Positions 1 to 64,000 of a DNA stretch of 64,000 bases are shown piece by piece. Positions within the stretch are counted from its first letter, which is position 1; each line of letters opens with the position of its first letter. A program made the position numbers and the translations under genes. The stretch is from Convolutriloba macropyga (Eukaryota): positions 18,848,001-18,912,000 of the forward strand of contig NC_134481.1 of assembly GCF_964194025.1 (NCBI RefSeq), given 5' to 3'. The notes below the pieces were generated by a model. It saw only the letters and a list, made by a program, of their open reading frames with translations. It had not been told where the DNA came from and searched no databases.

Positions 1-1568
1 TTTATAAAGTGGAAAAAGTCCTTACTGACTCTAACTACATCATTCGAAAAGTAAATACGAATTACACCCAATGTGTTCATCGCATCAGACTGAAGCCAAT
101 TAAACCAAGTGAACCTCCTGAAGATCTCGAAGTCATCAATCCTGTAAACTTTCAACCTGATCCGCTGAGAAGACAACACATGGAACCTGACCTATTTGAT
201 AAACATATCCCAGAATTAATCAATGAGCAAGAAACAGAGATACAACAATCCAAGAAAGTGAAACAAGATCCAGTCAGAGTGACCATAAATGTTCCTCTAG
301 GTGGACCATTAGCAGGACCAGCAGTAGCAGCACCTCCAGCAGCACCACCGGCCCCACCAAGGGTAGTAGCACCAGCAGTTAGACCACGAACTGCCCCAGT
401 TAATCTTCCAGTAATTGATTCCTCAAGCTCAGATGAAGCAATTCCAAACTTATTTAATGAAAATAGCAGTTCAGACGAAAATTTAGCTGACCTGAACCTG
501 GATGCAGAACAAATTGCCCGAATACCAGTTAACCCGTTAATTGCTGACGAAATTAGACATCAAGAACCAGAAGTTCGTGTTCCTCTTGTGTCATCTTCAT
601 CAGATGATGAAATGTTCCTACCAGCTCAACAGCCTCGCCCGTCAATAGAACCATTTGATAGTGACTCGCCTCCAGAAACACGTGAAGAACAATTTGCGTT
701 AACTGATAGAAAATTAAGAGCCCGACCTTATCACCCTAAACGACAACCAGAAAAAAGTGCTTTCAAATCACCAGAATACCAACAGAAGAAAAATTTCCAA
801 GGATTTAAAATAACTAGACAAATATGGTTACACGATAAAGATAGAAATCCTTACCTAACCAACCAAGTTAGAAGATCAGGCAGTCCTAGACCAAAAAACG
901 CACGTGCCAGACTGGAACAAGAAGAAAAACGTGAAGCAATAAAAGAATCAGCACAAGCAGCACAACAGTCAAATACACCAAGTAGAGAGACAAAACTAGA
1001 TCAAGTTAGAGCAAGTATAGCAAAATATTCAGGGAAAAAGCCCAGCAGTTCAGCAAACAAACCAGTAACTAGATCTCAATCGAAAAAATCTTCACCAGGC
1101 TCATCTAATCAAAATTTAAACTATTTTAGTCAAGAAATAAATGCAACATATCTAAGTTCTCCAACAGATATCTTATATTCACCACACTCTTTTGCACACT
1201 GTATATCAGCAGACCTTGCAATGGCAAAGGGATTAGCCCGACAAGTCAAAAGCTGGTACCCAGCAGCCCCAAGTGCAATTAGACTTAGATATCCACCAGA
1301 TAGTGGCTCAGTTCTAATCTACTTCGACCCCATTTCCGAACGTTATATCTTCAGTTTAGTTACAAAATTCAGATACTACCACAAACCCACTTACGAATCA
1401 GTATTAGCAAGTCTCTATGAACTGAGGTAAATAGTAATAGATGCAGGAATAACACACTTAAGTCTTCCAAAACTCGCCAGTGGCTATGATAAATTAGATT
1501 TTAACATCTTTTTTGAGCTTATATGCCAAGTCTTCGACCCTCTACCCATAACCATCTTTATCCATTAG
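1..1568 (+). pseudogene. 3' end of Ty3/Gypsy pol (integrase C-terminal domain, low-complexity linker, C-terminal TARG1/OARD1-like macrodomain); one in-frame stop at 1428-1430
   Basis: N-terminal VEKVLTDSNYIIRK...VHRIRLKP resembles the GPY/F-type integrase C-terminus. The C-terminal part (AHCISADLAMAKGLA...YIFSLVTK...HKPTYE) continues in frame past TAA as IVIDAGITHLSLPKLASGYDKLDF...ITIFIH*, ending at 1568. Confidence 0.8.
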
Positions 1569-1839
1569 CATGTACAGACCCAGTACAGTCTAACAGCACC
1601 CTTAATTTGTCCAAAAAGTCCAACAAGCCTGAGCAACTTAGTCCTAAAGTCCCAAAAATTTTGACCTCAAATACTAGTTATTTTGTTATATCTCCAGAAC
1701 TACTTGTCTGAACCTGGATTAACCTATTGTTCTGAAAAGCCCTTATCCAGTAGAGGCGATTCCAGCTATTATTGACCCCATTCTACCCGTTCTAAGTACC
1801 AAAAACTTAGCCTAAAATTGACCCTTCCGAAAATCCGAG

Positions 1840-4145
1840 GTTCACGTCAGGAAAATAGTCATAAAATTGTGAAAAATGCCCCGTTCATCCCAAATTTTTG
1901 CGCTGCAGCATTTCTCAAGCCGAGAAACCGACCTGCAAATTTTGAAGCGATTTGGAGAACTTTCAAAATTGAGTGACGCTGGAGCCCTCAATTTTTGACA
2001 CTTTTCGAATCCGCTCGAATTCAATGATAACTCCTACAAAAAACCTCCAATTGACCCATTTTATAGCCCTGGATCATCCTACTGCTCACGCTTGACATTC
2101 CAGTACCCAAAAATTCCGTCAAAAATCAATAAAAGTTGAGTTATGACAAAAATTCCGAACCCTACCAAAGTGCGTTAAATTGATTAAAATGTAGTGTAAA
2201 TTATATCCCAAAAACATGCCAAAATCTGTCCCAAATGTCCTCAGCAGCTACTCCCAACTGCCACCCACATGGTACAACCTCAAACGACCATTAAAACCCA
2301 ATATTTCCAAGTATATGTTGAAAAATGACAAAAAAACGATATTTGAGCTTCTGTTTCAATTCACCGCTTCAAAAATTTTGTCATTTTATTCTCCACCTGA
2401 CCCAATAAAAGCCACCTACACCCCCTACAACCCTAGTGAAACCCCCCACTAGCTTTTGTAGTACCATAAAAACCAGTCCCAGCTCATCCCAGTATCAACC
2501 ATGAAGACTTAAATCCAAATAAGCTCTGAAATCGCCACAATTTTGTCAGGAAAAATTCAGTTATTTCCAGCTAGAGTCAATATTATTCACTTCTGACAGC
2601 AACAATACCATCAGCACGCCCACATCTATAGCTCTCAGAATGTGCACTCCCAGCCCCCTAGTGCCAATACAAGCTGAGAAAAGACTGCCAAAGTAACGAA
2701 AATCACAAAAAATCGAGTGTAATTTCAAGAAAAAGTGATCAAAAATGCATCTTAATACCCGAATATGCCCAATTTTATTGTTAATTCAGTTAGCCCTACT
2801 CATGAGCAGTCCAACCATAGCAATCAATCATTCTGAACAAGTTTTTCATAGCCTCATAGCCAATAACCTATCCCCTATCTGAGCCTTTTCAAAAAACCCA
2901 GGTTCACTGCAGCAAAAACGTTATAACTCGCGAAAAAATAGTTGAAGCTGCCCAAACTTTTGCGCTGCAGGGTTTTTTGAGCCGATAAAGCGATTCACCA
3001 ATTTTGAGCTCAATCGAAGCATTTTAAAAATTGAGTGACGCTGGGCCCCTCAATTTTGGAGACTTTTTGAAAATTCACGCACATGTTCATAAAATCCAAA
3101 ATATGATCAAAAAGCCGATATTATTAGCTTAAGACATCCGCATGCTCAAGTTCTACACGCCCATACCAAAAATATTGAAAATTGTTCAGTAAAATGTTGA
3201 AATAATAGTAAAAAACTGAAGCCTACCAAACTCTTCTCAAATTTGCCAAAGTAGAGCCAAAATTAGACTATAAAAAAGTATCAAATAGCCGAATTATGAG
3301 CCCATATTCAATATTCAGTCTCCCTAGTAGTTGTCCAAGCCTAATAAACCAATAAAATTGCATAGAAATTCATAAATGTTGAAAAAAATGAAAAAATCGA
3401 AAATTGCACATATTTCACAAAATTTGGTCCGAAATTTTAAAGTGAAAAACTCAACATATTATAGTCAAATCATGCATTACTCCACACCAAAAGCTGCCAC
3501 CAACATAGTACTCACTAGTATGCCCCACAATTACTGTCAAAAAGCAATTATCTCCAATCTATGTCAACTTGTGCACAAAACACGATGCTTCACAAGTAAA
3601 AATCTAGTAAATTTCACAGAAAAACTGGCACAAAACACATATTACTCAACTTCAAACCTACCAAAATGCTACCCCTGATAGCCACAGATATCAGTACTAA
3701 CAGTTAGCACCTGATTTAGGCCACTAGAGAATCACCAGACTGACACATGTCTCGACGAAGCTCAATTAGTGGAAAAATCATGCCTGCAAATTAGCATTTT
3801 GGACGCAAAAATCAATGTTCTGACCCGATAAATAACTTCAAACCCTATAATTCACTAATATACATTAGTACCAAGCACAGACAGTACCATTTTAACCATT
3901 CAATACCGATAATGTATGAACAGTGACGACTTATTCAGACCGAAATTTCATGATTCAAAAATAGCCATGTTCAGATCCCGAAAACAATCATAACTTTGCG
4001 AAAAATGCTTAAATTGCGCCAAATTTTTGCGCTGCAGGGTTTTTTAAGACACAGAAGCGACCTGCCAATTTTGAGCCCGATTGGAGCAATTTAATAAATT
4101 GAATGACGCTGGAGCCCTCAATTTTTCGCATTTTTCGGTTTTTCA
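1840..4145 (+). repeat. Three diverged ~1.06-kb-period repeats in the pol-env spacer, with a conserved core and hairpin
   Basis: TTTGCGCTGCAG recurs at ~1897, ~2959 and ~4025. AAATTGA(G)TGACGCTGG.CCCTCAATTTT recurs at ~1963, ~3026 and ~4096. Confidence 0.8.
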
Positions 4146-5217
4146 TACATCAGTAAAAAAGTTGACCAAAAAGTGCCCAAAAACCTGAATTTATTGCATA
4201 GTTATTCCCCACCGATGTCTACTGAGCGGGCCAAGCCAAAAAATTTGCCCAAAGTTCAATAAAAATTGAAAAATTCACATATTTGCCACACTAGCCCTGA
4301 TGCGGAAAAATGACCAAAATTACATGTGAAAATTAGTACCAAATACTCTTCCAAACCAGCCCAAATTACACACAAGTGCTGCTAACAACCAGATTAAGTA
4401 TCTAGAATCATTAGAACCAGTCTATGATCAATAATTCACAAGTAAATTAAAGTTAATGCCCAAAATTCAAAAAAGTCGTGATGTCACCAAAATTTCACTT
4501 TCACAAATATGTCATTATAAAGTCACACACTGCAATTAAAATGTTACCACATGCTCACACACTTCACAGCTGCTAGTTCCAACATTCTAATCCAATTAAG
4601 AAAGCTACAATTGACAAATAATAAGTAAAAACTCACCAATGACTGCAACTACACTACATGATAATGAAAAAAATTGAACTAAAACTAGTTAATTTTCATC
4701 AGCACACCCTTATCACTCAGCAAATTCAGGCACTAACTGATAACACACGCACCGAACAACGCTGAAAAGCCATAACACTCAGTCACTACTACCACTGACA
4801 TCTACTTATTAGTTAAACACTCACTAACTGTCCCATTTTCCCCTATTTACTCCCTGAAAAACTCGAAAAAACATGTAAAGACTGCAAAATTCGACCCCCC
4901 AACCACTATCCCCATAATCACACGTCCATCAGTCAACCAAATAACTACACTTCAACATGTTTAAACACCATATTTAGTAGTAATATCAATAAACATACAC
5001 ATCAACACACATGATCACAAAATAAAGTACACCTGAAATGAACAAACATCACATAAACAAGTGCCATATTAAGAAAACTAGAACTAGAAGCCTGAGTACA
5101 GTAAATAAATGAATAAATAAACACCGGAAGACCAAAGAGAACCAGTTGAAACACTCAGAAGCGCCACATCAGTAGAAGATTGTCCTGAAACATAGTTGAT
5201 ATTATTGAAATACGAAA

Positions 5218-7501
5218 ATGTTACTTACAATTGTGTTAAATCTCGTACTTTTCGGCCCCACTTTTGAGACTCCGATTAACACAGCAGCAGCTCTGGATAA
5301 AGGAATCATCTTCCTTAAGGAAGGAAAAATTCTAATTACCGAAAAGTTCATTAACGTGGAATTTTTAGTACCGTTTCCTCGTTATAATTTTACGATCAGA
5401 CAACAAGTAGAGACTCTACTTAATGAACTCTCCAAAAAGTGGATCACGCAATCAGAATTTTGCAACCTAACATACAGCACTACATATCGGAATCAAACAG
5501 ACGCCTTCAATGTTGATTGGCTTTACACAAAGATACTCAATTCTAAACAATAGAAGCCGAAAGTCCTTAAATTACGCAACGAGACTGAAAAACTCCTTAC
5601 CAGAGTCGAAGAAGACCCTCACAATCGACAAAAACGAGCCGCCCCGCTTGCAATTGCAGCCGCAGTCGCTGGAATTGGACTTTTCGGTCCAGGAATAGCA
5701 ATGAGCAGCGGAGGATGCGGTGGAATCACAGGAATTTTCGGATCTTGTCAGCGAACGTCTCAAAACGCTGAAAATATCGATCGATTAGCTAACAGTTTCA
5801 ATAGCCTCAACGACTATGTCATGGAAATCGGAGCACAAACCGATAAGAAATTTTTCCTAGTTGCTGACGAACTTGCAAAGGTTTACAAAGTTCAAAACGA
5901 AATGCAAGAAAACCAGAACAGAAACTGGAAACTAGTAGAGAAACAGTTTGCAATTATAGATCATAATCTGAATGCACTAGCCTCCTGTATGGAAATTCAA
6001 TTATCACAACAACAATTGAACTTTAACTTTGACACAGCAGCATCATTACTTCTTGCTCTTTACGCAGATATCAAAAGTTACAGAGCAGCCTTATATTCTT
6101 TCCGAATTAATGTTATAAATGCAATTCCTACTTTACTTGATAAACGTCTTCCAATCTCATTAGTACCTCGTAAATCTTTGATAAAGATCCTTGATGCAGT
6201 CCATGATAGCCAAAAGAACGCCCCAGATCGTCTAACTTTGGCAATACCCATGACTGACATACTTTCGTACTACGATGCGAAATTAGTACAAGAGATTTCG
6301 ACAGTTGAAGACGGACTTTTACTGACACTAGCCATTCCCCTAGCCTCTAGCCAGACAGTGTTTGAAGTTTATCGTGCAATAGTAATCCCTATGCCTCAGA
6401 AGGACTCTGTAGATGCCTTACGATATGTGATAGAGGGAGAATACTTAGCAATATCAGAAGGACAGATGGAAACCACAGTACTGACGAAAGCTCAGTATGA
6501 CAACTGTCTTGGATCGCCACGATACCGAATCTGTCATGAGACAATGGAAACCCACCTTGGATTCTCATCGTGTCTAGCAACCCTCAAATTTCACCACACA
6601 ATCTCAGCAGTGAAAGTATGTGATATAGAGAAGGTTGTGTTACCCAACCCAGAACGAGCACAGAACCTTGGATACGGAATTTGGCTCCTAACATCAGCTT
6701 CAAGTGATTATACCCTTAGTGAGATTGGTACGGATGAAAATGGCCGACACATCAATGTTCCTCATAAAGGTTGTAACATCTGTTTAATCACATTAAAATG
6801 TGGACATACAATGTTCAGTGACCACATTAAAGTTCGAGCTGATTTACAAAGTTGTCAGTACCTTCCAGCAACGAGAATTAATGTAAAATTACCAGATCCA
6901 CTTGCACACTTAATTGACTCAGTACCTAACATAAACGACCTTCCGAAATATGATTCCAGTACTGAAGCAAACCTCGATTTATTGAAGAAAGTTAAAACCG
7001 AATTTATTTACTCGAATAGAAAGTTATCAACAGAGTCACTAGATGCTATAGCAAAGCCAATTACCACCGAAATGAAGTCATTTAAACCAGCACTAATCGA
7101 CAAACTTGAATCCTACGTTCCAATCAAATTTTCTCTCACTAACAATCATAGTCTTTATCGGAAATCTAGCCCTACATATTCTCTTCATGTTCTTATACCA
7201 TAAAGTAGCCTTTGTACGACGAATGGTACCGAATTTCATGAAGCTTAACGGAACCAATGTACCGCTAAACCCAGTAGTTTCCGTACCCAAACATCTGAAA
7301 GCAGATGTAGTCACAACTCTAGCCAAACAACTCAAGCAACCGCCAACAGTCATTTCCCCAGAAGAACTTGGAACCCTCAAACGACAACGGAGAAATTCCG
7401 TGCCCGCAACTTCTACCATGTCACTCAACACCATGGACCGATTCAACACAGACGATGAACTGGACCATCAAGCCCAACCGCGAGATGAAAGTATTCTTTA
7501 A
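5218..7501 (+). pseudogene. Env-like class I viral fusion glycoprotein (in-frame TAG at 5551-5553, frameshift near 7135)
   Basis: Signal peptide MLLTIVLNLVLFG; furin site RQKR (5626-5637) followed by hydrophobic AAPLAIAAAVAGIGLFG; heptad-like region; Cys-rich ectodomain; TM helix LTIIVFIGNLALHILFMFLY and cytoplasmic tail in the shifted frame (ORF 7106-7501). Confidence 0.8.
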
Positions 7502-8143
7502 GTTCATGAAAGTCTTAAATAGTTCAACAAGTATTAACCCTTTAAATGATTCAGCATCCCTTCATTCATTAAGTTCTAATCATAAGTGATTTAAACCAAA
7601 TCAGTACTCCAACCCAAGAAATTAACCAGAGCTGTTAACCACTTATTTAGCCAGTTCAAATGTTTTCAAAGTTTAGAGGTATTATTCAGTGAAATAACCA
7701 TGATAAATTTCAGTGCTAATCTTAATGTGTTCTCTAAACCCTAACTCTACCTTTTATTCTCACTATTTCCTCAACATTAGCGCATTTTGACATCTTTAAC
7801 GTTCCTTCAAAGCTCTTAATCTTGTCTTAACTTTCCTCACGTTAACCTTTATCTCCATTTGTCTTAACTTAAACTTTATTTCTTCAATTTCTTTCATTAT
7901 CTTTAACTTAAATGCTTTCGTTCCAAAACTCTTTTCTAAGAAAACATAAATTGGGTGGCTCCAACAAAAATATGTGTATATCCTTATACTTGTGCAGATT
8001 ATATGTTTTATAGAAAAAACTGTAAAAAACCAGTTCCTTCTCAAAGTTTTCATGGAGTCGGGTAGTGTCACATAGCAACGGCACCAGCCTTGACGATACT
8101 GAATCGTCGTTGCTTTGTTAGCAAAAAATGATGTTATAGTTGA

Positions 8144-8632
8144 TTAATAGCCGCACAGCGTTAGCTGGGGCTATTATTGGCCTTCTCTTGGTTTTTTTAC
8201 AATTCAAAGAATTTGAATTGTATTGGGGCGCTGTCTTTTTTTTGAGATCTGTTCACACATTTTCATGACTTTTGAAGTCAAATTGGAGTAGTGATTTTGG
8301 TCACGCCGAAACAGGAAGTGGAGTGAAAAAGCGAGTGGTTTTGCGGCGTGAAATTTTTTCGCTCCAAATTTAAAGTAGAGTGAGAAAACGGTGTTTGAAC
8401 AAAAATTCGCTTTCTCGCTAGTGGTTTTTTGTTCACATGCGACAATTTCACTTTGATTTTCACTGTTTTTTCGATTTTTTGGGTCGGTTTTTTTTCTAAA
8501 TGGTTTTCCCAATCCATTCATAGTCCGTTCTAGGTCTAGTTTTCTGTTAAGTCAATGAAAATTCTTTGAATTGTACGTCAGGACTTGTCCTGCTATGTTT
8601 TTTTATTTCGTCGTCAATCTGGCAGTTATGTT
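8144..8632 (+). mobile_element. Non-autonomous Helentron-associated (HINE/DINE-1-like) element, family A
   Basis: 5' TTAATAGCCGC...GGCTATT hairpin; internal module shared with ~19820-20370, ~37920-38470, ~44810-45190 and ~58360-58680; 3' ...TATGTTT end. Confidence 0.55.
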
Positions 8633-8787
8633 TACGAATTGAGTTTCTGGTTCTCTTTGTCAGGTTTACTTCGGCATGATATTGTAACTTATCAGCGCAA
8701 AGTAAGGGCATTGGATTATTGACGCGCAGTAATTTGTCGGGGTTTTCTACTGGTTATATTGCATGTCTCAGCTAAAAGATGGGTCTC

Positions 8788-9651
8788 TGTCACGCCCCTA
8801 TTTCGTTCCTTATAGTTACGTGATGATTTTCCCTTAAATATCCATAAATAAGTGCTATAATTTAGTTCATATTCAGTTAGTTTCAAGGCCATATATAGCC
8901 AGTATCTCCATCTAGGCCTGTAACCCCTAATTTGTTTATGTTTATGAAAAACAACCGCATATTGACAGTTTTACTAGCAAACACTTCAAGTGCCTAAAAG
9001 CCTCAATATTTACTTTTTTGAGTTTCTTGATGATAAATTCACATAATCAGTAAATAACTTCATGAGAGATTATGTACTTGGTGAAGTAATTATTCTGATG
9101 AAGTAGGTGCTAATACGGAATTGTATATGTACTGAACAAACACCAAGAGACGTATAAAAGCCGGAAATTGCCCAACTTGTAAATCAGTAAATATTTGCGA
9201 AGGACCAATACAACTGAAGGCACAGTCCTGCGGAACCCACTATCACCAGAACACCGGAGAACCAGCCTGACAATCAGTTGCCTATCATCTCATAAAAACT
9301 TGATAAAAATTGAGAAACTTCTTGTTAAAATTATTAAACAATTCTTGCTAAAATAATTAAAGATTGAACTGGAAATTCTCTTAAAACCTCCAAGTTTGAT
9401 AAACTAAGTTACAGAAGAAATAGCGACTAACTTAACACTAAAATGCAAGGCAAACTAGTGGATATATCACGCATCTGAACCGCTCAATAAAAGGCTATTA
9501 CTAGCTTATTTTATTCAAAATATATCTGCTAAAAATCGCACTGTGAAACACCAAAATAAGTCCTTGTAAAATGCCAATTATTCAAGTTAATTACTTCTAA
9601 TATAAACCTCAATAACACCACGAGGAACACTATATAAATCAGTGCGTAACA
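8788..9651 (+). mobile_element. Solo LTR (864 bp) with 5-bp target-site duplication GTCTC
   Basis: Termini TGTCACG...CGTAACA (6/7 inverted match); GTCTC at 8783-8787 and 9652-9656; internal TATAAAA (~9153) and AATAAA (~9486). Confidence 0.8.
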
Positions 9652-9679
9652 GTCTCGCATGTCTCACTGTTGTTTTTTT

Positions 9680-10148
9680 TAATAGCCGCGTCAGCAATTC
9701 CAGGCGGCTATTATCGTGCTCCTATTTTATTAATCGTCTAACAGATTTATGTTTCGTCTTACGACTTGACTTCTTGGAATTGACTTTTTCAATGATTTCA
9801 GTGAATTCTACTGCTTTGCAGTTAAAATTTGTGTTCGTGACGTCATTTCTGCTTTTAGGTCAATTGCTTGACTTACCTCACTCAAAAAATGACGTCTGAA
9901 CTCACTTATGGAACTTCAATTTTTATAAACATTTACTAATTAAAGGTCAGTAGTGTGCATCTAAGTAGTGCCAAAATTATATGCCCTAATTCCTGAGTAA
10001 TAGGGTCTTGAGTTTTAATATCGAATATTATTTTTGAAAAAGCTCCAGCTGGTGGTCGATCTGTCAATCTTATTTCTTAAGTTGTTTCAATTCATGGTAG
10101 GCCACAAGCGTCTGTCGCGGCTATTTTCCGTCAATCTACGGGCTATGT
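9680..10148 (+). mobile_element. HINE-like element, family A
   Basis: 5' AATAGCCGCG...GCGGCTATT; 3' subterminal GCGGCTATT, short stem-loop, then CTATGTTTT. Confidence 0.55.
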
Positions 10149-10834
10149 TTTCTTAGGCTCTTCATATATTAAAAAATTTAATTAATTTAGGATCTCTTTG
10201 CATTGTTTAGCAATATGGTTAAACAGCCAATCTTTTACCAAACTAATCTAAGTTACTGTGAAAACCGTCGCATTTTTTCCCGAAGAGAAAACTTGTTAGC
10301 CCCGATAAGTACTACGAAAATCTGAAACAGTGCGAGAAAGCTGCTTTTGGATCTGATTACCTTTTGTTGCCGCTCTTTTTGCACCTCTGTTGCTATATGA
10401 AAAGTGTTGAGAAAACAGTAGCGGAATCAATTGCAGTGTGGTTTAAATTATGCAACTGATATAATTGCAGCGAGAGTTGATTAAAAACATTACCAGACGG
10501 TTTTTATCGCCCGCTTGAATTTATTCAACAACTCGGCTTTGCCTTGTGCCGTACTACCATGAAATCATTTTGCAACGCCAAATGACAATTGTTTGAAAAT
10601 AACGGCAATTCATTATTTCAAGGTAGTTCTTTTCACATGGACGATTCTGTTTAATAATTTTCAATTTCTCTTCAAGATTTTTGTTTTCAGATTGTTGATG
10701 CCGCAAGAGTTTGAAATTCACTGTCTGTGCAAAATTGTACTTGATTGTTGAAGTGGTATATCCATTTGGTTTTTCTGCAACTGTCCGCTGTGCTGATAAT
10801 ATACACGTGAGTTAGCGTGAACACAAAGTGAAGT

Positions 10835-11008
10835 ATGGCGCCACGTGACTACAAGCAGGAGTTGGAGTTCTTGGAAAAGAGAGGGAAGCACATGTGGCGG
10901 ATCAAGAAGGGATTCGTGTCCAACATGAACGTCGATGGCCTCTTCTTTGTCAATGACCACCTCGAGAAACTCATGTTTGACGAACTCAGAATGCATTGCA
11001 AGTTTCAA
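10835..11008 (+). CDS. RTCB: RTCB exon 1
   Basis: [15 protein letters not shown]...[10 protein letters not shown]...ELRMHCKFQ, then GTAAGT donor. Confidence 0.93.
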
Positions 11009-14000
11009 GTAAGTGTTGTTGTTTCATTGTTTTACTTGTGCTTGCTAATTTAGACTTACATGCCCATTCTATCCATTTAAATACGTAGCTTTGTCAGTGA
11101 AGCTGTTCAATTAATAACGATGGTCCCTAATTTGCGTTTCCAATTTGGAGAAAAAACTAAACAAGGTGTGAACATGAATCTACAGTATTTAACTACTGCG
11201 TTTTAATAGCCGCACAGCGATATCTGGAGCTATTATTGGCCTTCTCTTGGTTATTTACGACTCGAAAAAGAGTATTGGTTTTCTTAAGGTTTTTTAACCG
11301 GAAGTACTATTCATTCAGAGGGCGTTCCGACCTAAAAGCGAAAGAGTAAAATTGCCGTGTTAACTAATTTTTTTCTGAGCGAGAGAATTTTTTTGATCAT
11401 GCGCTTCGATCAGTGAATGACATTTTGACTTTGAATTGTTGTTGACAGAATGCCTCATGTAGACAACCATTTTTAGCCGTTTTTCGTCTAAGTGACCCAG
11501 TTTTCTTGCTTATAATTTAGTTGTTTCTAAAAATAGTTTTTATAAGTTGTATTAATATGTGAACCTCTGAAATTGATACCATAGTGTTTTTGGGAGTCTA
11601 ATAATGCGTTTTAAATTCTAAAGATTTTTATTTATTTATTTTTTTAAATTAATTTCATTTTGGATCTTAAAGCGGATTTTTTTTTTCAAAATCGGTGCAT
11701 ATGGTAATTTACCTTTGATTTTTAATGCCTTAAATGCCTCTTCATTACGTGAAGGTTTCCAATTTTTGAACTATGTTTTTACATTTTAATCTATACAGGA
11801 GGACAGCTATCTGAGTTTGTGCTAAATAAGGAGAAATGTATTTGTTTTTCTACTTCATTTTTTCAATGCCTCATGTAGACAACCATTTTTAGCCGTTTTT
11901 CGTCCAAGTGACCCAGTTTTCTTGCTTATAATTTAGTTATTTCTAAAAATAGTTTTTATAAGTTGTATTAATATGTGAACCTCTGAAATTGATACCATAG
12001 TGTTTTTGGGAGTCTAATAATGCGTTTTAAATTCTAAAATATTTTATTTATTTATTTTTTTAAATTAATTTCATTTTGGATCTTAAAGCGGATTTTTTGT
12101 TCAAAATCGGTGCATATGGTAATTTACCTTTGATTTTTAATGCCTTAAATGCCTCTTCATTACGTGAAGGTTTCCAATTTTTGAACTATGTTTTTACATT
12201 TTAATCTATACAGGAGGACAGCTATCTGAGTTTGTGCTAAATTAGGAGAAATGTATTTGTTTTTCTACTTCATTTTTTCAATGCCTCATGTAGACAACCA
12301 TTTTTAGCCGTTTTTCGTCCAAGTGACCCAGTTCTCTTGCTTATAATTTAGTTTTTTCTAAAAATAGTTTCTATAAGTTGTATTAATATGTGAACCTCTG
12401 AAATTGATACCATAGTGTTCTTGGGAGTCTAATAATGCGTTTTAAATTCTAAAGATTTTTATTTATTTATTTTTTTAAATTAATTTCATTTTGGATCTCA
12501 AAGCGGATTTTTTTTTCAAAATCGGTGCATATGGTAATTTACCTTTGATTTTTAATGCCTTAAATGCCTCTTCATTACGTGAAGGTTTCCAATTTTTGAA
12601 CTATGTTTTTACATTTTAATCTATACAGGAGGACAGCTATCTGAGTTTGTGCTAAATAAGGAGAAATGTATTTGTTTTTCTACTTCATTTTTTCAATTGG
12701 TTTTTTAACTTTCAAAAATCCAGAACCGATCCTTCTGTTTTTTTTCATGTGTTTTGTTTCTTTCCCTACTGTCCCCATTCTAGCATGTATCAGTCTATCA
12801 TTTTTCTGAGATCTATAATTCTAATCAGCTCTGCTTATATCAGTTAATAAAAGAATGATATTTAAGCCTTTTTCTTAGATTTTTTTTGTTTACAATTGAT
12901 TTAATTTGACTGTGCGGCACTGAGAATTTGCTTGAACTGCTGTCTAAATATTTTGACTGAATGTTTTTTTCCTACGAATATTGTTGGAGTCTTAGTTTTG
13001 TTATTAAACAATTTTTTGCCTTTGAAGTATATTCTATTTTTGTTGATTAATTTGAAGTTTCTTCAACTATTTTGCTGATTTTTAGTGTTTTTGCAGTTTT
13101 GGCCCATTTTGTTTTTTTATTGAATTTATTGGTTGTTGAATTAAGGCCTCATGCCTGTGAGCTCCATTTACTACAAACGTTGCAACTTTCTTTTGCTACA
13201 AAATTGTCTCTTTCCATGCAATTCGACAAAAAATTAAAATTTAGCAGAACTCTTTTTCTCGTTTTCCGGTTTTTCGTCAATAATAGAGATGTTTGTGGGT
13301 TTATTAATGTGTGATGGATTTTTTTGGTCGGATAACTAGTTTTTATTTTATGTAAAAACGGTTTTCGTTTATGTGTAATTGTTTTACATGAAAAATTAAT
13401 TTGTTAAAAATTTTTTTTCATGTTAATTTCTGGCATTTTTTTCTTCTTTGACTTAATACTGTTGCTTTCTCTGCAATGATATGTTCTGCTTGGAAATATT
13501 AGCTATTTGAAATGCATTCGCTTCGATTCGTTTCCGGAATTCTGCCGGCTCTGTTTTTTTTATTTTATCATCAAAATTTTTGTTGCGACCATATGACGTC
13601 ACATTCACTTCAAATCTGCTTTTTTTTTCATTATTTCTAGTGTCTTTCTTGCGAGTGTTGTTGTTCTTTCGCGTGATTAAATTTTGGTCACACGTGACTT
13701 ACTCACTAAAAAATGACTTCCTCACTTTGAAATTGACTTTTCTTCACTTTAATTCAAAGAGATAAATTCAAGTGAATGTATGTGACTTTAAATGAAGGTT
13801 TATTGAGCGCAACTAGTAGAGGCAAGAATATTTTATACAGATTCCTAATCAAAATATAGCCTCTCCTTCAATGAAAAGAGTAATGCTTTTGGTCCGTCTT
13901 TTTTACTGTTTTTAAGACTTCGTCGATCTACTAAGCTATTGCGGCTCTTTTCTGGCAATCTGTCAGCTATGTTTTTAATGGTTTCACTTTGAGCGAGAAC

Positions 14001-17000
14001 TATGCAAGAAGTGTTTTTTTATGAATCAGTACGCAATTTTAGATCTACCCGTGGAAGTTCTGATTATCCAAAACAAGCGCAAGATAGCGCACATAACCCG
14101 TTTAATACCAAACGTATAAAACCTGTACGTCTTCGTCAGTAGTTTGATCATTTTTTTTATTTTGTCAATATCTATAAATTTGATTCTCAATTTTTATCTC
14201 TATGAAAACAAGATGGCTCGTGAGAGTCTGCGTAGAAAAGTATGTTCCAACCTACCTCTCAAGTTTGCAAAAAAAAAACAATAATGCCTGTAAGAAAAAT
14301 CGGTGGGATTATCCGAAAGCAACTTATATGCATTTGAAAAATTACTTGTGCTGTTCAGGTAAATGTGTCGTCTTTTTTGGCAGACAGAAACGAGAACTTT
14401 TTAACAACATCTTGAAAGATAACAAATTCTCGCACACCACACACACACATACACACTTACACACACACACACTCAAACACCAGCCCCAACCAAACATTTT
14501 TTTTTCATTTTGCAATTGATCTTTACTCAAGGTTCATCGCCGCTCATTTGGGTCTTCTTCGTTTTTTCTAAGTAACTAAGTGAGGACTATTTGGCAATAA
14601 AGTTCTTTAAAAAAGTGATTTTTAATGTTTCGCGAGCATAATAGTAAAACTATTAATTTTGCCTTACCACTGAGCTTAAACTTAGATTTAGTTTTAGAAT
14701 ATTTAGAGCCGCATTTTTTCACACATAAGAGGAGGTATTTTTTCAATTGTTTTTTCCTGGCAGTTTTTGCATTCTTTTTGTTTCTAACATTTAAAGGAAT
14801 TAACTCTCTCAGACTAATTGTCTCTTTATCTCTCTAACACTTACATACCACACAAATTACACCGACAGCTACATACACCCACACAAGAGCACTTATACAC
14901 AGACACACACACACAGGGACACACGCTAACATACACATATATGCACATACACCCACGCAAACGACCAGCACAAAACAAATACAAACCTCGAGAGCAAAAA
15001 AAACTTTATTTTCACTGTGGCAACTGATCTTTACTATGGTTCGTCATCGTTCATTTAAGTTTTGTTTGTTTTATCTTGAACAAAAAGTTTGGACTGAATT
15101 TTATAGAAATGCATTATTTAGTTTTCATTTCACAGAAACACTCACTGAGTGGAAAAGATTAATTCGAAGCAAAATACAGAGAATTGAAAAGTTAATGTTC
15201 CTAACATTTAAAGGAAATAACTCTGACTAATTCCCTATTTATCTCTCTTATACATACCTACAACACAAATTACACCCACACATATAGACACCCACACAAG
15301 AGCACTTAAACACACACGCGGGCACACATACACATACATATGTACGCATACACATACCTACACTTACATAAGCATACATACACATGCATACACAGAACTA
15401 CACATACATTCATATACATGCGTACATGTACACACACGCACACAACAATTACAATACAGATACAAACTCCTAGAGCAAAATAAAAACAGTTTTTCGTTTC
15501 ACTCTTGCAACTGATCTTTACTCATGTTTCGTCATCGTTCTTTTAAGTCTTTTTTATTTTATCTTGAGAAAGAAGTATGGACTGAATTTTATGGAAATGC
15601 AGTATTTAGTTTTCATTTTACAGAAACGCCCACTAACCGAAAAAAAATTAATTCGAAGCAAAATAAAGAGAAGTGAAAAATTATTATATAATTTCATAAA
15701 AATTAATATTCTTCTATCGAGTTTTTTAACCTGAGAATCCATAAACTGTAACTCTCAAATTGTTTTGTGTTTTATTGTACAAGAGGAGTTTAGCTCAGGC
15801 AATTTTCTTTGACAATATAAAGAATACAAATAAAAATAGACATTAAAAGTAAATATTTCCACCTTTTTAATTCCAATAATTAATTTTGTTGATTTAATGT
15901 TTATTAAATGAAACCGGTTTGTTCGCGTCTCTGTGAGTCTGAAGATACTAACGTGGTTAGTTTTGATGAGTTAAGGAGATTTTGTCAGAAGACAACTCTG
16001 GAAGTCTGAAAAAAAAGAAAATTTCTGCTTTTGCATTTTCCAAGTTAAATTTTGCTATTTTTAGAGCTCTAAGTTGCCTGAAATTCTCTTTTCCAAAAAA
16101 ATCTGTTTAACACAGGAAAACATTGGTACTTACAATAATTTTAATTAGCTGAAAACAGAGAGACGGATAAAATATTTTTTAGGCAAAATTTTTTTATAAT
16201 ACACTAGTTAATTAATTGCATTCGAACGAAGTTTGTAGCAATCATATTAGTCCTTTGGTCTTTTTTATGCGATTTTTTGTGCTTAGCGGATTTTTTTAAA
16301 CTTTTTTGGCTAAAAACGGGATAAACAGGTAAAGTCCGACGCCTTCTTAGAGCCCTACGCCTTACTAGTTTCTAAGTATCCGATTCACCAAAGTTGTTGT
16401 AGAGACATTTATTCAGAGTGTGAAGTGTGGTTCGTATAGTTTGTCCTCGTCCCCCCCACCACTACAACCCCCTCTTGCTAACCTCACATCACATCAGCCC
16501 CCTCCCTCAGTACATGCTCCCTGCAGATTGTTCCATCCGTAACCCAGGCCGCTCGCCCCCTCCCCGCCCTGTGATGCTCGAGGTGCCTTAAGAAGGTGCG
16601 CAAGGGATTTTTTTAAAATTTTTAAACAGTTTGCTGAACCAAAAACAAAAAAACAAATCAGCTATCACAGTGTCAACCTTCTGTTGATTTTGCAATGATT
16701 CCCGTTATAGGTTGGTCGGTAACTTCTAATATGAAACTGCACCCTCGTCCTCGAGCCCAAAACGTTTTTCATGAGGAAATACGCCCTATTGGAAATAGTG
16801 GATTTTTATAGCCAGTTATGTGGTAGCTCGTTCACCGCAAGGTTGGAAGTAATGTGCACCATTTAGCTCTGGTGGGTGCTGGGAAGTGAGAATAATAAAA
16901 CAACACATGATTGTTTAATTTTAAGGGCACCGGTGGTTTCCTGCCGGCTATGAAACAAATTGGCAACGTTGCAGCTCTACCCGGAATTGTGGGTCGATCA

Positions 17001-20000
17001 ATTGGTCTTCCAGATGTGCATTCTGGCTATGGCTTTGCAATCGGCAACATGGCCGCTTTTGACATGGACAACCCTGACAGCATTGTGTCTCCGGGTGGAG
17101 TGGGCTTTGACATCAATTGTGGCGTAAGACTTTTGAGGACCAACTTGTCAGAATCGGACGTCCGGGTTAGTTGGACATTCGTTTCTTAAATTCAAGTACA
17201 ATTTTTTTTCAAAAATAGGGTTCTTCAACTCGCGATACTTTTTTTTCAAAATTCATTAGTAACATTTTCGGTTTTTAAAATGATTTTTCATTATATTGGG
17301 ATCCCAAAATTTGAGGTGATATTTTTGGTGATAATGTATCAATTGGATGCCTGTTTACATGAGTTAACGTGAGCTCATGGATACATACATGTTTAGAAAT
17401 GGAAGTTTGGAAATTTACTAATAAGATCCATTTTGTTGATCTGGATAGTAAATCAATAGTCTACAATATTTATTCAGACTCATTTTTTGTAGTCTTTACT
17501 TTGAGAAATGTCTGGATTTATTTGAGCAAAATACCCTTTTGGAAATGTGGAATTTTTGTTAGCCCGTTAAAGAGCAACTGGCGCAGTCAATGTTCAACCA
17601 CATTCCAGTGGGTGTTGGAAGCAAAGGGGTGATCCCAATGGGTGCGAGGGATCTTGAGGAGGCACTGGAAATGGGCATGGACTGGAGTCTAAGGGAGGGA
17701 TATGTTTGGGCGGAGGACAAAGAGCACTGCGAGGAATATGGCAGGATGTTGCAGGCAGATTCATCCAAAGTCTCATTCAAGGTATGCAACAAATCTAATG
17801 GGCTCAAGTATCCGAAAGAAACTGTGGTTCAAGGGTTTTTTAATAGCCGCGCAGCGATAGCTGGGGCTATTATTGGCCTTCTCTTGGTTTTCTTTTACTT
17901 CGTCGTCAAGATTTTTGTTACGACCATATGACGTCACATCCACTTCAAATCTGCTTTTTGTTCATTTGTTCATGAAATTTCAGCTGAAGTGCGTGTGTGA
18001 CGTCATTTTCTGCTCTTAATCGAGCGAATTTTTTGTTCATTTGCGTGATTAAATTTTTGGTCACACGGGACTTACCTCACTCTCAAAAATGAATTCCTCA
18101 CTTTGAAATTGACTCTTATTTATTTTAATTCAAAGAGATAAGGTCAAGTGAATGCGTGTCACTCTAAATGAAGATTATTTGATCGCAGCTTTATAGAGCA
18201 GCAATTACTTATACAGATTTTTAATCAAAATATAACATTCTCAGCCTTCAATGAAAAGACTATTTTTTGGTCTGTCTTTTAATGTTTTTTTTGAGACTGC
18301 AGATCTACGAAGCTATTGCGGCTATTTTTGGCAATCTGCCAGCTATGTTTATTATATTTGCAAGCTTTATTATATTTATATTATATTATACTGTTTGTAT
18401 TAAGTTGTAAGCTGAGCGTCGCTATTTTACGGTGTTTGTGGTTTTTGAATTGAATTATATTGGGGCCCTGAAACCACCCCCCCCCCCCCACCTCACCCCC
18501 AAACCTAGCTACCCCACCTAGCCCCAATCTCCCTTTCACTCCGTTTACCTACCCGAGGCCCGACACCAACACCCCGAATTAAAAATTGATCTGTGAGTTT
18601 TTTAATAGCCGCAAAGCGATAGCTGAGGCTATTATTGGCGTTCCCTTGGTTTTTCTTTATTGCAACAGAATTTTTGTTTCAACCATATGACGTCACAATC
18701 AGTTCGAATCTGTTTTTTGTTCATTCGTTTTTGCAATTTTAACTGAATTGCGTGCGTGACGTCTTTTTCACTCTTAGTTGAGAGTTTTGTGCTTATTCTC
18801 CCGATTAAGTTTTAAGTCCAAGTGAGTTGCCTCACTCTCAAAAACGAATTTTTCGCTCTGATATCGATTTTTTTTTACTTCAGTTCAAGCAAATAAGGTC
18901 AAGTGAGTGCGTGTCTTTCTAATTGATGGTTATTTGAGTGCAGCTAATATAAGCAGCAATAAGTTAATAAGGTTCTTAGTCGCAATATAACATCTCAGCA
19001 TTTAATAAAACGAAATTTCTCTTTACGTCTGTTTTTTTTTTACTATCTTTTTGATACTTCAGATCTACGGAGCTTCCGTGGCTATTTTCTGGCTAATTTG
19101 AAGATTTTCCATCTACTTTGCTGATTTTTAGGCCATTCTGTTCCTAATGTTTCGTTTTACCGCTTTAAGTGGGATTTGTGGGGACGCTTATTACTTTAAG
19201 TAATTTGAAATATCAATTGATAAACGGTTGATGATATAATTTTTTTGTGGAAAAACGACAAAAAATTGAAAGTTTAAACTGTTTTTCTTTTTTTTTCTTT
19301 TTTAAGAGAGTTTCTTAGCCCATTAAGACTTGTATAGTTTTTTGAAATGATTTTCTTGTTTATCTGTCAATTGGTAAGTTTGTTTATTGAATGACAGTCA
19401 TCTTGTTGCGTTGTCTTTGCTAATAGTTGTTTTGTGGCCACAACTTCTAAATAAGTTTTTATCGGATGCTTTATCAGCTGTTCTGGTGAGATACGTTTCC
19501 ATTGTTCATTTTACTGTTTGTTTTGGTTAGTATTGGTGTTTTGGTAGTATGGTTAGTATTAAAGAGAAGGATTTGATTTATGTCAGTTAGCTTGGTCAAT
19601 TTCTTCCTTCGAGTCGTTTGCGGCATTCGTCCTATGTTTTCTTAAGATATATTAACACCTTTTCGTGATTTTAAAGTCAAAATGAAGTATGATTTTGCGG
19701 CGTGCATTTTTTTACTCTCGTTTTTAAGTAGAGCGAGAAAATGAAGTTCCGACGAAAGTGCTTTTTTGTTTAGTCAAGGAAAGTTCTTTGAGTTGTTTCA
19801 GGACTTGTCCTGCTATTTCTTTTTACAATTCAAAGAATTTGAATTGTATTGGGGCGCTGTCTTTTTTTCATGATTCTCATGATTTTTTAAGTGAAATTGG
19901 AATAGTGATTTTGGTCACGCCGAAACAGGAAAAGGAGCGAAAAAGTGAGTGGTTTTGCGGCGTGAATTTTTTTGCTCTAATTTTAAAGTAGAGTGCGAAA

Positions 20001-23000
20001 ATGGTGTTTGAACAAAAATTCGGTTTCTCGGTAGTGGTTTTTTGTTCACATGCGGCAATTTCACTCTGAGTTTTACTGTTTTTTCAATTTTTTGGATCGG
20101 ATTTATTTCTAAATGGTTTTCCCAATCCATACACAGCTCATTCTAGGCTTAGTTTTTTGTTTGAATTAAATTTTCATTTCTCGCTAGTGGTTTTTCTGTT
20201 CACATGCGGCATTTTGACATTGATTTTTTGTTTTTTTTTCTTATCTTTTGATCTGATTGTTTTAAAATGGTTTTCTCAATTCACTCATAGTCCATTCTAG
20301 GTCTACTTTTTTTGTTTAGTCAATGAAAATTCTTTGAATTGTACGTCAGGACTTGTCCTGCTATGTTTTTTTGTTTCGTCATCTGACGCTTTTTTCGATT
20401 TATATTTGTTCACACAGCGCAGCTGAAATCAAATTTTCTGAATGACTTCTTCCTCTCACTAACAGCATCTGCGTGCGTTACGTCATTTATCATTCTCTCC
20501 TGGTAAAAGCTTAGAGGTCATTTGCGTGATTAGATTATGATCATACCCGACTTACCTCACTCCATAAAATGACATTTGCACTTAATAACTTAAGTTTAAT
20601 TCGAATCAGTTTAAGGTTATTCAGCGGATTGAATTTTTACAAGTCGTATTATTTCTCCTCTACGTTTTTACAATTTATTTGAGCGGCGTCAATAAATTTG
20701 CGAATACAAGGGTTATATCAGTGATTTATGCCCATTGATAGAGATTTTTCCAATCATTCAGTTTGCTTGACTGTTTGTGAGAAACAATAACTTTTGAATG
20801 GTAATCATTACTTTCCATGCTAATTTTTTTCCTTTGGTTGATTTTGTTGTTGAATTTGGCAGCACCAAAAACCACTGCCATTTGCTGACAAAGACTAGAT
20901 AGCCGTCTGCTTTCAAAAACTCGTCAACATCTTATAATCTGTCATCAGTAGTGTCCATAATTTTTTTGAGTCAGTTTCCAATTTTGTACAAGATTACCCG
21001 TACCTTACCTCCAGAGTAGATCAGAGCTGGAACAGAGTAAATTCAGGAAAACTCTCAGAGCTGGATCAGAGTCTGATCAGGTCACTTTTTAGGCTTGACA
21101 GAGTAGCTCCAGAGTAGAAGTATGCGGTTACACTTGACAGAAGAACTCCCAGAGTAGCATTACTCTGGGCTATCCTTGACAGAGCTGGGCCCATAGCAGG
21201 CCTACTCTGGGACAACTCTTGACAGAGCTGGCCTACTCTGGGACAACTCTTGACAGAGCTGGCCTACTCTGGGACAAGTCTTGACAGAGCTAGCTCAGAG
21301 CGGGCCCACTCTGGGATAACTCTTGACAGAGCTGGCCCAGAGTAGGCCTACTCTGGGACAACACTTGACAGAGCTGGCTCAGAGCAGGCCTACACTGGAA
21401 CAACTCTTGACAGAGCTGGCTCAGAGCAGGCCTATTCTGGGACAACTCTTGACAGAGCTGGCTCAGAGCAGGCCTACACTGGGACAACTCTTGACAGAGC
21501 TGGCTCAGAGCAGGCATACTCTGGGACAACTCTTGACAGAGATGGCTCAGAGCAGGCCTACTCTGGGACAACTCTTGACAGAGCTGGCTCAGAGCAGGCC
21601 TACACTGGGACAACTCTTGACAGAGCTGGCTCAGAGCAGGCCTACTCTGGGACAACTCTTGACAGAGATGGCTCAGAGCAGGCCTACTCTGGGACAACTC
21701 TTGACAGAGCTGCCTCAAAACAGGCCTACTCTGGGACAATTCTTGACAGAGCAGGCCTACTCTGGGACAACTCTTGACAAAGCTGGCTTAAAGGAGGCCT
21801 ACAATGAGACTACTCTGAAGAGAAAGATCTCAGAGTACCACTACATTTCCCAGAGTAGCTACAGTTCTCTGGAGAATTTTTCTAGAACTTTATTGTGATA
21901 TAGCTTTTACAATAGTTGCAGAAAAGATAGGAATAGTTTGGAAAAGTTTTCGAAAAAAACGAAAGATATAGACTTCACATTCATCCAATATCTTTTACAG
22001 GTGAATTGGATTTTTCTTGTTCTGATGTGTTCTTTTAATTTTGCAGTCAACATTTTTGAAGTCATTTGCTTCATAAAAAGATAATGCGAGCTATTTTTAC
22101 CTAGATTTTCTCAGCTTAACAAAAAAAATGAAAGTAAAACTGCCATTGTACAAAATTATTAAATTTAGAAAAATGTTTTAACTATTCATAAAATAACGTC
22201 AGAACGCAATAAACATAATAAAATCAACAATAATGTCATCTTCATGAAATAAAATAGAACGAAAATCAATTGAAATATCAAGTTTATAACCAAACAACAT
22301 TGAGTCAAATTTGAACTATGTTTTTCACTCCATTAGAAACACATTACTATTTGTCATGAAATTCCTGTCTCGCCATTGCAGAGACAACAAGTGCTTTTGG
22401 ACGAGAATTGTTGAATGTTTTGTCAGTTTCCGTAAACACGTATAATTCTGTTTGATTGTCGAAAAAGATGTGCGCCCACATTTGAGGTAGAATTGCGTTT
22501 TAGGTAAAATTGTGACAACTTTTCTCCCAGAATGATCCCTGTGTCTCCTCCAGTGTTTCGGATTTTCAGAAAAGTTTTCAGAATAGAGAACTCTAAGGCC
22601 TTAAAGCCAGGAGAGAAAGAGACTCAAGTTCAAGTATGGATAATAGCTCTGTGGCCAAATAACCACGAGAGCCAGTTTTGATGGTGTTAGTCAAAAGCCT
22701 CAAAGCACGGAGAACTCTGCAGCCTTAAATTTAAAAAAATATATATAAAAATCTGTGGCCAAATAACCACGAGAGCCAGATTTTATGGTCTTATTTTAAA
22801 GCCTCAAAGCCCGGAGAACTCTGTAGACTTAAATTTAAAAATGAATTTCTGTGGCCAAATAACCACGAGAGTCAGCTTAGTTTTAAATGTCGCATGAAAG
22901 TAACTCTGAGGTCCTCAAACCAGGAAGGTCTCCTATTATTAACAACAGCTTTTAACACCAACTCTAATGCCGAAGAAGCAATGAGAGTCAGACCAAAACT

Positions 23001-26000
23001 TTGCTAGTGTTAAAAATAAAGAACTCTAAGGCCTTAAAGCCAGGAGAGAAAGACTCAAGTTCAGGTATGAATAATAGCTCTGTGGCCAAATAACCACAAC
23101 AGCCAGATTTTATGTTCTTATTTTAAAGCCTCAAAGCCCGGAAAACTCTGGAGACTTAAATTTAATTAAACATAAATTTCTGTGGCCAAATAACTACGAG
23201 AGTCAGCTTAGTTTTAGAGGTCGTATTGAAAGAAACTCTGAGGTCCTTAAACCAGTTAGGTCTCCGATTACCACCAACAGCTTTTAACACCAACTCTAAT
23301 GCCAAAAAAAGCAATGAGAGTCAGACGAAAATTCTACAATTGTTCAAAATAAAGAACTCTAAGGCATTAAAGCTAGGAGAGAAAGAGACTCAAGTTCAAG
23401 TATGGATAATAGCTCTGTGGCCAAATAACCACGAGAGCCAGTTTTGATGGTGTTAGTCAAAAGCCTCAAAGCCCAGAGAACTCTGCAGACTTAAATTTAA
23501 AAACTATATATAAAAATCTGTGGCCAAATAACCACGAGAGCCAGATTTTATGGTCTTATTTTAAAGCCTCAAAGCCCGGAGAACTCTGTAGACTTAAATT
23601 TAAAAATGAATTTCTGTGGCCAAATAACCACGAGAGTCAGCTTAGTTTTAAATGTCGCATGAAAGTAACTCTGAGGTCCTCAAACCAGGAAGGTCTCCTA
23701 TTATTAACAACAGCTTTTAACACCAACTCTAATGCCGAAGAAGCAATGAGAGTCAGACCAAAACTTTGCTAGTGTTAAAAATAAAGAACTCTAAGGCCTT
23801 AAAGCCAGGAGAGAAAGACTCAAGTTCAGGTATGAATAATAGCTCTGTGGCCAAATAACCACAACAGCCAGATTTTATGTTCTTATTTTAAAGCCTCAAA
23901 GCCCGGAGAACTCTGGAGACTTAAATTTAATTAAAAATAAATTTCTGTGGCCAAATAACTACGAGAGTCAGCTTAGCTTTAGAGGTCCTATTGAAAGAAA
24001 CTCTGAGGTCCTTAAACCAGTAAGGTCTCCGATTACCACCAACAGCTTTTAACACCAACTCTAATGCCAAAAAAGCAATGAGAGTCAGACGAAAACTCTA
24101 CAAGTGTTCAAAATAAAGAACTCTAAGGCATTAAAGCCAGGAGAGAAAGAGACTCAAGTTCAAGTATGGATAATAGCTCTGTGGCCAAATAACCACGAGA
24201 GCTAGTTTTGATGGTGTTAGTCAAAAGCCTCAAAGCCCGGAGAACTCTGCAGACTTAAATTTAAAAAATATATATAAAAATCTGTGGCCAAATAACCACG
24301 AGAGCCAGATTTTATGGTCTTATTTTAAAGCCTCAAAGCCCGGAGAACTCTGTAGACTTAAATTTAAAAATGAATTTCTGTGGCCAAATAACCACGAGAG
24401 TCAGCTTAGTTTTAAATGTCGCATGAAAGCAACTCTGAGGTCCTCAACCAGGAAGGTCTCCTATTATTAACAACAGCTTTTAACATCAACTCTAATGCCG
24501 AAGAAGCAATGAGAGTCAGACCAAAACTTTGCTAGTGTTAAAAATAAAGAACTCTAAGGCCTTAAAGCCAGGAGAGAAAGACTCAAGTTCAGGTATGAAT
24601 AATAGCTCTGTGGCCAAATAACCACAACAGCCAGATTTTATGTTCTTATTTTAAAGCCTCAAAGCCCGGAGAACTCTGGAGACTTAAATTTAATTAAAAA
24701 TAAATTTCTGTGGCCAAATAACTACGAGAGTCAGCTTATCTTTAGAGGTCGTATTGAAAGAAACTCTGAGGTCCTTAAACCAGTAAGGTCTCCGATTACC
24801 ACCAACAGCTTTTAACACCAACTCTAATGCCAAAAAAGCAATGAGAGTCAGACGAAAACTCTACCAGTGTTCAAAATAAAGAACTCTAAGGCATTAAAGC
24901 CAGGAGAGAAAGAGACTCAAGTTCAAGTATGGATAATAGCTCTGTGGCCAAATAACCACGAGAGCCAGTTTTGATGGTGTTAGTCAAAAGCCTCAAAGCC
25001 CGGAGAACTCTGCAGACTTAAATTTAAAAAATATATATATAAATCTGTGGCCAAATAACCACGAGAGCCAGATTTTATGGTCTTATTTTAAAGCCTCAAA
25101 GCCCGGAGAACTCTGTAGACTTAAATTTAAAAATGAATTTCTGTGGCCAAATAACCACGAGAGTCAGCTTAGTTTTAAATGTCGCATGAAAGTAACTCTG
25201 AGGTCCTTAAACCAGTAAGGTCTCCGATTACCACCAACAGCTTTTAACACCAACTTTAATGCCAAAAAAGCAATGAGAGTCAGACGAAAACTGTACAAGT
25301 GTTCAAAATAAAGAACTCTAAGGCATTAAAGCCAGGAGAGAAAGAGACTCAAATTCAGCTCTGAATAATAGCTCTGTGGCCAAATAACCACGAGAGCCAG
25401 ATTTTATGGTCTTATTTTAAAGCCTCAAAGCCCGGAGAACTCTGCAGACTTAAATTTAAATAAATATCACTTTCTGTGGCCAAATAACCACGAGAGCCAG
25501 ATTTTATGGTCTTATTTTAAAGCCTCAAAGACTGGAGAACTCTGAGACTTAAATTGAACTAAAAAAAATTTCTGTGGCCAAATAACCACGAGAGTAAGCT
25601 CAGTTTTAAATGTCGCATGAAATGAAAGCAACTCTGAGTCCCTTAAACCAGCAAGGTCTCCTATTATCAACAACAGCTTTTAACACCAACTCTAATGCCA
25701 AAGAAGCAATGAGACTCCTACGAAAACTTTGCTAGTGTTAAAAATAAAGAACTCTAAGGCCTTAAAGCCAGGAGAGAAAGGGACTCAAGTTCAGGTATGA
25801 ATAATACCTCTGTGGCCAAATAACCACGAGAGCCATATTTTAGAGTCTTATTTCAAAGCCCGGAGAACTCTGGAGACTTAAATTTAACTAAAAGTAAATT
25901 TCTGTGGCCAAATAACCACGAGAGTCAGCTTAGCGTTAAAGGTCGTATTGAAGGCAACTCTGAGGTCTCCAATTACTAACAACAGCTTTTAACACCAACT

Positions 26001-29000
26001 CTAATGCCAAAAAAGCAATGAGAGTGAGGCGAAAACTCTACAAGTGTTCAAAATAAAGAACTCTAAGGCCTTAAAGCCAGGAGAGAAAATGACACAAGTT
26101 CAGCTCTGAATCATAGCTCTGTGGCCAAATAACCACGAGAGCCAGATTTTATGGTCCTATTTTAAAGCCTCAAAGCCCAGAGAACTCTGCAGACTTAAAT
26201 TTAACTAAAAAAATTTCTGTGGCCAAATAGCCACGAGAGTCAGCTTAGCTTTGAAGGTCGTATTGAAAGCAACTCTGAAGTCCTTAAACCAGTAAGGTCG
26301 CCTATTACCACCAACAGCTTTTAACACCAACTCTAATGCCAAAAAAGCAATGAGAGTCAGACGAAAACTCTACCAGTGTTCAAAATAAAGAACTCTAAGG
26401 CATTAAAGCCAGGAGAGAAAGAGACTCAAGTTCAAGTATGGATAATAGCTCTGTGGCCAAATAGCCACGAGAGCCAGTTTTGATGGTGTTAGTCAAAAGC
26501 CTCAAAGCCCGGAGAACTCTGCAGACTTAAATTTAAAAAATATATATATAAATCTGTGGCCAAATAACCACGAGAGCCAGATTTTATGGTCTTATTTTAA
26601 AGCCTCAAAGCCCGGAGAACTCTGTAGACTTAAATTTAAAAATGAATTTCTGTGGCCAAATAACCACGAGAGTCAGCTTAGTTTTAAATGTCGCATGAAA
26701 GTAACTCTGAGGTCCTTAAACCAGTAAGGTCTCCGATTACCACCAACAGCTTTTAACACCAACTTTAATGCCAAAAAAGCAATGAGAGTCAGACGAAAAC
26801 TGTACAAGTGTTCAAAATAAAGAACTCTAAGGCATTAAAGCCAGGAGAGAAAGAGACTCAAATTCAGCTCTGAATAATAGCTCTGTGGCCAAATAACCAC
26901 GAGAGCCAGATTTTATGGTCTTATTTTAAAGCCTCAAAGCCCGGAGAACTCTGCAGACTTAAATTTAAATAAATATCACTTTCTGTGGCCAAATAACCAC
27001 GAGAGCCAGATTTTATGGTCTTATTTTAAAGCCTCAAAGACTGGAGAACTCTGAGACTTAAATTGAACTAAAAAAAATTTCTGTGGCCAAATAACCACGA
27101 GAGTAAGCTCAGTTTTAAATGTCGCATGAAATGAAAGCAACTCTGAGTCCCTTAAACCAGCAAGGTCTCCTATTATCAACAACAGCTTTTAACACCAACT
27201 CTAATGCCAAAGAAGCAATGAGACTCCTACGAAAACTTTGCTAGTGTTAAAAATAAAGAACTCTAAGGCCTTAAAGCCAGGAGAGAAAGGGACTCAAGTT
27301 CAGGTATGAATAATACCTCTGTGGCCAAATAACCACGAGAGCCATATTTTAGAGTCTTATTTCAAAGCCCGGAGAACTCTGGAGACTTAAATTTAACTAA
27401 AAGTAAATTTCTGTGGCCAAATAACCACGAGAGTCAGCTTAGCGTTAAAGGTCGTATTGAAGGCAACTCTGAGGTCTCCAATTACTAACAACAGCTTTTA
27501 ACACCAACTCTAATGCCAAAAAAGCAATGAGAGTGAGGCGAAAACTCTACAAGTGTTCAAAATAAAGAACTCTAAGGCCTTAAAGCCAGGAGAGAAAATG
27601 ACACAAGTTCAGCTCTGAATCATAGCTCTGTGGCCAAATAACCACGAGAGCCAGATTTTATGGTCCTATTTTAAAGCCTCAAAGCCCAGAGAACTCTGCA
27701 GACTTAAATTTAACTAAAAAAATTTCTGTGGCCAAATAGCCACGAGAGTCAGCTTAGCTTTGAAGGTCGTATTGAAAGCAACTCTGAAGTCCTTAAACCA
27801 GTAAGGTCGCCTATTATTAACAACAGCTTTTAACACCAACTATAATGCCGAAGAAGCAATGAGAGTCAGACGAAAACTTTGTAGTGTTAAAAATAAAGAA
27901 CTCCAAGGCCTTAAAGCCAGGAGAGAAAGAGACTCAAGTTCAGCTCTGAATAATAGCTCTGTGGCCAGATAACCACGAGAGCCAGTTTTGATGGTCTTAG
28001 TCAAAAGCCTCAAAGCCCGGAGAACTCTGGAGACCTAAATGTAACTAAAAATAAATTTCTGTGGCCAATTGATAGTCAGACCAAAACTTTCCTGGTGATC
28101 AACATTGGGAATTTTAAGGCTTCAAAGCCAGGAGAGCTATGGTGACTGAGTCCGGGGTTTGGATAACAACTCTGTGGCCAAATAAAGGCAAGAAACAAAT
28201 TTGAAAGTCTAGGGTTTTAAAAACAAGAGAATTCTAGGTTTATATTTTTATCAAATAGCAAAAACCTCAATTGAAGTACAAAATAGTGAATTATTCAATT
28301 GAATTGTCTCAAGTTTAAAAAATCATTACAAAATAACAGAATTGGAAACTGGAAAACAACTTTAAACGTTTAAGCTTGGTTGGTCAGTTTTTGATTTTCA
28401 AGAGTGATCAAAGGAAGTGCACAGTTTTATGGCAAGCGAATCATCTGAGTTTTGCATCTTGACACGAAAAACTTTTTGAAGGCTGCTAGCACTAACAAGA
28501 TTTTCGGTCTTCGTATTCTGCAAACGATACAGAATACCTTTGACGGGACCAATTTCCTCAACAATTTTATGCATTTCGATGACTGCGTTGGTCCTCAATA
28601 TGAACGGCTCCTCTGGTAAGGAAACGAAGTACATAATTTGCCCGAATTTCACTTCACCTTCGACGGAAAAAGACACAAAACTGTTACAATCACCAGACAT
28701 TGGTGCGCGAGAGTAGCATGGAGAATCAAAATAGACGTTATTCACTTTCTGTCTATTGAAAAATGTGGCGTCAAAATAGAGATCTCGGCCTTGCTTTAGA
28801 GACACTGTCTCCTTCATAGCATGATGATAACTTGAATCATCTTCAATATCTTGTCCCATTAGGTTGAGCCAATGATTCTTAAGAAAATCGTTTTTTAATT
28901 TTGTGTCATATAGCCAATGGATTTGTAATAGTCTACGGCATATTATTTCAACTTCATGATGAGAACCAGAAAAATTTTCGCCCAGTACTCTATTAGCGGA

Positions 29001-32000
29001 CTCAAAACTCATTGCTGAGCAAGTAAAGAGTGGACCAAACCTTTTAACTTGGTGGCTGAGATGGCGAAGACAATGAGTGTTGATTGTTTCAATTTTTTCG
29101 TTTCCTCCGAAAAAGTTTACGATTTTTCTACAGAAACAATCCAGAAGTTTTTCAGCCTGTTCAACATTTGCACTTTCACTGGACTCGAGAAGAAGTCTCA
29201 CGCCAAAGACAAAATTAAGCAACTCTTCGTAAATGTTTGGCGAAAGTAACTCATAGAAAAGAACAGGTGCTATATAGAACATCCAGTTAAAAAATTCATT
29301 GGCTTTGAATTGCCCCATTTCCTCTAAACATCGAATTTTCCGCGAATAAGCAATCATCTCTCTCGGACACGCTAATTGCTTCACTGATTCATTTAGAGAA
29401 ATACGTGAAGAAAAATCAAGTAAAGTACGAACACGCTTTAGTATCTCCGGGAAAACTCCAAGTAGCACGCAGTGCATGTAGTCAATGGGAGCCGCCAAGG
29501 GTAAGCCTTCTATTATCAGCGAAAAGGCACTTCGTCCTTTCACTCCCACAACATTGGCCACTGTATCTTTACCAAACGACTCAGCGTATTTCACATAATT
29601 GTCGTGGATGTTAGGTTCGCGTATTTTCCCTTCCTGAAGATACGGATAATACGCATGAGTACGACCAATAGTAACACCTTCTGCTTCACAGTAATGGCAC
29701 CCAAAAAAACCATTGAATTTAAACATGTTGAGAATGTGACCTTTGGCACATAAATCAGCAATGAGAAGTATACATTTGAACTTCACAAAAATCGAGGTCT
29801 TATTGCAAACGGGAACTTCAACTTCCGAGACCAACTCTCCGCGCAACAGGGGAACGATTAGATCCCAATCGGGGGTTTCGGCACCAACATGTAAAGCTGC
29901 TAAGACAATATTTTTGCGAGCTGTTCGAAGAATAGGAGGAAGATCAACAATTTGCATCCAAATTGGCCAAAGCTCTTTCTTGAAAGATGATTTTTTAATA
30001 TTTACACCATCAGTAGATAGAATCAAACTTAATTGGACTGAATTGTTTCTAATTTTTGGTATTGGAGCTGTATTTGAATTTAAATCGCTTTCTGGATATC
30101 GTTCTCTGTAGGAGGCATAGTTGAAAATTTGGTCAAAATTCCTGCATACGATATCACCAAGTTGGAAGCGAAAATTCAATACACAGAAACAACTATTCTC
30201 AACTTTTATCAAAGCCCTCACGGAAGACTCAAAGTTTGACTTCATCTTTTTAATGAAAGATGAACCACAGGGTAAACAGTTATCACTCGGAAGTAGGGCT
30301 TTCACTGTAGAAAAAACTAGCGTAGAACCTTCGTCAGACAAATGTAGTTTAGAACACAGCATTTCAAGCAGTTTACATGCATCAGAAACTTCAACAACAC
30401 TGCCAGCAAAAAGTTTTTCACTAATAGCATCTTCTTCATTGTTTATTAATGACATACTGTCTTGAGCGCAAATTGAAGATACTGAGCAGTCAAGTACACA
30501 GGGGAATTTAGCACAAGGAGAAGACACTCGCGGTACCTCTAAAATGAAGCTGCGAGAATCATCACTCAACAATGCGCATTGTTCTACATTCTGAATTGGG
30601 GCAACGAAACTGTCAACATTTGTTTCAAGAACTTCAACAAAAGGGTCTGCAAAAGTTGCATCATCAGTTTTGTCACCTGCAATTTCCGTTGAATCAAAAT
30701 CTGTAAAACTTATGGGAGCAAGAATTTTAGGTTTGGCATATAAATCGTTACTGAGTCTCACAAGATGATTTCGACGGAACCTCTGTTTTTTCCGCTTCGG
30801 TTGTGCACATAGCTCATTACTTTCAATCAGAGCTTTTAAGCAAAATTCCTCTATAATAATTGTCAAAAGTTCTGAGAAAATCAAATTTGCATTTTCCGTA
30901 ATTATTTCGCAAGTTGCACAACGACATTGATTTTGTTCAAAGAAGTCGGTGCCGTACTTCACTAAAATTTCCTGCCCACAAAAAATGCGTTGCTTTGTTT
31001 TCAGTTGCACGATACCAGTTATACTGGAAAAGTCGTAGTCGCAATTTGGCGAACAGTCCGAATTCACAAATCTTATAGGCCCAACAAGTAATAAGTTTTC
31101 TCCGGTTCTTTCCGACCGCATAACTGACCAGTCTGTGACACCATCTGGAATTGGTCTCACAAAACCAATTGGTTTGCCGCGAAGAACAGTGTTGACAGCT
31201 AGAGCCTCTTGTCCGCAATACATTAAACGATACCCATTATACTTATCGTAAGCGATGTGAAAATCAGGTTCCAACGACCCATACGCATGGCAAAGTTTTT
31301 CATAAGTGTCCTTCCAAACATTTTCGGTTGATATTCTCTTATTGAAAATTCGCTCAGACAAAGGCCTAACTAATTCTTCAGCTGATCTGAATTTTGTTTC
31401 AACGTATCGTTTTACCGCAAACAAATCGCATTGTGCCAAAATTGGCCAGTCAACTTTCTTTGACAGCATATCTTAAAAAAATTTTAAAATGATGACTCTC
31501 TCAGACCAATGTAAAATTCAATGTCAAGAAATAATAGTTTTTTTTATGAACAATCCTGTAAAAAATGAGAACAACAAATGAGATTGCATATGAGATCGAA
31601 ATCCCATATTGAGGCACAAATCATACGAAAGCAAAATCTTACAAAAGCAAGCGAAAACGTAATACAATTGAAAACTTACCAAAGCAACATTAACAAAGAT
31701 GTTACGACCGGCGACGTTATAGAATAAACAACGCTAGCAATAAATAACAACTATATTTAATATACAGAAGCAAACGAGACAACTAATGATATTGCACATT
31801 GGAAAGAAAGCACATGTTTAACGCAAATTAGACGAAAATTTTTCAGTTTCCATATAGAAAACGTAACAGAAAGCATTCGGAGAAACAATAACAAAGGTAA
31901 TATGTCTTTAAATTTCCACAAAACTTGTTAGGGCCGGCGACGTTATAGTATAAACAACGCTAGCAGTAAAATACATTACTGTATTTAATACACAGAAGCA

Positions 32001-35000
32001 AACAATACAACTAATGATATAGCACATTGGGTGGAAAGCACATGTTTAACGCAAATTAGACAAAAATTACTTAGCGTCCATATAGAAAATCTAATAGAAA
32101 GCATTCGGAGAAACAATTACAAAGGTAATATGTCCATCGACTTTAAAGTTTCCACAAACCTTGTTAGGTCTGGCAACGTTACAGAATAAACAACGCTAGC
32201 AGTAAAATAAATAACTGTATTTAACACACAGAACCAAACGAGACAGCTAATGATATTGCACATTGGGTGGAAAGCACATGTTTAACGCAAATTTGACAAA
32301 ATCTATTTAGTGTCCATATAGAAAACGTAACAGAAAACTTTCAGAGCAACAATAACAAAGGTAATTTGTCCATCGACTTTAAAGTTTCCAAAAAACTTGT
32401 TAAAAAAATTTATCACATACAGAAGCAGGAGAATGAGCGCCAATACTAAACTTTTGAAAGCAAGATACAATGAGCAAGTTAGCAGAAATGGAAATCAATC
32501 ACAACAGTTTTCTTCAATTTTGACCGGAGTCGTTTCCTGCGCTTCTTCGCTCAACAGAACGCAACTCATTTCCCAGATTGTTTAGACTTGTCTTCGCCAA
32601 CTCATACATTCCCAGCCACTTATCGTCGTATTTTCGTCGGAACAAATCTAAACAATAAAAAACTAAAAATTATCAAAGACTGAAAATTACCAAAGACTAA
32701 AAAAATTACCAAAGACTGAGTGCTATGTACAGATTTACTTTTTAGCAAAAACTGAACGCGACAGGATTGAGAATTTAGGGACAAAAAAACAAGCAAAACT
32801 CAACCTTTCAAATGAGTTTTCCGAACAGGTGAAAAGTCTTCCCGTGAGTTTCCTGGCCTCGACCTTTTGGGAGACAGTAGATGCTCCATAATCTCATCTT
32901 TTGTCCAAAGCTTTTTAGTAGCATTTCGCGCCAGAGCTTGAGGCGTAGTTCCTTCAACTTTCATTAGATCTTGACCTTGACTCGGACCTTTGAGTATAAC
33001 CAACGCCTCGTCTCCCTCCTCAGGTTTTTTTGGCTCCGGCCAGAGAACTCCCATCTTTGCAATTTGGGAGCTCTGAAATTACACAAAAAAAATACAATTC
33101 TAAAGTTAGAGATCATCAAAAGCTGAGGAGATAGAAATATTGCAGAAAAAAATAGTATATCAAAGTGTAAACAAACCAAGAACTTCAGTTGATTCGAAAA
33201 CTGCTGCAACTGATTGTAATTTCGGTTCGATAAACCCTGTACACTGTTATTGAGCTCCTTGATGGTGTTATTGAGCAAGGCCAGGGTGTCATTCTGTTTT
33301 TGCGTAGCCTCTAACTGCTTTAACAAAAAGGGGTTCAGAAGACTATTGGTGTTTGACTCTTCAATTTGGTCAGGCCTGATAGTTTTACCTCTTCGAACTT
33401 TCTTAGGACCGGGAGTAGAACTGGCTCGCTTGGCCTGAGTTCCCTCAGCTGCAGCCTAAATCAACAATTGTGAAAGCAGACCTCAGAAAAGACCAGCAGA
33501 CCTCCATTTATCTTGAACAGAACTCCAAGCTTCAAATTTTTTAACAGAACTTCAACCAAAAAAAAACTAACAATCAGATAGAAATTTGAAAATAACAGAC
33601 CTCGGATTCGCCAGGTGGAATTCCACTGAAATCCAAGTTTAGCGAATCCTCCAGTATACCCATTGCTTGATCATCGTTTTCGGCCTCACCTAAGATGCGG
33701 TTGACATCATCACCATCAATTATAGGGTATTCACTCTCAGCAACAACTTGATTAGACTCTAAGAAATGCTGAGATGGAACAAAATCAAGTTTTTTGCTAA
33801 CAGTTGGGTTTCCTTGACTCAAAAGTACTTCATTAACGTTCTCATGCAAAGTTAACTCCGGGTCATCGGGAATTTCAAGAGTTGGTTCATAATCCGGATC
33901 ATTCATATTTTCTTGGATTTTGAGACACATTTTCTTTTCTGCCATTTTTACATAACCCTCGTGGCCCATTCTTTTGACCAGAGATCGCCAGATATATGTT
34001 CCGTTTTCAGGGTTCACAACATCAAGTTTCACGTCCACGTAGCTGCCTTGCTAAAGCAGAGATACACTAATTGTTAAGACCTCTATAAAAAAAGCGCTAA
34101 AAGAAGTTCTCTTAACTGGCAGGTCAATTTTAAGGGGCAACGAAAGTTCTCGGTGTCAAGGAAGGTTTATTTTCGTTTAACAATGTAGTAATGACATGAA
34201 ATCACTCAAGACAAAGATGAACTCTGTGCTGTTTAACGATGGATTGATGGAAAAACTGGTAGAAAAACTTACTTGAACTTCCAGGCGCTCAGCAAGACCT
34301 AGTTTGATACTGGTGTTCAAAGCGCGCATTGAGCCACAATGTTTATCACTGAACAAAAGAAGCCACCATCGGTTTTTGAGACTTTCATTAGCAATTTTGT
34401 TAGCAGCCTCCACTTGATCTCTATCAGCTTGTGATAGACCTTTTTTTTCACGTGTTGGTCTTTCAGGAACTACCTAAGCATTTTAAAAGTTCGAATACTA
34501 CATACTGAGGGTTGCTCTTTTGCGTAACTGTCAACAATTTTCCAATTTTATTCAGTTGATGCTAAAGAACAAACATCTCGATATGATTGAAAAAGTAAAT
34601 TTTCAAAGCCTTGAACTTACAATGTTTGGAGTAGTTGTGTTAGATTGACTGGTAACGTCTTCCAGAGGCAAAAAATTGGTTACCTCTTTCACATTCTGAA
34701 GCGTAAGTGCCCCTTTCGAGAAACTGATTACATTTTGTCCTGACTTTTTGTTCACACGGCCTGCTTTGATTGACATTTCAAAGCAAGTTTTTTAAACAGA
34801 ATTGTCTGAAAACAGGTTTGAAGTGTGACAATAGAACTTCTATTTCAAATGAAACTTCGTTACTTAAACGCTGTATATAGTTCACAAATTTCCAAAACAA
34901 TTAAAGATTTGAAAAACTCTAGGTAAGCAAAAGAACACCGATAACGAAAGAATTACCACGTGAGAAAAATTTTAAGGCAAAGCAGCCAGCCAATAGAATC

Positions 35001-38000
35001 TCATTCAAATCCTTAGGAATAAAAGCAAACAACAGTTTGAGTCCGAACTTGACTGTTGTCAAAAAACCTTTACAGCTTATAAAAAATGCTGATTTCTGTT
35101 CACGAAGTTCTTACATGAGAACAATAGAAACCAAAACATGCAAAAAAATTGCTCAAAGAAACGAAAATTTGAGTTCAATTTGTGTTCAATCAAGAATAAT
35201 TTTTTCAAATCACTACCTAATATAGCCGGCAGATAGCCGGCAAATAGCCACAAGTGATTCTCAATCACGATTGGAATTAAATGCTTAGAAAACAAAGAAA
35301 AAGTTTGATTTTAGCACAAAAATTTTTTCTAAGTGAAATTTATGTTGATGTCGTTTCGCAGTTGAACAAACTCCTCGTTCATAATGATAGGCTACAAGGT
35401 ATAGTATCAGTATCAATAAGCATTAGAGATGGAAGCTAAAGCCTATAAGAACAAAGTTCGAGCCCAAGCTTCGTCAAAAACCATTCAGTTGAAACAAGTC
35501 GAACATGAAAATCTTGGTAATTTAAGTAAAACGAAAAACCAAACCCAAACGTAAAAAATTTCAAAAAAGGAGAGCGCCTAGATAGTAGCCACTGAGAGGT
35601 TGACTGCTCTTATTTAAAAAATCAAACTGACCGAAATTGATTGAGAGCAACCATTCTAATTAAAACAAAAATCAAAATGATATATTCCAAGAACATATAA
35701 CGATTGAATTTATCATCAGCTATACAAACAATCAAACAATCAAGTAGCAATCAATGTTTGTTTTTATGCTTGTTGTAAATCAAGTTGTTAGCTATATTGA
35801 CCATAAGATTGGTAAGTTTATGATAGTTTTTGGGTTGTAGATGACATTTTTCATGTTCAGGTTCATCAAGAAAATGGCATCTCGACACAAAGCGATTGGG
35901 ATAATAATATGACTTGAAGTTTTCTCTTAGTTGTTTGTTGAAATCATTTATCTTAACAGAATTGCAATCTTTCCTCGAAAACAACGATACAATACGCAAT
36001 TGGTACGTATTTTCAAAGGGCAAGTGCTCTATCAAATCTCTATAGTATTTGAATATAACTTCATGAGTGACGTGGTTGAAATCATTGCCGCCTAACATTA
36101 TTACAATGTTTCTGAATTGAATAATTCGTGGGTAAAGCTGAATAAGATGAGCTGCTCTTCTTCCACCTTGTGATAACACCTCAATGGGCAGATTGCAAAT
36201 GTTAGCATTCTCGTTTTTTGCACCAAAAGCCCTGACCACGTTACTGTCACCCACAAAAACTACTTTCTCTATCAGTTTCAAATTTTTCACGTCATGGCTG
36301 ATGTAATACATGTAGTCCAACATTGTTTGCACTTCATCATGTCGATCATCGTCATAAAAAATGAAATCGAATCCATTCCGTTTCACAATGTATTGAGGAG
36401 TATTCATTACAGATATATATCTAAAAAAGTTTGAAAATGCATACCACCACTTTGCAGTGTAAATTGGGATATCAATAGGAATTAAATCTTGGAATCAATG
36501 GAAAAAGCAATAATAGGGAACATCGAAAATTTTACTTGGAATCAATTGTCTGCTCTTAAGAACAGCCCAAAGAAATATAGCCGACAGATTGCCGGAGTAG
36601 CTGCGAAAGAATAGACTTTCGTGCGGTATAAAAGAGAGAGAAACATATACAGATCTACATTGAAAAAAATCGACGCCGCTCGAAAAGCTGGGTAAAACAT
36701 TCAGGGATAAATTAATTGTTAAATTTCGTTTTGCAGAAACCTTTCATTGATGATCATTACTCTATGGAAAATTGTTTCAAACAAAAACTAGGCCTAAAAA
36801 AACTATGAATGGATGAAGAAACGCTTTTGGAAATCCGATCCCAAACATCGAAAAATAAGTAAAAATCAGAGTGAAATTGCAGCATGTAAACAAAAAACCA
36901 CTAAAGATAAAATGATTATGTCACTTGAATGGTATTTTTTTTATCTGCTCATGTGAACAAAGTCTTACGTTTGATATTCAAGGCTCGGAAAACAAGAAAA
37001 AAAATAATTCAAAGCTCTACAGGTTACCTAACTTAAATTACCTACCGTATTTGAAAAAATGAAACTTCGCATTTTTTACTACTATCGACGGAGCGTTGAT
37101 TGGATAAACCTCAGAAACAGCTATAGAAGCAGAACAATTATTGACGCATATTAAGTCTTTTCAAATTGAACCCCCAAAAATACAGTGACAATAAAAATTA
37201 ACAAGGAGGCTCGGTTAATGTGCGTACGCACATAATGTTCCGAACCCGCTCATCCATTTTCTTGACTTAATTGTCTACCAAATGATGAACAGATACAAAA
37301 CTAACATTCAAATCGTTCAATAAAAAACCAATGGAATAACAGAATTATATGCTAGAGGGCCGATGAAATTTGCTTTTAATACGACTACTAGAAAAAACAA
37401 TAGAAAAATTAAATAACAAACATTAATCATAAAAAGTAACTACTTAGCATAACTACTTAAAAAATTAAATCAAATTCAAAATCGCATCAGATAAAACCAA
37501 AACAAGCAAATTTTTGTTCAAACATTATCTAGGAAATCATATATGGTCATTGTATGACTACCAAGAATTCACACAAATCATATATGACCTAGTATTATTA
37601 ACAAGAATCATATTTGACCTAGTACGAAATCAAAGAAAGTATGATCGTTGACCCGGGAAGATGCATCAAGTCTCATTTCACTGGGGACAGATAAAATTTT
37701 TATAAATCAGACTTAAAACAGACTGACGGCATGTATAAGTTTGGCTTGTTTTCTACCAAAGTTTCTACACATTTATGGTTGAATGAGGCAAAGCATTTTT
37801 CTAATTCTTAAACAATTTTTTAACACACTTTCAGTGCAGATTATTTGTGCATTATTGAATAACGCAGTTTTATAATGTCCTCTTACTGCAGAAAAACAAA
37901 AGATAGAAATTAAGTTTAAAAAAACATAGCAGGACATTTTCTGACGTACAATTCAAATAGTTTTCATTGTCTAAACAGAAAACGACTGATAACGGACTAT

Positions 38001-41000
38001 GAGTGAATTGGGAAAACCCTTTCTAAAAAAACCAGATGAAAAAAATTAAAAAGAAAAAAAATTGGCGTGAAAATGCCGCATGTGAACAAAAAACAAATAG
38101 CAAGAAATAAAAATTTGGTTCAAACAAAAAACTAGGCCTAGAATGAGCTATTAATGGATTGGGAAAACCATTTAGAAAAAATACTCGATCCAAAAAACTG
38201 AAATGTGTCAAGATCAAAGTGAAATTGCCGCATGTGAAAAAAAACTACTAGCGAGAAAACGAACTTTTGTTCAAACACCGTTTTCCAACTCTACTTGAAA
38301 TTTAGAGCGAAAAAAGTTCACGCCGCAAAACCACTCGCTTTTTCGCTCCATTTCCTGTGCCAGCGTGACCAAAACCACTTACCCATATTGACCTCAAAAA
38401 TACTGAAAATTTGTGGACAGATCTTAAAAAAATACACTGCCCCAATACAATTCAAATTCTTTGAATTGTAAAAAAAGCCAAGAGCACCGCAATATAGCTC
38501 CACTCAGCTTACAATTTTGCAGCTATAATATGAAAAAAAATCAACTAATGTTGGAACTTCTCTCGAACGACAGGCGATGCAATTTAATTGGAGGGCCGTA
38601 GCCTAGATAAGTTTTTCTTTATTGGTGTAGAAGAAATGTACCTCTAGAAGAACCAAGATCTTTACAATAATTACTGCGAACTTCTTTCGAGAGCAACTAA
38701 TTAGGATCAAGGGATCGTTTCCGTTTGTGCCCTTAGGACGTTATGCAACCCACCGTTACAGGGCACGTGTTATTACATAGACAAAGATAATGTAAGAGAA
38801 TGCTATGTGTGTTTAGGGGGTGCAAAAAGTTGCACCCATTGAACGGGGGCACAAATGGAAAAGATCCCATTCAAGTCATTTTGTTAAATGAAAATAAAAT
38901 TGAAGCACCAAAAGTAAAAACGATTATATTAAACTAAACTACTTGAGGTTTAAGCACTACTTGGCATCATGATCCCGATGCTCCTTCTTGATTTATTAAT
39001 TAAGAAATCCAACTTCGCCCTTCTGAGAACTCAATTTCTTCATTTTGGATTGCATGCAACTATTGGATTGAAATGAAGAATTATATCGTAAGAATAAAAC
39101 AATCTTGCTTCTCTTGATCTTTCTTTCCTTCTTCCAATTCAGTTCTGTTAATCTTCAATTCCTTTTGCTTCTCCTAATTCGCTGACATCTGTTCCTACGA
39201 AAACTGTAATGACTTTATCGTTCCATCGTAATTTCTGATTTGCTTAGTGAGGTTGCAGTATACGCACGTGCCCCTCTCCCAGTATGGCATGTTGATCCTC
39301 ACTTAGAACTCCCAGATAGTCCAGTTATCAATCTGTCTTGTCTCCAGAAACAAAACACCTATCGAAAGCAAGATGAAAGCAAATACAAAAGAACAAAATA
39401 ATCGATAAATATCAACATCGCACATATAACATAACCGAATTACGTCGGGCGAATTGCTCTCAAACGACCAGTTGGCTATGTCAGTAACTAGCCACGGTTC
39501 AGTGAGGCTAGCTTTACTTTAATTGAAGGGGCGTGAGGTGAGCGCATCGGGGGGATAGTGCACCGGGGGGGGGGGGGGTGGTGCACCAGGGGGGGGGGGG
39601 GGGGTTGTGGGTGGGGGCTTGGGGTGGGGAGTGGCAACGGTGAGAGGGGGTCCTTTGGCCGCACCGGGCCCTTGCAGCCTGAATGATGCGCAGGGTTCAG
39701 GATTTGTGTGGGGGGAGTGAGGGGGGCTGATGTTGGGGGGGGGGGGGTTGTTGTGGGTGGGTCGACCTCTAATAACCGCCTTACACATCATGAGTATCAG
39801 TCTCCAAAACAGTTTCTGTGAATCGCATACTTCGAGACTAGTGGACTGAAAGACTCTAGGAGAACTTAATGTCTACCGAGTGCTGCCTGTTCATCCCATT
39901 TTTGAGAATAAAAATTCAAATGGGTCAGACGAAAAATTGGTCAAGCAAAAACTCAAAGTAAAAAAGACCTACATGACTAATATAATTGCTACAAACTTCG
40001 TTTAAGAGCAATTAACAATCATAAAAGCCAAACAATATCATAATCAAATTTCTAAACCAAAAAAAATATGAGAAAACAGTTTCGAAAAAGCCGCACCTGA
40101 ACAAAAAATTTCGCTCGTTTACAGAAAGCTCGTTTTTCCACACAATTTTTCGCTCTCTCGAAAAGTAGTTATGAATAAATTTTGCATCTGACAAGCAGAT
40201 CAATTGAACAATAGCAGCCGAAAACGCAAACAGTCATAAAATTGGGGAAACTAGACACACTTAAAAAATAGCAAGAGTTGTAAATTGGGGAAGCTAAAAT
40301 ATTTTTAGCAGAATGAGAGAAGAGCAAAACTAGCCTAAAGTAAAAATGATTTCACGCAGATTAACTAGCTGAAAGGCCCTAAGAGATCTTAATGCCCGCG
40401 CAGCGCTTTCTGTTAATCCTGTTTTTTTCAGGACCAAAAGTCAAATGGGTCAGACAAGAATTCGGTGAAGCAAAAGATCGCATTCAAAAGAACAACAGGA
40501 CTAATGTAATTGCGGAAAATTTTGTTTGAGAGCAATTAATGAAAAATAGCCGGCAGATTGCCGGAAAATACTCGCCGTTGACGCGCTTGATGCACACCGG
40601 GATTGAAACAGAAAAAAAAGAAAAGATGAATTGACCGAAATTTTTTTCAATTTTTTTAGTGTTAAAAAGTGTTCTAATTCGACCTGCAGTTTCAGTTGGA
40701 TTCTAAAACTATACTTAATTCAGCTTCTAAACTGAAAGCTTAATAAAGTTAATACCAATGTCAGCTAGCAAACACTCTAATGAACTTTGATAACTTAATT
40801 GGCAATGACTTAACGACCGGGCTCAATTGGTTTATCCCGTCTCTTTTTATTTCGCTCTTTTGACCTTGACTGTATCTACTATCTTGCGTTTTTCATTGAG
40901 TGAATCGATTTAAAAACCATTCCGTTGAAACAGTGAGTGAGGTAAGTCAGTAGTCAAACGTAAAAGTTGTGACTTTTGTAAAACGAGAAACGTGATCAAA

Positions 41001-44000
41001 AAGGTAAAGCGAATTAAAAAGCATAGTAGGACAGTTCCTGACGTACAATTCAAAGAATTTTCATTGATTAAACAAAAACTAGATCGAGAACGGACAATGA
41101 GTTAAATTGAGAAAATCATTTCTAAAAAATCAGATCGATAAAACAGCCAAGCGTGAAAAAGTCACTTGAGAGCCACGGAGGTTAGAAAACAAAAACTCAA
41201 ATACATCCGACTACCATTGGGTGAAATGCTCTCAAAGGACTGGCAAGCAAACGGCTTTGGTAGTAGCCAGTTGGGGCTTAGGGATGCCAGCATTAATGAG
41301 GGGGATTGGATTGGGGGGGGGGGGGTCAAGCGATGGGTTTAGGGTCGTGAGGGCTGAATGAGATTGGGGTGCAAATAGCAAGGTAGAAAGGATAAACGGG
41401 GTGGTGTTCACAAGGGGAGGGGGTTGCTGATTGCTTTCTTTTCAAGATTAAGAACTCCCCTTCACACAGTGAATTTATCTCCTCGAAACGGTTTTGGTGA
41501 TCGCATACTTGTCAAGTAAATTTTCGCATCAAGACCACACGACTACAATAAATGCATCAAACTTCTGCTGGTCAAAGATGGAATATAATTGCATGGTGTA
41601 AAAAGTCGGCGAAAATTTATGAAATGCAGAGGAATGTACAGTTCAACTTACTGATTGGATCGAGTTGTTGGGTAATGTCTTGCTCTTTAGTGATCCGTAT
41701 AATGTCTGAGTTTGGGGATTTACACTCGCTTGGCTTCTCGTCAAGTGTAATTTGACCGACATCTTTAGTGTTCATTTCGCAAATGCAGTCTTCTACCGAG
41801 AGCTCTTCTCCACAGAAATCTGAATAAATTAACGCTTGCTTTACAACCAACAATTTTGTAAACTGTTCCATTATTTATTTTTTAAAAAAGACCAGGAGAA
41901 TGTTTGCCGAAAATAAAAAGTCGAGATTAATAGAGCTTCAGTTTTAGTCGTATTATTAAAACGGCTGTCAGTTTTTAAACAGATCCGGCAGATTGCCGGA
42001 CAAAAGACTCGACAGACGCTTGTGGCTTTTCATGGAATTGAATCAACCAAAGAAATAAGATAGACAGATTGACTACCAGTCTTTTAATAGACCATTAGAC
42101 TTTTTTGTTAGATTTGGACTGTCCTCTTTATGAGACGCAAACGCTCTATAAGGAAAAACCCTAATAGCGCTTTTTCAACATTATAATTCCAAATCAAAGC
42201 TTAAGACTCAAATACACAAGAGTTAGGGCATATACATTTGGCTCAACTTAGATGCACTCTATTGATCTTTAACTTTTAAATGTATAAACATAGCCGGCAG
42301 ATTGCCGGAATAGCTGCGAAATATTAGACCTGCGTGCCATATAATAGAGATAGAAACAGATACAGATCTAAATTGAAAAAATCGACGCCGCTCAAAAAAC
42401 TAGGTAAAAAAATTTAGCGATAAATTAATAAAGCTTGTTAAAATTCATTCCGCAGAAGCTTCTTATTAAGGACCTTTACTGCACATATGAGTTCCTTTGA
42501 CCTTAAACAAATTCAAATTAAACTTAAGTTTTAAAGTGCAAAAGTCATTTTATTGAGTGAGGTAAGTCACTTGTGATCAAAATCTAATCACGCAAAAAAC
42601 TTTTGCTAAAGAGAGTGAGAAATGACGTCACGCGCGCAAAAGCCGTTAGTGTGAGGAAGAAGTCATTCAGAAAATTTGACTTTTTCAGCTTTGCTGTGTG
42701 AACAAATGTAAAACGAAAAAAGAGCGTCAGACGACGAAACAAAAAAAAACAAGAGCACCGCAATATAGCTACGCTCCGCTTACAGCTTCGCAGCTATAAA
42801 AAAACTAACGGAGTTCAGAACTCATTTTTTGAGTGAGGTAAGTCAATCAACTGTCCGATAAGCACAACATATTACGTCATGCACACAAACTTTAACTGAA
42901 AAACAGCAGCAGTCTCTGAAATTTAAAAACTCAATGGTCGAAAGAATCATCGATGGAGACGACGAATTAAATAAAAACCATGATGTCCCCAATAATAACC
43001 GCTATTGCGTCGCTGCTATTGAAAAGCCAAGAGCACCGCAATTTAGCTCCGCTCAGTTTACAGCTTTTCAGCTATAGAACAATTTCTCATCAGACTTATA
43101 TCAAAATAGAGTCCTATTTTTAGTAGATACAGATACTCCGTGATATCATTTTAAATCGCTTTTTTACTAACCAGGAGAACCTAAAACCAGCACAGCAGTT
43201 CATCATAAAAACTCTCTTTTTCCCTCCGGCGAAATATGGCCTTAACTTGTGGAGGGGCAGAATAGGGTCTCTTCTGCCCCCCCCCCCCCCAGAAACTTAA
43301 CGGGAAAAAACTTTTACGCGCCAGGCGCAGGTGCTATTTTTTACATGGTAACGTGCTATATAACAACACATTAATTGTAATGGGGGACATTAAAACACTG
43401 TGGGGAGGCGGAATAGACCTCAACTTATCACTTCGCGGCCTTTAACAACTACAAAAATAAGATAGACAGATTGACCACCGGTCCTTGAAAAGACCACGAG
43501 TTTTTGGGTTAGATTCGGACTGTCATTTTCATGAGACACATACGCTCTGAAATAGAGCTTTTTTAAAATTAATATTTGAAATCAAAAACTCAAGACTCTA
43601 ATACTCAAGAAATAGGAAATATACATTTGGCACTACTTAGATGCACACCATTAATCTTTAGCTAGTAAAATTTCATAAAAGTAAGATTCAATAAGTGAGT
43701 TCAGAAAACATTTTTTTGAGTTTGGCAATTGACGCAACTGACCTAAAAGCAGAACAAATAACGTCACGCACACCAATTTTGACTGCAAAGCAGTAGACTT
43801 CACTGAAATTGAAGAAAAAATCATTGGTCGCAAGAATCAACGATGGAGACGACGAATTAAAAAAACACGATGTCCCCACTAATAGCCCCTATTGCTCCGC
43901 GGCTATCAAAAAATAACCAAGTTGTAAACGATATACTCATTTGAATTACGCAAATTAGATCGCTTTTTTTGACACCCCATTTGAACTGATTCAATCGTTT

Positions 44001-47000
44001 CTGTCCATTGATGACTGAATATACAATTAATCTGTTTTTAAGTACACTCAATTTGGTCCGATAACCAAACTCATCTCGCGCGAGATAGTATTCCAAGATC
44101 TATTACATACCGGACATTGGAATTTTCAGCATAAACACCAGCTGTCTGAAAGTGACTCCGAATTACAACTATATCGCAACATGAGTTCCGTTAAAAGTCT
44201 CCACTATTACGTTTGCTTAAGAAATGATTTCCGGTCCTGATAAAGAGATCTATGCCTTCAAAATGTTGTTAAGCAGAAATAACTTGATTAGTTTATGTTT
44301 AAGAGTAAACAGAGCAGGCAAATTGCCGAAAAAACCGTCGGTGACCCGATTGACGCACATTCGGATTAAAACAGAAAAAAGCAAAAAATTAAGAGAAAGA
44401 AATTGAAACGAATTTTCAAGTGTTTTGGTTTGTAAATTCTGCATATGCAACTAGGTTCCAATTTTACACTAAATTCAGGTTATAAACTGAAGTCTTTTAA
44501 GCATCATACTAACGACAGCTAGCAATCGCTTTCATGATCTTTCGTAACTTAATGCACTACGCCTTAATGACCGGGCTTTATCGGTTTATGCCGTTCTTCT
44601 GATTTGTTTTACTTTTGATTTTACTCACTACATTACGTAATTCAAAACGTGAAGGAATTTTAAAACGTGTGACTAAAACTTCATCACGAGAACGAACAAA
44701 ACAACTCTCTCCACTAGGAGTGGAAAATGACGTCAAGCACGCAACTCAGTTAAAATTGCATGAACGAATAAAAAGCAGATTTGAATTGCCTGTGACATCA
44801 TATGATTGCAGCAAAAATCTTGACAAAACTGTAGCAGGACAACTCTTGACGTAAAATTTATAAAATTTTCATTGAATAACAAAAAACTAAAACGAACCAT
44901 GAGTGAATTGGGAAAACCATTTCCAAAACAAATCACACCAAAAAAACGAACAAAAAACCACTAGCGAGAAAGCCCATTTTCATTCACACACCATTTTTTC
45001 ACTCTACGGTAAAATTGACGTGAAAAATTTTCACGCCGCAAAACCAATCGGTTTTTGCTCCACTTCTTATTTCGGCATGACCAAAATCACTCCTCCAATT
45101 TAACTTCAAAAATAATGAAAATGAGTGAACAGATCTAATTAAAAAAAGACAGCTCCCCAATACAATTCAAATTCTTTGAATTGTAAAAAAAACCACGATA
45201 TCCTCAATAATAGCCGCTATCACTTCGCGGCTATTAAAACCATAAATTTGGAAGAATCCATAATTTGATAGACGAATGAGAACAAAATGAAGTAAAAAGT
45301 AGAGCTATAAAATAACAGATATTTCAGAGCTCAAAATAATTTGATTTATCATACCGACAGAAGGGTGTCCGATCAGTACATGTAGGCTCGCAAGTTGCAC
45401 AGTCCGAGAACATCATCCCATTTGTAAAATTCCCAGGGCACTGTGACCTCGGAATGCAGTACACTCGATACTCTGCCTAACCCTCTTTATAAGGTGAGAG
45501 TTGTGACGATGAGACGTATCCCTGGTTGCATACACATTGACCCACTCTGCAAGTGGAGTTTGACAGACAGAGGATGGAACCGTCACATCTCTTCACACAG
45601 TTCTCGTCATACAACCTGCAAAGAATAAATTTATTATTCGAGGAATTAAGGAAACGGAAAATAGGACACTCAGTTTGTTGCCAACATATTCAAAAGTTCT
45701 ATTAGGAGGTCCGCGATAAATTTCGGTGAACCCCCGATTTTTCTGTTGTGCATTCTACTTTCTGTTGCCTACTTTCTCTTTGAGGTATAAAAATGGAAAA
45801 GTTTGCAAAGCATGGAAACAGCAAGTAAAGTCAGGTAAACTATACTGGCCGCTTCCACGCTTTTAAATCTCAACTAGCATTTTCTATGTATTTCTCTGTA
45901 AATTCAGTTTCGCAGGTCGAAGTAATAATTTTATTTTTTTGTTCCTCATCAATTTGCATAGTGAATGATCTAAATGACTACCATTAAAAGTGATTAGGGG
46001 TCACCTGAAACTTTGATTGGGTTCAGTGCACTCGGCAGACAGATTACATATCTAAACTCAAAGCTTGTATATGACCAGCTCTCACTTGAATTGGGGTCAG
46101 TATCACTGATTGTGATTTTGAAGTACAGATCCGGTGGGTTGCCCACCAAGACACCCTCAATGGGGAAGCTGGATCTGTGATAACATACAACGAAGAATCT
46201 TCCTGGCAGAATCCGACATTCCATCAACTCATCGTTTTCAAAGTGTAGAAACGTATCTCCATCCACAAGTCAACTTTTATCACCTGATGAAACAATTCTC
46301 TGCGTTCAAATTTGTCCTTTTTCGCTAAAACAATGTTTGGGCTTCAGAGAACTTCGATTATCAAGAGAACTAATATGATTTTTCCGTAATCTGAGAATTC
46401 TTTCAGAACAGTCCAAAAAAGATGAACAATTAGGCACTAGGAACAATTAGTTGCTTCAGCTCAGCGCATGTTTCCTGGACAGAAAGATTTTAACACAGCA
46501 ACCGAATTGCCGGAAGATTGCCGGAAAACAAACAAAGCTTGCAAGAAAACAACAGCTAGCCGCAACAGCTTTGTAGATCTGCAGTCTCAAAAAACAGCAA
46601 AAATACAGGCCGAGATATTGATTCTTTTCATTGACGGCTGAGTTGTTTCATTTTGCTTAAGAATCTGTATAAGTTATTGTGGCCTCTATTAGCTGCTCTC
46701 AGATAACCTTCGTTTCGAGTGACACAAATTCAGTTGACTTTATCTCTTTAAATTAAAGTAACTAAAAGTTAAATTCAGAGTAAGGAAGTCATTATGGAAG
46801 TGAGGTAAGTCACGTGTGACCAAAAATTTAATATGACCAATGAACAAGAACTCGCTCTATTATGAGCGACAAATGTTGTCAGTCACTCACTCCAGCTTTA
46901 TTTGCATGAACTAATGAACAAAGAGCCGATTTGAAGTGGTTGTGACGTCATAGGCTAGTGAGAGAAGTCTTGAAGACGAAAATATGTTAAACAATCATTA

Positions 47001-50000
47001 ATGAGATTAAATCAAAGGACAGCAATAAGTTAAAGAAATTGAAATCATCACAAATTCGCTAATAATTTTAAAAAAACGGGCAGCGCATAAGTCACCGAAA
47101 GCAATAGCTGTGAATTGAAGAGATTGTAAACAAAAAAAAGCCTTAATAGAAACCAATGAAAACCGTCAATAATAACACTACGTCATAAAATATTAACTTT
47201 AACAACAAAAATTTGCAAACCTCAAAAGTTCTATAAAATTCTTGAACAAAATTGATGTTAAGTTCATAGAAGGCCTCAGCTTTGAATCGAAACGATTTCA
47301 TCAACTGAAATAAACCCTATTAGCGACCTATGAGGCCTGCTATTAATGAGAATCAACAATAGGATATCAGAAATTACAAAACCACAAAAAATCAAAAACT
47401 AACTCGTAGTTTTTGACTAGAAGTGGAGTCATAGACCTGAAAACTAGTAAGCTTTTTACTCGGATCATTAATTAGGTCCGTTTGCGCCTGATTATCAACT
47501 ACTGATTAATTACATCTGTCATTGACAATACTAAGTCATAAGACAACAGAAATCATTTTTGAAAATGGGCGAAATCAAATATTCGGATCTTTTCCGTTAG
47601 TGCCCCCCCCCAATACGTTATGCTCCCCCTAGTTACAGAGCACGTGCCATTACATAGTAAATCATTTTGTTAAAATATGGCACGTGCGTTTGGGGGTTGC
47701 AAATAATATGCACCCACTAAGCTGGGGGGGCACAAACGGAAAAGACCCAAATATTCTTTAATGTTTTTTGACATAAGTGTTCGGGTCATACAATGTTTTC
47801 GTGACCTAAAATTTAATCTGACCACTGAACAAAAAAACTCGCTCTATTATGAGCGAAAAATGTCGTCAATCACTCATTTCAGTTGAAATTGCATGAACGA
47901 AAAAAAAAGAGCCGATTTGAAGTCTTGTGATGTCATAGGCTAGTAACAGAAGTCTTGACGACGAAAATACATTAACCTATCATTAATGAGGTTAAATGAT
48001 AAGACAGCAATAAATTTAACAAAATTGCAATCATCACAAATTCGCTAATAGTTTTAAAAAACGGGCAGTGTATAAGTCAAAGAAAGCAATAGCTGTGAAA
48101 TGAAAAGATTGTAAAAAGAAAAGCTTCAATAGAAACTAATGAAAATGGTGAATAATGAAACCACGGCATAAGATATTAACGTTAACAACAAAAATTTGCA
48201 AACCTTAAAAAATTGTGATAACCTATTGCACTAAGACCTATTGAGGGGGCATTTTCGATAGGCTTTTCTCATTTCGCCATTTAGAGGTTGACCGTATTCA
48301 CAAGAGCACTAATTTAATTGCCTCCAAATTCTTTTAGAGCAATTGCATATAGGTACAATTGAAAGCACCCCAAAGTTACCTCACAACGTCTAAAGTAAAT
48401 GTGAGATTTTTGAAATTAAAAACTTTGTCAAAATGATTTCTTTCCATTACGCATTCTAAAACTATAATCATTCAACTTTCAGTTTCGTGAGACCATGTAA
48501 GCAAAAATGATGCTTGCTTTTGCTCTGATATTGGTCAGCATACCTAAGAGAGAGGTGAAATTAGCCTTTGAAACCTTAATATACCGTTAAAATTCTATAA
48601 AAGTATCCACTTTAGAGTCAAATTCTATGGTGGACCACAGGGGGGGGGGGGGCTGAAAATGAACGACACAAATTACCTTCTGATTTGGGAATAGCAGTCC
48701 ATCGCATCTCGAAGCTGTCGAATGTCGTGTACATGTATCTCATCTTTGCTGCTCGAGTAGTGACAGTCGTGCTTCTTCGGACCACTGCAGCAAGCATCAC
48801 GTCAACTAAATTCTTTATCATCCGCATCTGCAGAGAGGTCCCAGTTATCTTAAATGCAAAAATACAAGTATTACAACCTGGGTAGTCGACAGGACCCGTT
48901 TCAGCGCGGCATTTCCCTGTTATTCATTCCTATTGCAGTGGGGCAGAAGCCAAGCACATGAATAATGGTCGTAAGAAAATTTGCACAGAATAAACAAACA
49001 GGACTGAAATAATGGTTATGACTTTTAGTCAGATCAACTAATTACACTCGAGCTGGGTTCCAAAACTTCGTAGTTTACAAATCTTTCCTATTTACACCAA
49101 TATACCATAGATATGCAATCCACGTATGGTGGCCATACATGAACCGCAAGCAAACACAATTACCTCGTTTTCCAGCAAAACGTCAAAGTTGTGGGCACAG
49201 GTCCGCCCAGCATGAAAATCAAACTTCATATCAAGTACCGCGAGATATCCCACTGCCGCAGCTCAAGAGAAAACTGACCGGAATAAGCATTTAGGATGTT
49301 TGCGTTCATTTACGGAATCAGAGGTCGGCAACTGTTCAACTGCGAAAATCTCAAGGGTCTTCTCGGCACCTCAAAGTTCTCAAAGTCATCTCGCCACAAG
49401 ATGAAGGGAATTAGACCGGAAACGATCTGGTCAATCGTAAGATCTTTTTGAAAAACTTCAGAATAATGCAAAGAAAACGGCTGTCGAATGTCCTGTACTC
49501 ATGACAGGCGAACGTTCCTTGATATAACATTATTCGACTCATGTTTTCATTTCATCAAGTTACCTATCTAAGTTATCCAAGTTATCTATTATGGTTCACT
49601 AAGTAGTATGCAAGCCAATTTTATACGGAAAAAAGGGTCAATTAAGAGAAAGCACCTCCCCTAAAAGGGTAGTCGGTCAACTCGGGGGCAGCAAGTCAAC
49701 TCCTATGTGTATTTATAAATTCTGACAGTAGTCAAAAATTGAAGCATCAGATGCAAAGGATAAAGAAAATAAAGCATCAGAATTATGAACAAGATAGATA
49801 TGGTAAGTAGCAATTAAAGTATATTATGTAGAGACTTTGAATCAAGATCAGAAAAAATATCAAGCATTTAGCATAACAATGGTTCCTATTGACGCTTCTA
49901 CTGCAGGGCGCCTGCGCATGGAGCGCGCGCCACGTAGGCAGAGTATGGAGCTACATAGAAGAGCGAAACTTAATTTTGTCCTTATGTACGTGATCACGTC

Positions 50001-53000
50001 CGAATATGAATCTTCTTTCTTATCGCTGATCCTAGAAGCCAATCTCTGTAAGGCTTTTGATGCTGACGGACCAGCTCCTCTTGTACACGAGAAGATCAAC
50101 GGCCAGAAGATGGCTTCCTCGACGTCGATTATCCTTTGTTCGTATTTCAGCTTCTTGATGAACTCGTGATATTTATAGGAATCCGGTATGCTTCTTGGGC
50201 AACTCTTCGCATACGGATTAATCACTTTCACATCAAAGAACGTTCTGCTGAAGTGTAAATCGAAGAAACCATTAGCTTTGATATCTATTCAAGCGTCGTC
50301 ATCAATAGTAGTAGTTCTATTTGCGAAGGTTTCCCCCTTGCAAAGACTGAAGACAGGGCTCTACTTCGACATCATCGCAGACCTCATTGAGCTGGTTGGC
50401 AAAAGAGTCACGGATGTCATTGTGTCCTATGTGCGTACAGCCACCTTTTGGACAATGAAGAGCATGCGCTACATTAAAATTTTCTCCACATGCGCATCTT
50501 GATGGCAATTTTACGGGATTCCATCCATGTCTAAGAGCAATTCCATCTCTAAACTCTATATATACTTATATATGTATAATTTGAGGGACAAAGCTTTCTG
50601 ATGTTTTTTAGAGCCAGATTTCTATTCAGCTATTAAACGCGTTCCTGGCATCAATCATGGGATACTTTCAGTACGATCTTCAAAGAAGCTCTGCCGGAGT
50701 GCATGGATAGCATGTTCGATGCCACTCTTTTGTCCAAGGCACATCTGTACAATTCCCCCAAGTAATTGGAGATCGCGTTTAACGCACTTTACTATACTCC
50801 TGCCTATAATTCGTCTTTAGTCCTCGACAATGCCAATTGGTCGAACCCCAGGGCATTTATCTAGTGCAATCAGACGGCAAGCGTTATAGGAATTCAAGAA
50901 ATTTAATTCTTCGGTGGCAATTCTGATTGCAAGTTTGGACAATGTTTTGCAAAGATCGATTGAGGAGGATTTGTATGATGTCAAACGTCGTCTCCATTCG
51001 CCAGCATTTTTTCAGAGCCATTTATTTTTTCAAAAATAGAGGGATGGAACGGCAAATCCCGATTTTTCAGGTCAGTTGCTACGTACTTAAGATCAGCTTT
51101 CTGATAAACAGTTTTCACTTCAGTGTAATTTTCCAAAGCGTATTCGCCCAATTCGTGCCCAATTCCCGACATCTGGTAACCACCAAAAGGCGCTCGGATA
51201 TCTAACACGTTGCAGCAGTTGACATAAATCGTACCCGCCCGAGAGCTGGATCGCCCTCGTGTGGTCGTTGGTCGGAACTCCCGCTCCGAAACCATAAATT
51301 GAGTTGTTAGCCCGATCAATAACTTCGTCCAATGATTTGAATTTGAAAATTGACATCACGGGGCCGAAGATCTCTTCCTTAGAAATTCTCATATCATCTT
51401 TGACGTCAGAGAACACGGTAGGTTCCACGAAATAGCCCTTGTCGCCGAAACACTTTCCCCCAGTTTGCAAAGTTGCGCCCTCCTTCTTGCCCGATTCGAT
51501 AAGTTCTAGAATCTTCTCGAACTGGTCATTGTCAACTTGGGTCCCTGGTCTGTAGTTTTTTCCATAGGGTCTCCAAGTTTGACTCCCATCGCTTTCTTTT
51601 TCGCTTTTTCCACAAACTGTTCATAGATGTCTGCTTCGACGTAGATCCTTGACCCTACAATGCAACATTGCCCGTGGCTTAAAAACAGGCCCAGATGGCA
51701 GACATCCACAGCTTTGTCAAGGTTGACGTCTTTTAGGACAATGATGGGAGATTTTCCTCTGCACTCCAGGGTTACTCGATTGAGGTTTCCACAAGCGTAC
51801 CCTTGGATAAGTTTGCCAACTTGGGTTGACCCTGTGAAGGCAACTTTGTCGCATTTTGGGTGCTTGGCAAGAGGTGCCCCGCGTTCGGGTCCAATTCCGG
51901 TCAGGACGTTGAAAACACCTTTGAGGAATCCAGCCTCCTTGATTAGACTCGCCAAAAAGAGAGCAGAGAGGGGTGTCTGTTCTGCCAGCTTCAGAATGAC
52001 TGTGTTTCCCATCGACAATGCAGGACCCAGTTTCCAACACGCCATCAGAAGTGGGAAATTCCAGGGGATGATCTGAGCACAGACCCCAACTGGTTCATGT
52101 CTGGTGTATGTCAGGAACTTGCCATCAACCGGGAGGATTTTTCCCTGGTTTTTGTCCGCCCACCCGGCGTAGTACCGGATGCACTTAATACACAAAGCGA
52201 TGTCCGCTACGCATGCAATGTGGTACGGTTTCCCGTTATCCATCGATTCCAAAGTTGCCAGTTCACAGTGGTATTTTACTGAAGTATGATTCGACTTCTT
52301 GTCTAGTGCAGTTTTACCAACATTGAGTTGACTGCTGACCTTACCTCGACATCGACTCCGAGCGCAACAAGCACTTTGTAAACTACGCACAATACTGCTC
52401 TTTTTGATAACGATATTAGAAATTCAACTCGGTTTCCTACAGCCATCGTTTCAGTCCATTATTAATTACAAAAGACAGATAACTGTAGTTTAGCATACCA
52501 TCGGTGTCATACATATGTTTGAACAAATGTAATGTCTCACCATTAATTTTGCGACATATATCAGTAAGATAAGCCATGACAAACATCGCCGCCATAAAGA
52601 AGTCTATAATCGTGATTCCAATCATAAATGGTTTGTCAAACACCCAGTCTTTCCGAAACTTCATCATTTTTTGACCACGTTGTCTTGCATTGTGGAACGT
52701 TGACTAAAACAGCACAAAATAACAGTTTGTATTCTATTCAAACAATTGTTTTTAATTCAGTTTCAAGTTGTCACAGTTGAATTGAAACCGCAAAAATTAC
52801 CTCATAAATTAAGTTCCGACACTCCATTTAGAACAGTTCGATGGTTGCAAAATCTTGAAATTCCGTGACATTCGGCACAAAGAATCTAAAAAGGGCAACT
52901 GACTGAAGCATTTGTCAGCAGTGGAGAGTCAGGCAATTAGTACATCGAATTTGGAATGCCGAAAACTAATCAGCACGGGGATCGACTGTTCGTCGTATGT

Positions 53001-62139: not shown

Positions 62140-64000
<1,861 letters not shown>

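Follow-up and report, generated by a model that had tools for sequence, protein, structure and literature searches.

Positions 1131 to 1568 on the forward strand of the window, a stretch of 64,000 nucleotides of Convolutriloba macropyga DNA, encode a confirmed macrodomain of the TARG1 class, though not a canonical TARG1. The host element is an env-bearing Ty3/Gypsy retroelement of about 18 kb, which carries the macrodomain in frame at the C-terminus of Pol. Because variants shared among copies of the element have been purified while singletons are neutral, the macrodomain is useful to the element as a protein, whatever its purpose may be.

Identity and fold of the macrodomain

From window base 3, an open frame extends over 475 codons and reaches a TAA at positions 1428-1430. 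When positions 1131 to 1568 are read with an X at this codon, the translation has 145 residues and includes every motif listed in an earlier note on this DNA; the domain is the last of Pol and ends at a TAG (1566-1568). The read-through translation was compared with known proteins by phmmer, and human TARG1/OARD1 is the best match in the PDB (E 4.3e-16, query residues 17-144, spanning the break), while the second-best macrodomain family there, DarG (5m31), reaches only E 0.015. The earlier note had looked to profile methods for a decision; phmmer gave one in favour of TARG1, but the Pfam Macro profile found no match to the macrodomain of this family, either in the window copy or in an unbroken natural copy (L042). 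The same profile matches the macrodomain of a sister-family copy at E 1e-5.

The fold leads to the same assignment. An AlphaFold model of the L042 macrodomain, with an alignment of 72 rows behind it, has a pLDDT of 92.9, and its closest structures are those of TARG1: the top Foldseek match is 4j5s (TM 0.86), and in VIA comparisons the model superimposes on TARG1 with Z 24.1 and an rmsd of 1.3 A over 141 residues, versus Z 21-22 for DarG and about 16 for alphavirus macrodomains. Matches in the ESM Atlas belong exclusively to OARD1-like or Macro clusters. The earlier note had spoken of a TARG1/DarG-type domain, and only the first half of that name survives. A DarG antitoxin is ruled out by the retrotransposon Pol context and by the lead of TARG1 in both sequence and fold.

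Passages of PMC6397177 and PMC9967889 describe TARG1 as acting through K84, which forms a lysyl-ADP-ribose intermediate that is resolved by D125, in a pocket lined by D20, H32, C33, S35, T83 and P118. Equivalents of all eight residues are present in the window's family, including the full set of distal-ribose and adenine contacts (D20, H32, C33, S35, T83 and P118). On the forward strand of the window, alignment with TARG1 places the HCxS distal-ribose loop (human H32, C33 and S35, as numbered in the passages of PMC6397177) at 1197-1208. Alignment and comparison of copies place a TK, whose Lys corresponds to the K84 nucleophile, at 1362-1367, and the phosphate-binding loop PKLASGYD, in which the D125-equivalent Asp is kept and AxG replaces GxG, at 1467-1490. 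In the window copy the resolving Asp falls beyond the premature stop. The retention of both catalytic residues, asserted in the earlier note, holds across the family: among 60 copies chosen through their integrase, 57 of the 58 with letters at the position have the Lys, and 56 of 56 have the Asp.

The element and its copies

In natural copy L042, Pol consists of protease, RT, RNase H, integrase, a linker of about 340 residues and the macrodomain, in that order, and this architecture together with the continuous frame bears out the proposed fusion to Pol. In natural copies, the frames are 424 codons long for gag, about 1930 for pol and 765 for env; LTRs, gag and the pol order PR-RT-RH-IN place the element in Ty3/Gypsy (Metaviridae). 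The window begins near the end of integrase (Integrase_p58_C, PF22938, Pfam E 7e-4, positions 3-98, forward strand), with the rest of gag-pol lying upstream of the window (L031). The frame and the comparison of copies define the linker at 99-1115 (forward strand), a low-complexity, Pro/Ser-rich segment of about 340 codons in the Pol frame that ends in a basic stretch.

Beyond Pol lies a non-coding pol-env spacer of 3.6 kb, which differs in length among copies and in which self-comparison reveals three degenerate copies of an internal repeat, spaced at about 1.06 kb (1889-4139, no strand assigned). It is followed on the forward strand by an env resembling F-type fusion proteins (5209-7498; weak Baculo_F match, E 1.4e-4), a purine-rich tract (8054-8065) and, directly after the tract, the 3' LTR (TG...CA, 8066-9651). 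The 3' LTR aligns with the 5' LTR over 1580 bp at 99.5% identity, which pairs window positions 8074-9651 with L031:1715-3294, upstream of the window. Across the family, the 765-aa env ORF matches Baculo_F weakly, at E 1e-4 to 2e-3 and under the cut-off, and 44 of the 60 copies retain half of env or more; the description of the element as env-bearing is upheld on these grounds.

Of the roughly 1.58 kb of each LTR in the window copy, only about half is matched in most other copies, and part of the LTR resembles dispersed repeats elsewhere in the window. The long LTRs suggest that a repeat was inserted into the LTR of a parent element and then copied to both ends. Farther along the window, on the reverse strand, a 1024-codon open frame (28398-31472) is unrelated to the element.

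The window copy is dead. Its env is broken by one stop and one frameshift, and its pol carries three further stops and one frameshift upstream of the TAA at 1428-1430 (forward strand), which would remove the phosphate loop and the Asp. Comparison of copies shows that this TAA is private: the position is a sense codon, as the earlier note had anticipated, in 29 of 29 other loci and in all 57 of the 60 integrase-chosen copies that have the codon (three lack it). Programmed read-through is ruled out, the position being sense in every other copy examined, and the TAA is either a mutation that followed insertion or an error of assembly.

The element is abundant, with at least 150 copies in the 1.18-Gb genome; all 150 that were scored, out of 768 candidates, match at 86-100%. 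The set of 60 was hand-picked across the ranking of 150 matches from a separate search with the integrase, which avoids choosing copies by the macrodomain itself. The macrodomain is at least 80% complete in 55 of the 60 and 28-74% complete in the other five. A one-off insertion or functionless passenger, to which a broken window copy unrecognised by Pfam might have pointed, is refuted by these counts, by a shared-variant pN/pS of 0.06 (see below) and by the presence of the domain in sister families, and the note's worry on this score is laid to rest.

A connection between macrodomain and env was considered and dropped. Among eight copies with long ORFs there was a hint of one, in that the three without env all had damaged macrodomain ends, but it was lost in the 60 copies: the macrodomain is intact in 29 of 44 env-bearing versus 6 of 8 env-less copies (p 1; 8 of the 60 unclassified). 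Shared macrodomain variants among the env-less copies number 16 synonymous to 3 nonsynonymous.

Selection was examined in the same 60 copies, a shared variant being one present in at least four of them. Singletons are mostly post-insertion changes, while shared variants have been passed on through transposing parents. In the macrodomain, shared variants number 44 synonymous to 9 nonsynonymous (pN/pS 0.06), versus 47 to 161 for singletons (pN/pS about 1.0); Fisher's test gives p 6e-16, and the contrast is large even though shared variants are not independent of one another. Singleton pN/pS lies between 0.85 and 1.2 in every domain, and for shared variants the values are 0.05 in protease, 0.01 in RT, 0.00 in RNase H, 0.02 in integrase, 0.19 in the linker and 0.2 in the connection. 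The purifying selection that the earlier note had proposed to look for is thus evident in the macrodomain.

Relatives and origin

Sister families in the same genome have integrases 69-75% identical to that of the window's family and macrodomains only 33-43% identical. Over all between-family comparisons the macrodomain stands at 33-43%, versus 44-54% for protease, 65-75% for integrase and 70-81% for RT. In the sister loci that were followed downstream, env is present at 51-57% identity in 9 of 9. Most of the sister loci were chosen through their macrodomain; eleven sister rows came from the integrase search, and the six of these that were fetched comprise four with a full macrodomain and two with a decayed one.

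A length-limited homolog search returned a single match, and the full search returned 1939 relatives, with Pfam annotation on 55 of the 150 listed. Among Pol relatives found through RT, 11 of the 120 listed have a C-terminal macrodomain match. In a 71-row tree of RT and RNase H, built with truncated or short-tailed proteins and some near-duplicates omitted and with no named Gypsy reference clades, one RT clade (SH-aLRT 100) has the macrodomain or a remnant of it in 16 of 16 scored members, and outside this clade only one of 52 scored rows has one, a partial domain, while 51 have none. Two tails, P0195 and P0288, look macrodomain-like by eye without a profile match, and decayed domains outside the clade may escape the count.

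Other Gypsy Pols have TARG1-like domains too, some of them at one of three further positions: the domain lies after integrase in P0027 and in P0047 (a protein of the beetle Aromia moschata), after RNase H in P0048 and P0002, and before protease in P0108 and P0123. A second large Gypsy family in the same genome carries one before RT (L158-L160, G000:C12:53454500-53474499, with many further rows). The RT of this family is only 24% identical to that of the window's family, and its 898-aa ORF has a Monjiviricetes-type fusion domain (E 7e-35), a fusogen unlike that of the window's family. Other arrangements were also seen: Gypsy fragments P0043, P0046 and P0063 have an integrase C-terminus, a macrodomain and then a CCCH zinc finger, and the related Pols P0225, P0184 and P0223 have a dUTPase-like domain between protease and RT.

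Where did the domain come from? The host genome has a TARG1 gene of its own (L170; E 1.5e-42 to human TARG1), to which the element macrodomain is 28% identical. In a quick tree of 45 rows, the macrodomains of the lineage group together (96) and are sister to that of the pre-RT family (SH-aLRT 95), apart from the host gene; a larger quick tree of 149 columns supports the lineage weakly (86). A grouping of the lineage with host TARG1 is nevertheless not rejected by an AU test (p 0.25), and the host gene stays a candidate donor. Judging from these sequences, recent capture from the host's TARG1 appears unlikely, and the distribution would fit one old gain followed by vertical descent. The capture of an ADP-ribose eraser that the earlier note envisaged can therefore be kept as a gain by the element lineage but not as a recent event, considering that the domain is old and clade-wide and stands at 28% to host TARG1.

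Proposed function and known systems

What might such a domain do for a retrotransposon? The reading that we modestly favour is that the domain is a hydrolase, likely released by the element's protease, which likely clears host-added ADP-ribose from element RNA, cDNA or proteins. Release is suggested by the candidate retroviral-protease cleavage motif LNYF (1116-1127, forward strand), so assigned by its likeness to other Pol junction motifs; similar motifs, INEI, INSI and VNAI, lie after protease and before integrase. We take L/I/V-N-x-hydrophobic motifs of this kind to be Gypsy protease sites. The motif occurs in 13 of 16 junction windows versus 38 of 151 linker windows, with a p of 1.6e-5 that is overstated, the motif being short, defined by eye on the same related sequences and present in 25% of linker windows; its L and N are conserved in 60 of 60 copies. 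Because a protease-like motif adjoins its N-terminal side, the macrodomain is likely cut free.

In the proposed pathway, Pol would be processed by the element's own protease, and cleavage at the L/I/V-N-x-hydrophobic site would release the macrodomain, about 145 residues long, from integrase to act on its own in the particle or the cytoplasm; this candidate release step seems likely on balance. The free TARG1-type hydrolase would travel with the element RNA. We predict with good confidence that catalysis would follow the TARG1 route, through a Lys-ADP-ribose intermediate resolved by the Asp. Its task would be to strip ADP-ribose placed by host PARPs acting against the element, in line with the counter-defence proposed in the earlier note, and on this last point we lean only slightly towards yes.

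Our best guess for the substrate is base-linked ADP-ribose, on RNA or single-stranded DNA, which is favoured because it is expected to stall reverse transcription. According to passages of a recent preprint (10.64898/2026.03.31.715305), no hydrolase tested other than TARG1 takes ADP-ribose off RNA when the link is to uracil N3 or guanine N1, and K50, R86 and R126 help TARG1 to do so. The equivalents of R86 and R126, among these RNA-binding positions, are basic in the element, and that of K50 is not.

Candidate writers are present in the host genome, which has 19 PARP-domain matches, WWE-PARPs and SF1-helicase-PARP fusions among them (10 PARP-region frames scanned); they are candidates by genome content, and their link to these elements is one that we infer. 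In two host frames (L181:2066-5644 and L187:1972-3558) a PARP catalytic domain is joined to an SF1 helicase (AAA_11/AAA_12), and it is plausible that such fusions are RNA-directed ADP-ribosyltransferases. Three frames with PARP domains also stand in a tandem cluster (L182-L184, G000:C7:32.90-32.95 Mb), one of them with WWE; elsewhere the genome has a further WWE-PARP (L186) and a single frame of 2471 codons that encodes ankyrin repeats together with WGR and PARP domains (L180:968-8380). One point against the favoured reading is that the host already has its own TARG1.

A broader version, which we offer tentatively and consider doubtful, is that animal cells use base ADP-ribosylation of retroelement RNA and cDNA as a general defence, and that Ty3/Gypsy elements have repeatedly picked up a TARG1-type eraser and passed it among themselves; it would occupy four positions in Pol, be released by the protease and be packaged as a counter-defence. 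If this were true, the sister relationship of macrodomains that sit on RTs only 24% identical would imply transfer from element to element.

The alternative that survives best, although we think it unlikely, is the integration aid also raised in the earlier note. The macrodomain would here stay on integrase, in the manner of a chromodomain, and read or erase the ADP-ribose of chromatin, or that of PARP1 at the integration gap. It occupies the same slot as the chromodomains of env-bearing Gypsy elements described in available parts of PMC13524379, the long linker is itself under selection, and TARG1 takes poly-ADP-ribose off PARP1 en bloc according to passages of PMC6397177. The candidate cleavage motif, however, directly adjoins the macrodomain and argues for release, and the positions seen in other elements, before RT or between RNase H and integrase, better fit an enzyme that acts independently of its place in Pol.

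Housekeeping in the particle seems less probable still. The domain would then clear incidental ADP-ribose adducts or metabolites, or bind RNA, with no element-directed defence involved, an idea that agrees with passages of PMC6397177 and PMC9967889 in which TARG1-type enzymes act on O-acyl-ADP-ribose and modified DNA, and with strong purifying selection within the family and no sign of an arms race. Against such a chore stand the faster divergence of the macrodomain between families, compared with protease, integrase and RT, and the lack of a macrodomain in 51 of the 52 related Pols scored outside the clade.

It is more improbable again that the domain in the window's family is a non-catalytic ADP-ribose binder or decoy. 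The family does depart from TARG1 in its AxG loop (Ala in 57 of 57 copies) and in a small residue before the adenine-binding Asp. With AxG in 3 of 3 rows, it does not match the strict TARG1 pattern TKx(30,35)Px[IL]GxGxD, which sister-family copies L078, L081, L084, L085, L091, L094 and L095 satisfy; by a hand count from the listing, 9 of 23 macrodomain rows from the host's own genome match the pattern loosely or not at all with no stop in the loop. The Lys and Asp, on the other hand, are nearly invariant across copies, and other TARG1-like proteins have loops of the AxG type: among the 162 database domains scanned, 115 match the strict pattern, 30 only a relaxed one and 17 neither. In one sister family (L086, L088), His replaces the D125-equivalent Asp in both copies seen. 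Given this family and the two sister loci with decayed domains, catalysis may be dispensable in places.

For the preferred reading, a hydrolase that clears host-added ADP-ribose, the base-linked substrate suggests a biological role for the RNA modification that TARG1 removes according to passages of the preprint 10.64898/2026.03.31.715305. That a transposing family keeps a TARG1-type eraser, under purifying selection at the level of its protease, suggests that LTR retrotransposons face ADP-ribosylation as a pressure. The system also provides an experimental handle, with small soluble domains, a known catalytic dyad, natural variants (AxG, Asp to His) and candidate writers in the same genome.

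Macrodomains are established countermeasures of RNA viruses. Those of alphavirus nsP3 and the TARG1-like domains of virga-, negev- and flavi-like viruses are ADP-ribose modules within a polyprotein, as in the element, and the best BFVD matches of the domain include invertebrate RNA-virus proteins at 24-31% identity. Alphavirus macrodomains belong to another macro class, at about 13% identity and a Z of about 16; for the TARG1-like RNA-virus domains, we found no tested function.

Among retroelements, the closest general plan is that of the env-bearing Ty3/Gypsy 'errantiviruses', which, in the available parts of PMC13524379, have an F-type env and chromodomains C-terminal to integrase. The element shares with them LTR-gag-pol-env, the PR-RT-RH-IN order, an F-like env and a post-integrase module, and it is an errantivirus in the broad sense by virtue of a third ORF with an F- or gB-type fusogen (the weak Baculo_F match). 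No macrodomain is mentioned in the available text and seven supplementary files of that paper, or in passages of its preprint and of PMC12440569, PMC6001957, PMC5408684, PMC6431247, PMC8195603 and 10.1101/2021.11.30.470311, and we found no account of a macrodomain in a Gypsy Pol in the literature covered, which was that outside most subscription journals and the Repbase reports. Some fish (teleost) epsilon-like endogenous retroviruses have extra ORFs for CNPase or macro-domain proteins, according to a passage of PMC4977317 citing Basta et al. 2009. These too are env-bearing retroelements with a macrodomain, but the ORFs are separate and in Retroviridae, whereas the present domain is in frame in a Ty3/Gypsy Pol, the comparison being one of descriptions and not of macro class. 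Macrodomain ORFs in fish endogenous retroviruses were thus already known, and it is the TARG1-class domain in a Gypsy Pol for which, within the sources covered, an earlier description was not found.

Bacterial DarG (PDB 5M3E, 5M31, 5M3I) has the same macro class and catalytic Lys, with the Z of 21-22 given above, but is only 20-22% identical, and the element domain sits in a retrotransposon Pol without a DarT partner or antitoxin tail. Human TARG1/OARD1/C6orf130 (PDB 4J5Q, 4J5R, 4J5S; ALC1-like class) has the fold in common with the element domain at about 30-32% identity, together with the HCxS loop, the TK nucleophile and the PxL..G.D segment with its resolving Asp. The two differ in that TARG1 is a stand-alone host gene with a GxG loop, while its counterpart, of predicted activity, has an AxG loop and is part of a retroelement polyprotein.

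What the first reader, a model, noticed from the sequence alone, without database searches (positions are those of the whole stretch)
20997..36407. Candidate new system: transposon-encoded chromatin module (SET-transposase + BEN-like DNA binder + SGNH hydrolase + repeat array)
Seen: three intact, co-oriented genes followed by a 5.6-kb motif array, all inside the left TIR. Known: BEN domains are sequence-specific DNA-binding chromatin or insulator factors; Suv4-20 SET enzymes methylate H4K20; plant Spm TnpA and VANDAL VANC proteins bind repeats in their own elements to alter silencing. Inference: an animal DNA transposon that reads its own repeats and writes or reads a histone mark to control silencing, target choice or repair at excision sites. 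I do not recall this combination being described, but could not search the literature.
Basis: inference. Interest (0 to 1): 0.92.

Follow-up and report, generated by a model that had tools for sequence, protein, structure and literature searches.

The report
Three-gene giant transposon with motif arrays
This is an intact copy of a large jumping gene of an acoel worm. Besides a cutting enzyme fused to a histone-methyltransferase-like domain, it carries a BEN-fold DNA-binding gene, an SGNH hydrolase gene and arrays of a conserved short motif, all inherited together under selection. Whether the set acts on chromatin is untested.

Summary
Window 20997-54814 is one cut-and-paste element with 48-nt TIRs and matching 2-bp TA target duplications.

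Behind its left end, all on the minus strand, lie:
- a 5.6-kb tandem array;
- an intact 1023-aa SET + DUF1258/Tnp2 transposase;
- a six-exon coiled-coil + BEN-fold gene;
- an intact SGNH hydrolase gene.

The refutation tests all fail.
- Co-occurrence: BEN precedes the transposase in all 10 other transposase-bearing loci, including two other assemblies. SGNH is present and co-oriented in every Convolutriloba macropyga lineage examined.
- Co-divergence: the identity matrices of the three genes group the lineages the same way.
- Selection: dN/dS is 0.11-0.57.
- A 96% copy only 12.5 kb long holds the same set.

New here: arrays whose units are otherwise unalignable keep lineage-group-specific 17-21-bp motifs, which suggests protein-binding sites.

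The BEN call rests on fold, not Pfam. The SET motif is NSDC, not NHDC, throughout the family. Chromatin writing, the identity of the array binder and expression remain unshown.

The scan had already found this family elsewhere in this genome. I found no description in the searchable literature. SET genes in oomycete transposons and SGNH esterases in retroelements are precedents. Verdict: a new variant of a known kind.

The parts
20995..20996 (.). 2-bp target-site duplication (TA), left
   Evidence: TA flanks both ends in the window. The sister copy L001 has TG/TG.
20997..21044 (+). Left terminal inverted repeat, starting CCCGTACCTTAC
   Evidence: 90% complementary over 50 nt to 54766-54814. 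The same 12-nt terminus is found at the end of L003, from another assembly.
21161..21787 (.). Left subterminal array of a 42-bp unit (about 15 copies)
   Evidence: TRF. Related repeats lie inside the right end. The hexamers ACTCTG and AACTCT are 30-60 times enriched here.
22580..28190 (-). Internal tandem array: ~100-bp units in 332/432-bp higher-order repeats, carrying the motif CTCGTGG-N5-TGGCC-N-CAG (written on the transposase strand)
   Evidence: TRF. 30 exact motif copies, all on one strand. The same motif is in L001 and in the array downstream of the transposase in L008, whose transposase core is 59% identical. The array is about 1 kb in L001 and 5.6 kb here.
28398..31469 (-). Transposase gene: N-terminal SUV4-20-like SET domain fused to a DUF1258/Tnp2 (CMC superfamily) DDE core, 1023 aa, intact
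   Evidence: Pfam. 64 homologs, most with SET + DUF1258. The best solved-structure sequence hits are SUV420H1/H2, E about 1e-9. NSDCxPN and the GxE..VKYG..FF motif are conserved.
31700..32402 (.). 236-bp x 3 tandem repeat between the BEN gene and the transposase
   Evidence: TRF. Also present in L001.
32517..34776 (-). Six-exon gene for a coiled-coil + C-terminal BEN-fold protein (495 codons)
   Evidence: Exon pieces are conserved and collinear in 10 other loci. Splice model. AF2 model of the homolog P0084 and Foldseek hits to BEN domains. Atlas BEN clusters.
35751..36407 (-). SGNH/GDSL hydrolase gene, 218 aa, intact, with a conserved ~45-aa N-terminal extension
   Evidence: GDS, G, GxND and ExxH blocks are conserved. 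AF2 + Foldseek give 114 SGNH hits at E<=1e-3. The L006 homolog passes Pfam PF00657. Multi-copy relatives at 39-53% identity.
36717..54427 (.). Extra DNA not present in the 12.5-kb sister copy: dispersed repeat fragments, unique sequence with a frameshifted intronless ALDH pseudogene (50981-52390, minus), and two N runs
   Evidence: Comparison with L001. Repeat map. Pfam and PDB hits for ALDH.
54428..54765 (.). Right subterminal repeat region
   Evidence: 97% identical to L001 3607-3993, a match that also takes in the TIR. Contains repeats related to the left 42-mers.
54766..54814 (-). Right terminal inverted repeat
54815..54816 (.). 2-bp target-site duplication (TA), right

Best explanation
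The window holds an intact, recently mobile copy of a multi-gene DNA transposon of the CMC (CACTA/Mirage/Chapaev) superfamily, of the Mirage-like kind with a 2-bp target duplication. The genome is that of the acoel Convolutriloba macropyga.

Shown:
- The element's own gene set is a SET-domain-fused DDE transposase, a coiled-coil + BEN-fold protein and an SGNH hydrolase.
- These genes have been inherited together and kept by purifying selection through lineages whose transposases have diverged to 40-60% identity.
- Long internal tandem arrays accompany the genes. Their units turn over, but each lineage group keeps a short, partly palindromic motif.

Inferred mechanism:
- The DDE core cuts and pastes the element.
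- The BEN protein, dimerised through its coiled coil, is the element's sequence-specific DNA-binding accessory factor. It would play the role that TnpA plays for En/Spm, or the Myb-like protein for Harbinger.
- The BEN protein would recognise the repeated motifs in the arrays and/or the subterminal repeats. That would mark the element's DNA and help assemble or regulate the transposition complex.
- The SET domain gives the transposase a chromatin-directed activity or contact of the SUV4-20 type: histone H4 tail binding, methylation, or methylation of another protein.
- The SGNH enzyme is a catalytically competent accessory esterase of unknown substrate, comparable to the esterases that several retroelement groups carry.
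For: One element:
- TIRs and matching TA/TA duplications; TG/TG in the copy L001.
- The 12.5-kb copy L001, 96% identical, has the same order: SGNH, BEN, transposase, array, subterminal repeats, TIR.
- The same 12-nt terminus occurs in L003 from another assembly, after its transposase and its own 5.6-kb array.

Co-occurrence:
- BEN exons lie upstream of the transposase, co-oriented, in L001, L002, L003, L004/5, L006, L007, L008, L010 and L012.
- Starting from three SGNH relatives, each lies next to a SET-bearing transposase-like ORF.
- A profile search finds SGNH in every C. macropyga lineage examined. It is upstream in the window/L008/L010/L006 lineages and downstream in L002/L004/L007/L009.

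Co-divergence: the pairwise identity matrices of the three genes give the same groupings. Pearson r is 0.91 for transposase vs BEN and 0.87 for transposase vs SGNH.

Selection:
- dN/dS is 0.11-0.22 (SGNH) and 0.12-0.19 (BEN exons) between L008 and L010.
- dN/dS is 0.23-0.39 (transposase), 0.18-0.32 (BEN) and 0.57 (SGNH) between the window and L001.
- Between lineages pS is saturated (about 0.85) while pN is 0.30-0.35.

Folds and motifs:
- BEN.
- SGNH with its catalytic blocks.
- SUV4-20-like SET with conserved motifs.

Arrays:
- Present in every lineage.
- CTCGTGG-N5-TGGCC-N-CAG occurs 30 times in the window, 6 in L001 and 9 exact (33 with up to 2 mismatches) in L008. It is always downstream of the transposase, always on one strand, and absent from the rest of about 300 kb searched.
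- CAAGTTGCTGGACTTGG occurs 23, 41 and 93 times in the L002, L004 and L007 arrays, whose units share nothing else.
Against: - No Pfam BEN hit for any exon or homolog, and no sequence-profile hit to solved BEN structures. The BEN call rests on a model of a 55%-identical homolog, with Foldseek E-values of only 0.02-2.
- Nothing shows which protein binds the arrays. The motifs co-vary with all three proteins alike.
- The array motif does not occur in the subterminal repeats. Only a hexamer is shared, and that is about what chance gives for two repeat units.
- The SET domain has NSDC in place of the NHDC of active SUV4-20 enzymes, so catalysis is uncertain.
- SGNH was not found within 10 kb in L003 and L012, and its position differs between groups, so it is not part of the invariant core.
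- There is no evidence of expression. The runs that hold the stretch cover introns and show no splice joints.
- dN/dS counts are small, and comparisons between transposon copies mix selected and neutral phases.
Confidence: 0.6

Rival explanations
1. The BEN protein binds the element's arrays and recruits the SET-transposase, which writes H4K20-type methylation over the element or at its targets. This would control silencing, target choice or repair. SGNH would be part of the same pathway.
For: - SUV4-20-like SET conserved in all lineages.
- BEN fold with coiled coil, as in insulator and repressor proteins such as Elba, Insensitive and BEND5/6.
- Conserved motifs in arrays.
- Precedents for transposon-borne epigenetic modifiers (PMC12730594).
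Against: - No data on histone marks.
- NH to NS change in the cofactor-binding motif.
- SGNH has no known chromatin role and is missing from the two most distant lineages.
- Nothing links BEN to SET physically.
Confidence: 0.2
2. The arrays are selfish or neutral satellite expansions inside a tolerant, very large element, made by slippage or unequal exchange. They have no binding function. The shared motifs would reflect common descent plus homogenisation.
For: - Array length differs five-fold between copies 96% identical.
- Unit length, sequence and position differ between lineages.
- Microsatellites also expand inside these elements.
Against: - Two separate lineage groups each keep a 17-21-bp motif, in the same place and orientation. 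Meanwhile the rest of the unit has become unalignable and synonymous sites are saturated.
- Arrays are present in every lineage examined.
Confidence: 0.15
3. The BEN-like and SGNH genes are passengers: captured host genes or separate nested insertions that do nothing for the element.
For: - CMC and other DNA transposons do capture host fragments.
- This very copy contains an ALDH pseudogene.
- A solitary intronless BEN homolog exists away from any transposase (L011).
Against: - Both genes are collinear and co-oriented with the transposase across lineages 40-60% diverged. They co-diverge with it and have dN/dS well below 1.
- They lie inside the TIRs of a 12.5-kb copy with no room for nested elements.
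Confidence: 0.03

Closest known systems
En/Spm (CACTA) and the animal Mirage/Chapaev elements: the CMC superfamily of DDE transposons
   Same: - Transposase core of the DUF1258/Transposase_21 type.
- TIRs with arrays of subterminal repeats.
- A second element-encoded protein beside the transposase, as TnpA is for En/Spm.
- Large size.
   Different: - Termini are CCCGTACC, not CACTA.
- The transposase has an N-terminal SET domain.
- The accessory protein has a BEN fold and is not a TnpA homolog.
- There is a third gene (SGNH).
- There are kilobase internal arrays with their own conserved motif.
HarbingerS and MuDR families of Phytophthora, and the proto-Helentron, all of which carry SET-domain genes (Kojima and Jurka 2014, as cited in PMC12730594; PMC4067079)
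   Same: DNA transposons that carry a SET histone-methyltransferase-like gene as part of the element.
   Different: - Other transposon superfamilies, and oomycete hosts.
- SET is a separate gene there, of the Clr4/SU(VAR)3-9 type in the Helentron case. Here it is fused in frame to the transposase and is SUV4-20-like.
- No BEN or SGNH partner is reported.
Fungal KDZ/Plavaka/EnSpm-type transposons encoding TET/JBP dioxygenases, and plant VANDAL elements with VANC (PMC12730594)
   Same: DNA transposons that keep a gene acting on epigenetic marks. VANC acts through sequence-specific binding to repeats of its own element.
   Different: - A different enzyme class and a different mark (DNA methylation).
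- No homology of the accessory proteins.
- An epigenetic effect is shown for VANC, not here.
SETMAR (Metnase) of primates
   Same: A SET domain and a transposase in one polypeptide.
   Different: - SETMAR is a host gene that captured a mariner transposase and is immobile.
- Here the fusion is the working transposase of a multi-copy mobile element, with a different SET subfamily and a different transposase superfamily.
SGNH/GDSL esterases of retroelements: ORF1p of CR1/L2-type non-LTR elements (PMC3905857), extra ORFs of bdelloid LTR elements (PMC5408684), and a Helitron-captured SGNH gene (PMC4021074)
   Same: An SGNH hydrolase with intact catalytic residues carried by a mobile element. Its function in mobility is unknown.
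   Different: - Here it is a free-standing gene in a DNA transposon.
- No sequence relationship to those esterases was shown.
- The nearest folds are bacterial GDSL hydrolases, PAF-AH Ib alpha subunits and sialate O-acetylesterases.
BEN-domain proteins with an N-terminal coiled coil (Insensitive, Elba1/2, BEND5, BEND6)
   Same: - The same predicted architecture and fold.
- These proteins bind short, often palindromic DNA sites as dimers (my own knowledge).
   Different: - Sequence similarity is below Pfam detection.
- The gene is encoded by a transposon, not the host.
- DNA binding is untested.

Membership tests
CMC (CACTA/Mirage/Chapaev) DDE transposon superfamily | Transposase core matching the superfamily's profiles (Pfam DUF1258 / Transposase_21) | tested here: met
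   DUF1258 scores 49.9 bits (cut-off 33.1) at aa 473-599. Transposase_21 scores 23.7 bits, below its cut-off of 28.6. The homologs carry the same families.
CMC (CACTA/Mirage/Chapaev) DDE transposon superfamily | Terminal inverted repeats and a 2-3-bp target-site duplication | tested here: met
   The TIR is 90% complementary over 50 nt. The duplication is TA/TA in the window and TG/TG in L001.
CACTA (En/Spm) family in the strict sense | Termini beginning CACTA and a 3-bp duplication | tested here: not met
   The termini are CCCGTACC and the duplication is 2 bp. The element is therefore CMC/Mirage-like, not CACTA in the strict sense.
CMC (CACTA/Mirage/Chapaev) DDE transposon superfamily | Catalytic DDE triad in the transposase | not tested
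   I did not map the triad. It is inferred from the profile match and from the long intact ORFs.
BEN domain (PF10523) | Match to the family's sequence profile | tested here: not met
   No Pfam hit at E<=1 for the exons or at E<=0.01 for the homologs. The exon-5 profile has no hit to solved-structure sequences.
BEN domain (PF10523) | The all-helical BEN fold | tested here: met
   - AF2 model of the homolog P0084, with pLDDT 92-97 in most ten-residue blocks of the C-terminal domain.
- The top 13 PDB matches are all BEN domains, with TM by target 0.50-0.66.
- The top 17 Swiss-Prot models are all BEN proteins.
- Atlas clusters carry PF10523, score 0.94.
- P0084 is 55% identical to the window protein over this domain.
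BEN domain (PF10523) | Sequence-specific DNA binding | not testable with these tools
   Needs EMSA or DAP-seq.
SGNH/GDSL hydrolases | Conserved blocks I (GDS), II (G), III (GxND) and V (DxxH) | tested here: met
   FVGDSN, GGRRA and GGND are present. The block V region reads E-x-C-H, with Glu in place of Asp three residues before the His. All are conserved in the family alignment.
SGNH/GDSL hydrolases | Profile match and flavodoxin-like SGNH fold | tested here: met
   - The window protein reaches only E=0.022 for PF13472.
- The homolog L006:5503-6000 passes PF00657 at 25.1 bits against 23.6.
- Foldseek gives 114 hits at E<=1e-3, all SGNH, best 8e-8.
SUV4-20/KMT5 histone H4K20 methyltransferases | SET domain closest to KMT5B/C, with the post-SET Cys motif | tested here: met
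   The ten best solved-structure sequence hits are SUV420H1/H2, E about 1e-9. The alignment runs through the CxCxxC segment.
SUV4-20/KMT5 histone H4K20 methyltransferases | Canonical NHxC cofactor-binding motif | tested here: not met
   The motif reads NSDC in the window and in 33 of the 35 homologs that keep it; the other two read NSNC and NSSC. It reads NHDC in SUV420H2.
SUV4-20/KMT5 histone H4K20 methyltransferases | Methylation of H4K20 | not testable with these tools
   Needs an enzyme assay.

The most novel reading that the evidence does not exclude
The element builds its own chromatin domain. Dimers of its BEN protein coat the kilobase arrays of the conserved motif. The SET-fused transposase, or SET acting on its own, then reads or writes an H4K20-type mark there. 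The transposon would thereby set its own silencing, insulation or excision competence. This would be an animal counterpart of VANC or TnpA, but with a built-in histone-directed enzyme.
Probability: 0.15. Interest if true: 0.85.

Novelty: new variant of a known kind. Interest (0 to 1): 0.62.

Why it matters
Most animal DNA transposons are described as one-gene elements. This family has kept three genes and arrays of a conserved motif together over deep divergence. Two of the three proteins have domains typical of chromatin regulators.

That makes it a tractable case for asking how a DNA transposon deals with host chromatin. There are three concrete reagents: a SET domain with a family-wide NS variant, a BEN protein, and a defined 21-bp candidate site present 30 times per copy.

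It also bears on three wider points:
- where host BEN and SET genes may come from;
- satellite-like arrays spread by transposons;
- SGNH esterases, recruited again and again by mobile elements for a reason nobody knows.

Tried and rejected
- Pfam on the single BEN exons and on ten homologs from the representative search: no BEN hit. The long 'homologs' P0092, P0119 and P0123 are bacterial surface proteins, matched through a low-complexity stretch, and were discarded.
- The exon-5 profile against PDB sequences: nothing.
- The 650-800-aa 'ORFs' next to the genes in L002, L006 and L008 looked like a fourth gene. They are translations of (CATA)n, (ATGTATGT)n and (TAT)n microsatellites and were rejected.
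- The hexamer ACTCTG/AACTCT shared by array and subterminal repeats is strongly enriched in both. One shared 6-mer between a 100-bp and a 42-bp unit is about what chance gives, so I do not count it as evidence.
- Expression and splicing: the four runs that hold the stretch gave contigs running through introns, with no GT-AG joints. They behave like DNA, so nothing can be said about transcripts.
- L013, fetched through the window's own SGNH protein, is the window locus itself (99.995%). It is not an independent copy.
- Searching the other loci for the 12-nt terminus found ends only in L001 and L003, so the element boundaries of the other lineages are unknown.
- Blind enumeration of splice sites was uninformative. 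The model was fixed by pyrimidine-rich acceptors, frame-compatible GT donors and homology ends.
- Nine full-text literature searches found no description of a SET-fused CMC transposase with BEN and SGNH partners. Repbase Reports and subscription journals are not covered.

Full report
WHAT IS THERE

The window is AT-rich animal DNA. The stretch 25751-46408 is 99.995% identical to a contig of ENA assembly ERZ25071359. That assembly also holds a protein which NCBI names from Convolutriloba macropyga, in GCA_964194025.3. The genome is therefore that acoel's.

At 20997 begins a terminal sequence, CCCGTACCTTACCTCCAGAGTAG... Its inverted partner ends at 54814, 90% complementary over 50 nt. Both ends are flanked by TA. 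A second copy, L001, has the same ends flanked by TG/TG. So the element makes 2-bp target duplications, and 20997-54814 is one insertion of 33.8 kb.

Reading inward from the left end:
- a 42-bp subterminal array (21161-21787);
- a 5.6-kb array of ~100-bp units in 332/432-bp higher-order repeats (about 22580-28190);
- then three genes, all on the minus strand.

The three genes are these.
- Transposase, 28398-31469: an intact 1023-aa ORF with Pfam SET (aa 120-173) and DUF1258/Transposase_21 (aa 471-601).
- BEN-like gene, 32517-34776: a multi-exon gene. With pyrimidine-rich AG acceptors and frame-compatible GT donors it gives 495 codons without a stop.
- SGNH gene, 35751-36407: an intact 218-aa ORF.

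THE REST OF THE ELEMENT

L001 is 96% identical to the window element but only 12.5 kb long. Its order is TIR, subterminal repeats, about 1 kb, SGNH, BEN, transposase, about 1 kb of the same array, the 42-bp array, TIR.

Window 36717-54427 is therefore extra. It consists of:
- fragments of dispersed repeats that also occur outside the element and in other loci;
- about 6 kb of unique, GC-richer DNA;
- within that DNA, an intronless, frameshifted aldehyde dehydrogenase copy at 50981-52390;
- two N runs, the second of which abuts the right end.

None of this belongs to the module.

DO THE GENES BELONG TOGETHER?

The transposase has 64 relatives. Most are 44-57% identical and most carry SET + DUF1258. 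I fetched loci around six of them, and around three relatives of the SGNH protein and two of the BEN protein.

BEN exons. The exons lie collinear, co-oriented and upstream of the transposase in every transposase locus: L001, L002, L003, L004/5, L006, L007, L008, L010 and L012. L003 and L012 come from two other ENA assemblies, and their transposases are only 32-46% identical to the window's.

SGNH. Each of the three SGNH relatives I started from sits next to a SET-bearing transposase-like ORF. A profile of the SGNH family then finds a copy on the same strand in every C. macropyga lineage:
- upstream of BEN in the window, L001, L006, L008 and L010 (two paralogs in each of the last two);
- downstream of the transposase in L002, L004/5, L007 and L009.
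None was found within 10 kb in L003 and L012.

Co-divergence. The pairwise identity matrices of the three genes give the same groups: {window, L001}, then {L008, L010}; {L002, L004, L007}; L006 alone; L003 and L012 outside. Pearson r is 0.91 for transposase vs BEN and 0.87 for transposase vs SGNH. The pairs are not independent, so r is descriptive only.

Selection.
- L008 vs L010: dN/dS is 0.11-0.22 for SGNH and 0.12-0.19 for BEN exons.
- Window vs L001: 0.23-0.39 for the transposase, 0.18-0.32 for BEN exons, and 0.57 for SGNH (14 non-synonymous and 6 synonymous changes).
- Between lineages: pS is saturated (about 0.85) while pN is 0.30-0.35.

So the genes co-occur, co-diverge and are constrained. 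In the 12.5-kb copy there is no room for nested elements. The passenger or nested-insertion reading is rejected. The apparent fourth gene, large ORFs in L002, L006 and L008, is microsatellite translation.

WHAT THE PROTEINS ARE

SET. The best solved-structure sequence matches are SUV420H2 and SUV420H1/KMT5B, at E about 1e-9. The alignment runs through the catalytic C-terminal part and the CxCxxC post-SET segment. The cofactor motif reads NSDCxPN instead of NHDCxPN. It reads NSDC in 33 of the 35 relatives that keep the motif (35 of the 65 sequences scanned; the other two read NSNC and NSSC). The GxE..VKYG..FF motif is also conserved. The domain is thus conserved as a variant, not decaying. Whether it is active cannot be said.

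BEN.
- Pfam sees nothing, and neither does a profile against PDB sequences.
- A profile of exon 5 found an intronless relative, P0084 (228 aa), in the 1.8-billion-protein library. It is 55% identical to the window protein across the exon 5/6 junction.
- Its AF2 model has mean pLDDT 81.7, and 92-97 in most ten-residue blocks of the C-terminal domain.
- The best 13 PDB matches are all BEN domains bound to DNA or free: BEND6, Insensitive, BANP, Bsg25A/Elba1 and NACC1. TM by target is 0.50-0.66, probability up to 1.0, E 0.02-2.
- The best 17 Swiss-Prot models are all BEN proteins. Elba2 and BEND5 match along the whole length, coiled coil plus C-terminal BEN.
- The language-model atlas also places exon 5 among BEN clusters.
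I accept the fold and the architecture. Family membership by sequence is not met.

SGNH.
- The family alignment keeps GDS, the block II Gly, GxND and a His with Glu three residues before it.
- The model (pLDDT 80, pTM 0.76) has 114 Foldseek matches at E<=1e-3. All are SGNH hydrolases, among them PAF-AH Ib alpha subunits and sialate O-acetylesterases.
- One relative passes Pfam PF00657.
- A conserved ~45-residue N-terminal extension has no assignment.

THE ARRAYS

Every lineage carries kilobase tandem arrays inside or beside the gene set, but unit length (105-349 bp), sequence and position differ. In L003 the 5.6-kb array lies between the transposase and a terminus identical in its last 12 nt to the window's. 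So it is internal there too.

Two observations argue for function.

First motif. CTCGTGG-N5-TGGCC-N-CAG has 15 specified bases. Counts are 30 in the window array, 6 in L001, and 9 exact (33 with up to 2 mismatches) in the 105-bp array downstream of the L008 transposase. It is always on the transposase strand. It occurs nowhere else in about 300 kb of fetched sequence. The two array consensus units share not a single 11-mer, and the transposase cores are 59% identical.

Second motif. CAAGTTGCTGGACTTGG occurs 23, 41 and 93 times in the arrays between BEN and the transposase of L002, L004 and L007. These arrays have units of 291, 157 and 130 bp that share nothing else.

Both motifs contain short inverted arms (GTGG..CCAC around TGGCCA; CAAGT..ACTTG). 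A short motif kept while its surroundings are replaced is what a protein-binding site looks like. Which protein binds is not shown.

Against function, array length differs five-fold between near-identical copies.

MECHANISM

Shown: a mobile, multi-gene CMC-type element with a selected gene set and motif arrays.

Inferred:
- the BEN protein, a likely dimer, is the DNA-binding accessory factor that recognises the repeated motifs, as TnpA does in En/Spm and the Myb-like protein in Harbinger (my knowledge of those systems);
- the SET domain gives the transposase a histone-H4-directed or other methyl-lysine function;
- SGNH is an accessory esterase of unknown substrate.

No expression data could be obtained, because the four public runs holding the stretch behave like genomic DNA.

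COMPARISON AND NOVELTY

The transposase core, TIRs, subterminal repeats and 2-bp duplication place the element in the CMC superfamily, nearer Mirage than CACTA.

Precedents:
- SET genes are known in the HarbingerS and MuDR transposons of Phytophthora (Kojima and Jurka 2014, cited in PMC12730594).
- A SET gene is known in a proto-Helentron (PMC4067079).
- TET/JBP genes are known in fungal KDZ and CMC-type elements, and VANC in VANDAL (PMC12730594).
- SGNH esterases are known in non-LTR ORF1p (PMC3905857), in bdelloid LTR elements (PMC5408684) and in a Helitron capture (PMC4021074).

Nine full-text searches found no in-frame SET-CMC transposase with BEN and SGNH partners and motif arrays in an animal. 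Repbase Reports are not searchable here.

The scan itself has found this family several times on other DNA of this genome, including a 34.5-kb copy with the same parts. My results agree with those notes. They add the cross-lineage synteny, the co-divergence, the per-gene dN/dS, the 2-bp TSD and the conserved array motifs.

Verdict: a real feature, a new variant of a known kind, of moderate-to-high interest, with the chromatin function still open.

Noticed in passing
window 50981-52390 (minus): An intronless aldehyde dehydrogenase copy of the ALDH1/2 type. Pfam Aldedh positions 69-461 are spread over three overlapping frames, so it is a frameshifted pseudogene. It lies in GC-richer unique DNA inside the transposon's boundaries. 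It could be a retrocopy that inserted there or a captured fragment.
   Followed up: partly
window 36468-36648: Summed contig word depth is about 50,000 in four public runs, against 150-300 for the neighbouring genes. This marks a very high-copy short repeat just beyond the SGNH gene.
   Followed up: no
window 35045-35297: A 253-bp stretch between SGNH and the BEN gene is absent from L001 and from contigs of all four runs (joint 35044->35298). It is an indel polymorphism among copies of the family.
   Followed up: partly
L011:10001-10687: A solitary intronless BEN homolog (P0084, 228 aa, intact). No transposase or SGNH lies within 10 kb. Downstream there appears to be a long-period (~3.6 kb) tandem of short ORFs (14425-20539, as judged from the gene calls; TRF listed no array there), some with weak CENP-F_leu_zip or Monjiviricetes_fusion hits. 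It may be a domesticated gene or a retrocopy.
   Followed up: partly
L009:5829-10696: A 1350-aa ORF with a strong SET hit (47.6 bits), a C2H2 finger and only a weak DUF1258 match. An SGNH gene (P0073) follows directly, and no BEN exon was detected. This is a more distant architecture of the same theme.
   Followed up: partly
L012:3038-3598: An HD-domain ORF lies 6.4 kb upstream of the BEN + SET-transposase pair in the assembly ERZ25074608. I did not check whether it belongs to the element.
   Followed up: no
L002:3238-5244, L006:2643-5045, L008:6413-8359: Gene calls of 650-800 aa beside the element genes are translations of long (CATA)n, (ATGTATGT)n and (TAT)n tracts. These elements accumulate kilobase microsatellites as well as satellites.
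   Followed up: yes
window 35751-36407, protein aa 1-45: The SGNH proteins share a conserved N-terminal extension (consensus RNG..F.FYD.D...DVQTMLDYM) outside the hydrolase fold. It is modelled with low confidence and has no family match.
   Followed up: no
literature lead (PMC11075544): Zebrafish chromosome 4 region 2 holds multi-copy SET-domain genes and DUF4806 genes. DUF4806 is a BEN subtype, and it also appeared among the atlas hits of exon 5. It is worth checking whether these derive from a related transposon family.
   Followed up: no

Follow-up and report, generated by a model that had tools for sequence, protein, structure and literature searches.

A reading frame that joins a SET domain to a transposase raises two questions: whether the gene belongs to its host or to a mobile element, and what a methyltransferase-like domain could contribute to transposition. 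The frame lies in the window, which is the whole 64,000-nucleotide stretch of Convolutriloba macropyga DNA analysed here. It is probably the transposase gene of a large CMC (CACTA/Mirage/Chapaev) cut-and-paste transposon, a relative of Transib and RAG1, in which the SET domain would couple transposition to chromatin.

Layout of the fusion protein

The gene encodes one polypeptide with three parts: an N-terminal Suv4-20/KMT5-type SET module, a disordered linker that starts with an NLS-like motif, and a DDE transposase core. We hold the structural and evolutionary statement on this fusion, developed below, with high confidence. Its features are:

28398..31469, minus strand: complete SET-transposase fusion ORF, 1023 aa, an uninterrupted reading frame whose coordinates take in the stop codon
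30885..31469, minus strand: predicted KMT5/Suv4-20-like catalytic module, aa 1-195, with N-terminal helical domain (aa 8-64), SET core (aa 70-178) and post-SET Cys cluster (C139/C182/C184/C187), from AlphaFold2, Foldseek, PDB sequence search and residue conservation
30771..30800, minus strand: NLS-like basic motif, aa 224-233, which opens the family-conserved motif K-RR-x-RGRELVE-x-FN
30426..30818, minus strand: acidic/Ser-rich linker, aa 218-348, predicted disordered (pLDDT <50 over aa 218-348) and poorly conserved (variable alignment)
28401..30422, minus strand: CMC-type (DUF1258/Transposase_21) DDE transposase, aa 350-1023, from Pfam, conserved columns and Foldseek
30009-30011, minus strand: D487, transposase triad residue
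29754-29756, minus strand: D572, transposase triad residue
29688-29699, minus strand: C591/C594 (C-x2-C), CMC motif
29061-29075, minus strand: H799/H803 (H-x3-H), CMC motif
29001-29003, minus strand: E823, transposase triad residue

The initial annotation had described an uninterrupted 1023-aa ORF here, and indeed no stop interrupts it; the residues listed there are likewise all in place, namely DWS(115)VM, FVN(136)S(137)DC(139)SPN, KY(172)G, C182-x-C184-x2-C187, the aa 224-233 motif, STD(487)G, IAD(572)L and SFE(823)S. In alignment, the start Met lines up with the start of 45%-identical homologues, and the linker is in frame in all full-length homologues, so that it stays open in 16 lineages. 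The basic motif may serve in nuclear localization. A model of the full-length fusion protein has a pLDDT of 78.8.

Identity of the SET module

The fusion protein matches the Pfam SET profile (E 2.1e-5; 25.3 bits against a cut-off of 22.4), which agrees with the SET domain first proposed for its N-terminus. A PDB sequence search found KMT5B/C at E about 1e-8 over aa 109-193, with the next SET family, KMT2C, at 0.014. The AlphaFold2 model of aa 1-215 is of high confidence (pLDDT 90.9), and its best 16 Foldseek matches in PDB are all SUV420H1/H2, with ~230 aligned columns and TM 0.6-0.7; these matches take in the N-terminal helical domain and the post-SET zinc cluster, and other SET families appear at E 1e-6 or worse. 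The N-terminal domain is predicted to fold as a complete Suv4-20/KMT5 catalytic module, and the earlier assignment to the Suv4-20/KMT5 type stands.

Nearly all KMT5-conserved SET residues are retained (S115, N136, Y172 and four zinc cysteines); within the family, N136, Y172, a G78-G79-Y80 motif and the zinc cysteines vary little or not at all. The post-SET zinc ligands C139, C182, C184 and C187, which had been described as kept, do not vary among family members, and in alignment they correspond to cysteines kept in 15 of 15 cellular KMT5-like proteins. S115 belongs to the Suv4-20-specific 'DFS' motif, the Ser of which reportedly sits in the lysine channel of Suv4-20; it occurs in 12/12 family members, 13/13 distant fusions and 15/15 cellular proteins.

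The transposase

Among Pfam families, nematode DUF1258 matches the transposase best (E 3.9e-13; 49.9 bits, cut-off 33.1), whereas Transposase_21 scores 23.7 bits, under its cut-off of 28.6; relatives exceed that cut-off (e.g., P0155 at 42 bits). Across 17 sequences, D487, D572, C591-x2-C594, H799-x3-H803 and E823 show no variation, and in a set of 33 each is either unchanged or at least 90% conserved; CMC-specific transposase motifs are defined in PMC12730594. Foldseek matches the transposase part to the RAG1 core and BbRAGL over ~600 columns at E 1e-11. Residues 350-1023 are an intact CMC superfamily transposase with a RAG1-like fold, as the initial annotation held for the triad. Its label 'CACTA' is right only at the level of the CMC superfamily because the element has CCCGTA...TACGGG termini and the best Pfam match is nematode DUF1258.

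An old clade under selection

In sixteen full-length homologues with 44-47% identity (one with 37%), the two domains are present and the frame stays open across the unconserved linker, and more distant proteins of ~1000 aa with 24-30% identity (P0155, P0168, P0170, P0188, P0216 and P0152) have the same architecture. A SET tree without outgroup places 30 transposase-linked SETs apart from 19 cellular-type KMT5-like sequences with support of 100/98, and the branch that divides them has a length of 1.25. From this tree, transposase-linked SET domains appear to be a single old clade distinct from cellular KMT5. Comparison of the window copy with three other copies (L002-L004) gives dN/dS of 0.27-0.31 overall, 0.30-0.40 for the SET domain and 0.16-0.24 for the transposase core, values that rest on few substitutions (in the SET domain, 7 synonymous and 9 non-synonymous). 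By these ratios, every part of the ORF is under purifying selection. The combination of SET and transposase has been kept by selection throughout a clade of animal transposons.

The fusion could in principle be a chance chimera, formed when a transposon inserted into a KMT5 gene of the host, or an artefact of assembly. Nothing was found in favour of this, and we practically dismiss it: the architecture is repeated in the 16 full-length, ~45%-identical proteins and in the 24-30%-identical relatives, the fusion is found on several independent contigs and on short-read contigs of four runs, and its SET domain is not close to cellular KMT5. These four runs look like DNA because depth is flat over genes, spacers and satellites. 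For the distant fusion P0168, three public runs hold contigs of 3.3-3.7 kb, which look transcript-like because they are barely longer than the ORF.

The element and its mobility

The surroundings of the gene have the anatomy of a transposon on the minus strand, with the following features in the window:

20996..21043, unstranded: 3' terminal inverted repeat with outermost bases ...TACGGG(T), element on the minus strand; this end is common to five copies with five different flanks, and in copy L001 it pairs with the 5' end as a 48-bp inverted repeat
21161..21756, unstranded: subterminal 42-bp tandem repeats, ~14.7 copies, also found in inverted orientation beside the L001 5' repeat
22580..28190, unstranded: tandem array inside the element, on the downstream side of the transposase gene, with units of ~100, 332 and 432 bp and a length that differs among copies
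31700..32402, unstranded: a 236-bp unit repeated three times in tandem, immediately upstream of the fusion ORF and shared by all close copies
32514..36716, minus strand: upstream part of the element with a second gene and a 218-aa ORF, common to other copies by homology
33574-34038, minus strand: exon-like piece of the second gene, a 154-aa ORF; L007 has a counterpart with 37% identity, located upstream of a SET-transposase with 47% identity
35751-36407, minus strand: 218-aa ORF in the upstream part
42287..42658, minus strand: fragment like the family 5' subterminal region (L001 4815-5198), with 145 bp of overlap with sequence already at 36573-36716
54428..54813, minus strand: 5' terminal-repeat piece of the same family, 96.9% identical to L001 3610-3993, in the orientation expected for the window copy, 18 kb off and adjoining a masked N run (54183-54427)

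A Pfam search with the 154-aa and 218-aa ORFs gave no match for either. Copy L001 is 12.5 kb from end to end, with a 48-bp terminal inverted repeat (87.5% identity) and the 42-bp repeats inverted at both ends; other copies contain >10 kb of additional satellite. The element ends in all five copies seen are (A)CCCGTACC...GGTACGGG(T). CACTA or CA..TG termini were rejected, the ends reading CCCGTA...TACGGG. When the ends are set at CCC...GGG, L001 has flanks TG/TG and the window has TA/TA, a candidate 2-bp duplication in the two copies with both ends, of which the window pairing is uncertain; a 3-bp reading (AAT/AAT) fits only the window, where that uncertainty applies. CMC target-site duplications are 2-5 bp long, with 2 bp in Mirage and 3 bp in CACTA and Chapaev.

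The window copy (20996-36716) is 95.8% identical to L001, and its contiguous homology to other copies ends at 36716. An aldehyde dehydrogenase gene lies between this point and the 5' terminal piece at 54428-54813, whose flanks (TA, or AAT) match those at 20995. Because its 5' end is not contiguous, the window copy may be unable to move, though its ORF is intact.

At least four intact 1023-aa copies lie on different contigs, and the 90% cluster of the fusion protein, spread over at least 12 contigs, comprises 18 protein variants that are mostly broken. Close copies are ~99% alike over >10 kb, non-coding DNA included; five share an identical 3' end, each with a different flank; and dozens of diverged lineages occur in the same sample. 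The SET-transposase gene sits in a mobile, recently active cut-and-paste element, which upholds the original view that the fusion is not domesticated.

The contrary reading, in which the host has domesticated the ORF as a gene or gene family of the SETMAR kind that no longer belongs to any mobile element, would account for an intact ORF under purifying selection and for a window copy without a contiguous 5' terminus. Domestication implies a single-copy host locus with lost ends and lost transposition chemistry, whereas here the gene is multi-copy, with shared ends and unrelated flanks and with the DDE triad intact. The mostly broken cluster with its four intact members, the near-identity of copies through non-coding DNA, the terminal inverted and subterminal repeats of L001 and the many diverged lineages also tell against domestication, and we regard it as very improbable.

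What the SET module may do

Within a mobile element, the SET module would couple transposition to chromatin. It would most likely bind the H4 tail or nucleosome and, in the vicinity of the donor or target site, methylate H4K20 or a lysine close to it. Since 53BP1 and end-joining repair are recruited by H4K20me2, such a mark would favour repair of the excision break or integration. The SET domain of SETMAR and the histone reading and modification of RAG offer analogies for this role.

Catalysis is not assured because the family has altered the SET 'NH' motif, and activity may be weakened or lost:

31059..31064, minus strand: N136-S137, SET 'NH' motif altered to 'NS', found in 12/12 family members

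The equivalent position reads NH in 15/15 cellular KMT5-like proteins and in 9/13 distant SET-transposase fusions. The complete set of NHxC plus catalytic Tyr is lacking in the family, in which N136 and Y172 are kept and Ser137 replaces His. Mutation of the NH-motif His is said to abolish SUV39H1 activity. In SET enzymes this His touches the cofactor mainly via its backbone, and active PR/SET enzymes exist that lack it. We give the module an even chance of being catalytically active; H4K20 is put forward as a plausible but tentative substrate.

A catalytically dead module might instead be kept to bind the histone tail or nucleosome, and would tether the transposase to chromatin or pick targets without writing a mark. 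Fixation of NS across the family, where distant fusions and cellular KMT5 keep NH, fits such a role, as does purifying selection on a SET domain so altered; PDB entries 8t9f and 8t9h, which contain SUV420H1 on the nucleosome, carry the title wording 'catalytic and non-catalytic mechanisms'. Conversely, the near-invariance of Y172, N136, S115, G78-G79-Y80 and the zinc cysteines is seemingly more than pure binding needs, and the backbone role of the His and the active enzymes without it also weaken the case. A dead module is possible but on balance rather unlikely.

An active module could also have a non-histone substrate, either the transposase itself or a host repair or silencing factor. The title of PMC2566874 describes SETMAR as regulated by automethylation, and the long branch (1.25) on which transposon-linked SETs stand away from cellular KMT5 leaves room for a change of substrate. 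The Suv4-20-specific N-terminal helical domain, S115 and the post-SET cluster are all conserved, which argues against such a change and makes it improbable.

Our proposal, that an old animal-wide clade of CMC/RAG1-like transposases has its own histone-mark writer, is speculative and may well prove wrong: the SET module would methylate H4K20 on nucleosomes where excision or integration takes place and so recruit 53BP1 and end joining, or else it would direct integration or determine the chromatin state of the element. If true, this would be the first natural, still-mobile single-chain 'transposase plus chromatin writer' enzyme, and a functional parallel, in the sister lineage of RAG1, to the histone-reading and histone-modifying parts of the RAG recombinase.

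Comparison with known systems

Cellular KMT5B/KMT5C (SUV420H1/H2, yeast Set9) are H4K20 di-/trimethyltransferases with the same module fold, N-terminal helical domain and post-SET zinc cluster. They share with the present SET domain S115 of 'DFS', N136, Y172, a G-P-x-x-F-x-N motif and C-x-C-x2-C, but identity is only about 20%, NS replaces NH, and the present domain falls in a separate clade. Their long C-terminal heterochromatin-targeting region is absent, with the transposase in its place.

A parallel in layout is SETMAR (Metnase), a primate SET-mariner fusion with a proposed link to double-strand-break repair, in which a SET lysine methyltransferase likewise stands N-terminal to a DDE-type transposase in one polypeptide. 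SETMAR is one gene, single-copy and domesticated, its SET domain, of the SUV39 type, already existed in the host as a gene, and the Hsmar1 transposase it contains is a crippled member of the Tc1/mariner type. The present fusion is multi-copy inside an element with terminal repeats, combines a KMT5/Suv4-20-type SET with a CMC/RAG1-like transposase whose DDE triad is intact, and marks a whole old clade of transposons.

Like CMC families (EnSpm/CACTA, Mirage, Chapaev) and their relatives Transib and RAG1, the element has DUF1258/Transposase_21 matches, a RAG1-like fold, subterminal repeats and a putative short target duplication; a second gene lies upstream, as in CACTA elements. Its CCCGTA...TACGGG termini and very large internal satellites are unlike CMC families, and the literature searched holds no report of an N-terminal SET module for CMC families, Transib or RAG1.

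SET genes are already known in DNA transposons. PMC12730594 (citing Kojima and Jurka, Repbase Reports 2014) and bioRxiv 10.1101/2025.02.11.637652 describe them in HarbingerS and MuDR of Phytophthora and in some Helitrons, and describe in red-algal Plavaka (EnSpm superfamily, thus of the same broad CMC/EnSpm group as the present element) an accessory gene, PAG2, with a DNA methylase and a SET domain. As these two texts word it, SET is a captured or accessory gene in all four, apart from the transposase in Plavaka, and the hosts are oomycetes and red algae. The present element differs from that description in having a specifically KMT5-like SET domain in frame with the transposase, in an animal.

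Architecture of the fusion protein

A KMT5-like module and a RAG1-like DDE transposase are joined in one polypeptide, encoded by a single ORF of 1023 codons (window 28398-31469, minus strand). The genome-wide G+C content is ~37%, so a chance origin of an open frame of this length is impossible. The initial annotation had proposed a SET domain in frame with a transposase, and its motifs lie where it had placed them: DWS115VM, FVN136S137DC139SPN, KY172G and C182-x-C184-x2-C187 in the front part, a basic 10-residue motif at aa 224-233, and the triad candidates STD487G, IAD572L and SFE823S in the rear part. The SET profile match expected of the N-terminal part is also found (Pfam SET, 25.3 bits, above cut-off); DUF1258 scores 49.9 bits, well over its cut-off, and Transposase_21 falls slightly under its own. 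When the PDB is searched by sequence, aa 109-193 match KMT5B/KMT5C (SUV420H1/H2) at E ~1e-8, with the next SET family appearing only at 0.014.

Predicted structures agree with this assignment. The model of aa 1-215 has a mean pLDDT of 90.9, and its best 16 Foldseek matches in the PDB are all SUV420H1/H2, with TM scores of 0.6-0.7; other SET enzymes begin at E 1e-6. These alignments cover ~230 columns and therefore span the N-terminal helical domain, SET core and post-SET cluster. In the full-length model (pLDDT 78.8), disorder is confined to aa 218-348; the front part again matches SUV420H, and the rear part aligns over ~600 columns (E 1e-11) with the RAG1 core and the amphioxus RAG-like transposase. 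D487, D572, C591-x2-C594, H666, H799-x3-H803 and E823 are invariant or nearly so both in 17 full-length sequences (alignment A1) and in a wider set of 33 (A3), in which Pfam detects SET in 30, DUF1258 in 29 and Transposase_21 in 15. A 727-aa UniProt 'SET domain-containing protein' (AlphaFold DB cluster A0A7E5A209) matches the transposase part at query residues 226-889; CMC transposases linked to SET may already be present in UniProt, unrecognised.

Residues and proposed role of the SET module

For 32 family members, the N-terminal 215-260 residues were aligned (A2), and residues were compared by aligning the family with distant fusions and cellular KMT5-like proteins, including P0193, which matches KMT5B at 6e-37 across the whole catalytic domain. 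Nearly all positions conserved in cellular KMT5 are retained in the fusion family: G102, S115, G130-P131, F134, N136, D138, C139 and P141-N142, followed by G165, E167, Y172, F177, C182, C184 and C187. The sole clear exception is the His of the NH motif, which is Ser in all 12 family members compared and is present in 15/15 cellular KMT5-like proteins and 9 of 13 distant fusions; the change from NH to NS is therefore derived and fixed in the family. This substitution is what favours reading the module as a non-catalytic nucleosome tether, an explanation we consider possible but rather unlikely. Action on a non-histone substrate is more doubtful still.

We favour a role in which the SET module would connect transposition to chromatin; in the version we prefer, it would methylate H4K20 locally, around the donor or the target site, and so promote end-joining repair or integration. 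Such a mechanism is plausible because KMT5B/C produce H4K20me2/3 and 53BP1 reads H4K20me2. The H4K20 mark is associated with double-strand-break repair and heterochromatin.

Age, spread and constraint

A word-indexed protein search recovered 64 relatives of the window protein, the only named one being from the acoel Convolutriloba macropyga. End-to-end alignment is obtained for 16 of them at 44-47% identity, except for one at 37%; the remainder are N- or C-terminal pieces from broken copies. None of the 16 full-length relatives has its frame interrupted within the unconserved linker. When a profile built from the SET part was searched against 1.84 billion representatives, it gave 1872 matches. 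Beyond the family lies a tier of ~1000-aa proteins with an N-terminal SET and a DUF1258/Transposase_21 core (P0155, P0168, P0170, P0188, P0216 and P0152), and further out are cellular KMT5-like proteins, whose similarity to the profile is limited to its C-terminal half. The Atlas search returned Transposase_21/DUF1258/Plavaka clusters without SET.

In an unrooted maximum-likelihood tree, a long branch with 100/98 support splits 30 transposase-linked SETs from 19 of cellular type. This branch points to a single, old gain of the SET part, which has since co-evolved with the transposase, rather than to recent host capture. Compared with the L002-L004 lineage of close copies, the window copy gives dN/dS values of 0.27-0.31 overall, 0.30-0.40 in the SET part and 0.16-0.24 in the transposase core, all from small counts.

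Of P0208 and P0213 (Nasonia vitripennis, XP_031777417.1), the former has a KMT5-like SET N-terminal to a reverse transcriptase domain (RVT_1), and the latter is near-identical but SET only. Both fall with cellular-type KMT5 in the tree, outside the transposase-linked clade, and here a SET of KMT5 type may have become linked to a mobile element a second time, independently.

Structure and mobility of the element

The fusion gene is accompanied by other ORFs and by tandem repeats.

Window 22580-28190: higher-order tandem array with units of ~100, 332 and 432 bp, downstream of the fusion ORF
Window 31700-32402: three 236-bp repeats, directly upstream of the fusion ORF
Window 33574-34038, minus strand: 154-aa ORF without Pfam match, upstream of the fusion gene
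Window 35751-36407, minus strand: 218-aa ORF with GDS...GGND-like motifs, in all close copies
L005 105-9446 and L002-L004 1-4762 (close copies): alternating 174-bp and 181-bp tandem arrays, >9 kb, upstream of the 218-aa ORF

The 90% cluster of the window protein comprises 18 variants, including four intact proteins of 1023 aa whose genes lie on different contigs of a single ENA assembly. L002-L004 are mutually ~99% identical in coding and non-coding sequence and 95-96% identical to the window; a fifth copy, L001, has 95.8% identity to window 20996-36716. All five copies stop at the same terminal base, ...GGTAAGGTACGGG(T), and then enter five unrelated flanks. The element is mobile, and both protein parts are constrained in an active transposon clade.

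The initial annotation had called the transposase CACTA, and the ends observed are not CACTA: the natural ends are CCCGTACC..., with 42-bp subterminal repeats. L001 carries a 48-bp inverted copy of the 3' end 12.5 kb upstream, adjoined by 42-bp repeats inverted relative to those of the 3' end. With CCC...GGG taken as the ends, L001 is flanked by TG/TG and the window copy by TA/TA; this would amount to a duplication of 2 bp, like that of Mirage, and a 3-bp duplication is compatible with the window alone. The 5' parts of L002-L004 and of the extended L005 consist of >10 kb of 174/181-bp satellite and do not reach a terminus. BLAST, which misses short repeats, found no terminal inverted repeats at the diverged loci L006-L008.

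The downstream array and the 236-bp repeats are common to all close copies, the array varying in length. The 174-bp array occupies only 660 bp in L001 and is absent from the window; satellite content within the element differs greatly from copy to copy.

A counterpart of the 154-aa ORF (37% identical) occurs at 5693-6541 of L007, a divergent lineage in the same sample, upstream of a SET-transposase with 47% identity. A second gene thus travels with the fusion, and this sequence comparison suggests that the element has conserved the 154-aa ORF as its second gene; CACTA elements likewise carry a second gene alongside the transposase. The 218-aa ORF, initially annotated as an SGNH hydrolase, matches no Pfam family at E 0.01, and no counterpart was found in L006-L008.

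The window copy and its surroundings

In the window the fusion ORF is intact, and contiguous homology to the other copies ends at 36716. Several features lie beyond or around it.

Window 42287-42658 and 54428-54813: 5' subterminal pieces in the right order and orientation
Window 50981-52390, minus strand: aldehyde dehydrogenase coding region, in the interval that separates the SET-transposase copy from the distant 5' piece
Window 53883-54082 and 54183-54427: N runs
Window 19820-20372 and 37918-38474 (inverted), 8166-8612, 41016-41143, 44825-45214 and 58355-58677: unrelated dispersed repeat of ~550 bp, at least six in the window

Because the second N run directly adjoins the 5' terminal-repeat piece (54428-54813), masking determines where homology seems to stop there. 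The N runs also create a spurious 289-aa 'ORF' at 53638-54507. The aldehyde dehydrogenase is broken into three neighbouring segments whose reading frames differ (positions 69-313, 336-412 and 413-461 of Pfam Aldedh); it is intronless, with apparent frameshifts and raised surrounding G+C (0.445), and could be a host pseudogene, element-captured DNA or foreign DNA. Other repeats are also present between the 5' subterminal pieces.

Either the window copy is one element of ~33.8 kb (20996-54813) that picked up foreign DNA, as its matching flanks favour, or it is 5'-truncated or rearranged; the aldehyde dehydrogenase gene and a duplicated 145-bp segment in between weaken the case for a single element. 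Under either reading the copy may be immobile, though able to supply protein.

Four public runs contain the sequence with uniform depth across ORF, spacers and satellites, and by this flat depth they look like DNA; no RNA run was found among the public runs searched. In three runs the distant fusion P0168 is found on contigs of 3.3-3.7 kb, barely longer than its ORF, an indirect hint of transcription.

Significance and comparison with known systems

A KMT5-type writer-like domain has been selectively retained through deep divergence in a RAG1-related lineage. Natural intact copies, including the window ORF, are direct material for studying a possible coupling of transposition chemistry with histone methylation. 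The domain, if active, would also be a compact model from nature of how a histone mark can be directed to DNA breaks.

Transposons are usually regarded as targets of chromatin marks rather than as writers, and few carry chromatin- or DNA-modifying genes, such as the VANDAL anti-silencers and fungal TET/JBP. In the literature searched, with Repbase Reports outside its scope, no description was found of a KMT5-type SET in frame with a CMC transposase or of such animal elements. SET genes are reported to have been taken up by Phytophthora HarbingerS and MuDR and by Helitrons, and red-algal Plavaka elements (EnSpm superfamily) to have an accessory gene that combines DNA-methylase with SET domains (PMC12730594; bioRxiv 10.1101/2025.02.11.637652). 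Those elements carry SET genes, whereas here the writer-like domain lies within the transposase polypeptide itself. SETMAR is domesticated; the natural intact copies described here are its active counterpart.
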